A DNA stretch of 45,404 nt from Clostridia bacterium (GTDB lineage: Bacteria > Bacillota > Clostridia > Oscillospirales > CAG-272), in NCBI GenBank assembly GCA_017508465.1, contig JAFVYW010000110.1:1-45404 (forward strand), written 5' to 3'. This document shows, one piece after another, positions 1 through 45,404 of the stretch. Positions within the stretch are counted from its first letter, which is position 1; every line of letters starts with the position of its first letter. The notes beneath the pieces were generated by a model. The model made no database searches. It saw only the letters and a program-made list of their open reading frames with translations, and was not told the DNA's origin. The translations under genes and the position numbers were made by a program.

Positions 1-46
1 AAATGCATCAGGGATAGGGCAAATTTGCCCTATCCCTGATGCATTT
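1..46. terminator. Perfect 19-bp-arm hairpin at the window edge; probable intrinsic terminator of a gene outside the window
   Basis: Arms AAATGCATCAGGGATAGGG / CCCTATCCCTGATGCATTT flank an 8-nt loop, followed by TTTCAAT. No ORF inside the window is attached to it. Confidence 0.35.
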
Positions 47-170
47 TCAATCAATTTATACCATTAGAAAATTTTTTTGCAACTTTTTTAACATTTGCTC
101 TTGACATTTATCAAAAAGATAAAAAATTATACTGAAAGGAATGATGTACGATAAGGTTACCTTGTTACAT

Positions 171-199
171 CAAAAAAGGGCGAGGCCATAACCTCGCCC
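171..199 (-). terminator. Rho-independent terminator closing the giant-gene operon
   Basis: Hairpin GGGCGAGG-CCATAA-CCTCGCCC (178-199) is followed on the minus strand by a 6-U tract (172-177). It lies ~30 nt past the stop of the 73-aa ORF. Confidence 0.7.
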
Positions 200-227
200 T
201 TTGGGGGTGATTAAATCATTACATGCG

Positions 228-449
228 TTATGCTCTGTAATCGTTTTTCGCTTTGCCGATTTTCTTTCGACGGCGAGGGGCATGCTTGCCTCCGGATTTG
301 CGGTAATCGTCAAGAAGAACCTCCATCGCAGATGCGACAGACCTACGGCGAAGCTCAAGCTCACGCAATTCTCTGCCGCGCTCTGTCGGCGAGATGCTCG
401 AGATCGAGGTGGCGTGTTCTAAATTCTCATAAGCCTTTTTCTTAGCCAT
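228..449 (-). CDS. 73-aa hypothetical protein with a strongly basic C-terminus (HAPRRRKKIGKAKNDYRA)
   Basis: ATG lies 2 nt after the TAA of the giant gene. Its GGAGG Shine-Dalgarno is formed by the last codons (GGA GGT) of that gene, and a terminator follows. I do not recognise a family. Confidence 0.55.
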   Translation of the reverse strand: MAKKKAYENLEHATSISSISPTERGRELRELELRRRSVASAMEVLLDDYRKSGGKHAPRRRKKIGKAKNDYRA

Positions 450-451
450 AA

Positions 452-3400
452 TTAACCTCCTGTAATATTACCTTGCGAAAGCATATTGACAAGTGCCTTT
501 ATACCTTCCCAGATCGGAATACGGAATACCCATACCATGAATACGGCAAGAGCAACGGCAATCAGAACGAAGAACCAGACGGCTGCGCGATCGGCGGGTA
601 CATGACGGCGGTCTGCCGCGGTGCGTATACGCATCTTACGGTCGATTTCGCGTCTGGTACGGCGGAGCGCTTCCTCTGCCTTGCGAATTTCAATTCTCTG
701 TGCTTTGCGCGCAGCGCCACGGAGCTTGAAGCTCGACATCTTCTTTCTTTCCACCTTAACAGCGGCCTCTTCGCGAGCGCATTGGTTGACGAGGGCGAAG
801 AGCTGTTCCTTTTGAGGAATGGTGATATGCAGTTTGCGGATCCTTCTGGTCAGACCATTGTAACGCCTGATCGCGCCATTGTGCGCCGAGAGATACATCT
901 TCTCGAGGCGGACTGCCGTAGCATCGCTACCGCCCTCCACACCGCGATAAAGGGTAAGAATTCTCTCATTGAGTGCGATACGCTCGCGCATCAGCTGCAT
1001 CAGGTCTTCCTGATATGCAACAGCGTTTTCAAAGGTCATCTTCTTGGTGACAAGCTTCGAGGGAGCGAGGGTAAGAAGAGCAAAATAACGAGCGTTGTCC
1101 TGCTTTTCCTGACGAAGTGCTTCCTTCTTTTCCTGCGTCATCTGGCGAATCCATGCCTTGCGCTTCGCAATTTCCTTCTTCGCCTTCCGGGGGTTCAGGG
1201 TATACTGGCGTTCAAGCTCGGTAACCTCGCGTTCAAGCAGGCGAAGCTCCTCTTCATAACGAGCAGAAATCAATGCGAGGTCAACTTCCTCATACTTCTT
1301 GATCTGGCTCTTGGTAAGAGGTGCTTTATCTGCCGCCTTGGTCTCGGCTTTCGCTCTCTTTTCCGCCTTGCGCTTATGCTTTTTGTTCAGAGTGCTGTCG
1401 ATGCGCTGTTGTCTTGCATCACGCTCGCCCTGCAAACGACGAAGCTCGGCTTCACGGCGAAGCTGTGCCGTAGGATCAAGCTCACAATGAACGGCAGGCA
1501 TCGGGTTGTACACCTTGCGTTTTACAATCTTATCGGGGATAGAAGCATCCGCCTGCGGATACTTGTTACCAGTGTAGCGTGTCAGTTCCTTGAGACGACG
1601 GTTATAGGTCTGTATCTCACTCTTGGCAAGGCGCGTATATTTCTTTGTCTCGTGCTTTGCACCTGTGGCAACGCCGGTTTTCAGGATACTGAAATAAACA
1701 TCGCAAATCTCGCGCTCGAGAGCCACAATCGCACCTACAAGAGCGGCATGCGTATCATTTTCAGTTGCCTTCTTATTCTGCTTTTCATAAGCATCCAGTT
1801 GTTTACGCAGAGAACGGATCTGCTTTTCGCCGCCCTTGACATAGGAACGGAACTCATAGCGATCCATCGCTTCCATTTCGAGGTAGTCGCGTGTGACGCT
1901 CTGACGTGTCGTTGCAATAGCGGCAACGCCTTCGTAGGCAGACATTTCGCTCGCCTGACGGCTCTGCGCCTCAACGCGCATGTACTCTTCGGTCTGCGCG
2001 CGACGCTGTGCGCGGGAGACGGCACGGCTTCTGCCACCGAGATTCTCGTACACGGGTTCGGTCGCAAGACCAAATTCCGAGGTAGGAATCAGGCTGATGG
2101 CAGGAATGCTGACACTCGCCTCGGAGAAGTCGGCGATTCTCGGTGCTTCAAAGTCCATACCGCGCGCGACGCGGTCGGCAAGGTTCTTCTGCAGAGGCAC
2201 AAGCTTCCTTCCTGTGACCTTCTTATAGGCATCGCCACACTTGTTGTAGCGGCGAACTTCCTCGGTAAGTTCACTCTTGAAACGGCTCATTTCACGGCGG
2301 AACGCGCTCTCAGTGCGAAGAATGGAGATGGTATCGATTTGCGTAGCGATAATCTTCGCGGTCGTATTACGGACACGAAGAATGGAGGCTGCGCGCTCGT
2401 TGCCATCCAGGGAGGATGTGCGGCGTTCTTCCTTCGCGCGCTCTTTCTTCAGAGCGGTGACGGTCTTCTGCTGTTTCGAGATGTATTCGGAAAGTTGCTT
2501 TGTATCATAGGGTTGCGTTGTAGTAGTATAAAGGCGTTCAGGGCGCTCGCTCTGGAGCGTGGTTGCCTCGCTTGTGCCACGGCGTGTGGGATAGAGGGTA
2601 CCATCGGAGTTTCTCGTAATAACGATATCCTCTGCACCGCCCTGTACCACAGAGGAGGGCGCGAACTCGGCGAGATCGACATTGACCGCATCCAGACGGA
2701 TACGAGGAATGGCTGCCATCGGTACGCCTTGTGCAATACCCTGGGAAAGCTTTTCGGAGAGAGGCGCAATCTTGATACGCTCGCTCTTCGAGAGTGCTCT
2801 CGCATCTGCATTGTATGCGCGAACCTCGGTGTCAATGGCACGGGTAGCGCGCTTTTCAGCCTTCTTCATACCCTGGCTCTTTGCCAGAGCAAGCATTCTC
2901 GCGTTGATTTCGATAATCGCGGCGCGAGCGTTCAGGGAAGCGACGGTCGCAGCGGTGGTCGACTGCTTTGCCTTGCGGGCAGTCAGTCTGGATGCCTCCG
3001 CATTGGCAAGACGGCGACGCATCTCTGTATCCTGACTTTCCAGAGCATGCATCTGCTTCTTCTCTTCCTTACGGGAAAGACGAGCAGGAGCAGAGGCTAC
3101 GGTGGTGTGAGAAGGGATGTAAAATTCCTCGGGCGCCACAGTGGTGGATACCGTCGCCATTGCCTGACGGACGGTCGCACTCTGGACGGGAGAAGGGATG
3201 ATAGCGATTTCTGCTTCCGGCTCTTCGGCATGCATGCGCGAAAGATTGGGAAGTCTGCCTTCCTCAAGGATAGCTACCTCGGGGTTCTTATCCATCGGAA
3301 CGGCAAGCTTACGCTGTTCTTTGGGAAGAGAACGAAGGGCGCTGTTGTATGCCTGCGCTTCGGTACGAAGGGCGGCGGTGGTCTTTCTGACCTTCTTCTG

Positions 3401-6400
3401 ATCACCAAGGGCGTTTGCCAAAAGGAGAACTCTCGAGAGCGCCGTGATGAGATCTGCACGCGCGTTGAGCTCGCGGGCGAGAGGCGCATTCAGAGGTTGC
3501 TTCTGCTTCTTTGCCTGACGATAGGAGAGGGAGGCGGATTGTACCTCGCGACGAAGGGATGTGCTCTCTTTTTCGAGCAAGGAAATCTGCGCGGTAGCGC
3601 TCTTGCGATCGGCGCGGGCGCTTCTGTCTGCCTCGCGGGCAAATTGTGCCTCGCTATGCGCGGTATATGCTTCATAGGCGCGATCATCCGCCAATACGCG
3701 ACGAGGTACCTTCGGCGCTTCCTCTTCGGCGCTCTTGCCCTTTGCCTTTTCAGGCTGCTGTGCGGGGGCACTTGCAACAGGAGCGACAACTCGCGCAGGA
3801 GCGGCGCCAGACAGAAGAATTTCGCTACCCATAACCGTAGCGCCCGTAGCAGCAAGTGCCAGAGCGAGGGCATCGGGACCTTCTTCATAGGTAATCATCT
3901 CAATCGGCTTCTCGCCTTCATCCACACGGAAGGTGGGAAGAGTGGGCAGGGTGCCGGTATTGACAACCGTCGATGCAAGATCACGGGAAATTTCAGGGAT
4001 AGCCGACCTCTTTGCCTTCGGCAACAGACGAAGCGTTGTGTTATATGCACGAGCTTGCTTCGTGATTTCATCCATCGCAGATTTCTGTGTTTTCGTCTGC
4101 GCGAGAACACCAGCGAGAATGGCAATTTTGGAAAGCTCGGTAATCCACGCCGAGCGCGCGTTAAGCTCGAGCGCGCAAGCTTCTTCCATCGCGCCCTTGC
4201 TCTTCTTCGCCTTCTGGGTTTCAGAAGAGGTTGCGAGGACAAGCTGGCGTTTCTTATCGCTTTCCTTCTTTAACTGTGCGAGGGTAGCCAGAGCGCTCTT
4301 GCGATTGGATTTCGCGAGGCGATCGGCTTTTTTACGGTATTGGAGTTCGTTGTAGGCATCGAAGGATGAAAGTGCAATTTCATCACGGGATCTTGGTGCT
4401 TCTTCGGGATTTTCTTCGACACGGGGTGCCTCTTGTACCGTTTCAGAAGCAGGAATGGGCGCAGGCGCAACAGGCGCGCGGCCCTGGAGAACGATTTCAC
4501 TTTGCGCGAGTGCGCCTGCACCGGCAAGAGCGACAGCTGCGGCAATACCGTTGTCCTCTCTCTCGGGCGCGGTGGGAATCATCACAAATTCTTCCTCTGT
4601 GACAGGTTCCGCTACTCTGACACGCGCAATTGCGGGAATGGTGCTGGTATTGCGTGTCTCGTCAACAAGGGAGGGAGAAAGCTCACCGACGGTGCGTCTC
4701 TCTTCTTTGGAGAGAGCGCGCGTTGCTTTGTTATATGCCTTGATTTCGACATGCATTTCCTTCTCGGCGGTCCGTTCGGTCTGGGAAAGACCAAGCGCAC
4801 GGGAGAGAAGCATAACGGTAGCAAGCTGTTCGATCAGGGAAGCGCGTTCAGAAAGCTCCTTCGCCACAGCGGGTGATACAGGCTCCTTCTTCTTTTTCGC
4901 ACCGGCAACCTCTGCGCTTGCCTGTGCCACTGCACGGCGCTGTGCTTTGGTTTGCCTCAGGAGATCATCCAGCGTCTTTTTCGCGCTCTTTCTTTCTGCC
5001 TTATCCGCCTTGGCAAGAGAACGGACAAGACGGCGGTCATTGTGCGCATCGTACTGTGTCCAGGCGATCTCGTCGCGGGAAGGCTTGGGTTCTTCCGCCG
5101 TTGGCTCTGCCCCCTCTGCCTTCGGCTCTTCCGCAGGCGCGCTTTCTGCAGGCGCGGCGGTCTGTGCCATAGGTCTTACAGAGGTAATCACGCGCTCTTC
5201 GGCAGGGGCAGCCTGTGCCGCAGAAGCGGCGGCAACGGCTACGGCACTGACAGGAAGCACGGTCGCGGCAGGAAGCATCTCGAAGGGTTCTTCCTCGACT
5301 TCCTCATAGCGGACACGGTTGATGCTGACAGGTGTACCGGTGGTAAGGGTGGTGTTTGCCAGTTGTTCATCCAGACGAGAAACATCCGCGCGGACCTTCT
5401 CGGGCAGGTAAACAATGGCGGTATTGTAGGCGCGGACCTCGCCGTTCATCTCGGTGAGAGCGCTCTTTTCGACCTTTCCGTCGCCAAGGGCGTGGGAGAG
5501 GACGAGAATTCTCGACAGGGTTTCTACGAGAGCGGCGCGCGCATTCAATTCCTCGATGACGGGAGAGGTCATTTCGGACTTCTTCTTTCTTGCGCGCTTC
5601 GTATTCTCTTTGGCTTTGGCAAGCGCGATGCGCTCTGCCTCCGCTTGCTTCTGCAGGACAATCAGCTGCTTCGACGCGCTCTTGCGGTCGATTTTTTCAG
5701 CCTTTCCTGCCGCGCGAGCAACCACTGCCTCGTTATATGCATCGAACTGACAGAGTGCAAGCTCATCACGGGTAGGCGCGGGAGATACCGCCTCCTCCGC
5801 GGTGCCTTCGGGCGCGGTCTGCTCTTCGCTCGCCGCTTGTGCCGGACGCACGGTGGTGACTACGGTCTCATGAGGCGTGCGTTCTTCACTTGCGCGGGAG
5901 AGCGCCTCGGATACCGTAGGTTGTGCCTCCTTGGGTTGCTCCTGCGCTTCCTCGGGCTGTGCTTCTTCCTGCGCCTGTACAGCCTGTGCGGGTGCTGCCG
6001 CAACAGGTGTTTCAGTAGCCTGTTCTTCAACAGTTTCTTGCGTTGTTGTTCTTTCAGAGGATGCTGCGTCAAGGGCTTCCTCAAGGGTAGTCATCTCATC
6101 AGCAAAGCTCTGCTGTTCGGGGGTTAATCCATTGTCGCGGGTGGTAGGGAGGGCGACGGGTACGATGCGGACGCCCTCGGCATTTTCAGCCGCCCCGTCC
6201 GTATCATTGCGAAAATTTACGCTGTCCCCCTCGGTAGGCGCATCTCCGCCCCCATCGGGTGGCGTGGGAAGTTTTGAAAGAATTTTCGCTTTTTTGTCCT
6301 GAAATGCGCCGAGCTTCTTATCTCTCTGCTTTTCAAGGCGCGTTTTCTTTGCGAGAGCGGTCTCGCCTGCAATCGCCTCTTCATAAAGCGAGGTAAGATC

Positions 6401-8338
6401 TGCAATCGCATAATCGACATCTTCGGTTGCCAATGTCAATGCGGTTTCCGCCTCGAGCATTGCTTCTGCGGCCTTTTCTATGCCACGGGCTTTGCCCTTC
6501 GCCTTTGCTTTTTCTGCCTTGGTGTATGCTTTACCATATACCTTGACTGCGCTCTCAAGGGATACAAGTCCGTGTTCTACGACACCTGCTTGTTTCTTGA
6601 TTGCCTTGCCAAGATCGACAACAACAGGAGCCGCTACAACGGCAGCGCCTTCTTCCGATCTCTCGGGGAGGAAGATTACTCTCGCACGGGCAAGGTCAGC
6701 GACCTGCTCTCTCTTCCAGACCGATTTGATGTAGGTTTTAGCAATCGGGGTGGCGTCGACATTTTCATTTTTAGTTGCTCTCTTATAGCAACTATTATAG
6801 CTCTGGACCTCTTCTTTCAGGGTGTGATAAATCTCACGCGCCAGTGCATTCTTCTTGAATTCCTTCGCGTAATCAATCATCGCGCGAAGATTTTCGATAA
6901 TCTGAATGCGGATGTTAAGCTCTTCCACATAGCACTCGGACTGACGGCTCTTGTCCTCTTTTGCGAGATCGCGGACTTCCTTGATTTCGCGACGAAGTCC
7001 CTTGTTCTCTGCCTTCTTCTCCTTGATGAAGGCGAGCGCTTCCTTCTTCGCCTGCTTGCGAAGGCGTTTCTGCATCGCTCTTTCTGCCTTGGAAAGTTGC
7101 TTCTGATGCTCTGCATCCTCCTCGTAGGTAACACCGCCGATGGTAATCATGGGAGGAACACCCTCGCCTTCTACCTCGGGCGCACCTTCGCCCTGTGCCT
7201 GCTGTGCAGTCTCCTCGGGCTCGGTATATGCAGGCGAGGTTGCCACAGCTCTTGCGTATTCAAGCTCACGCGCATCGCCATCTCCGCGCGCTGCCGCTTC
7301 ACTGCGACGAGCAACATCTGCCATAGCTTCGCTCAGGCTCTCGCGGCTCTCTCTCGCCAGTCTTTCCTCGCGCTCGGCATTCTCGCGGTGGTGTCTTTCC
7401 TCGCGCTCGGCTCTGGCATTCTCCTGCTCAATCATCATCTCAATGGAGCGTCTCTGCGCCTCTGCCTGACGCGCATCTGCTTCCGCACGGCGCGCATTCG
7501 CTTCCGCGCGTTCAGCGCGCATCTCACCGATAAGCTGCATCATCTCACCATTCTGCTGGGGTTGAGGCTGTGGGTGAGGAACAAAAGGAGGCATCATCGG
7601 AGGATAGGGCTCGCTATCAGCGAGAGGATATCCGTTTTCATCCAGAAGAACGATATCATCTCCATCGTCCTCTGCCGCATCCTCGCCGTCAAGGCCAAGG
7701 TCAGAGAGGTCGAAGGTCAGAGGCTCACTCGATGCAGGAGCAGCATCCTCTGCGCCACTCTTGAATTTTTCAAGCGCACTTGCCTCGGGCGCTTTGGGCT
7801 CTTCTTTGGGTTCTTCAACAGGAGCAGCGGGCGCGGGTGCGGGTGCTTCCTCTTCGGGTTGCGCACTCTTTTCGCGCATAGCGCGAAGCATTTCTTCTGC
7901 TCTTGCATTTCTCTGGTCGATTTCTTCCTGCTCACGGCGAAGCGCCTCTTCGATTCTTGCCTGACGCTCTTCTCTTGCGCGAGCCTCGGCCTCTTCTCTC
8001 TGGCGCGCTTCCTCCGCCTCTCTCGCCTTACGCGCCTTCGATCTCTCGCTCTGCATACGCTCGCGATAGTTCTCTGCGTAGGAAAGGGCTGCAAGTTTAC
8101 GCTCTGCGAGGGACCTGGCTGCTTCCTGTGCCTCGCTTCTCTGGCGCTCGGACTCGCTCATACGAGCCTGTGCGCTCTCTTCGGTTTCGCGGAGTTGCGC
8201 GCGTGTCTGCTCGCTCCTCTGTTCAGCCTCTTGTGCCGCGGTGCCAATTCTCTCCTGTGCGTCGGAAAGTCGGGATGCGATTTCCTCCGCGCTCGGAGCA
8301 GGTGCTGCGGGCTGCGTTGACTTTTTCTTTTGTGCCAT
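452..8338 (-). CDS. Giant (~2628 aa) Glu/Ala/Arg/Lys-rich modular coiled-coil protein with one C-terminal transmembrane anchor and no signal peptide
   Basis: Uninterrupted ORF 452..8353. The ATG at 8338 is preferred because GGGAGA lies 7 nt upstream, whereas the ATG at 8353 has no SD. Nine modules share (E)LNAR...E(V/I)xxYN signatures. The hydrophobic segment AAVWFFVLIAVALAVFMVWVF lies 23 aa from the C-terminus. Confidence 0.85.
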   Translation of the reverse strand: MAQKKKSTQPAAPAPSAEEIASRLSDAQERIGTAAQEAEQRSEQTRAQLRETEESAQARMSESERQRSEAQEAARSLAERKLAALSYAENYRERMQSERSKARKAREAEEARQREEAEARAREERQARIEEALRREQEEIDQRNARAEEMLRAMREKSAQPEEEAPAPAPAAPVEEPKEEPKAPEASALEKFKSGAEDAAPASSEPLTFDLSDLGLDGEDAAEDDGDDIVLLDENGYPLADSEPYPPMMPPFVPHPQPQPQQNGEMMQLIGEMRAERAEANARRAEADARQAEAQRRSIEMMIEQENARAEREERHHRENAEREERLARESRESLSEAMADVARRSEAAARGDGDARELEYARAVATSPAYTEPEETAQQAQGEGAPEVEGEGVPPMITIGGVTYEEDAEHQKQLSKAERAMQKRLRKQAKKEALAFIKEKKAENKGLRREIKEVRDLAKEDKSRQSECYVEELNIRIQIIENLRAMIDYAKEFKKNALAREIYHTLKEEVQSYNSCYKRATKNENVDATPIAKTYIKSVWKREQVADLARARVIFLPERSEEGAAVVAAPVVVDLGKAIKKQAGVVEHGLVSLESAVKVYGKAYTKAEKAKAKGKARGIEKAAEAMLEAETALTLATEDVDYAIADLTSLYEEAIAGETALAKKTRLEKQRDKKLGAFQDKKAKILSKLPTPPDGGGDAPTEGDSVNFRNDTDGAAENAEGVRIVPVALPTTRDNGLTPEQQSFADEMTTLEEALDAASSERTTTQETVEEQATETPVAAAPAQAVQAQEEAQPEEAQEQPKEAQPTVSEALSRASEERTPHETVVTTVRPAQAASEEQTAPEGTAEEAVSPAPTRDELALCQFDAYNEAVVARAAGKAEKIDRKSASKQLIVLQKQAEAERIALAKAKENTKRARKKKSEMTSPVIEELNARAALVETLSRILVLSHALGDGKVEKSALTEMNGEVRAYNTAIVYLPEKVRADVSRLDEQLANTTLTTGTPVSINRVRYEEVEEEPFEMLPAATVLPVSAVAVAAASAAQAAPAEERVITSVRPMAQTAAPAESAPAEEPKAEGAEPTAEEPKPSRDEIAWTQYDAHNDRRLVRSLAKADKAERKSAKKTLDDLLRQTKAQRRAVAQASAEVAGAKKKKEPVSPAVAKELSERASLIEQLATVMLLSRALGLSQTERTAEKEMHVEIKAYNKATRALSKEERRTVGELSPSLVDETRNTSTIPAIARVRVAEPVTEEEFVMIPTAPEREDNGIAAAVALAGAGALAQSEIVLQGRAPVAPAPIPASETVQEAPRVEENPEEAPRSRDEIALSSFDAYNELQYRKKADRLAKSNRKSALATLAQLKKESDKKRQLVLATSSETQKAKKSKGAMEEACALELNARSAWITELSKIAILAGVLAQTKTQKSAMDEITKQARAYNTTLRLLPKAKRSAIPEISRDLASTVVNTGTLPTLPTFRVDEGEKPIEMITYEEGPDALALALAATGATVMGSEILLSGAAPARVVAPVASAPAQQPEKAKGKSAEEEAPKVPRRVLADDRAYEAYTAHSEAQFAREADRSARADRKSATAQISLLEKESTSLRREVQSASLSYRQAKKQKQPLNAPLARELNARADLITALSRVLLLANALGDQKKVRKTTAALRTEAQAYNSALRSLPKEQRKLAVPMDKNPEVAILEEGRLPNLSRMHAEEPEAEIAIIPSPVQSATVRQAMATVSTTVAPEEFYIPSHTTVASAPARLSRKEEKKQMHALESQDTEMRRRLANAEASRLTARKAKQSTTAATVASLNARAAIIEINARMLALAKSQGMKKAEKRATRAIDTEVRAYNADARALSKSERIKIAPLSEKLSQGIAQGVPMAAIPRIRLDAVNVDLAEFAPSSVVQGGAEDIVITRNSDGTLYPTRRGTSEATTLQSERPERLYTTTTQPYDTKQLSEYISKQQKTVTALKKERAKEERRTSSLDGNERAASILRVRNTTAKIIATQIDTISILRTESAFRREMSRFKSELTEEVRRYNKCGDAYKKVTGRKLVPLQKNLADRVARGMDFEAPRIADFSEASVSIPAISLIPTSEFGLATEPVYENLGGRSRAVSRAQRRAQTEEYMRVEAQSRQASEMSAYEGVAAIATTRQSVTRDYLEMEAMDRYEFRSYVKGGEKQIRSLRKQLDAYEKQNKKATENDTHAALVGAIVALEREICDVYFSILKTGVATGAKHETKKYTRLAKSEIQTYNRRLKELTRYTGNKYPQADASIPDKIVKRKVYNPMPAVHCELDPTAQLRREAELRRLQGERDARQQRIDSTLNKKHKRKAEKRAKAETKAADKAPLTKSQIKKYEEVDLALISARYEEELRLLEREVTELERQYTLNPRKAKKEIAKRKAWIRQMTQEKKEALRQEKQDNARYFALLTLAPSKLVTKKMTFENAVAYQEDLMQLMRERIALNERILTLYRGVEGGSDATAVRLEKMYLSAHNGAIRRYNGLTRRIRKLHITIPQKEQLFALVNQCAREEAAVKVERKKMSSFKLRGAARKAQRIEIRKAEEALRRTRREIDRKMRIRTAADRRHVPADRAAVWFFVLIAVALAVFMVWVFRIPIWEGIKALVNMLSQGNITGG

Positions 8339-8383
8339 AATGTGATCTCCCATTATATGTATAAATTTTTATTAGCCATCAAA

Positions 8384-9211
8384 TCAATTCGACAATGCCG
8401 TGCCGATCACGGTCGCAAACTGTGCGAGGTGGGGAATGGAAAAATGAATACCGTCATACATGCGGTTAAAGTCCTCGAATTTCTCATGACAGAATTCAAA
8501 CTGTGTGAGATTTCCCGTCAGAACAATCTCGCTCACGCCTCGGGAGCGCGCCGCAAAAATCGCGCACATACCAATGGTTTCATAGACGAGATTCATAATG
8601 CCTTTCGCGATATCCGCGCGTTCGGCAATATCCGACACATTACCGAAGTTCGCCGCGGTAAGCTCGCTCGGAACATCGCCAAGCTTTGTCGCGGAGATAT
8701 CTCCGATACGCAGGTCGATGTTCGCAAGGTTACCACCGCTCGCCAGGTCGACGATATGTTCTACCGTCTCGGCGCCGATCATCAGCTTGGATAGTCCGAT
8801 GAGGGAACCGCCACCGACACCCGTACCGCCGAGGTACTCAATGGTGTCTTTTCTCGCGTGGACAATCGCCGTACCTGTACCCATGCTGACAACAAGGCAG
8901 TTGTCAAGGCCGGAAAGATACAGACCGCCTTTACCAATCGAATCAAATTCGGGGACGCTTACCGTAGGTAAGCCATACATTTCGCGCTTCAGATGACTCG
9001 ATCCGACACCCGTCATCAGAACCTTTTCGATGTCCCGAAGCTCAATGCCGTTGTGATCGATGAATTTACCAAATGCGCCATATGCCGATGTGAGCGGATC
9101 GGTCGCGCTCACAAAGAGAGGTTCAATCAGTACCCGTCTTTCACCATCGTCGGAAAAGCCTACAATCTTTGTCGTGCTTCCACCGACATCAATACCAATT
9201 ACCGTTTTCAT
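8384..9211 (-). CDS. coaW: Type II pantothenate kinase (CoaW-like, ASKHA fold)
   Basis: MKTVIGIDVGGSTTKIVGF, GTGTAIV, GGTGVGGGSLIGL and LTAANFGNV track the remembered S. aureus CoaW motifs (GIDAGGTLIKIV, GTGTSLH, GGIGTGGGMIQGL, LTAANFGHV). SD GGGAGAG lies 5 nt upstream. Confidence 0.75.
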   Translation of the reverse strand: MKTVIGIDVGGSTTKIVGFSDDGERRVLIEPLFVSATDPLTSAYGAFGKFIDHNGIELRDIEKVLMTGVGSSHLKREMYGLPTVSVPEFDSIGKGGLYLSGLDNCLVVSMGTGTAIVHARKDTIEYLGGTGVGGGSLIGLSKLMIGAETVEHIVDLASGGNLANIDLRIGDISATKLGDVPSELTAANFGNVSDIAERADIAKGIMNLVYETIGMCAIFAARSRGVSEIVLTGNLTQFEFCHEKFEDFNRMYDGIHFSIPHLAQFATVIGTALSN

Positions 9212-10833
9212 AATGTCTCTCCCTTCTCCCGAAGCAGTTCATCGAGGGCGAGACCGTATTTCTGTGCGATATCACGGGCGTAGGATTTGCCATCAGGCTT
9301 CGTACGCGTGATAAGGAAGGAGCGTCTACCCTCTTCAATGCCAGCCACCAGCGTATCCAACGCGACACCGCCATAACATGCGGAGCGACGGTTGAGTTCA
9401 TCGACGGTGGAGGCGAGGTCATGCAGATGCGTGGAGAAAATACCGCGCACGCGTCTGGCGCAGAGTGCAACCAGAATTTCCGAGGCGATATAGGTCGCCT
9501 CAAAGGCGCCCGTCGAAGAGAAGGACTCGTCAAGAAGCACCACACTATCTCCGCTCAAGGCGTCAAAAATCTCACGCAGACGAGCGCATTCCTCACCGAG
9601 ACGACCTTTGTCAATCGTATCGTCTGCGCCCTCCGGGAAATGCGTGAAGATACCGTCCGCAACGGACAGCTTCGCATAGTCACAGGGAACAGGCAGACCG
9701 AGTTGGAACATCGCCTGCACCGCACCCATGGCAACGGTGATAACCGATTTACCACCACGGTTGGGGCCTGTCAGTATGTAAATGCCCGCGCGCTCATCAA
9801 ATACGAGGTCATTCGTGACCACACTCTCGGTAATAGCGAGAGCAACGCGAGGGTTGTAAATACCCTTCGTAATAAAGGTTTTGTCCTCCCTCGGCGCGAT
9901 TTCAGGGAAGGTGACATTCGCTTTCTTTTTCTCCTTCAGGGAAAGAAGAAGCTCGGTCGCGCGCGAGAGGAATTCGATTTCAGGAATCAATTGCAGAAGG
10001 AAGTCAGCGTTATCGAGAACATATTCGTCCACAATTGCGTGCCATCCCTTGACGGACGAGCGATACACCTCTTCGATGGCATTGTTAAGTGCGCCGACCA
10101 GAGCCTCCTGGCGGTTATCGCTCTGCGTGCCCTTATTGACGGGTGTCAGGGGAGCAATCGTGGTGAATGCATCGTTGCGGAAGGAGAAGCGCAGAATCTT
10201 ATCGAGAAGCTTTCCACCCTTGAATTGTTCAGAGTTAATGGAGATAACGCCCGCATTGACAGGACGAAGCGTCGCATCCAGGTTAATTCCCACGGTGATA
10301 GAATGAATTTCATGAACACGGGAAGAGAGGGCGTTGAGCTTTTCGTTCAGCTCTTTATAGTACTCCGACTGCGTCAGCACCTCAAGCAGACGGGCAAGAG
10401 ATAAAAACGCATCGCTCTTCAACTGGCCACGAAGGGGAGCAAGCCCTTCCCAAAGCACTTCGATAGCACTGACATACAGTTCAATTTCCGTGATCGAATA
10501 CAGATAAGCGTCCGAACCGCTCTTCTCGTCCTCAAGGACACGCAACTGTCGGATATCATCAAGCACAGGGCGTACCTTCCCGAGCGCCGTGACGAGTTCA
10601 GGAATGGAAAGGCAATCCCCGAAGGTCGAAAGACGATAGCGGATTACCTCTTCGTCCATCGTAAAGAAGTCGCAAAGGGAGACGCCGCGCAGAGCAAAAA
10701 TTTCATCCAGACCAAGCTCCCGTGTGACATCGGGGCTGATGTTTGGTCTATGAGCGCTGTCCTGGTGAGAGAGCTTCGACTGTTCACTCGGGTAAAGCAA
10801 ACTGATAAACTGCTTTTCTACCGTTTCACTCAT
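9208..10833 (-). CDS. MutS-family ATPase (domain III/V core only); no mismatch-recognition N-domain and no Smr domain
   Basis: Walker A GPNRGGKSV, Walker B VVLLDESFSSTG and FSTHLHDL match MutS domain V. At 541 aa it is too short for MutS1 or MutS2. AAGGAG SD is present, and its stop overlaps the coaW start (ATGA). Confidence 0.75.
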   Translation of the reverse strand: MSETVEKQFISLLYPSEQSKLSHQDSAHRPNISPDVTRELGLDEIFALRGVSLCDFFTMDEEVIRYRLSTFGDCLSIPELVTALGKVRPVLDDIRQLRVLEDEKSGSDAYLYSITEIELYVSAIEVLWEGLAPLRGQLKSDAFLSLARLLEVLTQSEYYKELNEKLNALSSRVHEIHSITVGINLDATLRPVNAGVISINSEQFKGGKLLDKILRFSFRNDAFTTIAPLTPVNKGTQSDNRQEALVGALNNAIEEVYRSSVKGWHAIVDEYVLDNADFLLQLIPEIEFLSRATELLLSLKEKKKANVTFPEIAPREDKTFITKGIYNPRVALAITESVVTNDLVFDERAGIYILTGPNRGGKSVITVAMGAVQAMFQLGLPVPCDYAKLSVADGIFTHFPEGADDTIDKGRLGEECARLREIFDALSGDSVVLLDESFSSTGAFEATYIASEILVALCARRVRGIFSTHLHDLASTVDELNRRSACYGGVALDTLVAGIEEGRRSFLITRTKPDGKSYARDIAQKYGLALDELLREKGETL

Positions 10834-10881
10834 TGGCGCAATCTCCTTTCAAAGATATATAAATATAGTTTTATTACCCAT

Positions 10882-10910
10882 ATTATATCATATATTTTTT
10901 AGGATTGCAA
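10882..10910 (-). promoter_or_regulatory. SigA-type promoter for the mutS-like/coaW/giant-gene operon
   Basis: The minus strand reads TTGCAA (10910-10905), an exact 17-nt spacer, then TATAAT (10887-10882). This is ~50 nt upstream of the mutS-like start. Confidence 0.5.
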
Positions 10911-11622
10911 GGGTTTCGGAAAAATTCTTTAAAACTTGTGTTTTTCGGCAGATAAAATGTGGCAGAGCATGTTTTTGGCGTTTTTCAAGGAAAAAGAATT
11001 TCAAAAAAGAGAAAAGGAGGCGAACAATACAACCCTGTCCCACCTCCGGATTTCCCCTGCGTGTCATGTAAACTTTGATTTACATCAAAAAAGCAAGTCT
11101 GTTCCCTGGCGCATCGGGCAATGATACCCTCTTTCTGTCGCGCATTGGCTTGTGTGAGAGACATATATAATTTTATTGTAGAAAACAATCCGATTCATGA
11201 CTTGTGACACAATTTCACGAGTCTTCTTCTGCCTATGCATCAGAAAAACATGCAAAGGCTTCCCTTTTGCAAATTTTTACAAAAGAACACATCTTCTGTT
11301 TCCATAATTTACCCCCCTGATTCCAAAACAAAAGACTATTAATTGTAAAGTTTTATTATCATTTTGCGGTTATTCCGAGTTATTTTTATCCTTCTTAACG
11401 CCTGTTTCTTCTTCCGTTGTTCTTCGTGAGGCTATCATCTTTTTCCTTTTTCTTCTTTGTGGGCGTTGTGGAAAACGCACAATTTTTTTCCTGATGTCTT
11501 GTGAAAAAAAGAGAAAACTTTTTCTCGACATTTAGTGAATGTCATTTTTTTACGATTTGTGTTTAAAATATTATTATAATCTTTTATTTTCTCTTTAGTG
11601 ATTTACGAAAGGAAAACTACTT

Positions 11623-14600
11623 ATGAAACGAATTTGTCGATTTTCAGCCCTTTTTCTTCTGTTATCGATACTCTTCGTGTCGAGTGCGCTCGCCGTCAGT
11701 AGCACAAATGAGAGTTCGCTTTCCTCCGCGGTCTCTTCCATTCCTGGAGCAAGCCGTAATGCAGAGGATGTGGAAGGCGAAAGCTTCAGCCTGCAGAACC
11801 GTCTGACGCCCGCCATTACGGGAACAGCATTCTCCAAGGGCTCCGTTCCTTCCGCTCTCAATGCCTCCTCTCTGAAATTCGGACATCTGCGCAGCATGAA
11901 ATCTGCCGACGGCAAAAACACCTATGCTGAATGGCGCTTCCACCAGGCCGACGCTACCACCATCAACGGCCGGGAGGATGCTTATATCTCTCTTGGAAAA
12001 CGCTCGTATGATATCACTGAATTTTCTTATCAGGTGCTTGAATTTGACCTGACCACCATGACGACCTTCCCGTCGAACCTGTGGATTTTCTCCGAATGGC
12101 GCGGAAGTGACAGTAGTGGTAAGGAGCGCAAACAATTCGGTTCATACAACGATACGGATGGCCTATGGCACTTCGGTGATAAGACCTACGAAATCAAGCA
12201 GAACGAATGGGTACATATCACGCTGGTGTTCGCCATTCGCCGCAGCGGAACCGACGCCTACAACTTCTCTGAAACCGTAGCGAGAATTTTCATCAATGGT
12301 GAGCTTTACAACGAAATCATTCCATACCCTTCTGCAAATCTTGCGAGTGGTATCGGCATGCGTCAGCATTATATTGGTATCGGCTGGCCGTACGGCAAGG
12401 CGGGCATCCGTACAGGCATGGACGATGATTGCTCCGTCTGTATCGACAATGTTGCCCTGACCACATTCGATCGTTCCACTTACCTCGGAAATCTTGAAGC
12501 GGTCTTTGCCGATGATTTCACCAATCTCGGGGCATTCACAGGTGATGAAATTATTTACTCACCCGCCTACACCTTCCCCTCGGACGCGTTCGCCGTCGCA
12601 ACCGTCACAGATAAGAACGGGAACATAACGCCCTACGCTTCTCTTGAGGCCGCGGTCGCATATGTGGAAAACAATGCTCTCACGGACGCGAAAGTCACTC
12701 TGCTCGCCGACCAATACAATCCGATTGATATCCCTGTCGCGCTTACCCTCGATCTGAATGGTTATACATTGTATGGCGATGCGACAACCTCCGGAAATGC
12801 TATTCTCTCCTCGATTGACGGTAACATCTGGACCTTCTCTGCCGCTACCGTGACTTACACACATATTACAATCTATCAGGCGCCCTTCAGCAATCGCGAT
12901 ACCGCCGTTGGCGATTACCTTCTTGTCAGCGGCGACTCCGTCAGCCTTCCCACACCCGAGGTGTTCGTAAATGCCTCGACTGGCGAGCGTCAGGAACCGA
13001 CAGGCAATTGGCTCGCTTATGATACGCAAGGAAATCTTGTGAGTAATTTTCCAACCACAATTACCGCAAGTCAGCTTGGCAAGAGTTATATCCTTTGCCC
13101 CGAATACCTCTCCTCTTCGGTTGCCTTTACCCTGATAAAAGCAGACGGGACCGTAGAGCAACATGAAACCTTGGACGGACTCTACGCCATTCCGAACGGC
13201 GCTACCGTTATTTTGAGAAAAGACACCCCAGCGTCAAAGTCATTCTATGGTCAGAACTATTACCTCGATCTCAATGGTTATACAGTATACACCCTTGACG
13301 GCGCGAAGGAGGTAATTTTCCGTGGAAAAGGCACTATTTATGTGTATTCCTCGCGCAGCGGGGCGAGAGTGTTCACTGGCTCATATATGAAGAATGGTCA
13401 GACCGATGCTAACGGTAATCCCATTTACACGAACCAGGCTGCATTTATCGTCTCTGATGAAAAAGCTGCATCCGGCACCAGATTCATGCTCGGTTACAGG
13501 AACGCGGACAAAGCAACACCCTATCGCATTGATATGTTCTGTGGCTCATTTTCTCAGCTCGGCGCCATATCAAATGTTTCCGTATACCTGAACAATCTGA
13601 ATATCATTGCGGCCGCTGGTGATAATAAGGGCATTTTCACCACCCGTAACAGTGGCTATACCAATCGCTATTGGCAAATCGACAATTGTGATATACTCAT
13701 CACTAATAGCAAACCACTTACTTCCAATGTCGATGTCGGCAACAATACTGGCACATATGTGTTCAACAACACCAATATCCGAGGCAATGGTTCTCTCTTT
13801 GGTTCGGAAAAAGCCGTTACGGCAGACTGTTCCGTCACCTTCAACAATACCAATGTCTATGGCACACACAGCATCAATGCAGGTGCTGCCTCCTACACAG
13901 ATAGCGCAGGCGTGGTTTATCCCTACACGCGCAAGCTTACAATCACTGGAAAATGCTGCCTTCCTTCTTTCCCCTCCAGTGGTATCTCGCTTCCCGAGGA
14001 CCACATCTTTATTCCCAAGGTCTCCAGCTCCTCGAGTGGTTACTTCGCATATCCCGCTTATGCGCAATATGCAAAATTTGAGACAGGCGAATACTCGACC
14101 ATCGGAAGCTCCTACCAGACAAAAGGCTATGTCGGGCATTTGAATGAGTATAAGGACTCTCTGTTCCAGAGCGTTGCCATTGACACCTCTGTCAATGTCC
14201 TTCTTTACCTGCCGAAGTCCATATCCGTCGAAGGCGTGTATCTCGACGATGTCAATCTTCTGAACCCGACCGCAGCGAAGGTTATCAACGGAGATGATTA
14301 CTTTGTGGTCCGCGTCGCCATTCCTCCGAAAGAGGCTTATCAGGAGCATTCGGTCATCCTTCGATTCAAATCCAGCGATCTCACCATCACCCTGGACGCT
14401 TCCCTCCTGCACTATGCAACAAAGCTTTCCTCCGTGGAAGATACATCAAAAACAGGCACATATTACAAGGACTCCCAGGCATTGATGAAATATGTCCTCT
14501 ATTATATCCGCACCGCCGCTACCTCAATCGGAACGGCTTCCGCATCAGACCTTGCCTCGCTTGATGCCCTCCTTGGTGACTTCACCCTGAGTGCGAGCGA

Positions 14601-15015
14601 TAAAGTACTGACCGAAAGTGTTTATACAACAACATCCGTTACGGGCAAGCTCACCGCCGCAACGCTGAACCTCGACAGTAAGGTCGGCATGGTATTTCAG
14701 GTTGCCGAAGGCTTTATCGGCACAATTCGCGTAGATATGCCCAATGTGCCCTCTGTCGTCAGGACATACACGACAGAGGAGCCCGCAACGAGCACGAGCT
14801 TCATCGTTCTCGCAAATATCCCCGCCTACGCCCTGCGCGAAGATGTCACGGTAACGATTACCCCCTCATCAGGAAGCGCTTCCGTGTTCACCTACAACCT
14901 TGCAACCTATGTCAATGGAACCAAGACCGATATCTCCTATGCCGTTTATGCATATGCCAAGGCAGCGAGCAATTATCGCGACGCGTACCCGACCGCATCC
15001 GTTCTTGATGATTAA
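11623..15015 (+). CDS. Large secreted protein (1130 aa), Asn/Thr/Gly-rich and beta-helix-like; paralog of 32356..35937
   Basis: Signal peptide MKRICRFSALFLLLSILFVSSALA. N-rich repeats include NNLNIIAAAGDN, IDNCDILITNS, FNNTNIRGNG and FNNTNVYG. Blocks shared with the second protein are LDLNGYT, YSSRSGARVF and C-terminal FTYNLATYVNG...AVYAYAKAA. Confidence 0.8.
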   Translation: MKRICRFSALFLLLSILFVSSALAVSSTNESSLSSAVSSIPGASRNAEDVEGESFSLQNRLTPAITGTAFSKGSVPSALNASSLKFGHLRSMKSADGKNTYAEWRFHQADATTINGREDAYISLGKRSYDITEFSYQVLEFDLTTMTTFPSNLWIFSEWRGSDSSGKERKQFGSYNDTDGLWHFGDKTYEIKQNEWVHITLVFAIRRSGTDAYNFSETVARIFINGELYNEIIPYPSANLASGIGMRQHYIGIGWPYGKAGIRTGMDDDCSVCIDNVALTTFDRSTYLGNLEAVFADDFTNLGAFTGDEIIYSPAYTFPSDAFAVATVTDKNGNITPYASLEAAVAYVENNALTDAKVTLLADQYNPIDIPVALTLDLNGYTLYGDATTSGNAILSSIDGNIWTFSAATVTYTHITIYQAPFSNRDTAVGDYLLVSGDSVSLPTPEVFVNASTGERQEPTGNWLAYDTQGNLVSNFPTTITASQLGKSYILCPEYLSSSVAFTLIKADGTVEQHETLDGLYAIPNGATVILRKDTPASKSFYGQNYYLDLNGYTVYTLDGAKEVIFRGKGTIYVYSSRSGARVFTGSYMKNGQTDANGNPIYTNQAAFIVSDEKAASGTRFMLGYRNADKATPYRIDMFCGSFSQLGAISNVSVYLNNLNIIAAAGDNKGIFTTRNSGYTNRYWQIDNCDILITNSKPLTSNVDVGNNTGTYVFNNTNIRGNGSLFGSEKAVTADCSVTFNNTNVYGTHSINAGAASYTDSAGVVYPYTRKLTITGKCCLPSFPSSGISLPEDHIFIPKVSSSSSGYFAYPAYAQYAKFETGEYSTIGSSYQTKGYVGHLNEYKDSLFQSVAIDTSVNVLLYLPKSISVEGVYLDDVNLLNPTAAKVINGDDYFVVRVAIPPKEAYQEHSVILRFKSSDLTITLDASLLHYATKLSSVEDTSKTGTYYKDSQALMKYVLYYIRTAATSIGTASASDLASLDALLGDFTLSASDKVLTESVYTTTSVTGKLTAATLNLDSKVGMVFQVAEGFIGTIRVDMPNVPSVVRTYTTEEPATSTSFIVLANIPAYALREDVTVTITPSSGSASVFTYNLATYVNGTKTDISYAVYAYAKAASNYRDAYPTASVLDD

Positions 15016-15047
15016 TTGACAACTTTTGTTTACACTATTGTTTGCAA

Positions 15048-15085
15048 GAGGGTGCTGACCATTCAGCATCCTCTTCCCTCTTTTC
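15048..15085 (+). terminator. Probable intrinsic terminator after the secreted-protein gene
   Basis: Hairpin GAGGGTGCTGA-CCAT-TCAGCATCCTC (11 bp, one G-U pair) is followed by a pyrimidine/T-rich stretch with an imperfect U-tract. Confidence 0.4.
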
Positions 15086-15167
15086 CCGACGCAACCGCTC
15101 CGCCTTTCTTTTAGAGAGCGATGCGCCATATAATGCTTTTACCCAAAAAATACAGGAGGAATTCATT

Positions 15168-16952
15168 TTGGTATTCGGCAAACACATCAATCGTTACTAC
15201 ATAAAATACCTTGTCCCGCTCTTGCTCGGGCTTCTGTCGCTCTATGTCGTCGACTACCTGCAACTGATGATTCCGACATTCTACCGCACAATAATCAATG
15301 GCATCAATGATGGTGTTGTCCTTCACGATGGCGCCCTCGTTCCCTTTACCCTCGATTTTGTCGCCAGGGAAATCTGTCTGCCGATGGTATTTATCATCGT
15401 CGCACTTGTTATTGGCAGATTCCTGTGGCGTATCTGCCTCTTCGGCTCCGGTATCTGTGTCGAGCGTGACCTGCGTATCCGCATGTTTGACCACGCAAAA
15501 AATCTCTCTCACCAGTTCTATCAAAAAAATAAAGTCGGCGACCTGATGAGCCTTTACACAAACGATCTTGAAACCGTTCAGGACTGTTTCGGCAGTGGCT
15601 TTCTGATGCTCTTCGACGCAATTCTGCTCGGTTCCATGGCGCTGACAAAAATGTTCCGTATGAACCCGACATTGGCCCTTCTCTCCCTGATTCCCCTGCT
15701 TCTTTTGCTCGGGGCGAGCGCCATTGTCGGCAAGGAGCTGACCAAGCGCTGGGACATTCGTCAGGAAGCCTTCTCAAAGCTTTCTGACCGCTCACAGGAA
15801 AGCTTCTCCGGCATCGCCGTCATCAAGGCCTTTGTCAAGGAAGTCAAGGAAATCTGCTCCTTCAAAAAACTGAATAAGGAAAATGAAGAAGCGAATATCC
15901 GCTTTACGCGCACCTCTGTCCTGATGCACATTCTTGTCACCTTCTTTGTCGAGTCAATTATCTGCATCATTCTTGGTTATGGTGGCAACCTTGTCTATCA
16001 CGGCGTATTCAATGCTGGTCAGCTGATTGAATTTATCAGCTACTTCGTCGAGACCATCTGGCCGATTATGGCAGTCTCGGAGCTTATCGATATGACATCA
16101 CGCGGACGAGCCTCCCTGAAGCGTATTGGTACGCTTCTCGATGCTGAAATTGATGTCGCGGACAGAGAGGGTGTCAAGTCCTTGCCCGATGTCAAAGGCA
16201 AGATTGAGTTCTCTCACCTCACCTTCACCTATCCCGATGGTGAAATTCCCGCCCTCTCGGATGTTTCCTTCGTGATTGAGAGCGGCGAAAGTGTCGGCAT
16301 TGTCGGCAAGACAGGCTCGGGAAAAACCACCCTTGTCGACCTGATTCTACGCACCTTTAATGTCCCCGATGGCACCTTATTCATTGACGGCGAGGATGTC
16401 AATGGCGTGAGAATTGCTGATGTACGCGCGGCTTGCGCGTATGTCCCGCAGGACAACTTCCTCTTCTCCGATACCATCGAGCATAACATCGCCTTCGCCG
16501 ATGTCGAAACACCGCATGAGAGTGTGGCAGCGGTCGCAGAGCTTGCCGATATCGATGCGAATATCCGCGAATTTGCCGATGGTTACGAAACCATTCTCGG
16601 CGAGCGCGGTGTCACCGTATCGGGTGGACAGAAGCAACGCATTTCTATCGCCCGCGCCCTCTTGAAAAACAGTCCTATCCTGATTTTGGATGACTCGGTC
16701 AGCGCCGTGGATACCGCGACGGAAAAGACCATTCTTGAAAATCTGCGCAATACCAGAAAAGGAAAAACCACTCTGATGATTGCGCACCGCATCTCGACCA
16801 TCCAGACGCTGGATAAAATTATCTTCATTGAAGGTGGCGAGGTCATCGGTGTCGGTCATCACGATGTTCTTTACGAAACGCTCCCAGCCTATCGTAAAAT
16901 GGTCGACCTGCAAAAACTGGAAGACGAAAAAGAAGGGAGGGGCAACGCATGA
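15168..16952 (+). CDS. ABC exporter subunit (TMD-NBD half transporter) with a degenerate catalytic site
   Basis: TTG start with AGGAGG 8 nt upstream; the ORF-track ATG at 15042 has no SD. Walker A GKTGSGKTT, signature VSGGQKQR, Walker B ILILDDS (Asp replaces the catalytic Glu), H-loop IAHR. Confidence 0.85.
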   Translation: MVFGKHINRYYIKYLVPLLLGLLSLYVVDYLQLMIPTFYRTIINGINDGVVLHDGALVPFTLDFVAREICLPMVFIIVALVIGRFLWRICLFGSGICVERDLRIRMFDHAKNLSHQFYQKNKVGDLMSLYTNDLETVQDCFGSGFLMLFDAILLGSMALTKMFRMNPTLALLSLIPLLLLLGASAIVGKELTKRWDIRQEAFSKLSDRSQESFSGIAVIKAFVKEVKEICSFKKLNKENEEANIRFTRTSVLMHILVTFFVESIICIILGYGGNLVYHGVFNAGQLIEFISYFVETIWPIMAVSELIDMTSRGRASLKRIGTLLDAEIDVADREGVKSLPDVKGKIEFSHLTFTYPDGEIPALSDVSFVIESGESVGIVGKTGSGKTTLVDLILRTFNVPDGTLFIDGEDVNGVRIADVRAACAYVPQDNFLFSDTIEHNIAFADVETPHESVAAVAELADIDANIREFADGYETILGERGVTVSGGQKQRISIARALLKNSPILILDDSVSAVDTATEKTILENLRNTRKGKTTLMIAHRISTIQTLDKIIFIEGGEVIGVGHHDVLYETLPAYRKMVDLQKLEDEKEGRGNA

Positions 16953-18838
16953 ATGTATATCTCCCACTCCTGATTGTCGGCGCTCTGATCGGAACGCTTG
17001 CGACCATTTTCATCCTGGCATACGCCTTCATGAAAAACAAAAAAGAAGCCATAGGCTTTGACCGTAACATGAAGGACATGGATCTTATCCGTCGTCTCGC
17101 GCGTTACGCCTACCCTTATCGCTTCAAGCTTCTCGGTCTTCTCGTTTTCGTTGTCTTTTCCATTCTGACGAACCTGATCTCCCCTCTTCTGATGGGTAAA
17201 ATCGAAGAGCTGGTGAAGGATACCTTTGAGCTTCCCACCCTCTATCTCTATGTCGGTGGCTATGTCGCTCTCCTTATCTTCTCCCTGCTTTCGACCTATA
17301 TTCTCTCGGTCTCCCTGCAGAAAATCGGACAGAAAATCGTCAGCGCAATCCGCCTCGACACCTTCGTGCATATCGAATCCCTGTCTCATGAGCAGCTCAA
17401 TAACATCCCCGTCGGTAAGCTTGTTACCCGCGTAACCAACGACACGGGTGCTCTCTCGCACCTGTTCACCAATATGATAAGCAACCTCGTCAAGAATGTC
17501 TTTATCATCATCGGCACATTGATTTTAATGTTTACCGTCAACTATGCAATGACCTTGATGGTGCTTTGCTTTGTACCCTTCATCGTACTCTTCACCCTGA
17601 TTTTCCGTCAGTTCAGCCGTCGCGCACACCGTGAGGTCAAGGACGCGACCACCGAGCTGAATACTTACCTGTCAGAAAACCTTTCCGGTATTAAAATCAC
17701 CCAGATTTTCGGTAAAGAGGAAGAAAAAATGGACCAGTTTGAGGTGCGCGCGAAATCCCTCGCGAAAGCGCGTGTCAAGCAGATATTCGTCTTTGGTATC
17801 TTCCGTCCTGTTGTTTACATGCTCTATATCGCCTCGGTGATGTTCCTGTTCTTCTTCGGCGCGAAGGGATATATCGAGGACTTCACCTTCGCAGGACAGG
17901 TGGTAACCAGTGGTGTTATCGTCACCTTCTATATGTATATCGAAACGATATTCGGACCGATTCAGCAGCTCGCCGAGCAGTTCAACTTCCTCCAGGGCGC
18001 GCTCGCCTCGGCTGAAAAGATTTTCACCATTCAGGATATGGTACCCGAGGTGGTGGACGAAGAGGATGCCATCGAGCTCAGCGAAGTGCGCGGCGAAATT
18101 GAATTCCGCGATGTCTGGTTCGCCTACAAAGAGGATGAATGGGTGCTTCGTGGCGTTTCCTTCCACATTCTCCCGAAACAGACCGTCGCCTTTGTCGGCG
18201 CGACAGGTTCGGGCAAGACTACCATTCTTTCCCTGATTTGTCGTAATTATAACATCCAGAAGGGACAAATTCTGATCGACGGCATTGATATCCGTAAGAT
18301 TAAAATTTCTTCCCTGCGCCGTCTGCTCGGACAGATGCTTCAGGATGTATTCCTCTTCTCTGGCACCATCCGCTCCAATATCGTCCTCGACGAAGAATTT
18401 ACCGAGGAGGAAATCCGCGAGGCGTGCCACTATGTCAACGCCGATGCCTTTATCGACAAGCTTCCCGCAGGACTTGACGAGGTGGTACGCGAGCGTGGCA
18501 ACAACTTCTCACAAGGACAGCGACAGCTTCTTTCCTTTGCGCGTACCGTCATTCATCGTCCCTCCGTAATGATACTCGATGAAGCAACGGCAAATATCGA
18601 CACCGAAACCGAGCTTCTTATCCAGGACTCCCTTGAGAAGATGAAGAATATCGGCACCATGCTCGTTGTCGCGCATCGTCTCTCCACCATTCAGCACGCG
18701 GACAATATCATCCTTCTCTCGCACGGTGAAATCCTCGAGGAAGGCACACATGCCGAGCTTTTAGCCAAGCGCGGCAGATACCATGAGCTCTACATGCTTC
18801 AGTACGAAGCGGAGATGTCAAAAGAGGACGAACAATAA
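16949..18838 (+). CDS. ABC exporter subunit (TMD-NBD), partner of the preceding gene
   Basis: ATGA overlap with the upstream gene. Walker A GATGSGKTT, non-canonical signature FSQGQRQ, canonical Walker B VMILDEAT, H-loop VAHR. Confidence 0.85.
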   Translation: MNVYLPLLIVGALIGTLATIFILAYAFMKNKKEAIGFDRNMKDMDLIRRLARYAYPYRFKLLGLLVFVVFSILTNLISPLLMGKIEELVKDTFELPTLYLYVGGYVALLIFSLLSTYILSVSLQKIGQKIVSAIRLDTFVHIESLSHEQLNNIPVGKLVTRVTNDTGALSHLFTNMISNLVKNVFIIIGTLILMFTVNYAMTLMVLCFVPFIVLFTLIFRQFSRRAHREVKDATTELNTYLSENLSGIKITQIFGKEEEKMDQFEVRAKSLAKARVKQIFVFGIFRPVVYMLYIASVMFLFFFGAKGYIEDFTFAGQVVTSGVIVTFYMYIETIFGPIQQLAEQFNFLQGALASAEKIFTIQDMVPEVVDEEDAIELSEVRGEIEFRDVWFAYKEDEWVLRGVSFHILPKQTVAFVGATGSGKTTILSLICRNYNIQKGQILIDGIDIRKIKISSLRRLLGQMLQDVFLFSGTIRSNIVLDEEFTEEEIREACHYVNADAFIDKLPAGLDEVVRERGNNFSQGQRQLLSFARTVIHRPSVMILDEATANIDTETELLIQDSLEKMKNIGTMLVVAHRLSTIQHADNIILLSHGEILEEGTHAELLAKRGRYHELYMLQYEAEMSKEDEQ

Positions 18839-18935
18839 AAAGCAAGAGAAGCCTGATATTGCTTTTCTCTCCCTTCCCGTAAATCCTGTTCGATAAGTCT
18901 GCTATTCTCTTCTTATGAGCCTTGGAGACTAAAAC

Positions 18936-20294
18936 ATGAATAATGCAAACATTACTTTACAAATAGTAAAAGAACTCACTTGTGATGTTCTTGTTGTGGG
19001 TGGCGGCGTCGCTGGTGTTGCAACCGCCGTTTCAGCGAGCCGCGAGGGTGCGGATACGCTGATTATGGAACAATCCTATGTTCTCGGCGGTACGGCATCT
19101 CTCGGACTTGTCGGTCCCTTCATGACCTCCTATACCCCCGATAGCAAAACCCAACTGATACGCGGCTTCTTCGATGAGTTCGTACGCCGTATGGAAGAGA
19201 TCGGAGGCGCGATACACCCCTCGAGGTGTGAGAGGACCTTCGCTTCCTATACGGCGTATCGTACCCACGGTCACCAGAACCTCACGCCATATAGCGCCGA
19301 GGCATTCCGACGCGTCGCGGACGATATGTGCGCCGAATGCGGCGTGCGTGTCCTTTTTGGCGCGACATTCCTTTCGGGCATCATGGAAAACGGAAAAGTC
19401 ACCTCCGCCATTTTCGCGACAAAGGCAGGTCTTTATCGCGTCACACCCAAGGTTGTGGTAGATACCACGGGAGATGCCGATGTGGTGGCAGGTCTCGGGC
19501 TGGAAACTGTCTACGGAGACGGCGACGGAGATGTGCAGGCGTCCTCCCTCTTCTTCACCGTCCGCGGTGTGGATAAAGAAGCGATGGAACAACATATGCA
19601 GAGCGCACCCGATATGGAAACGCGTTTTTACATGCGCGAGATTGAAGCGGAGCGGGAGAGAGGCAACTATCCTCTCTATCGCGCCAAGGTGATGCTCTTC
19701 GAGGGTATCGATGGTGAATGGGTAGTCAATATGACACAAATGGACGGTGTCGATGCCCGCTCTCCCGAGGAGGTGTCCCATGCGATGCTTGTCGGACGAC
19801 GCCAGATTGTCTATGTGATGAATTTTCTTAAAAAATATGTGGCAGGCTGTGAGAATATCGTTCTCTCCCGAAGCGCCGGGATGCTCGGCGTGCGCGAGTC
19901 CCGCCGTATTGTATCCGAATATGTACTCAAAACCGAGGATGCCGTCCATTCGACACGCTTTGCGGATGAAATCTTCTGCGCCTCAAACTCAATGGATATT
20001 CACAAAAAGGGATATGTGGAATACATTCCGCGTGATTCAAACGCTCCCTATTTCATCCCCTATCGTTCCCTTGTGGTCAAGGGGGTGGATAATCTTCTCG
20101 GCGCAGGCAGGCTTGTGGGCGCAGAACGCCCCGTTGCCGCGGCAATCCGCGTCATGCCACCCTGCATGGCGATGGGACAGGCGGCAGGCATCGCCGCCGC
20201 CATCTCGGCAAAAGAGAACATTGCCTGTCGCGATGTGAACGCCGCCTTACTCCGTACGAAGCTGAAAAAATGGGGCGCATATCTCCCCGACTGA
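18936..20294 (+). CDS. FAD-dependent oxidoreductase (FAD_oxidored-type, GxGxxG at N-terminus)
   Basis: DVLVVGGGVAGVATAV dinucleotide-binding motif and a C-terminal AIRVMPPCMAMGQAAG block. GGAGA SD is present. It is a paralog of 24772..26055. Confidence 0.7.
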   Translation: MNNANITLQIVKELTCDVLVVGGGVAGVATAVSASREGADTLIMEQSYVLGGTASLGLVGPFMTSYTPDSKTQLIRGFFDEFVRRMEEIGGAIHPSRCERTFASYTAYRTHGHQNLTPYSAEAFRRVADDMCAECGVRVLFGATFLSGIMENGKVTSAIFATKAGLYRVTPKVVVDTTGDADVVAGLGLETVYGDGDGDVQASSLFFTVRGVDKEAMEQHMQSAPDMETRFYMREIEAERERGNYPLYRAKVMLFEGIDGEWVVNMTQMDGVDARSPEEVSHAMLVGRRQIVYVMNFLKKYVAGCENIVLSRSAGMLGVRESRRIVSEYVLKTEDAVHSTRFADEIFCASNSMDIHKKGYVEYIPRDSNAPYFIPYRSLVVKGVDNLLGAGRLVGAERPVAAAIRVMPPCMAMGQAAGIAAAISAKENIACRDVNAALLRTKLKKWGAYLPD

Positions 20295-20320
20295 CGGCAC
20301 TACAATACCTTAAACACAAA

Positions 20321-20356
20321 CCGAACCCTTCGGCTTTGCCTCGGGTTCGGTTTTTT
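20321..20356 (+). terminator. Rho-independent terminator after the first FAD oxidoreductase
   Basis: Stem CCGAACCC ... GGGTTCGG is extended by AAA/TTT pairs and followed by TTTTTT. Confidence 0.7.
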
Positions 20357-20411
20357 ATCAAAAAGCCTTGTCAATCTTCTTTAAAAAATATTAAAAATTT
20401 CAGAAAACCCC

Positions 20412-20440
20412 TTGAAAGTTCCATGAAAATATGGTACAAT
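20412..20440 (+). promoter_or_regulatory. SigA-type promoter of the methyltransferase gene
   Basis: TTGAAA (20412-17), a 17-nt spacer, then TACAAT (20435-40) with a TGg extended -10. It lies 38 nt upstream of the ATG. Confidence 0.55.
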
Positions 20441-20477
20441 ATTTTCAGGCAGAAATTTCAAAGAAAGGAAGAATGCT

Positions 20478-21995
20478 ATGTTAAGTCTGGCCGTCAGAAA
20501 CACCGCGAAGCTTGTGCGAGAAAAATCAAAAAGCGAGAATATCAGGCTCGGTCGTCTTTTTACCAAAAAAGATACGGCGCGCCTTATGGCATCGATGTTC
20601 AATATCGATACCACCCGTAGTGTTTATACCATTCTGGATCCCGGCGCAGGTACAGGCATTTTGTCAGGTGCTATCGTCGAGCGCATCTGCAAAGAAGCCC
20701 CCTCGGTCAAGCAGATTTATCTGACCTGCTATGAGAACAATCCCGAATTCTGCGTCATGCTCGAGGACAATCTTGAGCGCATCCGTAAGAAAGCGCGCCA
20801 TGACTATGGTGTGAAGCTGTTCTATACGGTGTACGAGGAAAACTATATTCTCGATGCGCAGAATCACTATACAGTAACCTTCTTTGATTCCACCCCCGAC
20901 ACCTTCGACCTGATTATCTGTAACCCACCGCAAGGCTTTATCGACAAGGCATCGGACGAGGCGAAGGTGGCAGGTGGTGTCACCCAGATAAAAATCAACG
21001 AGGCCTTTTTATTTGCGAAGATGGCGCGAGGACATCTCGAGGAGGACGGTCAATTGGTCTGCATGCTTCCGACCACCGTCGCGACAGCAACCGAGCTTAA
21101 AAATTTCCGTCTTGAAATGAGCGAGGCGCTCTCGATCCGTCGCATTCACCTGTTTGTCGGTGTGCAGAAAAACAAGAGCCGCGCTACCCCGCTGAAGAAA
21201 AATATCATTATTGCCTATCATAAGGGCGAAGCGCCCGAAACCATTTCCATCACCACATCGACCGACCATGGCTCGCCCGACAAGACCGTCGCCCTGCCAC
21301 CCCTTCCCTATCGGTTTGTGGTAAATAAAGAAGGACTTGCCCTGACCTTGCCTAAGAGCGCCGAGGATACGCAGATTGTACGCTATCTCTCCTCCTTCCC
21401 CGAAACACTCACCTCGCTCGGACTTAAGATGTATACAGGGCTTGTTATCGACTCGCGTGTCAGCGAGATGCTCTTCTCCGAACCGACGCGTGGCGCTGTT
21501 CCCCTTTTCCGTCCAAACGCGATTTCAGGCGGTGTCATCCGTTTCCCCCTGCCGATTAAAAACCAATATATCGCTCCTTTGAATGAAAATCTCATCCAGA
21601 GAAACAAGAATATGATTTTCATCAAGCGCGTACCTGCCAAGGGCGATGAGAGATTTTTAAACTGCGCGATTTATATCGCGGCAGGACTTCCCTCTTACCG
21701 TTATATCAGTACCCATAACAAAATCAACTTTATCGACACCAGAGATAAGAACGCCGAGATGAGTGCGCGCTTCGTCTGGGGATTGTTCGCTCTTCTCAAC
21801 TCGACGATTTATGACCGCTATCTTTCCATCGTCTCAAAATCCACGCAGATAAACTCCAAGGAGATGCAGAACCTTCCTCTGCCCGAGCGCCATATCATCG
21901 AAAACATCGGCGTTCACCTGATGACGCTCCGCGCGACCGATGTCGACTCCTGTGATAGCGTTGTCAATCCTGTCCTTCGCATCCGCAAGCTGTAA
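20478..21995 (+). CDS. Orphan SAM-dependent methyltransferase, gamma-class N6-adenine (Eco57I/TaqI-like) layout with a C-terminal target-recognition-like half; motif IV is NPPQ
   Basis: Motif I ILDPGAGTGIL is followed ~85 aa later by FDLIICNPPQG and then NEAFLFAKMA...DGQLVCMLP. No adjacent endonuclease ORF. Confidence 0.7.
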   Translation: MLSLAVRNTAKLVREKSKSENIRLGRLFTKKDTARLMASMFNIDTTRSVYTILDPGAGTGILSGAIVERICKEAPSVKQIYLTCYENNPEFCVMLEDNLERIRKKARHDYGVKLFYTVYEENYILDAQNHYTVTFFDSTPDTFDLIICNPPQGFIDKASDEAKVAGGVTQIKINEAFLFAKMARGHLEEDGQLVCMLPTTVATATELKNFRLEMSEALSIRRIHLFVGVQKNKSRATPLKKNIIIAYHKGEAPETISITTSTDHGSPDKTVALPPLPYRFVVNKEGLALTLPKSAEDTQIVRYLSSFPETLTSLGLKMYTGLVIDSRVSEMLFSEPTRGAVPLFRPNAISGGVIRFPLPIKNQYIAPLNENLIQRNKNMIFIKRVPAKGDERFLNCAIYIAAGLPSYRYISTHNKINFIDTRDKNAEMSARFVWGLFALLNSTIYDRYLSIVSKSTQINSKEMQNLPLPERHIIENIGVHLMTLRATDVDSCDSVVNPVLRIRKL

Positions 21996-22066
21996 TCGTA
22001 TTCCAACAGAGATGTAGCCTTTTTCGATGTGAAGTCAATATTTTGTAAACTTTGCTTTTCATTTTC

Positions 22067-22110
22067 ATGCCTCTTCCGAACTTAAATAAGCAGGAGGAGG
22101 CATTTTTTAT
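22067..22110 (+). terminator. Strong intrinsic terminator between the methyltransferase and the GTPase-NYN gene; possible leader attenuator
   Basis: ATGCCTCTTCC (22067-77) pairs with GGAGGAGGCAT (22093-103): 11 bp with one G-U pair and a 15-nt loop, then TTTTTT. The hairpin ends 27 nt before the ATG at 22137. Confidence 0.65.
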
Positions 22111-22136
22111 AGGTAAAAAGAAAGGAGAAAAGACAT

Positions 22137-24713
22137 ATGAAACGAGCCACCATAGGCATCCTCGCGCATGTCGACGCTGGAAAAACAACACTCACCGAGA
22201 GCATGCTTTACCATGTCGGCGCTATCAGACGCATGGGCAGAGTAGACCGTGGCGACGCCTTCCTTGACACGCATTCACTGGAGCGTGAGCGGGGGATTAC
22301 GATTTTCTCCAAGATGGCAACCCTTCCTCTCGGCGATCTTGAAATCACCCTGCTTGACACCCCGGGACATATCGATTTTGTTGCCGAGGTTGAGCGCTCG
22401 CTCGAGGTGCTGGACGGTGCGATTTTAGTTCTTTCCCTCTCCGATCCCATCCGTTCTCATACCAAAACCCTATGGACGCTTTTACGCGCACACCGCATTC
22501 CTACCTTTATTTTCGTCAACAAATGTGACATGCTCCGACGCGGACGCGCCGAAATGATGGAGGAAATCCGCACAGCACTCGGCACGATGTGCGCGGTCGA
22601 TTTCTCCTCGACAAAGACAGACCATTATTTTGAGGATGTTGCTGCCGTCAGCGAACGACTGCTCGGCAAATTCTTTGATGGCGAAGAGATTACCAAAGAG
22701 GATATCTCCGGCGAGATTGCGCGCGCCAACCTCTTCCCCGTCTACTTCGGCTCTGCCCTCTCGGGCGAGGGCGTAGGCGCGCTTCTTGAGGGCATCCGTA
22801 CCTATCTGCCCACGCCAAAATACAGCGATACCTTCGGCGCGAAGGTGCATAAGATTATGCGGGACGCCGATGGCACACGCCTTACCTATCTCAAAATCAC
22901 AGGTGGCAGGCTCAAAACCAAGGACACCCTGAAAATGCGCCTTGCCGATGAGGTTCTTGAAGAAAAAATCGAAGGCATTCGTCTTTATTCCGGTGAAAAA
23001 TACCGTTCCCTTACCGAGGCGGAAGCAGGCATGCTTGTCGCGGTGCAAGGTCTGTCGCGCACTTATGCAGGGCAGGGCTTCGGCGTGGAATACCATGGTG
23101 GCGAGCCGACTTTAACCCCTCTGCTCTCCTATCGTCTCAACCTTCCCGAGGGTATCAACACGCATGAGGCATACCTGAAGCTTCTCGCGTTGCATGACGA
23201 GGACCCTACCCTCGCGCTCGCTTATGACGAGAGCAACCGTGAAATCACGGTAATGCTGATGGGCGAGATGCAGTTGGAGATATTGAAGCGCATCATCTCG
23301 GAGCGCTTCGGTCTTGATGTCACCTTCTCCCATGGCGATATCGTTTACAAGGAGACAATCAAAGAGGCGGTTTTCGGCGCGGGACACTTCGAGCCTCTGC
23401 GTCATTATGCCGAGGTTCATCTGTTAATCGAGCCACTGGAATATGGCGAGGGCGTTGTATTCAAAAGCGAGCTTTCCACCGATATTCTCTCACGAAACTA
23501 TCAGAGACTTATTCTTTCGCACCTGGAAGAAAAAACGCATCGCGGTGTCCTGACAGGCTCTGCGCTGACGGATGTTTCCATTACATTGGTCGGGGGCAGA
23601 GCGCACAACAAGCACACCGAGGGCGGCGACTTCCGCAAGGCGACCTACCGCGCGGTAAGACAGGGACTGATGAAGGCGGAGAATGTTCTGCTTGAGCCAT
23701 ATATGGACTTCATTCTCACGCTTCCCGAAGGGCAAATCGGACGCGCCATGAGTGACCTGGATGCCCTGTATGCAACCTTGGAAGCGCCCGATTTTGATGG
23801 CATCGGAGGCGCAACGCTTCGTGGCTACGCCCCCCTCGCAACCATACGCCACTATCAGAGTGAACTGCGCGCCTACACGAAGGGCGAGGGCGCGATGACG
23901 ATGAGCCTGCGCTCCTATCTTCCCTGTCATAACACCGATGAGGTGGTCGCGCGCTTTGGCTACAATCCTACCCTCGACGAGAGAAATCCGCCCCATAGCG
24001 TTTTCTGTAAAAACGGAACCTCCGTGGTTGTCCCCTGGGATGAGGCAGATGCATGGATGCATGCACCCGTGTTAGAAAAAAGCGCCTCTACCATGCAGGA
24101 AGAAGCGATATCCTCGCCCACACCCGAGTCGAAAAAAACGAGTGGTTACGAGAGCGCCCGCGCTCTTGACAAGGAGCTTCTCGCCATCTTTGAGCGCACC
24201 TATGGTAAAATCAAGCAGAGGAAAATTCACGAGCCGGTCGAATATAAGCCTGAAGAAAAAAAGGTATATAAAAAGAAAAAAGGACCAGCCAAGGAGATTA
24301 TCCTTGTCGATGGTTACAACATCATCTTCGCATGGGAAACACTCGCAAAAATCGCGAAGCATTCCCTCATCGATGCCCGCGACAGTCTTGTACGCATGCT
24401 TTCCAACTATGCGGGATATCGTAAAATCGATATCATTGTTGTGTTCGACGCCTATCTTGTACGCGGCGGTGTCGGCTCTTGCGAAAAGGCAGGAGAGGTA
24501 TTCATTGTCTACACCAAGGAAAAAGAGACAGCGGACGCGTATATCGAAAAAACCTCGGTCGAGCTTGCGAAAGACTATTTTGTCCGTGTAGCAACCAGCG
24601 ATGCGGTCGAGCAGATGATTATTCTCGGCGCAGGCGCATACCGTGTCAGCGCGAGGGAGTTCGAGCGTGAAATACTGCAGGTTGAGGATGAAATTGCAAC
24701 ATTTCTCACATAA
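22137..24713 (+). CDS. Fusion protein: TetM/EF-G-like translational GTPase (aa 1-~640) + K/E-rich linker + Rae1/YacP-type NYN ribonuclease domain (aa 720-858, nt 24294-24710)
   Basis: GTPase motifs are G1 AHVDAGKTT, G2 RGITI, G3 DTPGH, G4 NKCD and G5 GSAL, plus TetM-like LFPVYFGSAL. The C-terminus (EIILVDGYN, VVFDA, ETADAYIEK, VATSDAVEQ, SAREFEREI) parallels B. subtilis YacP/Rae1. AAAGGAG SD is present. Confidence 0.85.
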   Translation: MKRATIGILAHVDAGKTTLTESMLYHVGAIRRMGRVDRGDAFLDTHSLERERGITIFSKMATLPLGDLEITLLDTPGHIDFVAEVERSLEVLDGAILVLSLSDPIRSHTKTLWTLLRAHRIPTFIFVNKCDMLRRGRAEMMEEIRTALGTMCAVDFSSTKTDHYFEDVAAVSERLLGKFFDGEEITKEDISGEIARANLFPVYFGSALSGEGVGALLEGIRTYLPTPKYSDTFGAKVHKIMRDADGTRLTYLKITGGRLKTKDTLKMRLADEVLEEKIEGIRLYSGEKYRSLTEAEAGMLVAVQGLSRTYAGQGFGVEYHGGEPTLTPLLSYRLNLPEGINTHEAYLKLLALHDEDPTLALAYDESNREITVMLMGEMQLEILKRIISERFGLDVTFSHGDIVYKETIKEAVFGAGHFEPLRHYAEVHLLIEPLEYGEGVVFKSELSTDILSRNYQRLILSHLEEKTHRGVLTGSALTDVSITLVGGRAHNKHTEGGDFRKATYRAVRQGLMKAENVLLEPYMDFILTLPEGQIGRAMSDLDALYATLEAPDFDGIGGATLRGYAPLATIRHYQSELRAYTKGEGAMTMSLRSYLPCHNTDEVVARFGYNPTLDERNPPHSVFCKNGTSVVVPWDEADAWMHAPVLEKSASTMQEEAISSPTPESKKTSGYESARALDKELLAIFERTYGKIKQRKIHEPVEYKPEEKKVYKKKKGPAKEIILVDGYNIIFAWETLAKIAKHSLIDARDSLVRMLSNYAGYRKIDIIVVFDAYLVRGGVGSCEKAGEVFIVYTKEKETADAYIEKTSVELAKDYFVRVATSDAVEQMIILGAGAYRVSAREFEREILQVEDEIATFLT

Positions 24714-24771
24714 CCTATTGCAATCACAAAAAACCTGTGCTAAAATAAAATAAAATCTTATTCTTTGAGGT

Positions 24772-26055
24772 ATGAATATGAAAAAGTATGATCTTGTGGT
24801 TGTCGGCGGTGGTCTTGCTGGCGTAGCAACAGCAATTACCGCGGCGCGCGGTGGCATGCATGTGCTTCTTTGCGAAAAAACCAACGCTCTGGGCGGCGCA
24901 GCAGCAACGATGCTCGTTATGCCCTTTATGCCAAATGCCACAAAAATTAACGACGAAGTCCGTCAGCTCTCCCGTGGGATCTTTGAGGAAATCCGCAACG
25001 AGATGATAAAGTTCGACGGTCGTGCCGAAGTCGCAATAAAATCGGGTAACCTCCATTTTGATGAAGAGACAATGAAAATTGTACTCAATCGTATGTGCAT
25101 AAAAGCAGGCGTTGAACTTCTCTTCCATGCCTACCTTTCAGGTGTTACGCGCGAGGGTGACCGCGTTGTCAGTGCGACCTTTGCGACGGTGTCAGGTCCT
25201 TTTACCTTCGAAGGAGATTACTTTGTCGATGCGACGGGTGACGCTACCCTTTCCACCCTGGCAGGATGCGAAACCATCCTCGGAAGAGAGGAAGATAACC
25301 TCTGTCAGCCGATGACGCTCTGTTTCCGTATGGGCGGTGTCGATATGGAGAAATTCCAGGAAGTCAAGCGTTCCTATGTCAATGTCCTTTATAAAGAAAG
25401 ACAAGCGAAGGGTGAGATTCGCAACCCTCGTGAAGATGTCCTTACCTTCACGACATATCACCCCGATGTGTTGCATCTGAATACCACCCGTGTCGTAAAA
25501 CTCAACCCGACCGATCCTTTCGATGTGACAAAAGCCGAGCTTATCGCACGCGAGCAGGTGGTCGAGATGGTCGACTTTTTGAAGTCCCTCCCGGGCTCAG
25601 GTATGGAAAATGCATACCTTCTTTCGACCGCACTTGAAATCGGTGTGCGCGAATCGAGAATGGTGGTCTGCGAGCATATGTTAAACGAAATGGAACTCAA
25701 GGAATGCACCGTTTTTGACGACGCGATCGCAACAGGCAACTACGATATCGACATTCACAATCCCGAAGGCTCGGGCACAAGCCATTACTACTTCAAGCCT
25801 GGCGAATACTACACCATTCCTTATCGTTCCTTAATCCCCAAAAAGACAGAAAACCTTCTTGTTGTCGGCAGATGTATCGGCGCGACACATGCCGCACAGG
25901 CTTCCATCCGTATTATGCCCATCACCACCACGCTTGGTGAGGCGGCAGGTCATGCTCTCGCACAATGTCATAGCCGTTCGCTTTCCAATGTCCGCGATGT
26001 AGATATCCGCGCCCTTCACGAAGTATTCGAAAAATCCAATGTCTCCTATCGGTAA
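24772..26055 (+). CDS. FAD-dependent oxidoreductase, paralog of 18936..20294
   Basis: YDLVVVGGGLAGVATAITAARGG, RESRMVV, IPYRSLIP and SIRIMPITTTLGEAAG are collinear with the first copy. Confidence 0.7.
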   Translation: MNMKKYDLVVVGGGLAGVATAITAARGGMHVLLCEKTNALGGAAATMLVMPFMPNATKINDEVRQLSRGIFEEIRNEMIKFDGRAEVAIKSGNLHFDEETMKIVLNRMCIKAGVELLFHAYLSGVTREGDRVVSATFATVSGPFTFEGDYFVDATGDATLSTLAGCETILGREEDNLCQPMTLCFRMGGVDMEKFQEVKRSYVNVLYKERQAKGEIRNPREDVLTFTTYHPDVLHLNTTRVVKLNPTDPFDVTKAELIAREQVVEMVDFLKSLPGSGMENAYLLSTALEIGVRESRMVVCEHMLNEMELKECTVFDDAIATGNYDIDIHNPEGSGTSHYYFKPGEYYTIPYRSLIPKKTENLLVVGRCIGATHAAQASIRIMPITTTLGEAAGHALAQCHSRSLSNVRDVDIRALHEVFEKSNVSYR

Positions 26056-26058
26056 AAA

Positions 26059-26526
26059 ATGAAAAAACAAGTACAGAAAATTGCATCCTTCACCGTCAAC
26101 CACGATACGCTGACGGAGGGTATTTATATCTCCCGCATCGATGGAGATGTCACCACCTACGATATGCGTACGCGCATTCCCAACGCAGGGGATTATATGG
26201 ATAACCTGACCATGCACTCCTTCGAGCATATGTTCGCGACCTATATCCGCTCGAGCGATATCGGCGAGCGCGTCCTCTACTTCGGACCAATGGGTTGTCA
26301 GACGGGATTTTATCTTCTCGTCCGCGGAGAAAAACACGACGAGGTTCTCGCCGCCGTTTTGGATGTCCTCGGACAAATTGTCGCGCACGATGGCGAAATC
26401 TTCGGCAACACGGCGCGCGAATGTGGCAATTATCGCAACCTCTCGCTGGAAAGCGCGCAGGCAGAAGCGCGGCGTTATCTCGCTATTTTAATGGCGAAAA
26501 CCAATGATTTTCGCTATAACGACTAA
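26059..26526 (+). CDS. luxS: S-ribosylhomocysteine lyase
   Basis: Metal-binding HSFEHM (HxxEH) and FGPMGCQTGFYL motifs; 155 aa; SFTVNHD near the N-terminus as in LuxS. Confidence 0.9.
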   Translation: MKKQVQKIASFTVNHDTLTEGIYISRIDGDVTTYDMRTRIPNAGDYMDNLTMHSFEHMFATYIRSSDIGERVLYFGPMGCQTGFYLLVRGEKHDEVLAAVLDVLGQIVAHDGEIFGNTARECGNYRNLSLESAQAEARRYLAILMAKTNDFRYND

Positions 26527-26562
26527 CCCGTGTCAAAAAATCAATCAAAAATGGAGCAAAAA

Positions 26563-27261
26563 ATGAAGATCGGACTGATTGGCGCGATGGAGGTGGAAGT
26601 CACCTCGCTCGCTTCCTCAATGAAAAACAGACGCGATGAATGTGTCGGTGAGTTTCAGTTTATGTGTGGTGAAATCGAAGGCGTCGAATGCGTGCTTGTC
26701 CGCTCGGGCATTGGCAAAGTCGCGGCGGCGGTTGCCACGCAGACAATGATACTGAAATATACCCCCGACCTGATTATCAACACTGGCGTCGCAGGCGCTC
26801 TTTCCCCCCTTCTTGTCCCTGGGGATATCGTTATTTCGGAAAACGCCCTGCAATACGATATGGATACCTCCCCCCTCGGCGATCCTGTCGGTCTCATCTC
26901 GGGCATCAATAAAATCTACTTTGAAGCCGACAAAACTGCGGTGGATACCCTTGTCAAAATCGCCGAAGAGCAAATCGGAAAAGTCCTCGTCGGCACCATT
27001 TGTTCGGGTGATCGCTTTGTCGCATCAAAGGAAGAAAAGGACAGAATTCTCTCCCTGTTCAGTAGTGGTGTTGCCTGTGAGATGGAGGGTGGTGCCATCG
27101 CCCATACCGCATACCTCTCACGCACGCCCTTCGTTATTGTCCGCGCTATCTCTGACAGCGCCGATGGCTCGTCCCATATGGACTATCCGACCTTTTTGAA
27201 AAAGGCAGCAAAAACCTCCTTTGAACTCGTCTATTCCTTTATTAAATCCCAGAATATGTAA
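26563..27261 (+). CDS. mtnN: 5'-methylthioadenosine/S-adenosylhomocysteine nucleosidase
   Basis: MKIGLIGAMEVEV start (GGAG 6 nt upstream; the ORF-track GTG at 26530 is less likely). GIGKVAAA, ACEMEGGAIAH and VRAISD motifs. Confidence 0.85.
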   Translation: MKIGLIGAMEVEVTSLASSMKNRRDECVGEFQFMCGEIEGVECVLVRSGIGKVAAAVATQTMILKYTPDLIINTGVAGALSPLLVPGDIVISENALQYDMDTSPLGDPVGLISGINKIYFEADKTAVDTLVKIAEEQIGKVLVGTICSGDRFVASKEEKDRILSLFSSGVACEMEGGAIAHTAYLSRTPFVIVRAISDSADGSSHMDYPTFLKKAAKTSFELVYSFIKSQNM

Positions 27262-27273
27262 ATAACTATATAC

Positions 27274-27309
27274 AAAAAGCGTGTTTTCGCACCGAAAACA
27301 CGCTTTTTT
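27274..27309. terminator. Bidirectional intrinsic terminator between convergent mtnN and helicase genes
   Basis: AAAAA-GCGTGTTTTCG-CAC-CGAAAACACGC-TTTTTT: an 11-bp perfect stem flanked by A and T tracts. Confidence 0.75.
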
Positions 27310-27334
27310 CTTTGTTTGCAAAATTGTTTTAATT

Positions 27335-29737
27335 TCAGCAGGGTGTGATTTCCTCGCCATCGCGCCAGAAACGGTCGAGCATCTCACGCAACTCCTTCGC
27401 ATCCCCAATATACTTCACCCCGCGCCAGAGCGAAGGAATACCCTTTTTATAGATAGGATCGGCAAAGCGATCATCGACAAGAACAACCACACCGCGGTCG
27501 CCCTCGCGACGAATGACGCGTCCACCCGCCTGAAGCACCTTATTAAAGCCCGGGTAGATATAGGCATATTCCTTGCCACTTTCATACTTATTCTCGAAAT
27601 ACGCGCTCATCGCCTCGCGTTCAAAGGAAAGAGACGGGAGCGTGATGCCGACAACAACCGCGCCGATCAGGCGATCCCCCCACAGATCAATTCCTTCAGA
27701 GAATACGCCGCCCGTCACGCAGAAGGCAACAAGATAATTTGCATCCTCTTTGGTGAAGGCATCCATAAAAGCGCGTTTTTCCTCCTCGCTCATGCCCCTC
27801 TCCTGTGTCAGGGTACGGATGCGCGGATACTTCGCACGGAAAGCATCAGAGAGCATTTTCGTGTATTCATAGGATGGGGCAAAGACCATATAATTGCCGC
27901 GTTTTGCGCTCACCGTCGCGGCGATTACACGCAGAACGGCAGGAAGGGTATGCTCTCTTTCGCTGGTGCGCGTGCTCACCCTGTCCACAATCGCCACAGC
28001 AAGCTGGTCCCTCTCAAAAGGAGAATCGAGCGTGAGTGTCTCACCCTCTCTCGCGTTGCCAAGGAGGGAGCGCGTATAGGAAAGCGGGGACATGGTTGCA
28101 GAGAAAAAGATTGTCGCGCGACCGCGGGAGGTTCGCTCGGCGAGTTCATTTGACGGATCGATGCAGAAAAGCTTTACGCGCATCTTCTCATCCTCAAAGA
28201 AGAGGAAGGTCTCGTAATGCTCATCGAAGCGAAGCGCGCATTCAAGGAAGCCTTTCAGCTTGTAATAATAGGCATACAGGGCGTTTTGCCGTGTCACCGC
28301 ATCGGGGCCTGTATAGCGATAGTTCGCCATAATCTCTTTTTCACATGCCTCGACAATCCTCGAAAGTGTGAGCGCGAGACCGTCGGGCACCTGTCGCATA
28401 TGCGTCGCGCCCGATTTTATACCATTTTTGTCAGTGCGGATTTCGTTTTTGAGATAGAGAAAAAGCGAATGGATAAGCGAGGGGACAACCTCCTCGCAGG
28501 TCTTGCGCAGAATGCTATGCTCGGAAAGCGGATATCCCGAAAAGGCAAGCGCATCCTCCGTAAGCTCCGCGGAATACATCTCTCTCGCGCGGTCGGGCAG
28601 GTTGTGCGCCTCGTCCACAAGAAAGATATACTCTCCCGAAAAATCAAAATAACGGCGCAGGTAGGCGCGTCGGTCAAAAAGATAATTGAAGTCACAGATG
28701 ACAATATCGCAAAGCTCGCTGTAATTTAGCGAAAGCTCATACGGACATACCAGATATTCATTCGCGAAACGCAAGATATCCTCACTCGTTACGCACGGGA
28801 TTTCCGCCTCAAACAGGGCAATCGCCGCCTCGCTCAAGCGGTTGTTACGAAGAAGGAGGCACGCCCTTTTATCCACACGGCAGACATTACGCTCGGGGCA
28901 AATCTTGTCCTTCGCCGTCAGGACAATCGCGCGCACAATCACGCCTGTTTTTGCCAGCGCTTCCACCGTATCACGCGCAACCGTCGCGGTGGTGGTTTTG
29001 GGCGTCAGATAAAATATCTTCTCACCGTATCCGCTTCCCATCGCGCGAATGGCAGGGTAAAGCGCACTGACCGTCTTACCGATTCCCGTCGGCGCTTCTG
29101 AATACAGTGTCGAGCCGACCTTTATCGTATGATAAACGGCATGAATAAAGTCATCCTGTCCGACACGAAGGCTCGGAAAGGGGAATTTCGCGTTTTTCAT
29201 GGAAGGAATACGCACCGTCGCGCGATGAATGGCAGGGCGCGCATACACTGCCACATTCTTCTTACATTTATTGAAAAATGAAGTCAGCTTTTTGAGCGTC
29301 AATATCTCTTCCACCGCATGCACCTCATCGCGCTCGGGGTTGACATACACAAATCGCAGGGTAACAAGCTCGCCCATATTGCTACGCAAAAAGCCATAGG
29401 CGGCAAGATAGCCCTCACCGCGCACCTGGGCGACAAACTCGCGTCTCGGGTGTGTCGCCGAGGTATCTGTCACACACAGAAAGGTCAGGGTGTCTCCCTC
29501 AATTTTATCCGCCTTTGCCATAATTTCAATAGGATGCGTCAGAAGGGTTTCCGAAAGATAGATGTGTATCGGGGGGTGGGGCGTGTCGAGGTATTTCTTA
29601 CGGATGAAGGCATCGGCGCCCGAAAGCATCGGCTCATCCTCCTCGAGCGGAACGCTGTCGGACGAGCCGCGTCTCGCCAGAGAGACAAACTCACTCGCCA
29701 TCATTCGTATCACACGATTCTCCATATCAAAGCGCAT
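27335..29737 (-). CDS. DinG/XPD (Rad3)-family Fe-S DNA helicase with a ~190-aa N-terminal extension
   Basis: Motif I EAPTGIGKT and DEAH box VDEAHNL. Cys cluster ICPERNVCRVDKRAC...VCPYE is typical of the XPD Fe-S domain. C-terminal helicase motifs GVFSEGIDL and QAGGRVIR. AAGGAGGGG SD. Confidence 0.8.
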   Translation of the reverse strand: MRFDMENRVIRMMASEFVSLARRGSSDSVPLEEDEPMLSGADAFIRKKYLDTPHPPIHIYLSETLLTHPIEIMAKADKIEGDTLTFLCVTDTSATHPRREFVAQVRGEGYLAAYGFLRSNMGELVTLRFVYVNPERDEVHAVEEILTLKKLTSFFNKCKKNVAVYARPAIHRATVRIPSMKNAKFPFPSLRVGQDDFIHAVYHTIKVGSTLYSEAPTGIGKTVSALYPAIRAMGSGYGEKIFYLTPKTTTATVARDTVEALAKTGVIVRAIVLTAKDKICPERNVCRVDKRACLLLRNNRLSEAAIALFEAEIPCVTSEDILRFANEYLVCPYELSLNYSELCDIVICDFNYLFDRRAYLRRYFDFSGEYIFLVDEAHNLPDRAREMYSAELTEDALAFSGYPLSEHSILRKTCEEVVPSLIHSLFLYLKNEIRTDKNGIKSGATHMRQVPDGLALTLSRIVEACEKEIMANYRYTGPDAVTRQNALYAYYYKLKGFLECALRFDEHYETFLFFEDEKMRVKLFCIDPSNELAERTSRGRATIFFSATMSPLSYTRSLLGNAREGETLTLDSPFERDQLAVAIVDRVSTRTSEREHTLPAVLRVIAATVSAKRGNYMVFAPSYEYTKMLSDAFRAKYPRIRTLTQERGMSEEEKRAFMDAFTKEDANYLVAFCVTGGVFSEGIDLWGDRLIGAVVVGITLPSLSFEREAMSAYFENKYESGKEYAYIYPGFNKVLQAGGRVIRREGDRGVVVLVDDRFADPIYKKGIPSLWRGVKYIGDAKELREMLDRFWRDGEEITPC

Positions 29738-29854
29738 GCCGCACCCCTCCTTTCACCGTTTTTATTCTTCTTTTATTTTACCACAAAAGACACATGCCGT
29801 CAAGAGCATGCGGGCAGATTTTCCCCTTTTCACACTATTTCATAATTGTATCTA

Positions 29855-29883
29855 TTGACAAAAATAAATAATTATGGTATAAT
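29855..29883 (+). promoter_or_regulatory. Consensus SigA promoter for the PAP2-like/ackA transcription unit
   Basis: TTGACA (29855-60), a 17-nt spacer, then TATAAT (29878-83) with a TGg extended -10. Confidence 0.6.
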
Positions 29884-29959
29884 CTGGGGGTGGAATATCG
29901 AAAATATTTACAGCGCGTTCGCATACGCTCGCGCGAAAAAATTATAAAACGAGGACTTT

Positions 29960-30451
29960 ATGGATTCTTTTCTCAAGATTTTTGAAAACCATATTCTGAT
30001 TGCATCCACAATTTCGTGGTTAATCAGCCAGATTTTAAAATTTATCCTGACGGCTATCGTAGAGAAAAAGTGGCGCTTCGAGCGCCTCGTCGGCGACGGC
30101 GGTATGCCCAGCGGACACTCCGCTACCGTCTCAGCCATGATGGTTATGACGGGCTACATCTGTGGCCTTGATAGCGCGTCCTTTGCCATCGCGACGCTTC
30201 TCGCGATTATCGTAATGCACGATGCGACCGGTGTACGCCGCGAGGCAGGAAAGCACGCCGTCACCATTCTGCAGATTATTGATGCCTTCAACGAGGTCGT
30301 GTCGGAAAAGGATAAGCTTGCCCAGCAGGAAAAGTTGAAGGTGTTCGTCGGACACACGCCTGTCCAGGTGTTTTTTGGTGCTATAACAGGTATTTTGACA
30401 TCTGTTATTTACATTTTGCTCTTCCATGTGGTGGGTATCTTCCCTGTTTGA
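29960..30451 (+). CDS. Divergent PAP2 / DUF212 family membrane protein (acid-phosphatase/vanadium-haloperoxidase related)
   Basis: GGMPSGHSATV and HDATGVRR motifs in a 163-aa multi-pass hydrophobic protein. Confidence 0.7.
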   Translation: MDSFLKIFENHILIASTISWLISQILKFILTAIVEKKWRFERLVGDGGMPSGHSATVSAMMVMTGYICGLDSASFAIATLLAIIVMHDATGVRREAGKHAVTILQIIDAFNEVVSEKDKLAQQEKLKVFVGHTPVQVFFGAITGILTSVIYILLFHVVGIFPV

Positions 30452-30475
30452 CTATAATTTTGTGAGGTATATACT

Positions 30476-31675
30476 ATGAAAATTCTTGTTATGAATGCAG
30501 GCAGCTCTTCTCTCAAATTCCAGCTTATCGACATGGAAAATGAGAATGTTATCGCAAAGGGCATCTGTGAGGAAATCGGCGGCAAATCCCGCTTCAAGTA
30601 CAAAGTGCCCGGACGCGAGGACTACAAGTGCGAGAGCGTTTTTGCAAATCATGGCGACGCGCTTCGCTTCGTTCTCGACACCCTCGTCGACAAGGAGATG
30701 GGCGTTATCGCATCGGTGGATGAAATCTCCGCCGTCGGCCACCGCGTTCTTCATGGCGGCGACAAGCTCTCTGGTTCTGTTCTCATCACCGAAGAGGTCA
30801 AGGCGATTATCGAGGAATGCTGTGACCTCGGCCCTCTTCACAACCCCGCAAACCTGAAGGGTATCGTAGAGTGCGAGAAGATTATGAAGGTTCCGCAGGT
30901 CGCCGTATTCGACACCGGCTTCCACCAGACCATGCCCGACTACGCTTACATGTATGCGCTCCCCTACGAGTACTACGAAAAGTACAAAATCCGCCGTTAC
31001 GGCTTCCATGGTACATCCCACCGCTTTGTCAGTGGCAGATGTGCAGAACTTCTCGGCAAAGCGCCCGAAGAGGTCAATATCGTCACCTGTCACCTCGGTA
31101 ACGGCGCGTCGATGTGCGCGGTAAAGGGTGGCAAGTGCTTCGACACCTCGATGGGTGTCACCCCCCTCGAAGGCATTATGATGGGCACGCGTTCGGGTAA
31201 TATTGACCCCGCTATCATTCCCTACCTGATGCGTAAGGGTGAGCTCACCACCGCCGACGAAATCGACAAAATGATGAACAAGAAGAGTGGTATGCTCGCG
31301 GTTTCGGGTGTTTCCTCGGATAACCTCGAGGTTTCTATCAAGGCGAAGGAGGGCAACGAGCGTTGCATCCTCACGCAGAAGATGTATTGCCACCAGCTCA
31401 TCAAAATTGTCGGCGGATATATCTGCGCCATGGGTGGCACCGATGCTATCGTATTCACGGGTGGTATCGGCGAGAACACACCTCTGTATCGCTCTTATGT
31501 TTGCGAAAAGCTCGCTTTCCTCGGCGTAAAGATTGACGAAGAAAAGAATGCAATCCGCGGCGAAGAGCTTGAAATCTCCGCGCCTGATTCGTCCATCAGG
31601 GTATTCGTTATTCCTACCAACGAAGAGCTTGTTATCGCGAGAGACACGCTTGAAATTGTAGAAGGTCTGAAATAA
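30476..31675 (+). CDS. ackA: Acetate kinase
   Basis: MKILVMNAGSSSLKFQL, HRVLHGG, FDTGFHQTMP, YGFHGTSH, TCHLGNGAS and FTGGIGEN motifs; 399 aa. Confidence 0.95.
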   Translation: MKILVMNAGSSSLKFQLIDMENENVIAKGICEEIGGKSRFKYKVPGREDYKCESVFANHGDALRFVLDTLVDKEMGVIASVDEISAVGHRVLHGGDKLSGSVLITEEVKAIIEECCDLGPLHNPANLKGIVECEKIMKVPQVAVFDTGFHQTMPDYAYMYALPYEYYEKYKIRRYGFHGTSHRFVSGRCAELLGKAPEEVNIVTCHLGNGASMCAVKGGKCFDTSMGVTPLEGIMMGTRSGNIDPAIIPYLMRKGELTTADEIDKMMNKKSGMLAVSGVSSDNLEVSIKAKEGNERCILTQKMYCHQLIKIVGGYICAMGGTDAIVFTGGIGENTPLYRSYVCEKLAFLGVKIDEEKNAIRGEELEISAPDSSIRVFVIPTNEELVIARDTLEIVEGLK

Positions 31676-31732
31676 TATATCGCACGGTCGCCCATTTTGC
31701 GACTGCCGCTTTTCGGAGAAAAGGAATATCTT

Positions 31733-32245
31733 ATGTACGATGAGCTTACCGAAGTTGACATAAAGAAAATGGAAGAGGAAATTGCCTACCGTCGCGATGT
31801 CCTCGCCCCCCGACTGCTCGCCGAAATGAGCCGTACGCGCGCCTTTGGCGATTTAAGCGAAAATGCCGAATACAAGGAGGCAAAGCGCGAAAAAAGACGC
31901 AACGAAGGACGCATCCGCTATCTCCTTAACATGATACGCACCGCGCGCGTCATTGAGGTGGAGGACACCGACCGTGGCGACGGACGCGTTGCCCTCTTTG
32001 ATTGGGTAGTCATTTACAACGAGGCGATGGGAAAGGAAAAACGCATTCAGATTGTCACCACCCTCCGTCAGGATGCCACCAAAGGCTTCGTCTCCAAGGA
32101 AAGCCCTCTCGGCTCGGCTCTGATGGGGCGCGCCGTTGGCGATCGCGTCAAGGTTGAGGTCAACGAGACCAAGTCCTACTACGCCGTCATCCGTTCTATT
32201 GAAAAGGGCGAGGACAACGAGGATCTGCCGATCAGCGCATACTGA
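31733..32245 (+). CDS. greA: Transcription elongation factor GreA
   Basis: Start at MYDELTEVD (GGAGAAAAGG upstream). FGDLSENAEYKEAK coiled-coil finger and the C-terminal SKESPLGSALMG..GD.V block. Confidence 0.9.
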   Translation: MYDELTEVDIKKMEEEIAYRRDVLAPRLLAEMSRTRAFGDLSENAEYKEAKREKRRNEGRIRYLLNMIRTARVIEVEDTDRGDGRVALFDWVVIYNEAMGKEKRIQIVTTLRQDATKGFVSKESPLGSALMGRAVGDRVKVEVNETKSYYAVIRSIEKGEDNEDLPISAY

Positions 32246-32355
32246 TCTGTCCCCGTCGCATCTACCCTCCTACACCCTTGTAGCAGTCAGACTCCAACAA
32301 TTTATAAAACGCAAAAACCAAATAATATAAACAACAAAACAAGGAGCAAAAGAAC

Positions 32356-35300
32356 ATGAAAAAAAGAATTTCCCTTTTGATCTTGTGCGCGTGTTTGCTT
32401 TTGGCACTGGTCGGTGTGAGCGCTTTCGCCGCCGACGAAACCGAAACCTCCGCCACAATTTCAACAGCAGAAGATCTCGCTGCCGCACTCGATGCAGATG
32501 GCGAATACATCCTTGCTGCTGACCTCTCCCTGGATGCCAGCACCGACCTGACCGTCGGGGCAACGAATTTTGTCCTCGATCTTGATGGTCACACAATCAC
32601 CTTCCAAGGTCAGAACACCTTCGTAGTAAACGCAGGCTCGAGCGTCACCTTCAGAAATGGTGATGTCCTCGTTGCGCATTCCTACAAAACAGAAGGCCTT
32701 GAAAAAACATTTGATAATTACTTGCCTGTCATACAAAACACAGATGGTTCTTATGCCATTGGCACAGCAGTCGCCATCGACAAGTCCGTCTTTGCAGAAC
32801 AGGATCGCCTGCAAACGCTCGCAGCACCCGCATTCCTTGCAAACGGTGGTTCTGTAACGCTGGACGGCATTTATCTGGAACGAAATGTCTCGGTATCCAA
32901 CGGTGGTCAACTTCTTGAAGCGCTTGATGGCGGTTCCCTTTCGCTTCTCAACTCTGAACTTTATGTCAGTGCCCCCAGCGAAGCGTGGGCGACCATCGAC
33001 ACCTCCGTTATCAAACTCACCCGTGCCGAGAGCGTAACAAAGCTTGTCATCGAAAACTCCTTCGTGCATGAAGTAATGCAAAACTGTGTCTACAATGGTA
33101 CTTATTATTCCAAAGAAGCACCAACGGGAATCAATTCTTCCACCGGCGCTGTCACTAAAGTAGGATACCACCTCGACATAGACGATTCAGCAAACCTTTG
33201 CACGATAGCAGGTACGACGGAAAACACCGGCGTGAAAATCGATATCAATCAAAGCGATTTTATCTGGACACATCACGGTTTTTATGATCCTATTGCAGCC
33301 AACAACACGGTTTCTTTCAACGACACCCTGACAATGAAGAACTCCCGTGTAAAAGTGAACCAGGCTTCCAACTATCAGTCCGTAGGTTTCCAATTTTTCA
33401 GTGCCGACCTCGTATTTGAAAACTGCTATATGGATATGTCAGACGATATTTTTTATATCGGACGCAGCGGCAGTCGTAAAACAACTACATCTCTCACCTT
33501 GCGCGGATGCTATGTAAAGGGTAGCCATTGTATCCGATACGCAACGGACAAAAATGCAATTTATATTGAAAACTCATATGTACAAGGCGCACTCCAACGC
33601 TGGTACAATTACACTTCCACAACCGAAACCGGCTCTCCGAGTGTAACCATCTCCGGAAAACTTTACACGGCGGCGAAAGTGAACGAGGATGCAGACACAA
33701 CCTCGTATTCAGGCTCCAAAAACTCAACTTTTTGGTTCAATGTCAATAAAACCAACGATACCGACGCAATTGTAACGGTAACAACAACAGACGCTATCCC
33801 CGCCTGGACGCACACCATCGCACATCAGGATGGCTCTTACAGCAACTCGATAAACACCAACACCATCGTTGCCAGCGAAGGCGACACTGTAATTCTCTGG
33901 GCAAACACCAAACTCACGGCAAATGGCAATATCAATCTCGTAACATTCGGAGACGCAATTCAGCTGAATATCACTGGCAACGCGAACCCCACTGTTGTCG
34001 ACGGTACACCTGGCAAGGTTTCCTTCATCATGGCCAACGGCGTAAAGCTCTATTATCTCAACAATACCTCTAACACCGTAGCGACCGTCACCAGCATGTC
34101 GGCAGGCTGGACTCTCGTTCTGCAGGAGGATCAGCATGTTCCTACGGCTTATATCAACACCCCCGACTTCTCTTTTGCCATTGACCTCAATGGATACACG
34201 ATCTATGTCTCCTCTGACACAGAAGATGGCACGAAAAATGCCAACGGTTTGTTTCAAATAAACAATGAAAACCAGCACATGCACCTGTACTCCTCCCGTC
34301 CTGGTGCGCGCATTCTTGGTGGACACACCCACGAGGTGAACAAGGAGGGTGCAACAGTTGAAGCTACCCCAAACTATGCTACCAGGTTATTCAACCAAAG
34401 CGCAGGCAACCTGTCTATTGGCTATGACATCAACGGAAATGTCGCTGGTGAGCGCATTGATCTGGTCGCAGGTCAGATGATGCTTCTTAGCGGAGGCAAC
34501 TTCAAAGCAAACAATGTCGCGTGGTATATTGTTTCTGAAGATAACAACTGCGGATTTATGCTTCGATATAGCGCTAATGACAAATCCTTCCATGTTTCAA
34601 ATTCCGATTTCTACATCAAAAAATATGATGTGGTATTTTTCTACAGAGATTATACGGCAGAAAAATCGGATATCGTCCTGGAAAACTGTAATCTGTATTC
34701 CACAACGACAAGCAAATATCTTTTTGCTCCATACCAGGGCAAAACCATCCCAAAGCAAACCGTGCATCTTATCAATACCAATGTATACAATATGAAGGTG
34801 CATTACAATACAAGCACACATGTTTATGTCGAGGGCGAATGTCACCTTCCCTCTATGGTAAATGACCAGATTGAGCTCGCGCCCGGCTATGGCGCTGTTT
34901 ATCAGGGAAATCAGTCGGTAACTCTCTCTGGCACCTCTTATCCGTCCAATTCCCGTCTGAATATGCCCGAGACGACCGATCTCAACAAGTCCTATTCCTA
35001 CAATACCGTGGTCTCCAGATACAGCGATTATAAAGCGAGCATCTACACCAATGTCACACTCGATACCGCGCTCGACCTTCACCTCTATATTCCGAAGGCG
35101 GACGGCATCGCAAGCGTGCTTGTGGATGGCGCAGACTGCTTCGATGCGGACGCTATCGATACACTGAATGGCAAGGATTACTATGTCGTCACCATCGCCA
35201 GAGCGCCGAAGGAGATGTATGAGACCGCGCTTGTAGAAATTATCTTCAAAGACGGCGAGACTTTAACAAAGTACTACACCCTGGAACACTCCCTTCTCAA

Positions 35301-35937
35301 CTACGCAAGCAATCTTCTCGGCATTGACGAGGAGAAGTATAGCGACACAGCGAAGAATTACATCGTCGACTCGAAGAATGTAATGCGCTATGTACTGAAC
35401 TATGCAAAGGAAACCATCGAACGCTATGGCGAGCTCGATGCAGAAACGCTCCTGGCGGTTCAGGGTAAAATCCAAACCCTCCTTGGCGATTTCGCGCTTA
35501 CCGAAAATGACCTCGTCCTGGAAAATGTCAAGACCGACATCCCGACAGGCACCGGTACGGCGGCAGCATTCGACCTTGACTCGAAGGTTGGCTTCGTCCT
35601 CGGCGTTGCCGATACCTTTACAGGTCATGTCAGCGTCACGATGGGCGATCGTGTTGTAACTGGCGATTTCGTTGCTACCAACACCGACACATCAGCTCCC
35701 GTTATGGCAGGATATGTCATTCTCTACGGCATTTTCGCATACGAGCTCTACACGGAAGAAATCACCATTACCATTACAGGTACCAATGGCGATACCGAAG
35801 TCGAAACCACCTTCACTTACAACCTCGCTACCTATGCAAACAGCGGTGTAAGCGAGGATTTAGGAACTGCGCTTTATGCCTATGCAAAGGTCGCAGACAC
35901 CTATGGTCGCACCTACAAGACCTCTACGATTGACTAA
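32356..35937 (+). CDS. Large secreted protein (1193 aa), beta-helix-like; paralog of 11623..15015
   Basis: Signal peptide MKKRISLLILCACLLLALVGVSAFA with AAGGAG SD. Shared blocks are LDLDGHT/IDLNGYT, YSSRPGARILGG and C-terminal FTYNLATYANSG...ALYAYAKVA. Confidence 0.8.
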   Translation: MKKRISLLILCACLLLALVGVSAFAADETETSATISTAEDLAAALDADGEYILAADLSLDASTDLTVGATNFVLDLDGHTITFQGQNTFVVNAGSSVTFRNGDVLVAHSYKTEGLEKTFDNYLPVIQNTDGSYAIGTAVAIDKSVFAEQDRLQTLAAPAFLANGGSVTLDGIYLERNVSVSNGGQLLEALDGGSLSLLNSELYVSAPSEAWATIDTSVIKLTRAESVTKLVIENSFVHEVMQNCVYNGTYYSKEAPTGINSSTGAVTKVGYHLDIDDSANLCTIAGTTENTGVKIDINQSDFIWTHHGFYDPIAANNTVSFNDTLTMKNSRVKVNQASNYQSVGFQFFSADLVFENCYMDMSDDIFYIGRSGSRKTTTSLTLRGCYVKGSHCIRYATDKNAIYIENSYVQGALQRWYNYTSTTETGSPSVTISGKLYTAAKVNEDADTTSYSGSKNSTFWFNVNKTNDTDAIVTVTTTDAIPAWTHTIAHQDGSYSNSINTNTIVASEGDTVILWANTKLTANGNINLVTFGDAIQLNITGNANPTVVDGTPGKVSFIMANGVKLYYLNNTSNTVATVTSMSAGWTLVLQEDQHVPTAYINTPDFSFAIDLNGYTIYVSSDTEDGTKNANGLFQINNENQHMHLYSSRPGARILGGHTHEVNKEGATVEATPNYATRLFNQSAGNLSIGYDINGNVAGERIDLVAGQMMLLSGGNFKANNVAWYIVSEDNNCGFMLRYSANDKSFHVSNSDFYIKKYDVVFFYRDYTAEKSDIVLENCNLYSTTTSKYLFAPYQGKTIPKQTVHLINTNVYNMKVHYNTSTHVYVEGECHLPSMVNDQIELAPGYGAVYQGNQSVTLSGTSYPSNSRLNMPETTDLNKSYSYNTVVSRYSDYKASIYTNVTLDTALDLHLYIPKADGIASVLVDGADCFDADAIDTLNGKDYYVVTIARAPKEMYETALVEIIFKDGETLTKYYTLEHSLLNYASNLLGIDEEKYSDTAKNYIVDSKNVMRYVLNYAKETIERYGELDAETLLAVQGKIQTLLGDFALTENDLVLENVKTDIPTGTGTAAAFDLDSKVGFVLGVADTFTGHVSVTMGDRVVTGDFVATNTDTSAPVMAGYVILYGIFAYELYTEEITITITGTNGDTEVETTFTYNLATYANSGVSEDLGTALYAYAKVADTYGRTYKTSTID

Positions 35938-35949
35938 TCTGCTAAAGTG

Positions 35950-35978
35950 CAACACTTTTAAGAAGAATAGTATATAAT
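35950..35978 (+). promoter_or_regulatory. Promoter P0 of the small-RNA array (degenerate -35)
   Basis: CAACAC, a 17-nt spacer, then TATAAT (35973-78). The spacer TTTTAAGAAGAATAGTA is homologous to the spacers of the other array promoters. Confidence 0.4.
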
Positions 35979-35984
35979 ACAATG

Positions 35985-36064
35985 GAGTCGACGGAGAAAT
36001 CCGTATAGCGTCGGTGAAATAAACGGCGGAAGAAAATGCCCACCAATTTTGGTGGGCATTTTTG
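35985..36064 (+). ncRNA. Candidate small RNA A1 (type A), ~80 nt
   Basis: Starts ~7 nt after the P0 -10. Hairpin ACGGA-GAAA-UCCGU, then a 31-nt conserved core AUAGCGUCGGUGAAAUAAACGGCGGAAGAAA, then terminator AUGCCCACC-AAUUUU-GGUGGGCAU-UUUU. No credible ORF. Confidence 0.55.
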
Positions 36065-36070
36065 ATTTAT

Positions 36071-36136
36071 AAACCATACATTTTCTCTGCGAGTTTGATA
36101 AAAACTATTGACTTTTCAAGAAAAATAACATACAAT
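36071..36136 (+). promoter_or_regulatory. Array promoter P1 with conserved upstream block
   Basis: AAACCATACATTTTCTCTGCGAGTTTGATAAAAACTA + TTGACT (36108-13), a 17-nt spacer, then TACAAT (36131-36). Confidence 0.6.
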
Positions 36137-36142
36137 ATTATC

Positions 36143-36230
36143 GATCCACGAAGAATATTCGTGTAGCCTTATAGCGTCGGTGAAATAAACGGCGGAAGAA
36201 AATGCCCACCAATTTTGGTGGGCATTTTTG
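36143..36230 (+). ncRNA. Candidate small RNA A2 (type A variant), ~88 nt
   Basis: A different 5' hairpin (CACGAA-GAAUA-UUCGUG, 36147-63) is followed by a 60-nt 3' part (core + terminator) identical to A1. Confidence 0.55.
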
Positions 36231-36237
36231 ATTTATT

Positions 36238-36302
36238 AAACCATACATTTCTCTACAAGTTTAATAAAAGCTATTGACTTTTTTAGAAAAAGAGCATATA
36301 AT
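36238..36302 (+). promoter_or_regulatory. Array promoter P2 with conserved upstream block
   Basis: AAACCATACATTTCTCTACAAGTTTAATAAAAGCTA + TTGACT (36274-79), a 17-nt spacer, then TATAAT (36297-302). Confidence 0.6.
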
Positions 36303-36308
36303 AATGTT

Positions 36309-36432
36309 GATAGTTAGGTGTTACTATACGTTGGAAGTAATCAATGTGTAGACGCACGTATTAAAATGTCGCAGATTAAAGGTATAGGCTACCTAACATA
36401 GAGGGACCGTCGCTCACGGCCCCTCGTTTTTT
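36309..36432 (+). ncRNA. Candidate small RNA C, ~124 nt, unique sequence
   Basis: Long-range helix GUUAGGU (36313-19) / ACCUAAC (36391-97). Terminator GAGGGACCG-UCGCUCA-CGGCCCCUC + GUUUUUU (36401-32). Confidence 0.45.
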
Positions 36433-36493
36433 ATTTTGCATATTATCCGATGTAAAAATGTTGACGTCTTTTTATACTCTTTTTTCCTATTTG

Positions 36494-36558
36494 TTTCTAT
36501 AGATTTCTCTGCAAGTTTGATAAAAGCTATTGACTTTTCAAGAAAAATAACATATAAT
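36494..36558 (+). promoter_or_regulatory. Array promoter P3 with conserved upstream block
   Basis: ...ATAGATTTCTCTGCAAGTTTGATAAAAGCTA + TTGACT (36530-35), a 17-nt spacer, then TATAAT (36553-58). Confidence 0.6.
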
Positions 36559-36564
36559 ACTATC

Positions 36565-36646
36565 GAGTTGACGGAGAAATCCGTATAGCGTCGGTGAAAG
36601 AAACGGCGGAAAAACCACCATATCAATTTGATATGGTGGTTTTTTG
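36565..36646 (+). ncRNA. Candidate small RNA A3 (type A), ~82 nt
   Basis: Same ACGGA-GAAA-UCCGU hairpin and core (2 substitutions) as A1, but an unrelated terminator ACCACCAUAUCA-AUU-UGAUAUGGUGGU-UUUUU. Confidence 0.55.
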
Positions 36647-36725
36647 TTATTTGTTTTTCCCGATTATAAAATGATGTCTCTTTTTGATTGATTTGCTTCC
36701 TATGTTCTCTATATAAATTTAATTA

Positions 36726-36791
36726 TAAACTATACATTTCTCTGCGAATTTGATGAAAGCTATTGACTTTTAAAGAAAAATAGCATATAAT
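36726..36791 (+). promoter_or_regulatory. Array promoter P4 with conserved upstream block
   Basis: TAAACTATACATTTCTCTGCGAATTTGATGAAAGCTA + TTGACT (36763-68), a 17-nt spacer, then TATAAT (36786-91). Confidence 0.6.
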
Positions 36792-36797
36792 ATTGAG

Positions 36798-36884
36798 TGA
36801 GCAGAAGTTTGAACCCTTGTGAGGGGAATGTAACACCTGCGCCCACCAAGGTAACGTTTTTACGTGGACCTTGGTATTTTTTTA
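36798..36884 (+). ncRNA. Candidate structured RNA B1 (type B), ~87 nt
   Basis: Outer helix GCAG (36801-04) / CUGC (36837-40). Inner hairpin CCCU-UGUG-AGGG (36814-25). Terminator ACCAAGGU...ACCUUGGU + U7. Confidence 0.55.
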
Positions 36885-37140
36885 TCTATCATATTGTTTT
36901 TTCAAAATCAAAGACGGAGTTTCCATTCCCGGCAAAGACATTTTTATACCGCGCCCTTCTCTTAATTGCTTAAATCGTTTTGGGTGTTTTGATAAAGGTG
37001 TGTCGTTTCAACAGCAACATTTTGACCTGTATATTTGCCTGTAAATAAGGCGGAAATCGAAGAGCGATGCTGAATTGCTCTGGCATTTTTACTGAAAAAT
37101 TGAGAAAAAAATGCAAAGTTTCTGTCTTTGCATTTCATTA

Positions 37141-37206
37141 TAAACCATACATTTCTCTGCGAGTTTGATGAAAGCTATTGACTTTTTAAGAAAAATAGCG
37201 TATAAT
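37141..37206 (+). promoter_or_regulatory. Array promoter P5 with conserved upstream block
   Basis: TAAACCATACATTTCTCTGCGAGTTTGATGAAAGCTA + TTGACT (37178-83), a 17-nt spacer, then TATAAT (37201-06). Confidence 0.6.
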
Positions 37207-37212
37207 ATTGAA

Positions 37213-37300
37213 CGAGCAGAAGTTTGAACCGTTGTAACGGGAATGTAACACCTGCACCGTCAAGGGGATGCGTTTATCGCGTTACCCTTGACTTTTTTTA
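37213..37300 (+). ncRNA. Candidate structured RNA B2 (type B), ~88 nt
   Basis: Same architecture as B1: GCAG (37216-19) / CUGC (37252-55), inner hairpin CCGU-UGUA-ACGG (37229-40), terminator GUCAAGGG...CCCUUGAC + U7. Confidence 0.55.
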
Positions 37301-37326
37301 CTCTTGATGTTTTTTTCTTAAAATAC

Positions 37327-37355
37327 TTGTAAAAATCTCTCATCTATGCTATAAT
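37327..37355 (+). promoter_or_regulatory. SigA-type promoter of prfC
   Basis: TTGTAA (37327-32), a 17-nt spacer, then TATAAT (37350-55). It lies downstream of the B2 terminator. Confidence 0.5.
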
Positions 37356-37422
37356 AATTCAGTTAGACTTCTCCTCTCGCGCGAAGATAAGAGAGGAATA
37401 CCAAATAAAAAAGGATAGTTTT

Positions 37423-39027
37423 ATGTCACAGCTGAAAAAAGAAATTGAAAGACGGCGCACATTCGCCATCATTTCCCACCCCGACGCAGGTAAAACCACT
37501 CTTACCGAGAAATTTCTTCTCTATGGTGGCGCCATCCAATCTGCTGGCTCGGTCAAGGGAAAGCAATCGGACAAGCACGCCGTATCCGACTGGATGGACC
37601 TCGAAAAGCAAAGAGGTATCTCCATCACCTCGTCCGTTCTTCAGTTTGAATACGATGGATATTGTATCAACATTCTTGACACCCCGGGACACCAGGACTT
37701 CTCCGAGGACACCTATCGTACCCTGATGGCGGCCGACAGCGCCGTGATGGTCATCGACGCGGCGAAGGGCATTGAGCCACAGACGAGAAAGCTCTTCAAG
37801 GTCTGCGCGATGCGCGATATCCCGATTTTTACCTTTATCAATAAAATGGACCGCGAAGCGCGTGATCCCTTTGACCTTCTCGATGAACTCGAAAAAGAGT
37901 TCGGCATCGGCACCTATCCGATGAACTGGCCGATCGGATGCGGTCAAAACTTCAAGGGCGTGTACGACCGCGATAAAAAGAGCATTCTCTCCTTTGGAGA
38001 CTCTCACCGCGGACGCGAGAGAATTCACGGTATCGATTGTGATATCGCCGATACGGAAAAGCTGGGTGAGCTCATCGGCGAGAGACTCCGTACCGAGCTT
38101 GTCGAGCAGGTAGAGCTTCTCGACGGCGCGTGCTTTGATTTTGACCTCGACGCCGTCCGCCATGGCAAGCTCTCGCCCGTATTCTTCGGCTCCGCCCTCA
38201 ACAACTTCGGTGTTGAGCCTTTCCTTGAACATTTCCTTAAAATGACAACCTCTCCCCTTCCCCGTGTGGCAGGTGGCGTGACGATTGATCCCTTTGACGA
38301 GGGCTTCTCCGCCTTTGTATTCAAGATTCAGGCGAATATGAACAAGGCGCACCGCGACCGTATCGCCTTTATGCGTATCTGCTCGGGCATGTTTGACCGT
38401 AGCCGTGACTATTACCATGTGCAGGGTAACAAGTCCTTCCGCCTCTCCCAGCCACAGCAGATGATGGCTTCTGAACGCGAGGTTATCGACACCGCTTATG
38501 CCGGTGATATCATCGGTGTATTCGATCCTGGTATTTTCTCGATTGGTGATACCATCTGCGAGAAGGGACAGAAAATTCGCTTCGAGGGTATTCCCGTGTT
38601 TGCCCCCGAGCATTTCGCGATGGTCGAGCAGGTCGATTCCATGAAGCGTAAGCAGTTCGCCAAGGGTATGAACCAGATTGCCCAGGAGGGTGCTATTCAG
38701 ATTTTCTTTGAACCAAACTCTGGTCTTGAGCGTGTCATCGTCGGCGTTGTCGGCGTGCTTCAATTTGAGGTTCTCGAATACCGTATCAGAAACGAATACG
38801 GCTGCGACCTGCGCCGTTCTCCCCTTCCCTATCAGCAAATCCGCTGGATTGCCAACGAGGGACTGGATCCCAAGACATTGAAACTCTCGCATGACACCAA
38901 ATGGGTGCAGGACTTCCGCGGAAAGAACCTTCTGATTTTCACAAGCGAGTGGGCTATCCGCTGGGTACTGGAGGATAACCCTGGTCTGGAGCTCGCCGAA
39001 TTCTCCCGCGAGGAGGACAACCAATGA
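37423..39027 (+). CDS. prfC: Peptide chain release factor 3 (translational GTPase)
   Basis: RRTFAIISHPDAGKTTLTEK, DTPGHQDF and NKMDR motifs; length 534 aa; overall RF3 layout. Confidence 0.95.
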   Translation: MSQLKKEIERRRTFAIISHPDAGKTTLTEKFLLYGGAIQSAGSVKGKQSDKHAVSDWMDLEKQRGISITSSVLQFEYDGYCINILDTPGHQDFSEDTYRTLMAADSAVMVIDAAKGIEPQTRKLFKVCAMRDIPIFTFINKMDREARDPFDLLDELEKEFGIGTYPMNWPIGCGQNFKGVYDRDKKSILSFGDSHRGRERIHGIDCDIADTEKLGELIGERLRTELVEQVELLDGACFDFDLDAVRHGKLSPVFFGSALNNFGVEPFLEHFLKMTTSPLPRVAGGVTIDPFDEGFSAFVFKIQANMNKAHRDRIAFMRICSGMFDRSRDYYHVQGNKSFRLSQPQQMMASEREVIDTAYAGDIIGVFDPGIFSIGDTICEKGQKIRFEGIPVFAPEHFAMVEQVDSMKRKQFAKGMNQIAQEGAIQIFFEPNSGLERVIVGVVGVLQFEVLEYRIRNEYGCDLRRSPLPYQQIRWIANEGLDPKTLKLSHDTKWVQDFRGKNLLIFTSEWAIRWVLEDNPGLELAEFSREEDNQ

Positions 39028-39772
39028 GAATGCGTAAAAAGAAAAACGGTGCATTGAGACTGCAAAACTGCGAGGAATTCCTCGCCGTCATGCCCGATTA
39101 TCCTCTTGAAAGCAGTGAATATCACTTCGGCAGAGTTGCCCCAATTTATCTGGAAATCGGCGCAGGCAAGGGTGGCTTTGCGCTCGAGATGAGCAAAAGA
39201 CATCCCGAAGCGGTTACTATGCCATGGAGCGCGTGAGCGACTGCGTGGTTCTCGCCGTGGAAGAGGCGAAGCGTACCGCCGACGAGCGCCCCGACAACAT
39301 CCGTTTCCTGATTGGAAACGCGGACAATCTCACCGAATATTTTGCCCCGAACACCATCGACGCCCTCTTTCTGAACTTCTCCGACCCCTGGTCGAAAAAG
39401 GGCTATCGCAAGCGCAGGCTGACCTATCGGAAGTACCTCGCGATGTACTTTACTCTCCTGAAAGAAGGCGCGACACTTACCTTCAAGACCGACAATGTCG
39501 GACTCTTCGATTTCTCCCTGGAGGAAATCGAGGCGATGGGACTTGTGCCCGAGGTCGTCACGCGCGACCTCCACGCGTCCGAATGGAACGCGGATAACAT
39601 CATGACCGAATATGAGCGTAACTTCACCGAGCAGGGCATGAAAATCAACATGCTCCGTGTGCGCCGTCCTGTCGGCTATACCCCCGTCTATGTCGAGGAA
39701 AAACGCCAGAAATGCGCCGAAACCCCCACCCCGTGTCATGAAAATGGCGTTACAGAAAGCGAGGCAGAATAA
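39024..39772 (+). pseudogene. trmB: tRNA (guanine-N7)-methyltransferase TrmB interrupted by a 1-nt frameshift near 39212 (or a sequencing error)
   Basis: ORF 39024..39236 gives MRMRKKK...LEIGAGKGGFALEMSKRHPEA. ORF 39224..39772 (+1 frame) continues YYAMERV...LNFSDPWSKK..RRL...FKTDN...MTEYE. Together these are collinear with B. subtilis TrmB. Confidence 0.8.
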
Positions 39773-40512
39773 TGCCCTTTCTTGGTACAATCGTAAATTT
39801 CGCCGCTGTCCTGATCGCTGGCATTTTAGGCGTTCTGATTAAGCGCGGTGTCCCCGAACGCTTCTCCGATACCATTATGAAGGGAATGGGCATTGTTGTC
39901 GTCTACATCGGTATCAGTGGTGCGTTGGAGAGCGCGCCTGTCTATGAAAGCGCATCCTTTCTCTCGGATGACCTGCGCAAAATTCTGATTATGATCCTTT
40001 CGCTCGCGATCGGTAGCGCGATCGGTGAGCTGTGCAACATTGAAGGCGGTCTCGAACGCCTCGGCAACTTCGTCGAAAAGAAATTCTCCAAAAGGGAGAG
40101 CAAGCAGGGTGACATCGCCCGTGGCTTCGTCACATGTAGCCTCTTGTTCTGTGTGGGCGCTATGGCGGTCACAGGCTCGATTGCCGATGCGACAGGAAAC
40201 CCCGATATCATCCTCGCCAAAACGGTCATTGACGCCATCACCTGCTTCACCATGGCGACCACCATGGGCATTGGCTGCGCCCTCTCCGCCTTTGTGGTTC
40301 TGCTCTATCAGGGCACGATAACCACCCTTGCCTTCTTTATGGCAGACCTTCTCACAGGTCCTACCCTCTCCTATATGTCGATGACAGGCTCGCTGATTAT
40401 TGTTCTCGTCGGTCTCAATGTCATGGGTGCGACCAAAGTCCGCACCGCCAACATGGTCCCTGCGATTTTTATCCCCCTTCTTCTCGAGCCTCTCTTCGCC
40501 TGGATGTTCTGA
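39772..40512 (+). CDS. DUF554-family integral membrane protein
   Basis: MPFLGTIVNFAAVLIAGILGVLIKRGVPERF is a typical DUF554 N-terminus. Multi-pass hydrophobic protein of 246 aa; TAATG overlap with trmB. Confidence 0.75.
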   Translation: MPFLGTIVNFAAVLIAGILGVLIKRGVPERFSDTIMKGMGIVVVYIGISGALESAPVYESASFLSDDLRKILIMILSLAIGSAIGELCNIEGGLERLGNFVEKKFSKRESKQGDIARGFVTCSLLFCVGAMAVTGSIADATGNPDIILAKTVIDAITCFTMATTMGIGCALSAFVVLLYQGTITTLAFFMADLLTGPTLSYMSMTGSLIIVLVGLNVMGATKVRTANMVPAIFIPLLLEPLFAWMF

Positions 40513-40621
40513 CGGAGGATTTCTTTCTTCCTTTTTGCAAAAAGGAAGCGAAAAAATCTCATAGATATGAAAAAGGAATCGACTCAAAACAGCAGATTCC
40601 CACAACACCATTTTTCCATAG

Positions 40622-40712
40622 CAAAGGGGCTGAGTCATTAAGAATTCAGCATACTTTGACATTGAATAAGAATTTTCACTAAAATGCTGAATTCTTAGTG
40701 CGAAGCGCCTTT
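40622..40712. repeat. Small palindromic element next to the MITE-like repeat
   Basis: 14-bp inverted repeat TAAGAATTCAGCAT (40639-52) / ATGCTGAATTCTTA (40684-97). The outer ends CAAAGGGGCTGAGTC... resemble the terminus of the neighbouring element. Confidence 0.35.
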
Positions 40713-40873
40713 GGGGCTCGCTTCATTTAGGCATAACCGAACGAAAAACCTAAATAAAAAAAGAGAAAACCGTAGGTTTTGACCTTAGTTTCCTCTTAAT
40801 CAGTAAACGACAGAGGCAATTTGATTGTACCTCTGTCGTTTTTCGTTCGGTTATGCCTAAATGAAGCAGCCCC
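40713..40873. repeat. MITE-like palindromic element, copy 1 (~160 bp, ~36-bp terminal inverted repeats)
   Basis: GGGGCTCGCTTCATTTAGGCATAACCGAACGAAAAAC (40713-49) against its complement at 40838-73. Internal hairpins AAAACC-GTA-GGTTTT and AAACGACAGAGG...CCTCTGTCGTTT. A second copy lies at 45270. Confidence 0.7.
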
Positions 40874-40886
40874 TTTGTTGTTTGTT

Positions 40887-42287
40887 TTATTCGTTGCGTA
40901 TCCAATAACGATGGCAATAGGTTTCCCGTAAAAATTCGGATGCAATGACAGGGTTTCTGAGTTTCAATGAGGGGATGCTTGTCCCCTTGGTGGCCGTCGA
41001 CAAAAAGACCTCTTCCCAGCCTTTCGTATTTTTAAAATACACTTTCGCAAGGCTATCGCACTGATAGAATGCACTCGAACCGATTTTGGTAACGCTTTTG
41101 GGAATAGTGATGCTTGTTATGTTTTTACAAACTGCGAACGCACAGTCGTCAATCTCCCTCGTCCTTTCTCCCATGGTAACATTCGTCAGATTCGTGCAAG
41201 AGGCAAATGCACTGCCACCGATTGTGGTGACCGAATCGGGAATGGTGACACTCGTCAGGTTTTCGCAATCGGAAAATGCACTATTACCAATCACTCTGAC
41301 ACCTTGTGGCACAGAAAAATGGCTCTCCTCTTTGCCCTTCGCATAAACCAACAAGGTCTCACCATCGAAAGAATATAAATTGCCGTCAATCGATTTGTAA
41401 CTCCTGTTATCAGCACCCACTTCAATTCTTTGCAGGTTCAGGCAACATTTAAACGCATAGCAGGAAATATTACTGACGCTATCGGGAATGGTGATGCTCT
41501 TAAGGCTCTTACACCACGCAAAAGCCTCATATCCAATGATGGATAATCCCGGAGAAAAAATCACATTTTCCAGTTTTTCACAAGACAAGAACGCATGTGC
41601 TCCCACCTCAGTGACCGAGGAAGGAATCCTGATACTCTTCATACTTTCGCAAAACGCAAACGAAGCCTTACCAATGGATGTAACCGAATCGGGAATGACG
41701 ATACTTTGTAGTTTCTCGCAATGTTCAAATGCACCCTCATCAATCATGACAAGAGATGGAGGGAGTGATATACGCTTTAATTTTGGACAGCGATAGAACA
41801 TTCTTTTTCCAATTATAGTGATCGACTTTCCAACTACCACATTCGTAAGTTTGTTACATAGAGCAAACGCATTTTTCCCAAGACTTGTAACGCTATCGGG
41901 AATTGTTATGTCCACCAGGTCTTCACAAGACGAAAAAGCATACTCGCAGATTTCAACAACAGAATCCGGTATGACAACAGCAGCGAGGTGCACGCAATCC
42001 GCAAACGCACACCTACCAATCTTAGTGACACTATTTGGAATCGTAACACTTCTCAGTTTTCTATTAGGCAGAAGTTCATTAAACCTGAATCCATTCTCGG
42101 CAATTTCAGAGACAATTTTGCCATTATAGGAATAAGGAATATCGATATGAGTAAATTTTCCAGCCTCGCCGATCGATACCGACAGCGTACCGTCCTCCTT
42201 TTCGGAATACAAAAGAAAATCCGTCGCATCTTCTCTATAAGATTTATACTCCAGTACTTCGGCATCCATTCTCTTCTCCTCCATCAT
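40887..42287 (-). CDS. BspA-type leucine-rich-repeat (LRR_5) protein, no signal peptide
   Basis: More than 12 repeats of the pattern IPDSVTxIGxxAFxxCxxLxxIxI. The start overlaps the upstream stop (ATGA). Confidence 0.8.
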   Translation of the reverse strand: MMEEKRMDAEVLEYKSYREDATDFLLYSEKEDGTLSVSIGEAGKFTHIDIPYSYNGKIVSEIAENGFRFNELLPNRKLRSVTIPNSVTKIGRCAFADCVHLAAVVIPDSVVEICEYAFSSCEDLVDITIPDSVTSLGKNAFALCNKLTNVVVGKSITIIGKRMFYRCPKLKRISLPPSLVMIDEGAFEHCEKLQSIVIPDSVTSIGKASFAFCESMKSIRIPSSVTEVGAHAFLSCEKLENVIFSPGLSIIGYEAFAWCKSLKSITIPDSVSNISCYAFKCCLNLQRIEVGADNRSYKSIDGNLYSFDGETLLVYAKGKEESHFSVPQGVRVIGNSAFSDCENLTSVTIPDSVTTIGGSAFASCTNLTNVTMGERTREIDDCAFAVCKNITSITIPKSVTKIGSSAFYQCDSLAKVYFKNTKGWEEVFLSTATKGTSIPSLKLRNPVIASEFLRETYCHRYWIRNE

Positions 42288-44338
42288 TCTCCCCTATCCA
42301 AAAGAAGTAGAATAAAGGTGCCGCCCTGTACCGTTCTTGCACGGAAATGGCGGAAGGTGCCACTGTCGGTGTCGTACCAATCGGAGAAGGGTACACGACG
42401 AGGGCTTTCCTCGAGGAAGCGGACAATGGGAGAAAGGAGGGCTTCTCTCTTCTGGTTATCATCGGTCAGGACGCAGGACCAGACAATCCAGTCGCTCTTC
42501 GTGTAAATCGCACGCGTATCAAGGGGCGTGCCGAAGGCGTTGCATTTTTCGATATAGGTATCGATTTCTCTTTCAAAAATCGAATGGTCGAACAGGTCAA
42601 GATGATAAATCTTGTCAAACGCAAAATTGTATTTCAGGCTGAATGTGCTGTCATCACTGTCCCAGGTGAGTGGTAAATGTGAATATTTGTTTGCAAATTT
42701 CGTTATTTCTGCCGCAAACTCTTCCGCAATCGTGCGATAGTTTTTCTCGCTATCTCTGTCTCCTGCAAGACCAATCATCCTCGCATATGCGCCGATACCG
42801 ACCGTCGCCTTGATGGCGAGGTTGATATTGTTTTTGAGGTGTCCTGCGAAGTCATCGGTGCAAAGCTGCTCTTCGGGATACAGACCATATTTCACAAGGT
42901 ATTCCACCCACTTCGAGCAGAGGTCGAGATTTTCCTCAAAGAAGGAAACATTTCCTTCGCACTCGCTCACGCCGAGGAACATCACAAGCATATTTGCGCA
43001 TTCCTCAACAGGCATCTGGGAGTCGAAACGATAGATATCCATTGTAGCGGGAAGCGCGTAATAGGGCAGGTGTGTTGTGGCGATGCCGCGCTTGCCATCG
43101 TGCCAGATTGCCGTTTTCATATTGCCCGTGTACTTGTCCTCGCTGTCGCGCACCAGGCCATACACCTGACCGCAACAAGCAGGATATGTGCCCGCATCAT
43201 GAGGGGCAAAATCATATTTCTAGATAGGCATTCTCGCGAATTTCAGAATCGGGCGCATCATGCCCTTCACAAGTTCTACATTCGCATAGAGATAGAGCGG
43301 GATGGAAGGGTAAGAAACATCCACCGTCGCGATACAACCGTTGGAGCCGTTTTCTTTGGAGAGGAAGAGGACATTTCCCTCGCGGTCGCGCACAAGCTTA
43401 TGACCTGCGATGCTCTGACGAAGGGATGCATAAAGAATGGGCAGGTAGCTTTCGGGCAAGCCCTTTGCGTCTGCGCGAAGTTTTTCATCAAAGGCGTTAA
43501 GCTTTCCGTAAATCTCGCCCTTCTTCGCCATAGCCATTCCGAGACATTCTGCCATGGTATACTTCTCGAGCATATATCCCTTGCGATAATCGCCATAGTA
43601 GTCAATCGCTATGGTATCGTCATAGCCGACAAGCACCGTTCCTTCTCTGCCTTTTACAAACGCGCCGACATAGCGGTTGGCCTCCTTCGCCTTGAAGTTA
43701 TGCGCACCACTCGCAAGGTAGGCGAACAGTTCATGCTCGTCAAGCAGGAACGCCGTCTCGCCCGCTACATGGAAATAGCCCCAGTCAGCGCCGATCAGGT
43801 CATTGGTATTGGAAAGGGGATGCTGACGGCAAAGACCGAAGAACGCGCTTTCCATCGAAGAAAGGGGCATTACACCACCGATGGTAGTCGCATTGACGCT
43901 ATCGGGAATGTTGTTGTAGCAGTTGTCTGCACCAAGGAAGAGGGAAAACTCCACCTCTCTTCCCTCGCCACCTTCTACCTTATAATCAAGATAGCAGACA
44001 GGCAAGCCGAGAACATCCAGGTCATCAGGACACAGGGGTGAAACAAACGAAACCGACAAGGTAAGTCCATCAAGGTCGAAGGTGTAATCTGTCGAGAACG
44101 CGCCGACAGACACATCGGTCTGCTTCGCCACCTTTACGCCGAAGGGCAGAAATCTCTTGCCCTCGCCAAGAAAATGATATGTCACACCATCCACACGGAC
44201 AAAGCCGAGGACGGTCTTTTTTTCGCCAAACCAGCTCTCCACACTTCCCTCGTTCAGCACATCGCAGGGCGACCAGAGAGAAAAGTTCGGATCTTTTACA
44301 AAAAGAGGATAAGAAGGAAGAATTCGTTTCATAATCAT
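42284..44338 (-). pseudogene. Glutaminase-like protein (DUF5127/DUF4965/DUF1793 family) interrupted by one in-frame TAG at 43220-43222
   Basis: ORFs 43220..44338 and 42284..43165 are in the same frame. The 18 codons between them read KYDFAPHDAGTYPACCGQ, continuous with both halves. N-terminus is LPSYPLFVKDPNFSLWS. Confidence 0.65.
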
Positions 44339-44413
44339 TACCTCGTAAATTTTATTTTAACTTCATTATATCTTATAGAATTGGGGTTGTCAAGAAGTAT
44401 CGCCAAGAAAATG

Positions 44414-44875
44414 TCAACAATCTAACAATTCAAAAGTGTTTATAATTCTTTTGTTGTTTCTTCTGGCGATCTGAATGGATTTATATGCGCCACCAAAATT
44501 ATGGGACACATAAGCAATAATCACATCCGCATTTTTCATCATCCATTCATTTCGTTTCAAAATAGCAAACCTTGGTGGAACATGTTCAATAGGGGGATAA
44601 AGAGAAGCGTCACACAATTTGTGCTTCAACATATCCCTTATTTTTTCTTGTTCGTTAAAATTCATATATGGCGTTACATAAACAACTTCAGCACAATATT
44701 CATTCTTCATCTCCCTGCATGCAGATAAAGCAATTCTATCAAAATCCCCATACCCACCAAGATAAAATGTCAAAACTTCATCAGGTCTGACGAGAGTTCT
44801 GATACTCTCTTTTATGATTTGTTTTACTTTCTCGCATGAAGGAACAGAAGCATGGCCTGCAAATGCAATTATCAT
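44414..44875 (-). CDS. YpsA/DUF1273-like SLOG-family protein
   Basis: Start at MIIAFAGHA (AAGGGG SD). LGGYGDFDRIALSAC, VVYVTPY..NEQEK, DASLYPP and NADVIIAYV are collinear with remembered B. subtilis YpsA blocks (ISGQLGVELWAAEAA, VAVITPFYEQEKNW, YEASLTHRPY, SDGLLLLYD). Confidence 0.55.
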   Translation of the reverse strand: MIIAFAGHASVPSCEKVKQIIKESIRTLVRPDEVLTFYLGGYGDFDRIALSACREMKNEYCAEVVYVTPYMNFNEQEKIRDMLKHKLCDASLYPPIEHVPPRFAILKRNEWMMKNADVIIAYVSHNFGGAYKSIQIARRNNKRIINTFELLDC

Positions 44876-44917
44876 ATAACACCCCTTGTTTTCGTGGAAT
44901 ACCATGATTTTGACAAT

Positions 44918-44946
44918 ATTATAACACTATGAAAAATGATTGTCAA
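44918..44946 (-). promoter_or_regulatory. Consensus SigA promoter for the SLOG gene
   Basis: The minus strand reads TTGACA (44946-41), an exact 17-nt spacer, then TATAAT (44923-18). Confidence 0.6.
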
Positions 44947-44949
44947 TAT

Positions 44950-45008
44950 CGTGGAGTTCCACGAGATAAAAAATTCTCTTTGCCGTATAATAATTGTGGA
45001 ATTCCACA
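44950..45008 (+). promoter_or_regulatory. HTH-gene promoter region with two palindromic operators
   Basis: CGTGGA-GT-TCCACG (44950-63) and the perfect palindrome TGTGGAATTCCACA (44995-45008) bracket a TATAAT at 44986-91. A third half-matching site GTGGAATACCAT lies at 44894-905. Confidence 0.55.
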
Positions 45009-45025
45009 AAAACGGAGGGGAGACT

Positions 45026-45262
45026 ATGAATTTAAACGAAGCCATTATCAAACGCATTGAAGAAATTTGCGAAGAGCAAAACAGCAATGTTTGCGACATC
45101 GCTCTGCGCGGTGGCATGTCTCCGTCGGCAATTTATGACCTTTTCAAAGGAAGAACAAAATGCTCTAAAGTCATTACCGTAAAACGCTTTTGCGAAGGTG
45201 CGGGCATCACCTTGTCTGAATTTTTCGACAGAGATTATTTTGACACAATAGAAGATGATTAA
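45026..45262 (+). CDS. XRE-family helix-turn-helix transcriptional regulator (78 aa)
   Basis: Start MNLNEAI with a GGAGGGGAG SD. The CDIALRGGMSPSAIYDLFKGRTKCSKVITVKRFCEGAGITLSEFF layout is typical of Cro/C1 HTH proteins. Confidence 0.7.
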   Translation: MNLNEAIIKRIEEICEEQNSNVCDIALRGGMSPSAIYDLFKGRTKCSKVITVKRFCEGAGITLSEFFDRDYFDTIEDD

Positions 45263-45269
45263 GTATAAA

Positions 45270-45404
45270 AGGGGCTGCTTCATTTAGGCATAACCGAACG
45301 AAAAACGACAGAGGTACAATCAAATTGCCTCTGTCGTTTACAGATTAAGAGGAAACTAAGGTCAAAACCTACGGTTTTCTCTTTTTTTATTTAGGTTTTT
45401 CGTT
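45270..45404. repeat. MITE-like palindromic element, copy 2 (inverted relative to copy 1, truncated by the window end)
   Basis: 135 nt equal the reverse complement of 40739-40873 with one mismatch (ACAGATT vs ACTGATT). Confidence 0.75.

Follow-up and report, generated by a model that had tools for sequence, protein, structure and literature searches.

A giant modular protein with a predicted C-terminal membrane anchor and a small partner ORF in gut Clostridia

The window analyzed here, the whole 45,404-nt stretch of contig JAFVYW010000110.1 from a Clostridia bacterium (GenBank assembly GCA_017508465.1), carries a minus-strand operon built around one giant gene. From upstream to downstream, its features are as follows.

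10882..10910, minus strand: promoter match upstream of the mutS-like gene, sigma-70-like by consensus match only (TTGCAA, 17-nt spacer, TG-extended TATAAT)
9208..10833, minus strand: MutS-domain-V-only ATPase of 541 aa (PF00488), first gene of the operon
8384..9211, minus strand: type II pantothenate kinase (CoaW; NF009842, 243 bits), upstream operon gene
452..8338, minus strand: giant-protein CDS, 2628 aa plus a stop codon at 452-454
228..449, minus strand: 73-aa basic partner ORF downstream of the giant gene
175..202, minus strand: intrinsic-terminator-like hairpin (12-bp stem, then a T run) that closes the operon

Across the window, scans for Rfam families and tRNAs found nothing. The giant gene is, as originally predicted, a single uninterrupted ORF of 2628 aa. 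The longest form in the ORF list (452..8353, 2633 aa) starts 15 nt further upstream; we prefer the ATG at 8338 because it has a GGGAG Shine-Dalgarno sequence 8 nt ahead of it and homologues begin with MAQKKK or MAENKK. The product has a predicted mass of ~292 kDa and the E-, A-, R- and K-dominated composition noted earlier (A 15.9, E 12.0, R 9.2 and K 7.3%). Frameshifts in relatives, which the original prediction had named as evidence that would speak against a single protein, were not seen in an orthologue that is 71% identical: its frame is intact over 2811 aa and nine modules, and it bears a further 854-nt duplication (81% identity). Between the two genes, dN/dS was 0.13 over 2599 codons with saturated dS (~1.6), and the linkers were under constraint too (0.13-0.39). 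The repeats had been described as diverged in DNA and hence no artefact. Modules share only 32-48% DNA identity, blastn of the gene against itself gave no self-matches and TRF found no tandem array, so an assembly artefact can be set aside. We read the ORF as a real gene that encodes one giant protein, whose parts are listed below from the N-terminus.

7847..8338, minus strand: conserved N-terminal domain, aa 6-169, all charged helices, with the motif AE.klA.leYaENYRkkL
7889-8077, minus strand: ER/K-type single-helix-like stretch (ER/K scan), aa 93-155, inside the N-terminal domain
7082..7846, minus strand: lineage-specific acidic region, aa 170-424, net charge -35 (charge table)
6671..7081, minus strand: module 1, aa 425-561, EELNIRIQIIENL ... 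EVQSYN; seed HMM iE 1.7e-11, family HMM 1.6e-31
5792..6670, minus strand: long lineage-specific acidic linker, aa 562-854, pI 4.6, dN/dS 0.29
5294..5791, minus strand: module 2, aa 855-1020, including a TRDELA..FDAYN N-terminal extension; the unit modeled by AF2
4601..5098, minus strand: module 3, aa 1086-1251 (blastp, seed and family HMMs)
3911..4408, minus strand: module 4, aa 1316-1481 (blastp, seed and family HMMs)
3215..3712, minus strand: module 5, aa 1548-1713 (blastp, seed and family HMMs)
2681..3106, minus strand: module 6, aa 1750-1891 (blastp, seed and family HMMs)
2114..2536, minus strand: module 7, aa 1940-2080 (seed and family HMMs)
1475..1894, minus strand: module 8, aa 2154-2293 (seed and family HMMs)
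455..1360, minus strand: conserved C-terminal domain, aa 2332-2633, strongly basic and all-helical, net charge +28
524..580, minus strand: single transmembrane (TM) helix VWFFVLIAVALAVFMVWVF, aa 2592-2610 of 2633, followed by a 23-aa tail

The protein had been described as a modular repeat protein with nine modules, and its repeats are indeed similar far beyond chance. Eight homologous modules of ~140 aa each were recovered by seed and family HMMs. The proposed ninth (IRRYN, aa ~2389-2558) was not: both HMMs miss aa 2389-2558, this segment sits within the C-terminal domain, and that domain is unrelated to the module (hhalign probability 2%). Pairs within modules 2-6 share 30-40% identity in blastp (E 1e-15 to 1e-33), module 1 matches module 5 (2e-7) and module 7 matches module 6 (4e-5). 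An HMM from modules 2-6 alone retrieves modules 1 (1.7e-11), 7 (1e-5) and 8 (1e-4). The xLNARxxxIExL and E(V/I)xxYN motifs lie where they had been reported, and the reported ~690-nt period of the four central modules holds, with units beginning at nt 5791, 5098, 4408 and 3712 (period 690-696 nt). Modules 2-6 are present only in the sub-lineage of the giant protein, other family members carry counterparts of module 7 at ~30% identity, and module 8 is the ancestral module, always adjoining the C-terminal domain.

AlphaFold prediction of one module, a check suggested at the outset, gave for module 2 a three-helix bundle (pLDDT 92.3, pTM 0.76) with helices at 8-69, 75-102 and 105-126, the first of them 62 residues long. 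The YN at the end of helix 3 is near-invariant (Y 92% and N 98% conserved in 386 family modules). Since AF2 scores almost any helical bundle high, a pLDDT of 92 does not argue strongly for a specific fold. In the models of both the module and the C-terminal domain (pLDDT 89.8), the helices form bundles and are interrupted every 20-60 residues. The description of the product as a coiled-coil protein did not hold, as AF2 gives three-helix bundles and an ER/K-type single helix occurs only at aa 93-155; a long two-stranded coiled coil, SMC-like or Scy/FilP-like, was rejected on the same bundles and breaks and on finding no SMC_N or other head domain. The modules are predicted to form intramolecular three-helix bundles between predicted-disordered acidic linkers, with no continuous coiled coil.

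Jackhmmer placed the N-terminal domain (dN/dS 0.075) in 99 of 168 family sequences and the C-terminal domain in 138. The acidic region at aa 170-424, which includes the Pro-rich PPMMPPFVPHPQPQPQQ stretch and an E/R/A-rich helical stretch, is common only to the window protein and one other, P0001. Along the giant protein, modules of pI 9-11 alternate with Pro/Ala-rich linkers of pI 4.1-4.8; those between modules are acidic, contain 6-14% Pro and span 36-73 aa, except for one of 293 aa. Family-wide, net charge per 100 aa is +4.5 for modules, +9.9 for the C-terminal domain and -11 for linkers. About 16% of family modules carry no net positive charge, making a model of binding by electrostatics alone less convincing. 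The linkers were rejected as extra domains, as jackhmmer retrieves them only in the closest orthologues.

We surveyed how widely this architecture occurs. The module is carried by only 178 clusters among 1.84 billion proteins; cluster look-ups gave no name beyond "hypothetical protein [Clostridia bacterium]", and all members with a source name or fetched locus come from gut Clostridia MAGs. The order N-terminal domain, one to nine modules, C-terminal domain and TM recurs in 76 full-length representatives. The usual form has one module and ~950 aa; the extreme expansions are the giant protein (eight modules) and its orthologue (nine), and module number runs through 1, 4 and 5-9 in otherwise syntenic genomes. 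The giant protein is best read, from these comparisons, as a lineage-specific tandem expansion of the ~950-aa single-module protein. Evolution is fast, with ~25% identity in the C-terminal domain where neighboring genes keep 62-65%. Homologue searches returned 10 matches for the whole protein and 3 for the C-terminal domain alignment, the word pre-filter being swamped by charged low-complexity words, and a related-locus search with the single protein found nothing.

The protein had been called unassignable to any family, and every library searched agreed. Neither the whole protein nor single modules, for which HMM searches had been suggested along with the copy-number and taxonomy survey, matched any Pfam family at E <= 0.1. 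No match was found in Pfam, NCBIfam, PHROGs or PADLOC for the whole protein, the modules, the N- and C-terminal domains, the small ORF or nine single-module relatives. PDB sequence profiles of the module, C-terminal domain and small ORF retrieved designed helical proteins or noise only. Foldseek gave no match with E below 0.04 for the module against PDB and BFVD or for the C-terminal domain against PDB, the best BFVD match of the module having E 0.04 and a TM-score of 0.26. A literature search found no description of the family. This is a small, undescribed protein family, and since the head, the YN module, the basic membrane-proximal domain and the small partner have no relatives in the searched libraries, they constitute new domain families.

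The giant-family gene occupies a fixed slot in the order MutS-domain-V protein, CoaW, [CBS], giant-family gene, ~73-aa partner ORF and then rimP-nusA. CoaW is syntenic in all loci, as is the MutS-domain-V-only gene (62-87% identity), whose 541-aa product has no TM and is predicted to be soluble; NusA is ~80% identical between loci. The small ORF lies directly downstream in 12/12 fetched loci, and its family comprises 149 clusters, all of ~70-80 aa and all without a name. Its GGAGG Shine-Dalgarno sequence lies within the last codons of the giant gene. From the promoter, terminator and Shine-Dalgarno signals, we take the two to be co-transcribed and probably translationally coupled. Despite "EY..LTG..L"-like strings, the small ORF was rejected as a piece split off the module or the C-terminal domain (hhalign probability 0.4% and 2%). 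The neighborhood is conserved only within one narrow clade, and its synteny therefore tells little about function. An origin in a mobile element or defense system was rejected: PHROGs, PADLOC and tblastn gave no phage, plasmid or defense-system matches, the tblastn search covering 50,697 phage records and plasmids. A phage tape-measure or tail protein was likewise set aside given no PHROG match, the BFVD TM-score of 0.26 and the housekeeping gene context. The original prediction had mentioned neither this downstream ORF nor the C-terminal TM helix and the conserved terminal domains.

Topology was assessed from hydropathy and charge. The TM helix (Kyte-Doolittle hydropathy, KD, 2.84) is the sole window above 2.0 in the giant protein, AF2 also predicts a helix there, and 119 family members have one C-terminal TM. 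The N-terminus, MAQKKKSTQPAAPAPSAEE, has no hydrophobic segment. Neither a second TM (window KD >= 2.0) nor a signal-like N-terminus occurs in any family member; within the first 41 aa, the highest 12-aa KD is on average 0.21 over the family. The earlier statement that there is no signal peptide thus extends to the family. Family-wide, the 20 aa preceding the TM contain 5.7 Lys plus Arg, and the ~19-aa tail contains 1.9. The missing signal peptide, a sole hydrophobic helix 23 residues from the C-terminus and Lys/Arg on its N-terminal side together point to a tail-anchored topology, and by the positive-inside rule we predict that the protein is anchored in the membrane by its tail and keeps ~2590 residues in the cytoplasm. 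Bacterial tail-anchored membrane proteins are a described class whose members lack a signal sequence and have their only TM at the very C-terminus (PMC3087755, PMC6794478). The present protein has its TM within 50 residues of the C-terminus, no signal peptide and no other TM, as the class does; the described examples are small or ordinary-sized, unlike the ~292-kDa protein here (PMC3087755, PMC6794478). Our literature search found no described bacterial tail-anchored protein of such size or repeat architecture.

The architecture of the giant protein is well supported, and from this anatomy we tentatively favor, as its function, that of a cytoplasmic tail-anchored multivalent scaffold or tether. 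Outward from the membrane, the order would be the basic helical domain, eight basic modules with acidic linkers, the long acidic region and the N-terminal head. The anchor and basic C-terminal domain would hold the protein on the anionic inner leaflet, and the beads-on-a-string chain could hold the head in the cytoplasm at tens of nanometres from the membrane. Up to eight equivalent putative binding sites would be offered by the basic YN modules; their ligand might be a polyanion, either nucleic acid or anionic lipid, or else a protein, for instance the product of the small ORF, and module number would set reach and valency. Bacterial proteins of giant size are, with few exceptions, secreted adhesins, toxins or synthetases, among which a ~290-kDa cytoplasmic tail-anchored helical-bundle array is unusual. 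The series of 1, 4 and 5-9 modules is a natural experiment on repeat number versus function. Should the tether reading be right, a clade of uncultured Clostridia from herbivore guts would have a new component of bacterial subcellular organization; should the protein just be structural and lineage-specific, domain databases would still gain a clean new family.

Eukaryotic cells offer similar designs. Plant PICC is a tail-anchored giant tether (PMC3581476). Nesprins (KASH proteins) and giantin-type golgins are tethers of this kind too. As predicted here, such tethers have a very long helical-repeat or coiled-coil cytoplasmic chain that starts with a conserved head; their only TM sits at the extreme C-terminus, ahead of a short conserved tail, and their length varies with repeat number. 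The likeness is one of design only, with no sequence or fold relationship. These proteins are eukaryotic and work with SUN-like or Rab-like partners, for which the bacterial protein has no known counterpart; nesprins and golgins consist of contiguous spectrin repeats or dimeric coiled coils, whereas here basic bundles alternate with acidic disordered linkers. It is a rather unlikely but specific idea that the giant protein is a bacterial counterpart of such tethers, a membrane-anchored ruler that, with its 73-aa partner, captures some cytoplasmic structure and keeps it at a defined distance from the membrane, its reach and valency tuned in evolution by 1 to 9 modules. Candidate structures would be the nucleoid, a storage body or, given that the gene abuts rimP-nusA-infB, ribosomes or nascent transcripts. 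If so, the family would define three protein domains not described before, and bacterial cytoplasm would be organized in a novel way.

We weighed the tether reading against a surface location. Ebh and Mrp are staphylococcal giant surface proteins with FIVAR-GA helical-bundle repeats and a C-terminal TM; Ebh has a YSIRK signal peptide, is extracellular and has its positive charge behind the TM. Like the present protein, they are giant, vary in repeat number, contain three-helix-bundle modules in tandem and span the membrane near the C-terminus. A fibril or adhesin of this kind, with its bundles outside, Pro/Ala/Glu-rich linkers spanning the wall and a C-terminal membrane anchor, would account for the TM and repeated three-helix bundles, for the fast evolution of the C-terminal domain (~25% vs 62-65% identity in neighbors) and for the variable copy number (1 to 9). 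The acidic Pro/Ala/Thr-rich linkers also resemble wall-spanning regions of Gram-positive surface proteins. Such a fibril is nonetheless improbable: neither the protein nor any family member has a signal peptide or N-terminal hydrophobic segment, and positive charge lies on the N-terminal side of the TM, before it rather than after it as in Ebh. Pfam found no FIVAR, GA or DUF1542 domain, and the Pfam and NCBIfam searches revealed no LPXTG, SLH or other wall-binding domain. The 29% E+R+K content and ER/K helix are typical of cytoplasmic proteins, and an operon of cytosolic proteins surrounds the gene.

Very improbable is a PspA/Vipp1/ESCRT-III-kind polymer that remodels or stabilizes membranes, with module hairpins polymerizing on the inner leaflet. 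Basic helices do adjoin the membrane anchor, and the top Foldseek PDB matches include Vipp1/PspA (7o3x, 8qbs, 6zvs) and the Vps4 MIT domain (2w2u). These matches are insignificant, however, at E 0.85-2.8, TM-scores of 0.24-0.36 and rmsd above 20 A for Vipp1 (Vipp1/PspA alone: E 0.85-2.5, TM-score 0.24-0.28), and no PspA_IM30 or Snf7 Pfam match appeared at E <= 0.1. Subunits of the ESCRT-III type are soluble and ~220 aa long; they are not built as tandem arrays with a tail anchor. That there is no functional single protein at all, only an over-long ORF produced by biased composition, repeat misassembly or gene decay, is extremely improbable and already largely refuted: stop-free antisense ORFs cross the region too (473..4273, plus strand, 1266 aa), so composition suppresses stop codons, and the ORF lacks database annotation, but over the entire gene dN/dS stays at 0.13 with dS saturated, 76 full-length representatives keep the architecture, repeat collapse could not build a gene from modules this diverged, and the SD-linked start and apparently coupled downstream ORF speak against it. 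The antisense ORFs themselves were rejected as true genes on their odd composition and absence of a family match.

Among bacterial scaffolds, the tether reading recalls EzrA, a Firmicutes division regulator with spectrin-like three-helix-bundle repeats on a membrane anchor; EzrA has ~560 aa, an N-terminal anchor and contiguous repeats that form a rigid arch. Like EzrA, the giant protein would be a cytoplasmic triple-helical bundle array on one TM tether in a Gram-positive lineage, a scaffold and not an enzyme. It differs in having its anchor at the C-terminus and in its ~140-aa modules, in which the first helix spans 62 residues and which are set apart by acidic, predicted-disordered linkers of 36-73 aa. 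The three-helix-bundle unit is shared with spectrin and EzrA as a fold class only, while the directly joined, continuous-helix repeats of that class are not found; neither EzrA nor Spectrin had a Pfam match or appeared in the Foldseek PDB results. ZipA, the 328-aa FtsZ membrane tether of E. coli with an N-terminal anchor and one globular FtsZ-binding domain, follows the plan proposed here, in which a membrane anchor and a charged juxtamembrane domain are connected through a long, flexible, Pro-rich linker to a binding domain far out in the cytoplasm; its polarity is opposite, and it has no repeated modules and no homology.

The Ala/Gly/Val-rich stretches noted in the original prediction do exist, with 19-aa KD of 1.6-1.76. 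As TM helices they were rejected, the KD reaching only these values, Pro lying inside them and the family having no second strong TM. The tether reading does not account for these weakly hydrophobic Ala/Gly-rich segments of the linkers.

Repeats of the giant protein (minus strand; residue numbers count from the longest form, 2633 aa) were compared by pairwise blastp of 170-aa pieces anchored on the xxYN motifs of the original prediction. Modules M2-M6 matched one another at 30-40% identity (E 1e-15 to 1e-33), while M1 matched M5 (E 2e-7) and M7 matched M6 (E 4e-5). An HMM built from M2-M6 only picked up M1 (1.7e-11), M7 (1e-5) and M8 (1e-4), with no match downstream of M8 in the protein. Iterating the HMM over the family, that is, all proteins sharing this module, delineated eight modules with scores of 1e-29 to 1e-42:

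M1, aa 425-561
M2, aa 879-1020
M3, aa 1110-1251
M4, aa 1340-1481
M5, aa 1572-1713
M6, aa 1750-1891
M7, aa 1940-2080
M8, aa 2154-2293

Nine modules had been predicted; the supposed ninth (aa ~2389-2558, "IRRYN") was never matched by the module HMMs. The regular ~690-nt period proposed for the central units was recovered, with starts at nt 5791, 5098, 4408 and 3712 (spacing 690-696 nt), and these units carry an (S/T)RDE(I/L)A..(F/Y)DA(Y/H)N extension at their start.

We modeled M2 (aa 855-1030) with AlphaFold2 using an alignment of 41 family modules (pLDDT 92.3, pTM 0.76). In the model, a three-helix bundle leads into a pair of short helices and then an extended tail. Helix 1 (62 residues) comprises the Lys/Arg-rich stretch ending in a KKK run, and helices 2 and 3 (28 and 22 residues) are the ELNAR and E(V/I)xxYN helices. 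With modules predicted to fold as three-helix bundles, the giant protein is not a continuous coiled coil; aa 93-155 is its sole stretch with an ER/K-type charged single-helix signature. Across 386 family modules, the consensus reads kkeLkkYlk...K..k.l...llve.l...keiie.....L.aa...g.kk...k.kk.L..eI..YN.lv.eY..lTG..Lt....lp..I..G..y..iP.i.Y., with the Tyr and Asn of YN conserved at 92% and 98%. Such near-invariance speaks for a functional site, or one critical to the fold, and against generic helical packing.

Charge alternates along the chain. The modules of the giant protein are basic (pI 9.0-11.0, net +3 to +14) and the inter-module linkers acidic (pI 4.1-4.8, 6-14% Pro), with the exception of linker L7 (pI 6.4, 4% Pro). 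Averaged over 76 full-length representatives, net charge per 100 aa was +4.5 for modules (84% positive), +9.9 for the C-domain (100% positive) and -11.0 for the rest of the protein (96% negative). The central-unit linkers also hold short, weakly hydrophobic Ala/Gly/Val runs (19-aa Kyte-Doolittle hydropathy, KD, 1.6-1.76):

aa 1026-1044 (nt ~5222-5278), minus strand, Ala/Gly/Val run
aa 1270-1288 (nt ~4490-4546), minus strand, Ala/Gly/Val run
aa 1496-1514 (nt ~3812-3868), minus strand, Ala/Gly/Val run

Behind each run comes a strand-like motif of the type (S/A)E(R/I)V(I/L), and 28 other family members contain comparable uncharged runs.

Two further elements are conserved. The C-domain (aa 2332-2633, the last 300 residues), present in 138 of 168 family sequences, is all-helical in its AlphaFold2 model (pLDDT 89.8), has a net charge of +28 and shows no kinship to the module (hhalign probability 2%). 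The N-domain, the first ~165 residues with the motif AE.klA.leYaENYRkkL, is found in 99/168. Outside the module and these two domains, conservation is limited to the closest orthologues. As originally predicted, no known family could be assigned: Pfam, NCBIfam, PHROGs and PADLOC gave zero matches for the whole protein, its parts and nine relatives, PDB sequence profiles gave none for the module and C-domain, and Foldseek searches of both models against PDB or BFVD returned nothing significant. A PspA/ESCRT-III-like polymer has such non-significant Foldseek matches as its only basis.

Strong hydrophobicity is confined to one segment of the giant protein, VWFFVLIAVALAVFMVWVF (aa 2592-2610, KD 2.84), which ends the C-domain with a tail of 23 residues behind it. 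In 119 family members a C-terminal helix of this kind occurs exactly once, and none of them has a second TM helix or a signal-like N-terminus, bearing out the predicted lack of a signal peptide. Family-wide, Lys+Arg averages 5.7 over the 20 residues that precede the helix versus 1.9 in the ~19-residue tail, an excess that by the positive-inside rule indicates a tail-anchored topology with the bulk predicted to be cytoplasmic. Bacterial tail-anchored proteins are documented (PMC3087755, PMC6794478). An Ebh-like surface fibril would account for the repeats, the C-terminal TM helix and fast evolution, but is contradicted by a family devoid of signal peptides, by positive charge on the wrong side of the TM helix and by missing wall-binding domains.

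When 1.84 billion representative proteins were searched with the profile, the module turned up in no more than 178 clusters, of which 154 reached E <= 1e-10; where a name was given, it was "hypothetical protein [Clostridia bacterium]". Each of the seven recovered genome loci is from a MAG with the label Eubacteriales or Clostridia bacterium, and yak rectum appears in the title of one; from isolate codes and sample names we tentatively read Tibetan livestock as the source of the remaining loci, and a ruminant/herbivore-gut habitat. A single module is carried by 42 of the 76 full-length representatives (median 948 aa) and four modules by 17 (~1600 aa), with five to seven in a few; the most are found in P0001, the giant protein's orthologue (nine), and in the giant protein itself (eight). 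The gap between last module and C-domain is always 40-50 residues. M7 and M8 have ~30%-identical counterparts in other members, and M2-M6 are confined to the giant protein's sub-lineage. The P0001 gene (related locus L002, 10001-18436) carries an extra module-plus-linker unit as a recent 854-nt tandem duplication at 81% identity (gene nt 2320-3158 versus 3001-3851), giving nine modules versus eight in the window. Tandem duplication of ~230-aa units, each a module with its linker, thus built up the array, which is still changing.

The open reading frame is a single stop-free frame from 8353 to 452 on the minus strand (ORF list and translation). The original gene model (452-8338, 2628 aa) is the better one, since a GGGAG Shine-Dalgarno sequence lies 8 nt before the second ATG (8338) and the resulting N-terminus, MAQKKK, agrees with homologues. 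The product (~292 kDa, pI 8.8) contains A 15.9, E 12.0, R 9.2, L 7.6 and K 7.3%. P0001 (2811 aa, 71% identity) comes from an independent metagenome contig, and codon alignment of the two genes (2599 codons) gave dN 0.205, dS ~1.59 and dN/dS 0.13. Regional dN/dS was 0.075 for the N-domain, 0.075-0.12 for modules, 0.10 for the C-domain and 0.13-0.39 for linkers; purifying selection acts on all regions. With the 8-kb frame kept open at saturated synonymous divergence, neither chance nor composition explains the ORF. Module DNA is only 32-48% identical (codon alignment), and neither blastn self-matches nor a tandem-repeat array was found in the gene, so the repeats are old and, as predicted, diverged; both a non-gene and an artefact of assembly are ruled out. 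The plus-strand ORFs opposite the gene, with L/G/R/F-rich composition and zero family matches, were rejected as genes; its codon composition causes these very long shadow ORFs:

473-4273, plus strand, shadow ORF (1266 aa, the longest)
4952-6127, plus strand, shadow ORF
6572-8320, plus strand, shadow ORF

Gene order was shared by all 12 fetched loci, three of which were reached by searching from the small ORF: MutS-domain-V protein, type II pantothenate kinase CoaW, CBS-domain protein and family protein, then a 71-86-aa ORF, rimP, nusA, ylxR, L7Ae and infB. The window keeps this order to its edge; the CBS gene is missing there and in L002. The MutS-domain-V protein is 62-87% identical between window and related loci. 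MutS-like protein, CoaW, RimP and NusA are 62-88% identical, versus ~25% for the C-domain, showing that the family evolves fast within a narrow clade. A promoter match and a terminator flank four genes as one block:

10910-10882, minus strand, sigma-70-like promoter (consensus match), upstream of the mutS-like gene
8384-10833, minus strand, mutS-like gene and coaW
228-449, minus strand, small ORF (73 aa, basic), beginning 2 nt past the giant gene's stop
202-175, minus strand, strong terminator hairpin, downstream of the small ORF

The giant gene therefore appears to be the third of a four-gene operon. The 541-aa MutS-like protein is a soluble, MutS-domain-V-only ATPase whose best NCBIfam matches fall far below cut-off. 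The small ORF's own GGAGG sits within the last codons of the giant gene, suggesting translational coupling. Its product represents a protein family of its own that is conserved but unannotated, with ~70-80 aa in all 149 clusters and the consensus RLERER.KVN.EIE.IL.SYAKESGNRAL..RR....PNDW; in the fetched loci it is always encoded directly downstream of a member of the giant family. The region is not mobile: tblastn gave zero phage or plasmid matches, and the window is otherwise filled with housekeeping genes.

These data show or strongly support a single polypeptide that is anchored at its C-terminus, has a basic domain next to the membrane and a conserved distal head, and contains a variable number of modules, here eight basic helical bundles joined by flexible acidic linkers; a small partner is coupled to it. 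The inferred picture places the bulk in the cytoplasm and the C-domain against the anionic inner leaflet, and the chain would act as a multivalent tether or scaffold. The YN modules may bind a polyanionic or protein ligand, with reach and valency set by module number. The 62-residue helix would span ~9 nm if fully helical and a 65-residue linker has a contour of at most ~20 nm, so reach could be tens of nanometres or more. Block-wise charge alternation would favour self-association or condensate formation. We hold the architecture and topology with high confidence; the scaffold or tether function is a tentative suggestion, and the reading as a whole falls slightly short of an even call.

In design, the protein comes closest to eukaryotic tail-anchored giants (nesprins, golgins, plant PICC). 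It also resembles EzrA, in which triple-helix bundles form a membrane-tethered array, and ZipA, which combines an anchor, a flexible linker and a distal binding domain. It belongs to none of these: by sequence or fold it fell into no known group, and the topological class of tail-anchored protein alone applied. We rate it a predicted membrane-anchored helical-repeat scaffold made from domains new to the databases.

Elsewhere, an 1130-aa protein with a clear signal peptide and zero Pfam families (11623-15015, plus strand) is kept beside this operon in L002 as well (1128 aa there), and a 1193-aa protein (32356-35937, plus strand) likewise has zero Pfam families. Divergently oriented phage-like genes (large terminase, portal-like) border the mutS-like gene on its upstream side in three related loci (L010 1-2032, L011 1-2639, L012 1-1867) and may be a conserved prophage remnant; they are absent at the corresponding position in the window. 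A DinG/XPD-type helicase (27335-29737, minus strand, 800 aa; DEAD_2, HBB, Helicase_C_2) is overlapped by plus-strand ORFs with zero matches (27281-28153, 28217-28729, 29318-29845) that are probably not genes. A glutaminase-A-like protein is split over two adjacent minus-strand ORFs (42284-43165 and 43220-44338), the upstream one covering DUF4964, DUF5127 and six-hairpin profile positions 3-75 and the downstream one positions 100-343; a frameshift, a pseudogene or a sequencing error could account for the split. Finally, 22137-24713 (plus strand, 858 aa) encodes an unusual fusion of an EF-G-like translational GTPase (GTP_EFTU, EFG_III, EFG_IV, EFG_C) with a C-terminal YacP-like NYN nuclease domain.

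Follow-up and report, generated by a model that had tools for sequence, protein, structure and literature searches.

The window, i.e. the whole 45,404-nucleotide stretch analysed here (contig JAFVYW010000110.1 of a Clostridia bacterium, assembly GCA_017508465.1), carries a gene whose product joins a translational GTPase (trGTPase) to a Rae1/YacP-type NYN nuclease (Table 1). The GTPase occupies aa 1-599 and is followed by a folded extension (596-642), a tether of ~77 aa (643-719) and the nuclease (720-858). An earlier sequence-only reading of this DNA had described one 858-codon ORF with its own SD, and both the ORF list and the upstream sequence bear this out. Other genes in the window encode ABC exporters, FAD oxidoreductases, LuxS, Pfs, acetate kinase, GreA and RF3, and the upstream neighbour of the fusion gene encodes a type II DNA methyltransferase. 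The hairpin found in the intervening spacer has a folding z-score of -1.6, which is not significant, and gave no match in an Rfam search. It could serve as terminator of the preceding methylase gene or as a leader attenuator, and its link to the fusion gene is uncertain.

Table 1. Features of the fusion gene and its upstream region (coordinates refer to the window; aa, residues of the encoded protein)
Feature	Position	Strand	Basis or remarks
GC-rich hairpin and U-run, in the 141-nt upstream spacer	22069..22108	+	GCCUCUUCC-N15-GGAGGAGGC, then U6
SD-like AAAGGAG	22121..22127	+	9 nt 5' of the ATG; read from sequence
Complete fusion gene, 858 codons plus stop	22137..24713	+	ORF list; single uninterrupted ORF, ATG start
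G domain, aa 4-225: AHVDAGKTT, RGITI, DTPGH (catalytic His78), NKCD, GSAL	22146..22811	+	Pfam GTP_EFTU 7e-49
Domains II and III, aa 235-397	22839..23327	+	Pfam EF-G_D2 (weak, below cut-off), EFG_III
Domain IV, aa 401-515	23337..23681	+	Pfam EFG_IV 5e-18
Domain IV tip loop GRAHNKHTEGGDFR, aa 487-500, fusion-family signature	23595..23636	+	Alignments and family conservation
Domain V, aa 517-599	23685..23933	+	Pfam EFG_C 1.5e-15
Conserved GTPase C-terminal extension, aa 596-642	23922..24062	+	Helix, beta-hairpin, short helix; SVFC and VPW motifs
Flexible K/E-rich tether, aa 643-719	24063..24293	+	Low AF2 pLDDT, low conservation
Conserved helix within the tether, aa 671-695, ...DKELLAIFERTYGKIKQR, motif IFExTYGK	24147..24221	+	AF2 and conservation
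Rae1/YacP-type NYN endonuclease domain, aa 720-858, without the Rae1 C-terminal tail	24294..24710	+	Pfam NYN_YacP 3e-43

As anticipated in the sequence-only reading, the Pfam models GTP_EFTU, EFG_III (aa 349-397), EFG_IV, EFG_C and NYN_YacP all matched this one polypeptide; the four GTPase models scored above their cut-offs, and EF-G_D2 (aa 235-313) remained below its own (21.8 bits versus 27). The same architecture and length recur in each of the 120 best database matches (52-95% identity) and in each of the 150 best representatives of clusters formed at 50% identity. When 78 loci were scored, i.e. 77 independent genome loci and the window itself, one uninterrupted ORF spanned both modules in 76. 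As the architecture is common to the relatives and encoded by a single ORF in nearly all of these loci, an assembly or frameshift artefact is excluded, and the suggested covalent fusion, as opposed to two genes split in the linker, is upheld. Both catalytic centres are intact in the window protein and in ~99% of 266 family members.

Fusions of this kind have already been reported. TetM-like/NYN_YacP fusions in Clostridia were listed by Atkinson (2015, BMC Genomics, PMC4342817; sequences in Additional file 8), and the same clostridial fusion was described by Matelska et al. (2017, NAR, PMC5499597). Over residues 1-857 the window protein shares 49% identity with the published Ruminococcus albus 7 protein YP_004106010, and it has in common with this family the single-polypeptide architecture, an about equal length and the motifs GHFEPLRHYAEVHL, GRAHxKHTEGGDFR, SVFC...VPW, IFERTYG and DGYN/FDA/ETAD/TSD. 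It belongs to the majority sub-group, which is devoid of the Rae1 C-terminal tail, and nothing essential distinguishes it from the published proteins. Judged by these alignments, the window gene is another member of a known clostridial family. The remark that no characterised member with such an architecture was known is thus only partly correct, as the architecture was on record in 2015 and 2017; on the other hand, no experimentally characterised fusion member was found in the literature, where the family stems from sequence surveys.

All five translational-GTPase motifs noted from the sequence are confirmed and are also conserved among the relatives. In the 266-sequence alignment motifs G1-G5 are kept in 259-266 members; K16, D74-G77, K129 and D131 are invariant, and H78 is present in 265. 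Foldseek aligned ~690 columns of the AF2 model with EF-G structures (E ~1e-51). By its motifs, the GTPase module is predicted to be complete and catalytically competent. The tip loop of domain IV aligns with TetM 504-517 (GLYYSPVSTPADFR) and Thermus thermophilus EF-G 570-583 (GSYHEVDSSEMAFK), and H490 is therefore taken as the counterpart of EF-G H573. Four of its residues are strongly conserved (H490 in 246, K492 in 256, H493 in 264 and D498 in 265 of the 266 sequences). The block 481-520 as a whole matches the P-loop block in conservation (0.81), which speaks for a specific contact in the decoding region.

The region between the two enzymes had been described as a Lys/Glu-rich linker of ~80 aa. 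The composition (15 K and 11 E) and the length (77 aa) hold, but a folded extension precedes this linker and a conserved helix lies within it. The extension, not covered by any Pfam or NCBIfam model, has AF2 pLDDT values of 76-89 in the 10-residue blocks across 591-640, falling to 62 at 641-650, with helices at 600-607 and 637-640 and strands at 621-625 and 628-632. Several of its residues are nearly invariant (Y609 in 265, S621 in 264, F623 and G627 in 263, H642 in 254, C624 in 245 and C597 in 240 of 266). The tether has pLDDT <50 at 648-657, 659-672 and 694-717, and is poorly conserved and gap-rich at 641-680 and 701-720 of the 266-sequence alignment. Its helix spans residues 671-689 in the AF2 model (block pLDDT 60 at 671-680 and 71 at 681-690) and is marked by I684 (251/266), G690 (227), L681 (213) and T688 (210); the motif is also present in R. 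albus 7 ('ELMAIFERTYGSI'). The spacing between SVFC and DGYN ranges from 81 to 213 residues (median 98). Thus the tether, though variable in sequence, has a length floor, with never fewer than about 60 disordered residues.

The nuclease domain recognized in the sequence-only reading, with its acidic active-site residues, is confirmed: NYN_YacP (PF05991) matches aa 722-854 with 148 bits (cut-off 24.6; profile positions 1-135 of 166), and the last ~139 aa align to residues 2-135 of Bacillus subtilis Rae1/YacP (5MQ8/5MQ9, E = 3e-25). D725, D771, D800 and D822 correspond to Rae1 D7, D53, D81 and D104, and are kept in 264-265 of the 266 sequences; the D7N D81N double substitution abolishes Rae1 activity (PMC10351889). 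Rae1 of B. subtilis is 42% and that of Clostridioides difficile 39% identical to the domain, and the two Rae1 proteins are 35% identical to each other. By these identities, the domain sits within the diversity of genuine Rae1 proteins. The conservation of the NYN aspartates, together with that of the GTPase motifs (265-266/266), indicates that both enzymes of the fusion are under purifying selection. The Rae1 C-terminal tail is retained in members of the C. thermocellum type and lost in most others, including the window protein, a loss that we count against the explanation preferred below.

The established picture of Rae1 has changed recently. Cleavage in the A site, which the sequence-only reading treated as established knowledge, was superseded in 2025, when the same laboratory withdrew this model in favour of a cut ~12 nt upstream (-12), where the tail of a stalled or collided ribosome lies (PMC12407103). 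Acting on collided ribosomes, Rae1 generates substrates for tmRNA, and its own association with ribosomes is transient (PMC13622287).

The fusion family was found in at least 589 species-representative genomes and forms more than 150 clusters at 50% identity. Its hosts include Lachnospiraceae, Oscillospiraceae, Ruminococcaceae, Acutalibacteraceae, Anaerovorax and others, and the nearest relatives of the window protein come from Eubacteriales/Clostridia MAGs. The family is widespread in gut and soil Clostridia and abundant in human and animal gut Firmicutes. The 592 neighbouring ORFs fall into 519 clusters, the largest of which occurs in only 8 of the 78 loci, and among these loci there is no conserved neighbour, operon, antitoxin, immunity or sensor partner. 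The cysS-mrnC-rlmB-rae1-sigH context is missing in the window and in the 77 related loci. Genes for HTH proteins adjoin decayed copies of the fusion. Carriage by phages or plasmids was considered and rejected, as the records so labelled are bacterial chromosomal DNA (chromosome-like or misfiled). Hundreds of species have the gene, once per locus, and a neighbour-joining tree, albeit crude and with long branches, roughly follows taxonomy. The fusion is therefore a chromosomal, stand-alone and mostly vertically inherited gene of housekeeping character.

Based on these observations, we suggest that this fusion of an EF-G/Tet-like trGTPase with a Rae1 endoribonuclease may anchor on non-elongating ribosomes to cut mRNA outside the A site, an explanation to which we give an even chance of being correct. 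Its role would then probably be that of a stalled-ribosome mRNA cutter rather than of a tetracycline-resistance protein. The GTPase module in its GTP form would bind the ribosomal factor-binding site, and domain IV would enter a vacant or abnormal 30S A site, by which ribosomes that are not elongating normally could be recognized. The tethered nuclease would cut mRNA outside the A site of the stalled ribosome, the upstream ribosomes on the truncated mRNA would be passed to tmRNA rescue, and GTP hydrolysis would release the factor. Such GTPase-gated anchoring would take the place of ribosome binding by free Rae1, which is transient and self-guided. In the solved ribosome complexes of EF-G and TetM, domain IV fills the 30S A site. 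As Rae1 cuts at -12 and domain IV would occupy the A site, we infer that the cut of the fusion falls outside it; this steric argument is one of homology to the EF-G and TetM complexes, and the distance to be spanned between the factor site and the mRNA exit or collision interface is a rough estimate. Only tentatively, we also consider that the fusion could be a GTP-gated sensor/effector, whose EF-G-like module would probe the A/factor site and whose tethered Rae1 would cut at the ribosome boundary, leading to tmRNA rescue.

The target of the nuclease might instead be rRNA, which the tethered NYN domain of a docked GTPase would process or inactivate (in maturation, quality control of defective ribosomes or turnover during starvation). 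The present data fit mRNA and rRNA substrates alike, rRNA is within reach of a ribosome-anchored tethered nuclease, and the first prediction for NYN_YacP, drawn from the position of rae1 in the cysS-mrnC-rlmB-rae1-sigH locus, was a part in rRNA/tRNA maturation. However, the fusion gene is located outside this rRNA-processing locus and outside any conserved operon, its NYN domain resembles genuine Rae1 to the degree seen between two Rae1 orthologues, and experiments have established no substrates of Rae1-type NYN domains other than translated mRNAs, so that we regard an rRNA target as unlikely.

We find it improbable that GTPase-driven docking, as the sequence-only reading proposed, places the NYN active site in the decoding centre, where A-site mRNA would be cut in the manner of RelE or Cue2. 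The proposal that the GTPase carries the nuclease to the ribosome is supported. Both modules are ribosome-directed, and the original docking model of 2017 had Rae1 in the A site; moreover, the tip of domain IV differs from those of EF-G and Tet proteins, hence the pose could differ too. Delivery into the decoding centre itself, however, appears sterically implausible: by analogy with the known complexes, a 15-kDa NYN domain would find no space in a 30S A site that holds domain IV. With at least 60 disordered residues, the tether would be needlessly long for a site beside the factor's own tip, and A-site cleavage has been given up for Rae1 itself in favour of the -12 cut at the tail of the stalled ribosome (PMC12407103).

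A further possibility, raised by Atkinson (2015), is a TetM/TetO-type protection protein with an accessory RNase, possibly a new nuclease-assisted form of resistance. The collinearity with ribosomal-protection proteins noted from the sequence holds insofar as TetO (257 bits) and TetM (244 bits) are the best full-length PDB matches and tet_protect (NF012153) is the top NCBIfam model; in addition, Atkinson's HMM classification puts the TetM-like/NYN_YacP fusions in the Tet subfamily, and some members are named TetM/W/O/S-family RPPs in RefSeq. The fusion, however, scores 428.7 bits against tet_protect, for which 775 is the curated cut-off, and likewise stays far below the cut-offs of the Tet(M), Tet(Q), Otr(A) and M/W/O/S models. 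The loop residues of TetM are replaced as well: Y506, Y507, S508, P509 and V510 align to A489, H490, N491, K492 and H493, so that Pro509, which sterically displaces tetracycline (PMC7456112), has become a lysine (Lys in 256/266), and 'YYSP' is absent from the family (0/265). Domains IV-V score higher against EF-G (70.5 bits) than against TetO (62) or TetM (53) and keep the EF-G histidine at the tip. Unlike tet(M)/(O)/(W), which are carried by mobile elements, the fusion is chromosomal, mostly vertically inherited and not found on genuine plasmids or phages. Going by these scores and residues, the fusion is not a genuine Tet ribosomal-protection protein and its kinship to TetM is superficial; we therefore hold a role in tetracycline protection to be very improbable.

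Finally, a translation-targeting toxin or abortive-infection effector that stops protein synthesis upon phage attack, also put forward in the sequence-only reading, seems hardly credible, for although ribosome-dependent mRNA nucleases are frequent among toxins, a type II DNA methyltransferase gene lies directly upstream in the window and Matelska et al. (2017) report HTH-protein neighbours for some members (these also occur beside decayed copies), PADLOC gave no match for the fusion, the methylase adjoins it in only 2 of the 78 loci, no conserved antitoxin, immunity or sensor partner accompanies it, and its single occurrence per locus in hundreds of species, broadly taxonomic tree and lack of genuine phage or plasmid carriage do not fit such a role.

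If the fusion is indeed such a GTP-gated sensor/effector, it would be a counterpart, in bacteria, of GTPase-assisted no-go decay, and many Clostridia might carry out the Rae1 pathway in this form. The existence of the fusion also suggests that much of the gut Clostridia may run the pathway differently from Bacillus. Rae1 has lately become central to ribosome-collision rescue in Gram-positive bacteria (papers of 2025 and 2026), and a natural Rae1 tethered to a lockable ribosome-binding GTPase makes ribosome recognition directly testable. Locking the trGTPase, by a non-hydrolysable GTP analogue or by mutation of His78, might give the first practical view of Rae1 engaged with the ribosome, so far impossible for the free protein because it binds only transiently; to our knowledge, no structure of ribosome-bound Rae1 exists. 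The invariant features of the family are now defined, namely the tip HxKHTEGGDFR, the post-domain-V extension, the IFExTYGK helix and the minimum tether length. Furthermore, some members bear TetM/W/O/S tetracycline-resistance labels in RefSeq, despite missing both the curated threshold and the drug-displacing residues, and resistome surveys may consequently tally a housekeeping gene as an antibiotic-resistance determinant.

Several known systems are close to the fusion. It has the five-domain fold of EF-G, which is the best match for its domains IV-V and shares the tip histidine (T. thermophilus H573, fusion H490), but it scores below the cut-off in every EF-G model, lacks 4 residues in loop I of domain IV, has a shorter G' region, like that of Tet proteins, and adds a C-terminal nuclease. 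TetM and TetO (PDB 3J9Y, 4V6V), the best full-length sequence matches, have a similar G domain and the same layout, and by analogy the fusion would be expected to use their factor site and to insert domain IV into the A site; it differs from them in the extension, the tether, the nuclease and the more EF-G-like domain IV. B. subtilis Rae1/YacP and the fusion nuclease belong to one NYN_YacP fold family, share the four active-site aspartates (D7 and D81 included) and presumably have their chemistry and a ribosome-bound RNA target in common. However, Rae1 is a free protein of 170 aa with a C-terminal tail, which binds ribosomes by itself, whereas the fusion domain is tailless and tethered to a trGTPase, and the locus that encodes Rae1 in B. 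subtilis and C. difficile does not house the fusion gene.

SmrB of Escherichia coli and Cue2/NONU-1 of eukaryotes are collision-activated mRNA endonucleases. Their SMR-domain folds are unrelated to the fusion nuclease, and they are recruited via collision-interface contacts or ubiquitin-binding domains, not by a translational GTPase; we know of no GTP gating in these systems. The logic proposed for the fusion is nonetheless alike: recruitment to a stalled or collided ribosome, a cut near its boundary and the production of a rescue substrate.

The EF-G/Tet-like translational GTPase and the Rae1/YacP-type NYN nuclease are joined on one polypeptide, in which Pfam detected GTP_EFTU, EFG_III, EFG_IV, EFG_C and NYN_YacP together. 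The C-terminal 148 residues aligned with residues 2-135 of the B. subtilis YacP/Rae1 crystal-structure sequence (5MQ8/5MQ9; E = 3e-25), and the N-terminal 710 residues with TetO, TetM and EF-G from end to end. An AlphaFold2 model computed from 36 family sequences had a mean pLDDT of 80.5, with both the EF-G-like domains and the NYN domain confident; the pTM was 0.55, and the inter-domain arrangement is therefore uncertain. Foldseek matched about 690 columns of this model to EF-G structures (E about 1e-51). As the ORF, the Pfam matches, the alignments and both structural analyses agree, the earlier sequence-only reading described the protein correctly. No NCBIfam model matched the NYN domain, nor did any match the preceding extension and tether.

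Features of the fusion gene, its product and the surrounding DNA (aa, residues of the fusion protein; other positions are nucleotides of the window)
Feature	Position	Strand	Remarks
Fusion ORF	22137..24713	+	single ORF, ATG start, 858 codons
AAAGGAG	9 nt 5' of fusion start codon	+	sequence
GTP_EFTU	aa 4-225		Pfam, E = 7e-49
EF-G_D2	aa 235-313		Pfam, slightly below cut-off
EFG_III	aa 349-397		Pfam
EFG_IV	aa 401-515		Pfam
EFG_C	aa 517-599		Pfam
NYN_YacP	aa 722-854		Pfam, 148 bits vs cut-off 24.6
Eco57I-like type II DNA methyltransferase	20478-21995	+	PADLOC MTase_II 5e-62
GC-rich hairpin GCCUCUUCC-N15-GGAGGAGGC, then U6	22069-22108		sequence
2633-aa Ala/Glu/Arg/Lys-rich protein	452-8353	-	no Pfam match
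540-aa MutS domain V protein	9208-10833	-	no SMR domain
1130-aa Ser/Thr-rich protein	11623-15015	+	no Pfam match
1193-aa Ser/Thr-rich protein	32356-35937	+	no Pfam match
prfC (RF3)	37423-39027	+	translational GTPase

The fusion is real and conserved. The same Pfam set was found on a single polypeptide in all 120 best matches from a collection of 5.8 billion proteins (52-95% identity, 840-884 aa), and the best 150 representatives of 50%-identity clusters (E ≤ 1e-177) were all fusions, a handful of them truncated fragments. When one genome was scanned for each GTDB species, at least 589 genomes encoded relatives. The 80 loci retrieved came from Lachnospiraceae (Blautia, Dorea, Agathobacter, Butyrivibrio, Lachnospira, Herbinix and others), Oscillospiraceae (Intestinimonas, Flavonifractor, Lawsonibacter, Oscillibacter), Ruminococcaceae (Faecalibacterium, Ruminococcus), Acutalibacteraceae, Anaerovorax and other Clostridia. 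An uninterrupted ORF spanned both modules in 76 of the 78 loci scored (77 genome loci and the window), which bears out the claim of one gene rather than two. Four NYN-only proteins of 247-294 aa (P0348, P0371-P0373) were considered as a natural split system and rejected, P0372 being, by its context, a decayed remnant with an adjoining 113-aa GTP_EFTU fragment. Decayed copies lie on two JGI metagenome contigs (loci L084, 3211-4660, and L085, 2102-3551), each made up of a 113-aa GTP_EFTU fragment, a 98-aa fragment and a 294-aa extension-tether-NYN ORF, with HTH regulators flanking.

The architecture had been taken to be unrecorded, which is wrong. Additional file 8 of Atkinson 2015 (PMC4342817) lists it in R. 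albus 7, E. eligens, E. rectale, B. proteoclasticus, C. cellulolyticum, C. lentocellum, C. phytofermentans, C. thermocellum and D. hafniense, and the R. albus 7 protein, also of 858 aa, is 49% identical to ours over residues 1-857. Atkinson also put forward a nuclease-based mechanism of resistance and suggested testing the 'rRNA RNase ability' of these proteins. Matelska et al. 2017 (NAR; PMC5499597) noted a TetM-like/NYN_YacP fusion in some Clostridia and termed its role unclear. Beyond these two sequence surveys, our literature search, which included the Rae1 papers of 2023-2026, turned up neither a mention of the fusion nor experiments on it; the window gene is therefore a new member of a family already known but uncharacterised.

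Both catalytic centres are retained almost throughout the family. In an alignment of the fusion with 265 full-length relatives (n=266, identity as low as 39%), K16, D74-G77, K129 and D131 of the GTPase were present in 266/266 sequences and the catalytic H78 in 265/266. The acidic NYN positions said to be retained are indeed so: D725, D771, D800 and D822, none of them lost in the window protein, each occur in 264-265 of the 266 sequences and correspond to Rae1 D7, D53, D81 and D104 in the alignment to 5MQ8; D7N D81N is the published Rae1 catalytic mutant (PMC10351889).

Between the two enzymes, residues 596-642 after domain V (window 23922-24062) are modelled with moderate confidence as a small conserved fold (helix, beta-hairpin, short helix), in which Y609, S621, F623 and G627 are nearly invariant and C597, H598, C624 and H642 mostly conserved (n=266). 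From conservation counts alone, the latter four could form a metal-binding site. The PHROGs phage-protein family phrog_6880 ('translation elongation factor') matches residues 1-634 with 430 bits, reaching into this extension. The tether that follows (aa 643-719) is variable in sequence and disordered in the model, apart from a single conserved helix (motif IFExTYGK) at about aa 671-695. SVFC and DGYN lie at least 81 residues apart, with a median of 98 and a maximum of 213. By our own rough estimate, the 77 residues have a contour length of ~270 Å and a random-coil span of ~60-70 Å.

Ribosome structures show EF-G and TetM at the factor site, their domain IV occupying the A site of the 30S subunit. 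Rae1 is a translation-dependent mRNA endonuclease. We consider it an evenly balanced proposition that the fusion anchors through its GTPase on a stalled or collided ribosome and that the tethered NYN domain cuts outside the A site. The GTPase module would settle where both the factor site and the A site can be accessed, i.e. on a stalled or collided ribosome. Its domain IV would fill the A site, so that the nuclease could not be there, and the tether, whose minimum length is conserved, would give the NYN domain access to mRNA at the boundary of the ribosome or at its neighbour. GTP hydrolysis would then release the factor. Rae1 itself acts on collided ribosomes, yielding tmRNA substrates (PMC13622287).

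The main rival, which we regard as unlikely, has rRNA as the substrate of the nuclease. Delivery of the NYN domain into the A site, as the sequence-only reading had it, is quite improbable. That interpretation was right about the architecture and the general idea of delivery, but its A-site premise is outdated, the A-site model of Rae1 having been withdrawn in 2025 (PMC12407103), and the position is the one that domain IV would take.

A true role in tetracycline resistance, to which the collinearity with TetM might point, appears very improbable. The fusion scored 428.7 bits against the NCBIfam tet_protect model, whose cut-off is 775, and fell below threshold for all Tet-specific and EF-G models. 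TetM carries a proline, Pro509, at the tip of loop 3 of domain IV, and this residue overlaps the site of tetracycline (PMC7456112). When the two proteins were aligned pairwise, residues 504-517 of TetM (GLYYSPVSTPADFR) lay opposite GRAHNKHTEGGDFR of the fusion, where Y506, Y507, S508, P509 and V510 are replaced by A489, H490, N491, K492 and H493. K492 and H493 are near-invariant across the family, and a search of its members for 'YYSP' found none. Domains IV-V alone matched EF-G best (70.5 bits, versus 62 for TetO and 53 for TetM); the tip histidine of EF-G (H573 in T. thermophilus) has its aligned counterpart in H490, and domain IV loop I carries a 4-residue deletion. The kinship with TetM is thus superficial. 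As judged from these comparisons, the fusion is not a Tet protein: its G domain is Tet-like, and the tip of domain IV is EF-G-like yet unique. Since block 481-520, with this tip, is as conserved as the P-loop block, the thresholds were failed and domains IV-V are EF-G-like, the GTPase represents a distinct trGTPase lineage.

The fusion gene is liable to mis-annotation as a tetracycline-resistance gene. RefSeq labels some members, e.g. in NZ_CP143948.1 (Agathobacter rectalis) and the cluster of protein P0020, as 'TetM/TetW/TetO/TetS family tetracycline resistance ribosomal protection protein', a name that the tet_protect score and the loop residues do not justify. Being far below the cut-off and devoid of the drug-displacing residues, such proteins are likely false positives in resistome surveys.

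In the window, the fusion gene has FAD-dependent oxidoreductases to either side; its other neighbours are two ABC exporters, the Eco57I-like methyltransferase, LuxS, Pfs, acetate kinase, GreA and RF3. Across the 78 loci, the 592 neighbouring ORFs fell into 519 clusters, the commonest of which, a MATE transporter, occurred at variable positions in 8 loci; no conserved operon or regulator was found in them. PADLOC gave no match to the fusion and the methyltransferase adjoins it in only 2/78 loci, which led us to reject a defence island and makes a toxin or abortive-infection role hardly credible. No restriction partner of the methyltransferase was seen among the adjacent annotated genes.

Carriage by plasmids or phages was also rejected. 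The Monoglobus and Agathobacter 'plasmid' records with the fusion look chromosomal. Of two faecal 'Bacteriophage sp.' contigs from a phage collection, MT835563.1 (locus L081) and MT835514.1, we inspected the former, which is flagged UNVERIFIED and is probably bacterial DNA because it carries housekeeping genes (NAD(P)HX dehydratase, CitMHS transporter, peptidoglycan-binding protein) and no phage hallmarks. In a neighbour-joining tree of 78 proteins, Lachnospiraceae grouped together, as did Oscillospiraceae/Ruminococcaceae. Varied neighbours, the lack of a PADLOC match, chromosome-like records and this tree indicate a stand-alone, resident gene with mostly vertical inheritance, and not a mobile resistance or defence gene.

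The hairpin and U6 upstream end about 28 nt 5' of the start codon, so that a promoter would hardly fit between them and the fusion. Either they are the terminator of the methyltransferase gene, in which case the fusion would be served by read-through or by a promoter upstream, or they act as a leader attenuator; the z-score for folding was only -1.6, and Rfam had no match within the window.

Elsewhere in the window, the 2633-aa protein, overlapped by long opposite-strand ORFs, is probably a coiled coil, and the two Ser/Thr-rich proteins, whose hydrophobic N-termini resemble signal peptides, are probably cell-surface proteins. The prfC gene lies 13 kb downstream of the fusion, a linkage not seen in the other loci among the 78. 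The 540-aa protein, with MutS domain V ATPase as its only domain, may be one of the MutS2-like proteins, a group that has a Bacillus ribosome-collision sensor among its members.

The binding of Rae1 to the ribosome is too transient for structural capture (PMC13622287), and the fusion provides a natural means of studying how it is engaged by Rae1. The window NYN domain shares 42% identity with the Rae1 of B. subtilis and 39% with that of C. difficile, and these two share 35% with each other; it thus falls inside normal Rae1 diversity. The best 120 matches of a Rae1 profile search were Peptostreptococcaceae and Bacillus proteins only. Free Rae1 ends in a ~30-residue C-terminal tail, which is kept by C. 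thermocellum-type fusions but missing from most members, the window protein included. Moreover, free rae1 resides in a cysS-mrnC-rlmB-rae1-sigH locus, whereas the fusion is a gene standing on its own.

Follow-up and report, generated by a model that had tools for sequence, protein, structure and literature searches.

The window analysed here is a 45,404-nt stretch of DNA from an uncultured gut Clostridia bacterium, and the array under study lies on its + strand at positions 35945-37306, where six same-strand units, each with a promoter, a predicted short RNA and a terminator, follow one another over 1.36 kb. The gene directly upstream (32356-35937, + strand) codes for a signal-peptide protein of 1193 aa, in which no Pfam domain was detected and which has three homologue clusters only among 5.8 billion proteins. 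No terminator was found between the stop codon of this gene and unit 1, the terminator of unit 1 being the first to follow it. Downstream lies the coding sequence of prfC (37423-39027, + strand), which is preceded by its own promoter (37327-37355, + strand; TTGTAA-17-TATAAT) and a leader, promoter and gene together spanning 37327-39027.

The interval from the stop of the 1193-aa protein to the start of prfC (35938-37422) had been described as gene-free up to the prfC promoter, and this holds for all of it, its ORFs being of 70 aa or less. Thirteen ORFs of 30-70 aa do overlap the region and could be taken as genes for small proteins or for type I toxin-antitoxin pairs. However, none of these is preceded within 20 nt by a Shine-Dalgarno sequence, no hydrophobic, toxin-like peptide is among their translations, the minus-strand ORFs which run across an identical core in units 1 and 2 do so in different frames, and gene callers made zero calls in the array region of an independent contig, making a coding function extremely improbable. 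A search of the region for tRNA and tmRNA genes gave none. Nor was a CRISPR-like repeat found in the array, the repeats being units of 94-145 nt at spacings of 166-415 nt, and there is no cas or toxN-like gene in the neighbourhood. A CRISPR or type III ToxI-like array was considered and rejected, as this requires regular repeats of ~28-37 nt in one precursor, whereas here each unit has a promoter and terminator of its own.

A promoter scan located TTGACT-17-TATAAT at 36274, 36530, 36763, and 37178 and TTGACT-17-TACAAT at 36108, the 17-nt spacer between the -35 and -10 elements being A-rich. The six units with near-consensus promoters of the original prediction were thus recovered, including the exception of unit 1, which has a -10 element only (TATAAT, 35973-35978), with a degenerate -35 and without the block found upstream of the others. 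The whole 45.4-kb window holds 23 sigma-70-like sites scoring at least 10/12 on both strands, five of which are the array promoters; these five top-scoring promoters of the array are all on one strand, with a strong hairpin and U-tract 79-124 nt downstream of each. Units 2-6 have in common a promoter module of ~70 nt (83-93% identical pairwise), and these modules are near-identical although the RNA bodies behind them are unrelated. A conserved block spans -36 to -75 in 5/6 units, and its sequence TTTGATAAAAGCTATTGACTTTT occurs five times with at most one mismatch against 0 expected, which bears out the shared upstream block proposed for five promoters. We infer that this block is either an UP element or the site for one shared regulator, and such a shared element would imply co-regulation of the units. 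The -35 to -10 core is generic, of the type of a strong promoter in Firmicutes or phages; a short pattern of the -35 and spacer gave seven viral matches in IMG/VR, these being generic strong promoters, one of them for a tRNA. The pattern of the promoter block gave 0 matches in the JGI metagenomes.

The predicted RNAs are 79-124 nt in length, each ending in an intrinsic terminator, and can be assigned to three families, A (three members), C (one), and B (two). Unit 1 (35973-36066, + strand) would give rise to A1 (~35984-36066), composed of a 5′ GAAA hairpin, a conserved core from 36004, and a terminator hairpin (~36033-36062) followed by a U-tract. In unit 2 (36069-36232, + strand) the promoter module is at 36069-36136, with the -35 at 36108-36113 and the -10 (TACAAT) at 36131-36136, and is followed by A2 (~36143-36232). 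Core and terminator of A1 and A2 are identical at 65/65 positions; the 5′ hairpin differs, A2 retaining such a hairpin despite a different sequence. Unit 3 (36235-36432, + strand) has its promoter module at 36235-36302 (-35, 36274-36279; -10, 36297-36302), behind which lies the 124-nt C RNA (~36309-36432, + strand) with a terminator at ~36401-36425 and a U6 tail. Unit 4 (36495-36650, + strand; module 36495-36558, -35 36530-36535, -10 36553-36558) contains A3 (~36565-36650, + strand), whose terminator is at 36609-36645. Unit 5 (36724-36884, + strand; module 36724-36791, -35 36763-36768, -10 36786-36791) contains B1 (~36798-36884, + strand), in which a 45-nt three-stem body (36798-36842) leads into the terminator. 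Finally, unit 6 (37139-37299, + strand; module 37139-37206, -35 37178-37183, -10 37201-37206) contains B2 (~37213-37299, + strand), with a body (37213-37257) 89% identical to that of B1. The A core thus occurs three times (36004, 36170, 36584) and the B core twice (36799, 37214), and alignment of the A, B, and C bodies with one another gave nothing beyond chance, in agreement with the three families first described.

All six units close with a stable hairpin and U-tract, which together with the RNA lengths agrees with the short, terminated payloads that had been expected; a simple terminator scanner flags just 2/6 units, owing to its rules on bulges (none allowed) and tails. The minimum free energies of the whole RNAs range from -27.5 to -37.5 kcal/mol (z-scores -2.3 to -6.3), while the bodies alone fold only modestly better than their shuffles (z-scores -1.1 to -2.8). 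The B body has conserved internal loops on both sides of a variable hairpin. That the RNAs belong to no Rfam family had been suspected, and a scan of the whole window at gathering thresholds returned 0 hits, with the sub-threshold matches of an E-value scan being driven by the terminators. Two further features of B noted by eye were rejected, namely an AUGUAA start-stop, for which the Shine-Dalgarno spacing is too short, and an anti-terminator, for which the alternative pairing is only ~5 bp.

In an independent ENA metagenome assembly (L001) the locus is identical except that one A unit of 166 bp is missing, leaving five units, and the locus is thus real. A third contig of the same species, 552 nt in length, joins the promoter block of unit 4 to unrelated DNA just before the -35; it was the sole match among 5.8 billion proteins when a spurious minus-strand ORF was used as a handle. 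Exact look-ups for further strains returned two contigs with PrfC, seven short contigs with GreA, none of which extends to the array, and nothing with the 1193-aa protein. When the window was compared by blastn to a sister species (L094), homology was seen to end at 35944 and to resume at 37307, and at this position L094 holds 7.9 kb comprising a terminator, a gene for a Big_5 surface protein, and araC. Bounded in this way by the homology to L094, the array reads as a lineage-specific indel. In other relatives greA adjoins prfC; what lies between the two genes varies within the genus, another species having an unrelated tandem repeat there.

With blastn-short, all units were searched against 80 related prfC loci (1.3 Mb) and nothing was matched but the same-species L001, while two covariance models, R1 built on the B core and R2 on the A core, matched only the window and L001 in 1.44 Mb. 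There were 0 matches for the B core pattern in the JGI metagenomes (where the scans covered the promoter block and B core) and for the A and B patterns in IMG/VR, and no match to plasmids or phages with blastn. Among the relatives and collections searched, the array accordingly appears as an orphan found in one rare species only. Absence from relatives had been set beforehand as an outcome speaking against the original prediction, and none of the relatives examined has the region, which weakens the functional reading. A second point weakening it is that the RNA bodies lack the features by which LhrC and the csRNAs are defined.

This distribution is what would be expected of a non-functional or selfish tandem amplification, in which a strong promoter-terminator cassette, which may once have been the leader or attenuator of genes since lost, underwent duplication and recombination at an intergenic hotspot of variable content; its RNAs may be transcribed but would have no regulatory role. 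Such an origin would suit the presence of other genes at the site in the sister species, the variability of the interval in the genus with its unrelated repeat in another species, the difference in unit count (6 vs 5) between two assemblies, the contig in which the promoter block of unit 4 runs into unrelated DNA, and the 100% identity of A1 and A2 over 65 nt, which fits a recent duplication or gene conversion. Against it stands the pattern of conservation between the paralogues. Within families the bodies are 89-92% identical, whereas the terminators are ~60% identical yet still fold, and in the same paralogous unit pairs promoters and bodies are 83-93% identical, when neutral duplicates would be expected to decay evenly. 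B1 and B2 differ in 5/45 columns; where these differences touch base-paired positions, they amount to a single compensatory change, from C-G to G-C in P2, with the covariation support coming from two or three paralogues only. Five near-consensus promoters have also been maintained. The contrast between body and terminator identity suggests constraint on the sequence of the body and on the shape alone of the terminator, and this uneven conservation, with the compensatory change between B1 and B2, points to selection acting on the RNAs. An amplification lacking function is for these reasons considered unlikely.

The difference of six vs five units, and the contig in which a promoter block meets foreign DNA, are also hints of a modular cassette array with fast turnover, in which one ~70-nt promoter module would have been repeatedly recombined with unrelated bodies and units gained and lost between strains; the B body may in addition be a new protein- or ligand-binding fold. 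This is improbable, and if true it would be a previously undescribed route by which gut Clostridia evolve and express regulatory RNAs.

The array comes right after a gene without a terminator and right before prfC, a position which raises the matter of a role in cis, either as a stack of terminators insulating prfC from read-through of the surface-protein gene or, for unit 6 (B2), as a riboswitch-like attenuator feeding prfC. The B RNA, a small three-stem domain with a terminator immediately after, has a form that would fit the latter. However, the promoter and leader of prfC are kept in the sister species L094, which is itself without the array, a single terminator would suffice for insulation, and each unit has a strong promoter of its own. 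Furthermore, B1 is followed not by a gene but by a spacer of 253 bp (36887-37139, no strand assigned) and another promoter; this spacer is without an ORF, has one terminator-like hairpin (37061-37081), and showed no detectable homology to the units. A cis role is therefore very improbable. The riboswitch or attenuator class as such was rejected, given that another promoter comes after each unit, that prfC is self-promoted, and that there was no Rfam hit.

With regard to what the RNAs may bind, target complementarity was sought in the 24 translation-initiation regions of the window and nothing was obtained above the multiple-testing expectation. By eye, C was seen to contain AGGUGUUAC, complementary to B, beside CUAUACG, complementary to A; when compared to shuffles, no significant complementarity between the RNAs was found (p at least 0.06). 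The six RNAs have zero UCCC motifs and no CCUCC anti-Shine-Dalgarno motif, C-rich seeds such as those of LhrC, RsaE, or the csRNAs being absent, so that blocking of Shine-Dalgarno sequences in the manner of C-rich Firmicute sRNAs is unlikely. The bodies are instead 58-69% purine, with one to three GGA motifs each, mostly in stems and few in loops. Together with the lack of a C-rich seed, this composition could indicate RNAs that act as protein sponges or decoys, like CsrB/RsmZ or 6S, with purine-rich bodies whose repeated CGG-N-GAAAU-like or GGA-containing motifs would sequester an RNA-binding protein instead of base-pairing with mRNA; several strong promoters would suit the high copy number that a titrator needs, and the internal loops conserved around the variable hairpin of B would be in keeping with it. 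Nevertheless, the GGA motifs are too few and most sit in stems rather than loops, the CGG-N-GAAAU-like repeat motif is a by-eye observation only, the Rfam models for CsrB, Rsm, and 6S were unmatched, and no gene for csrA, fliW, or another RNA-binding protein adjoins the array. A sponge function of this type is thus rather improbable.

The explanation that we prefer, with about even confidence, is that six small RNA genes of three unrelated families, each transcribed independently, form a lineage-specific cluster here, are co-regulated, and act in trans. It is favored by the absence of coding potential, by the reproduction of the locus in a second assembly, and by a layout like that of tandem sibling sRNAs. 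Units 2-6 would each be driven by the near-identical ~70-nt module with its near-consensus sigma-A -35 and -10 elements, and closure of each unit by its own intrinsic terminator would yield abundant, co-regulated RNAs of 79-124 nt. The left breakpoint may have cost unit 1 its -35 and upstream block, in which case its RNA is probably the 3′ end of the mRNA of the 1193-aa gene or else the product of a weak promoter. The RNAs would most likely be riboregulators acting in trans, their conserved, weakly structured, purine-rich bodies pairing with pyrimidine-rich partners or titrating an RNA-binding protein. Shown directly are the anatomy of the array, the way in which its paralogues are conserved, the reality of the locus, and its narrow distribution; transcription, co-regulation, action in trans, and targets are inferences. 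The functional interpretation first given to the locus is partly supported.

To our knowledge, the regulatory RNAs of the abundant uncultured Oscillospirales of gut and rumen are almost unknown. If expressed, the array would add three new sRNA families and would show the birth and multiplication of sRNA genes, with three unrelated bodies behind one promoter module at an intergenic hotspot that was remodelled not long ago. Another use of this module and of the terminators could be as compact parts for gene expression in Clostridia. It should be said that the practical impact is limited, the array being that of one rare uncultured species with no target or phenotype to propose.

The array had been likened to known multicopy sRNA loci, and this likeness stands for the layout and fails for the features of the RNA bodies. 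It is closest to LhrC1-4/LhrC5 of Listeria monocytogenes in having head-to-tail sRNA genes of similar RNA size in one intergenic region, with their own promoters and terminators and a shared upstream element; the LhrC promoters depend on LisR through a conserved element that lies upstream of -53 (PMC4132741). The LhrC target lapB codes for a cell-wall adhesin (PMC4132741), and the present array abuts a gene for a secreted protein. However, the LhrC copies are all homologous, carry three redundant UCCC motifs, in loops or single-stranded stretches, for Shine-Dalgarno pairing, and are conserved in Listeria, whereas the array has three unrelated, purine-rich bodies behind one promoter, no UCCC motif, and a distribution confined to one species, and the LhrC covariance model (RF00616) gave no match at the gathering threshold or at E-values up to 10.

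Adjacent paralogous sRNA genes are also known in Proteobacteria, examples being PrrF1/PrrF2, OmrA/OmrB, and AbcR1/AbcR2, but these are Hfq-dependent pairs found across genera, unlike the six units in three families described here, for which there are no detectable orthologues. CsrB, RsmY, and RsmZ are likewise small and non-coding, are transcribed from strong promoters, and have purine-rich sequences containing GGA; they differ in having many GGA motifs in hairpin loops, compared to the one to three per RNA, mostly outside loops and with no model match, of the array.

The streptococcal csRNAs, which depend on CiaRH, are again sibling sRNAs with a shared promoter motif and their own terminators. 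They differ in being conserved genus-wide and in their CCUCC anti-Shine-Dalgarno motif and covariance-model match, both absent here, and no CiaR box (TTTAAG-N5-TTTAAG, up to two mismatches) was found at the array promoters. There are 2-6 csRNA siblings per genome, some in tandem and under one regulator through the shared promoter motif, and the tandem siblings of Proteobacteria have conserved seeds with divergent remainders, their copy number and arrangement varying between species (PMC4211561). What the array has in common with all such clusters of sibling sRNA genes is its basic make-up of adjacent paralogous short non-coding genes, each with a promoter and terminator of its own.

The interval between the gene of a 1193-aa signal-peptide protein (32356-35937) and prfC (37423-39027) is gene-free over 1485 bp (35938-37422) and holds six units arranged head to tail on the plus strand in the order A1, A2, C, A3, B1 and B2. 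Their predicted RNAs are 79-124 nt in length and all terminate in a stable hairpin with a U-tract, which together with a promoter scan bears out the original description of six mini transcription units. The scan placed TTGACT-17-TATAAT at 36274, 36530, 36763 and 37178 and TTGACT-17-TACAAT at 36108, these being five of the 23 sites with at least 10 of 12 promoter matches on both strands of the whole 45.4-kb window. Near-consensus promoters with a 17-nt spacing were thus found for five units; for unit 1 just a -10 (35973-35978) is present, as the left edge of the array cuts into this unit and the -35 and upstream block are missing. Among the aligned promoter modules, conservation spans about -75 to +1, and the upstream block said to be common to five promoters was recovered as the 23-mer TTTGATAAAAGCTATTGACTTTT, part of this extended module (five copies at no more than one mismatch, zero expected). 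From -35 to -10, A-rich spacer included, the promoters follow a generic design of strong Firmicute or phage promoters; it is the upstream block only, not this core, that is specific to the array.

The RNA bodies, all on the plus strand, fall into the three families originally described, namely A (core copies at 36004, 36170 and 36584), B (36799 and 37214) and the single-copy C, with no alignment between families beyond that of shuffled controls. Units 5 and 6 are separated by a spacer of 253 bp (36887-37139) that has one terminator-like hairpin (37061-37081) and no ORF, and resembles neither the units nor any of the loci retrieved.

ORFs in the interval reach at most 70 aa and none has a Shine-Dalgarno (SD) sequence. 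Minus-strand ORFs do run across the identical A1 and A2 cores, without an SD and in different frames, and the interval is therefore non-coding, as had been claimed. Short repeats of the CRISPR or ToxI type were also rejected, since the array repeats are long, carry promoters and are spaced 166-415 nt apart. The absence of a recognizable Rfam family held in a search of Rfam 15, which at gathering thresholds gave no match across the whole window, while a permissive scan gave sub-threshold matches only, all aligning terminator hairpins. No tRNAs were found, nor was a CiaR box, and no UCCC or CCUCC motif is present in the RNAs.

An independent ENA metagenome contig with identical PrfC (L001) matches the array base for base, except that one 166-bp A unit is absent, giving five units versus six. 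The identical A1 and A2 cores could have recombined; alternatively, the difference may be an assembly collapse. Paralogue comparison shows 83-93% identity for the promoter modules, 92% for the A1/A3 bodies and 89% for the B1/B2 bodies, with terminators of about 60% in both pairs that retain their folding. The core plus terminator of A1 and A2 is identical (65/65), and their 5′ ends differ in sequence yet form a hairpin in both. B1 and B2 differ at 5 of 45 columns, the sole change at a paired position being a compensatory C-G to G-C in the stem P2. Such a mosaic favours selection acting on the sequence of promoters and bodies, with terminators apparently constrained in shape only, though the evidence is thin as it comes from two or three paralogues. 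Taken alone, the bodies fold only slightly better than shuffles (z-scores -1.1 to -2.8).

A protein search with a spurious ORF as handle recovered a single further contig, from the same species (L106, 552 nt, ENA sample ERZ28654085). Its sequence equals that of window 36197-36528 (A2 terminator, unit 3 and the unit-4 upstream block) and breaks off just before the unit-4 -35, where an unrelated minus-strand gene starts (MAFVGFWMIPLALIFSW...). The contig represents either a strain-level rearrangement, a second promoter-block copy at another genomic site or a chimeric assembly.

By its PrfC, the organism falls with uncultured gut/rumen Oscillospirales, in or near Acutalibacteraceae, the best GTDB species representative having 90% PrfC identity. 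The sister species L094, which encodes one homologue of the 1193-aa protein, runs collinear with the window (84-89% nucleotide identity) up to 35944, 7 nt past the stop codon, and again from 37307, at the prfC promoter. Between these breakpoints L094 has 7.9 kb comprising a terminator, a gene for a 2161-aa Big_5 protein and an araC-family gene, in place of the 1362-bp array. As homology stops and resumes at the array edges with other genes between, the array is read as a precisely bounded, lineage-specific replacement within a variable interval. Searches for homologues of the units found none in 80 related prfC loci (blastn and two covariance models), in IMG/VR (A and B patterns), or in phages or plasmids, and the promoter block and B core had no match in JGI metagenomes. 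In two relatives (L004 and L090, 89-91% PrfC identity) greA lies directly 5′ of prfC. In a related species with 91% identical PrfC (L090 3897-4195, L091 1-522), the greA-prfC gap holds a ~150-nt sequence repeated in tandem two to three times or more, starting TCCCGTAATAATGCGCCGAAAA..GCAATATTTTTATATTGC..., with a scaffold N-gap within the repeats; these are unrelated in sequence to the array, and the repeats that this interval gathers therefore vary from one species to another.

The 1193-aa protein carries a signal peptide (MKKRISLLILCACLLLALVGVSAFA), lacks any Pfam domain and has only three homologue clusters (73-79% identity) among 5.8 billion proteins; four of the five contigs encoding homologues stop within ~100 nt of the stop codon. 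A MITE-like palindromic element (AAAGGGGCTG...CTTCATTTAGGCATAACCGAACGAAAAAC...GTTTTTCGTTCGGTTATGCCTAAATGAAGCAGCCCCTTT) occurs at 40621-40880 and 45267-45404, the latter cut by the window end, and in L094 at 4623-4942 between PNP and helicase genes, a site at which the window lacks it. The 45267-45404 copy is 100% identical to L094 as against 84-89% in flanking genes, which suggests recent mobility. The prfC leader (window 37356-37422, L094 21560-21635) forms by eye a hairpin in both species with differing stems (UCCUCUC...GAGAGGA versus CUUUGUCC...GGGCAAAG), suggesting a structurally conserved element 5′ of the prfC ribosome-binding site. A cis role of the array for prfC is unlikely, since the species without the array keeps prfC's own promoter and leader.

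The most economical reading, plausible but unproven, is a cluster of co-regulated small RNAs, each transcribed independently. A1 supplies the first terminator after the upstream gene and may therefore also be a 3′-UTR-derived RNA released from that gene's transcript. Purines make up 58-69% of the bodies, and C-rich anti-SD seeds are missing; if the RNAs act by base-pairing, pyrimidine-rich partners would be expected, or they may instead bind a protein. A search among the 24 window genes gave no significant target, and complementarity between the array RNAs was not significant. A 13-nt exact identity (AACGGCGGAAGAA) of the A1/A2 core with the sense strand of a 2633-aa gene (5090-5102, minus strand) is same-sense, not complementary, and probably due to chance (E ~0.04).

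Tandem sibling sRNAs include PrrF, OmrA/B, AbcR and csRNA (PMC4211561), and it is in layout that the array parallels these. LhrC1-4 is especially close, its promoters having a common regulator-responsive element upstream of -53 (PMC4132741), just as those of the array share an upstream element. The proposed sibling-sRNA interpretation thus stands as regards layout but is weakened because none of the relatives examined has the array, an orphan locus of a rare uncultured species. Unlike those of PrrF, OmrA/B, AbcR, csRNA and LhrC, the array bodies are purine-rich with no C-rich anti-SD seed, and unusually for clustered sRNA genes, three unrelated bodies lie behind one promoter module.

Follow-up and report, generated by a model that had tools for sequence, protein, structure and literature searches.

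Two inverted copies of a small modular palindromic repeat around resident genes of an uncultured Clostridia bacterium

Genes between the two copies

The window (the whole stretch of DNA analysed, 45,404 nucleotides from a Clostridia bacterium) ends in a region where four genes lie between two inverted copies of a palindromic element. A BspA-type LRR gene (40887..42287, minus strand; LRR_5, E 2e-91) reads into copy 1 and has an orthologue at the same position in the related genome L012. Next to it is a GtaA-like glutaminase pseudogene (42284..44338, minus strand) carrying a premature stop, TGG to TAG, at 43220-43222; GtaA is intact, with 677 amino acids, in the relatives L013 and L016, and a different nonsense change (TAC to TAA) is found in L001. 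The YpsA-like SLOG gene (44414..44905, minus strand; GC 0.36), with an orthologue in L013, scores 27.9 bits against YpsA, just above the Pfam cutoff of 27.7. A small helix-turn-helix gene ('XRE'; 45026..45262, plus strand) reads into copy 2; its protein reaches 17.9 bits against HTH_3, below the threshold of 23, and both L012 (87% identity) and L013 carry DNA orthologous to the gene.

The same four genes had been named in a first-pass annotation made from the sequence by eye, and all four assignments hold, the HTH_3 one at the sub-threshold score just given. That annotation also described the segment as differing in composition from its surroundings, which is right for LRR, YpsA and XRE, the only AT-rich genes, but not for GtaA, whose GC content and codon use are host-like. 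The low GC content of the three AT-rich genes is shared by their orthologues in relatives. As had also been stated, neither a transposase nor an integrase lies in the window.

Structure of the element

The arms of the inverted repeat (40740-40876 and 45268-45404) are 137 nt each and 99% complementary, with a spacer of 4391 nt and a sole mismatch, 40802 versus 45342. Within copy 1 there is a perfect inner inverted repeat of 30 nt (40720-40749 / 40838-40867), which extends to GGGGCTC...AGCCCC (40713-40749 / 40838-40873), with arms of 36/37 nt and one bulged C, and which encloses two inner hairpins (40763-40795 and 40805-40841). The predicted DNA fold of copy 1 has a free energy of -53.3 kcal/mol, compared with -17.1 +/- 3.1 for shuffles (z -11.7), and the RNA fold has a z of -14.7. 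The 24-mer core occurs three times in the window versus zero expected. The near-identical inverted hairpin copies reported at first are thereby confirmed, inner repeats and hairpins included. Their extent needed revision: the 160-bp hairpin is real, but the unit is longer (40623-40876) and includes a second hairpin (40623-40712) that had been left out.

Copy 1 is a complete family unit of about 254 nt (40623..40876, minus strand), matched by nhmmer over profile positions 2-255 at 40875-40624 (E 1e-39), in which all four conserved modules are present with 0-1 mismatches each. Read along the minus strand, it consists of a 5' terminal module, hairpin 1, hairpin 2 with a T-run, a 3' inverted repeat and a module designated H1. 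The 5' terminal module (AAAGGGGCTGCTTCATTTAGGCATAACC; 40849..40876, minus strand) begins 10 nt past the LRR stop codon (40887-40889), and its 25-mer recurs, identical or nearly so, at about 19 metagenome loci and in the two copies of the window. Hairpin 1 (CGACAGAGG...CCTCTGTCG; 40805..40841, minus strand), recovered both by folding and by the inverted-repeat search, is terminator-like, at -23 kcal/mol. Hairpin 2 (GAGGAAACTAAGGTCAAAACCTACGGTTTTCTC; 40754..40795, minus strand), which appears in both the DNA and RNA folds, is followed by T7 on the minus strand and is kept in the subfamily b members L024, L028, L029 and L035. The 3' inverted repeat of the inner hairpin (40713..40749, minus strand; module A3, 1 mismatch) contains the one bulged C; the same interval is the left arm of what had been annotated as a 36-bp terminal inverted repeat. 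The H1 module (40623..40712, minus strand; DNA fold z -5.2) is the second hairpin, with arms AAAGGCGCTTCGCACTAAGAATTCAG / CTGAATTCTTAATGACTCAGCCCCTTT around a variable AT-rich loop. L029, L031 and L034 have both H1 arms, with 0-2 mismatches; L033, L035, L039 and L040 have one arm or part of one. The loop holds a plus-strand match to TTGACA-N18-TAAAAT at 40656-40685, which is not conserved in the H1 loops of other family members.

Copy 2 (45268..45404, plus strand; nhmmer E 8e-28, profile positions 2-144) runs from the 5' terminal module through hairpins 1 and 2 to the tenth nucleotide of the 3' repeat. It begins 5 nt past the XRE stop codon (45260-45262) and is cut by the end of the window. 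Homologues of RNase_T, the gene after XRE in L012, were searched for a way to the far end of copy 2, and those in L018-L022 and L045-L048 have other upstream genes. The orientation of copy 1 relative to LRR, on the minus strand, is that of copy 2 relative to XRE, on the plus strand; the copies are mutually inverted because each follows its own gene, and LRR and XRE diverge. Since the XRE-proximal end of copy 2 is also carried by four independent contigs from other samples (L001-L004), copy 2 is no assembly artefact. All four contigs and the window itself terminate within the element, an assembly behaviour typical of a repeat, and this explains the short-read assembly breaks at these points in this lineage. 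Six-frame translation of the 254-nt unit gave no meaningful ORF, and the longest open frame through the element found no protein match when used as a query.

The repeat family in metagenomes

The family was probed with the outer-end 19-mer GCTTCATTTAGGCATAACC, which occurs at 22 metagenome loci, about 19 of them true members, in unrelated gene contexts. The nhmmer family profile matches with E-values from 1e-68 to 1e-8. Members of subfamily a are 75-98% identical, mostly at least 80%, and those of subfamily b, to which the window copies belong, 73-91%; copies at unrelated loci are up to 98-99% identical, and the upstream flanks of members are unrelated, with a mean identity of 0.54, equal to the alignment baseline. 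Loci L023-L044 display module variants, with or without hairpin 3, with or without H1, as tandem copies or with module duplications, and truncated, tandem and module-shuffled forms are found, for example, in L026, L032, L035 and L040. Outside the window, members stand singly behind housekeeping genes. One further profile match, in L043 (11485-11603, E 2e-4), was left uncounted as weak and resembling ordinary terminators.

The inner-repeat 24-mer TTTAGGCATAACCGAACGAAAAAC, at which most members differ, had no matches in species-representative genomes, JGI metagenomes or viral contigs. Viral contigs likewise gave no match to the paired outer-arm pattern, the 19-mer or the H1 arm, and nothing was found when the whole unit was compared with plasmids and phages. 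No Rfam family reached its gathering score, the only matches being sub-threshold ones to generic long hairpins (miRNA precursors).

In several respects the element behaves as a MITE: the unit is non-coding and, at 254 nt, below the usual limit of about 500 bp; it has terminal inverted repeats, of 36/37 nt in the inner pair and agreeing at 15/17 positions in the outer ends (AAAGGGGCTGCTTCATT / AATGACTCAGCCCCTTT); copies are dispersed (two in the window and about 19 metagenome members with unrelated flanks); and it is absent from orthologous sites in L012, L013 and L016 but present in four same-species contigs. No direct repeat surrounds any complete unit, whose ends can be placed to within about 3 nt; an A-run lies to one side and a T-run to the other, and these two are related by inversion. 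None of the fetched loci has an IS-sized pair of ends. Neither the window nor the collections scanned (species-representative genomes by the inner 24-mer only) yielded a transposase or an autonomous element whose ends match. The early label 'MITE-like' is partly supported, by size, terminal repeats, dispersal and absence from the same sites in three relatives; neither a target-site duplication nor, in the collections scanned, a parent transposase was found.

Placement after genes

A same-strand ORF stops at most about 105 nt upstream of the 5' end of the element at 14 of 18 independent metagenome sites and at both window copies, and within 35 nt in 12 of those cases; the usual placement is 0-35 nt after a co-directional stop. 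This orientation bias (16/20 sites) gives a one-sided binomial p of about 0.006 against 50%, for about 20 sites. Hairpin 1, with copies folded singly, has a stem of 10-15 bp and -14 to -27 kcal/mol built from at least five different stem sequences, and it stands between an A-tract and a T-rich tail. When the 5' module and hairpin 1 were aligned jointly (MAFFT, RNAalifold), the hairpins fell out of register and gave no usable covariation. A simple terminator scan did not flag the element hairpins, whose loops exceed its 8-nt limit.

Related loci without the element

In three related genomes that lack the element, prfC-trmB-DUF554 is kept, and behind it LRR, GtaA, YpsA and XRE form mosaics with the orientation unchanged. 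The order is DUF554-LRR-XRE in L012, where the genes adjoining both copies are thus present without the element, DUF554-...-GtaA-...-YpsA-XRE in L013 and DUF554-GtaA in L016. L012 and L013 lack the element at both sites, L016 lacks it at site 1, and the four same-species contigs carry it at site 2, a presence/absence polymorphism at orthologous sites. These element-free relatives are different species, of about 78-83% nucleotide identity, and the gain is undated on that account. These relatives have ordinary terminator hairpins in the very places that the element occupies. At site 1 of L012, the interval from the conserved flank CATAGC to the LRR stop, taken up in the window by the 254-nt unit, holds AAAAGCCCCGATGG...CCATCGGGGCTTTT; at site 2 of L012 and L013, plain terminators begin exactly where copy 2 begins. 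A scan of species-representative genomes with the DUF554 protein returned a single relative, at 42%.

Origin and role of the element

The most probable account is that the two copies belong to a family, not listed before, of small palindromic interspersed repeats with a modular build, from uncultured gut or rumen Clostridia, the kind itself being already known. The good confidence placed in it is a joint one, covering the family, its spread, its terminator role and the ancestral state of the 4.4 kb. The unit is built from a near-invariant 5' end of 25-28 nt (AAAGGGGCTGCTTCATTTAGGCATAACC) and one or two hairpins resembling Rho-independent terminators. A third hairpin may come next; then the 5' end returns as an imperfect inverted copy, and in most members H1 follows, whose far arm mirrors the 5' end of the unit again. 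To judge from sequence alone, the unit may now serve as the transcription terminator of LRR (copy 1) and of XRE (copy 2), and transcription arriving from the convergent side may be halted by H1 and the outer stem. The family probably spread by some non-autonomous transposition or by copy-and-replace, and the near-identity of the two copies might reflect either a recent origin or homogenisation by gene conversion.

The first-pass annotation had suggested a composite mobile or recently acquired island. In such a reading the copies would bound a mobile unit of 4.7 kb with which LRR, GtaA, YpsA and XRE arrived. Flanking repeats that are inverted and 99% identical, the AT-richness of LRR, YpsA and XRE relative to their neighbours and the variable gene content downstream of DUF554 among relatives would all suit such a unit. 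It is nevertheless highly improbable, as the element-free relatives, including L012 with the edge genes LRR and XRE, keep the genes in the same locus and orientation. The comparison of relatives that had been proposed as a check on the island thus finds its genes in place without the element. Moreover, the differences in gene content among relatives are internal deletions or additions without repeat boundaries, GtaA is host-like in GC content and codon use, the low GC content of the other genes is common to their orthologues, no mobility gene lies in the window, and the family elsewhere consists of solo copies after housekeeping genes. The 4.4 kb between the copies is old resident DNA with a gene content that varies among relatives, not a unit mobilised by the repeats, and a false 'mobile island' call is thereby removed.

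The long, near-identical arms would in principle suffice for RecA-dependent inversion, and recombination between the copies (at least 137 nt) might flip 40877-45267 in part of the population, an inversion also raised in the first-pass annotation. This is unlikely: the assembled orientation, which judging from the comparison with all relatives is the ancestral one, is shared by every one of them, the window has no site-specific recombinase, and, since both copies lie at gene 3' ends, flipping the segment would carry transcription units along intact and switch no promoter. The available short contigs (L001-L004) break inside the element and give no linkage across the copies either way. It is similarly improbable that the element is an immobile cis-acting 3'-UTR or terminator RNA motif, or an sRNA gene, kept at each locus for regulation. 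The strong orientation bias close to stop codons, the structure of hairpin 1 kept while its sequence varies, a near-invariant 5' module that would stay single-stranded if transcription stops at hairpin 1, and the near-consensus promoter match in the H1 loop of the window all agree with such a motif. Against it stand the absence of the element at orthologous sites in three relatives, the 98-99% identity of copies at unrelated loci, the truncated, tandem and shuffled variants typical of interspersed repeats, the lack of an Rfam match and the failure of the promoter match to recur in other H1 loops.

Comparison with known repeats

REPINs and REP-BIMEs are hairpin doublets mobilised by RAYT, with conserved arms and variable loops, which lie at gene 3' ends and often between convergent genes. 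REP arms are 20-40 nt long with a conserved GTAG head, and REPINs, which make no target-site duplication, have been described mainly in Proteobacteria. The present element is similar in its hairpin doublets, conserved arms, variable loops, position at gene 3' ends and lack of a target-site duplication, but has no GTAG head, and no RAYT or IS200/IS605-type gene was found near any copy (for REPIN/REP-BIME elements and RAYT transposases, see PMC3184786). Readings of its ends as REP or IS200/IS605-type ends were rejected for lack of the defining motifs. An integron attC site was likewise rejected: the core motifs RYYYAAC / GTTRRRY are absent from the arms, the copies are inverted, housekeeping genes lie upstream elsewhere and there is no integrase. 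A rather doubtful further idea is that the family is a self-propagating 'terminator cassette', REPIN-like but in Clostridia, which installs itself exactly at resident Rho-independent terminators, from A-tract to T-tract and without duplication. If so, it would work in the manner of HUH/RAYT-like enzymes, by recognition of hairpins or on single-stranded DNA, and the near-invariant 25-nt end would be the recognition site of the enzyme.

Correia and RUP elements make TA target-site duplications, and the ends of RUP match an IS630-type element. For the present element neither a duplication nor a parent IS was found, and its position is that of a resident terminator instead of a short target motif. 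It does share with Correia (CREE, Neisseria) and RUP (S. pneumoniae) elements a length of 100-300 nt, the non-coding nature, terminal inverted repeats, strong hairpins and dispersed intergenic copies (PMC2649163, PMC10969869, PMC3049150). MITEs of this type are transcribed together with the genes beside them and can function as promoters or terminators (PMC2649163, PMC10969869, PMC3049150).

BOX elements are modular, SPRITE elements are terminator-like and enriched at the 3' ends of CDS, and the orientation of these repeats follows that of coding sequences (PMC3049150). Like them, the element is a small interspersed repeat of Firmicutes with a predicted long stem-loop; it is modular, with terminal modules that pair mutually and inner modules that are optional or repeated; it shares the orientation of the coding strands and is enriched directly after CDS; it has a terminator-like hairpin with a T-rich tract; and its mobilising enzyme is at most a proposed one (PMC3049150). 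The pairing terminal modules and optional inner modules recur among its members, and its placement, after a co-directional stop at 16 of 20 sites and with hairpin and T-tract where relatives have plain terminators, is of the same kind. It differs from pneumococcal BOX and SPRITE in its host, uncultured Clostridia from ruminant and other metagenomes, in its longer terminal inverted repeats (up to 37 nt in the window copies) and in the extra H1 hairpin module, whose far arm mirrors the 5' end. The element may be regarded as an analogue of BOX, RUP and SPRITE, likened by build and placement and not by sequence comparison, and the family is not a new kind of system.

As a newly documented repeat family of uncultured ruminant-gut Clostridia, it offers a 19-mer and a profile usable for masking and counting. 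Consistently placed at terminator positions, the family lends itself to asking whether such repeats are tolerated as terminators or actively target them.

Structure of the repeat unit and its family

A repeat search of the window gave two inverted arms of 137 nt at 40740-40876 and 45268-45404, which are 99% complementary, are spaced by 4391 nt and differ solely at 40802 versus 45342, so the near-identical inverted copies described in the first-pass annotation are real. Copy 2 is cut by the window end, and its visible length is a minimum. Copy 1 contains a perfect 30-nt internal inverted repeat (40720-40749/40838-40867), which reaches 40713-40749/40838-40873 if one bulged C is allowed, and two inner hairpins (40763-40795 and 40805-40841). 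Folded as single-stranded DNA, it has an energy of -53.3 kcal/mol versus -17.1 ± 3.1 for shuffled sequences (z = -11.7), and z is -14.7 for folding as RNA. There are three occurrences of a 24-nt core in the window, with none expected. Four contigs of the same species from other samples carry an identical YpsA protein together with the XRE-proximal end of copy 2, and thus the element is not an assembly artefact; these contigs, like the window, all terminate within the element.

A 24-mer probe from the inner repeat had no match in three collections. The outer 19-mer GCTTCATTTAGGCATAACC matched 22 metagenome loci, 19 of which are clear relatives of the window element, the remaining three (L027, L038 and L041) being chance matches within coding sequence. 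Members consist of an A-run followed by GGGGCTGCTTCATTTAGGCATAACC at the 5' end, hairpin 1 with a T-rich tail, hairpin 2 with a T-run, an optional third hairpin, and a sequence that repeats the 5' end imperfectly in inverted orientation, CTAAAT[C/G]AAGCnAGCCCC. Many copies also have a second hairpin module, H1 (AAAGGCGCTTCGCACTAAGAATTCAG - variable loop - CTGAATTCTTAATGACTCAGCCCCTTT), which is found in the window at 40623-40712 with no mismatch to either arm consensus. The earlier description of a hairpin with two inner hairpins therefore holds, but not its boundaries, since H1 lies just outside them. With the family profile, a full-length match was obtained at 40624-40875 and a second one, stopped by the window end, at 45269-45403; the remaining window and the relatives had none. 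Two subfamilies can be distinguished, a (75-98% identical, mostly at least 80%) and b (73-91%), the latter including the window. Upstream flanks of the members are unrelated to one another. Some members are short or truncated, L026 has tandem copies, and in L032 modules are duplicated internally. The element had no match in Rfam at gathering scores, was not found in plasmids, phages or viral contigs, and matched no known family at the sequence level; the family is new, but its kind is well known.

Location at gene ends

In L012, one of three related genomes, site 1 after the LRR stop codon is a 34-nt bidirectional terminator, AAAAGCCCCGATGG-TCTTCG-CCATCGGGGCTTTT, bounded by the conserved flank CATAGC and the stop codon itself. 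At exactly this place the window has AAAGGGGCTGAG ... GCAGCCCCTTT, 254 nt. Site 2, after the XRE gene, is occupied by plain terminators in L013 (AAAAGGGCACTTGTG...CACAAGTGCCCTTTT) and L012, both starting where copy 2 starts, 5 nt past the XRE stop codon. At both window copies and at 14 of 18 independent metagenome sites, the 5' module is preceded on the same strand, at a distance of at most about 105 nt, by the end of a long reading frame, the distance being 35 nt or less in 12 of these cases; a co-directional frame end at 16 of 20 sites compares with an expectation of 50% (one-sided binomial p ~0.006). Copy 1 is entered from LRR (-) and copy 2 from XRE (+), through the same end of the element in both cases. 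The inverted arrangement is thus that of two diverging genes that each carry the repeat at the 3' end. Hairpin 1 keeps a stem of 10-15 bp in at least five different stem sequences, with A- and T-rich tracts on either side, and looks like a Rho-independent terminator. The family is placed at terminator positions in a consistent orientation, with conserved ends and variable interiors.

The segment between the copies

The 4.4 kb between the copies had been read as a composite mobile or recently acquired island. The three related genomes, reached through homologues of the flanking DUF554 protein (84-87% protein identity), have the following gene orders: prfC-trmB-DUF554(+), LRR(-), XRE(+) in L012 (GCA_045612385.1), with no more than a vestige of the GtaA upstream region in the LRR-XRE gap; DUF554(+), GtaA(-), two extra genes, YpsA(-), XRE(+) in L013; and DUF554(+), GtaA(-) in L016 (GCA_964499625.1). 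Gene orientation is always the same as in the window. The repeat element is absent from all three, and therefore both edge genes, LRR and XRE, are present at the locus without it. Differences among the relatives are internal gains and losses not bounded by repeats. No transposase or integrase is encoded within the window, as had been noted; together with the edge genes of element-free L012, this puts a composite transposon out for practical purposes. Judged from these sequences, the segment is resident DNA.

Pfam confirmed most of the gene calls, namely a BspA-type LRR protein (40887-42287, -), a GtaA-like glutaminase in two pieces (42284-43165 and 43220-44338, -) and, barely over threshold, a YpsA/SLOG protein, while the small "XRE" protein reached HTH_3 only below threshold. 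The deviant composition ascribed to the segment holds for LRR (GC 0.43), YpsA (0.36) and XRE (0.40), but not for GtaA (GC 0.50, GC3 0.58), which resembles the remaining window, so that composition is mixed rather than that of a single block; the low GC is common to the orthologues in relatives, which also speaks against acquisition. The GtaA gene (42284-44338, -) is split by a TGG->TAG change. The same-species contig L001 keeps TGG at this site and has another nonsense change, TAC->TAA, about 30 codons upstream (L001 1900-2030); L013 and L016 have an intact gene of 677 aa, and L012 has lost it. In view of these independent lesions, the gene seems to be undergoing decay in this lineage. Two perfect 12/12 sigma-70 consensus matches (TTGACA-17-TATAAT) lie upstream of GtaA (44365-44393, -) and YpsA (44918-44946, -). 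The divergent HTH gene has a 10/12 match (44910-44937, +), which overlaps that of YpsA back-to-back. This compact divergent promoter region is a likely operator for the HTH protein.

Mode of spread and relation to known repeats

Inversion of the intervening segment by recombination between the copies is physically possible, but nothing supports it: the genes stand in their ancestral orientation, the window encodes no recombinase, and no promoter would switch. The available contigs are uninformative on linkage, as each of them breaks within the repeat. Empty orthologous sites in relatives speak against a purely cis-regulatory RNA motif, as do copies 98-99% identical at unrelated loci and the truncated and tandem variants; a promoter-like TTGACA-N18-TAAAAT in the H1 loop of the window is not conserved in other members. 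The family is dispersed in unrelated loci, with no element at orthologous sites in relatives. The unit probably spreads as a non-autonomous element, tolerated or selected presumably because its own terminators substitute for the resident one, and the window copies are probably near-identical because they were copied recently or underwent gene conversion.

A target-site duplication is not seen: the element is flanked by an A-run and a T-run, which extend the palindrome rather than forming a direct repeat. An autonomous partner was found neither in the window nor in the collections scanned; spread may thus proceed by a mechanism that does not duplicate the target. The label "MITE-like" fits in part, the family being dispersed with conserved ends but showing no target-site duplication. 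Correia elements and RUP, the classic MITE comparators (PMC2649163, PMC10969869), duplicate their targets, unlike the present family, and RUP also has a matching IS. REPINs resemble it in forming hairpin doublets and in making no duplication, but the GTAG head and RAYT gene that REPINs possess are not seen here. Judged by description rather than by sequence or profile comparison, the closest kinds would be the pneumococcal BOX element, whose terminal modules pair and whose inner modules are optional, and SPRITE, which is terminator-like and, of the repeats, most enriched near CDS 3' ends; both mirror coding orientation (Croucher et al. 2011, PMC3049150). The main practical value of the family lies in assembly and annotation of this lineage, and it could also be used to test ideas on terminator-associated repeats.

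Other features of the locus

Three very large ORFs are located at 452-8353 (-, 2633 aa), 11623-15015 (+, 1130 aa) and 32356-35937 (+, 1193 aa), the last two having no Pfam domain at E<=1e-5. An AT-rich (GC 0.34) 1.4-kb gap ahead of prfC (35940-37310, +) holds six tandem units, each with a highly conserved promoter block (…GCTATTGACTTTTnAAGAAAAATAGCATATAAT), a structured RNA of 70-120 nt and a strong terminator. The RNAs are of three types, X (n=3), Y (n=2) and Z (n=1), without a match to Rfam families, and one conserved 26-mer was unmatched in viral contigs; the region may be a so far unlisted cluster of sRNA genes. Since L012 has only 360 nt without such units at the equivalent place before prfC, the 1193-aa ORF and the RNA cluster look like an insertion of ~5 kb. 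Directly after DUF554, L013 has five short hairpins (10745-10880), each followed by the octamer ATTTCATC, the array reading …CCGACAAGGTCGG ATTTCATC GCGAAGCG ATTTCATC CACCATCGGTGG ATTTCATC…. Six Logan contigs from six runs (L006-L011), representing a related strain with 88% nucleotide identity, all end at one base, 42 nt past the DUF554 stop codon and equivalent to window 40554, which suggests that this position, too, is a repeat boundary or a point where strains branch.
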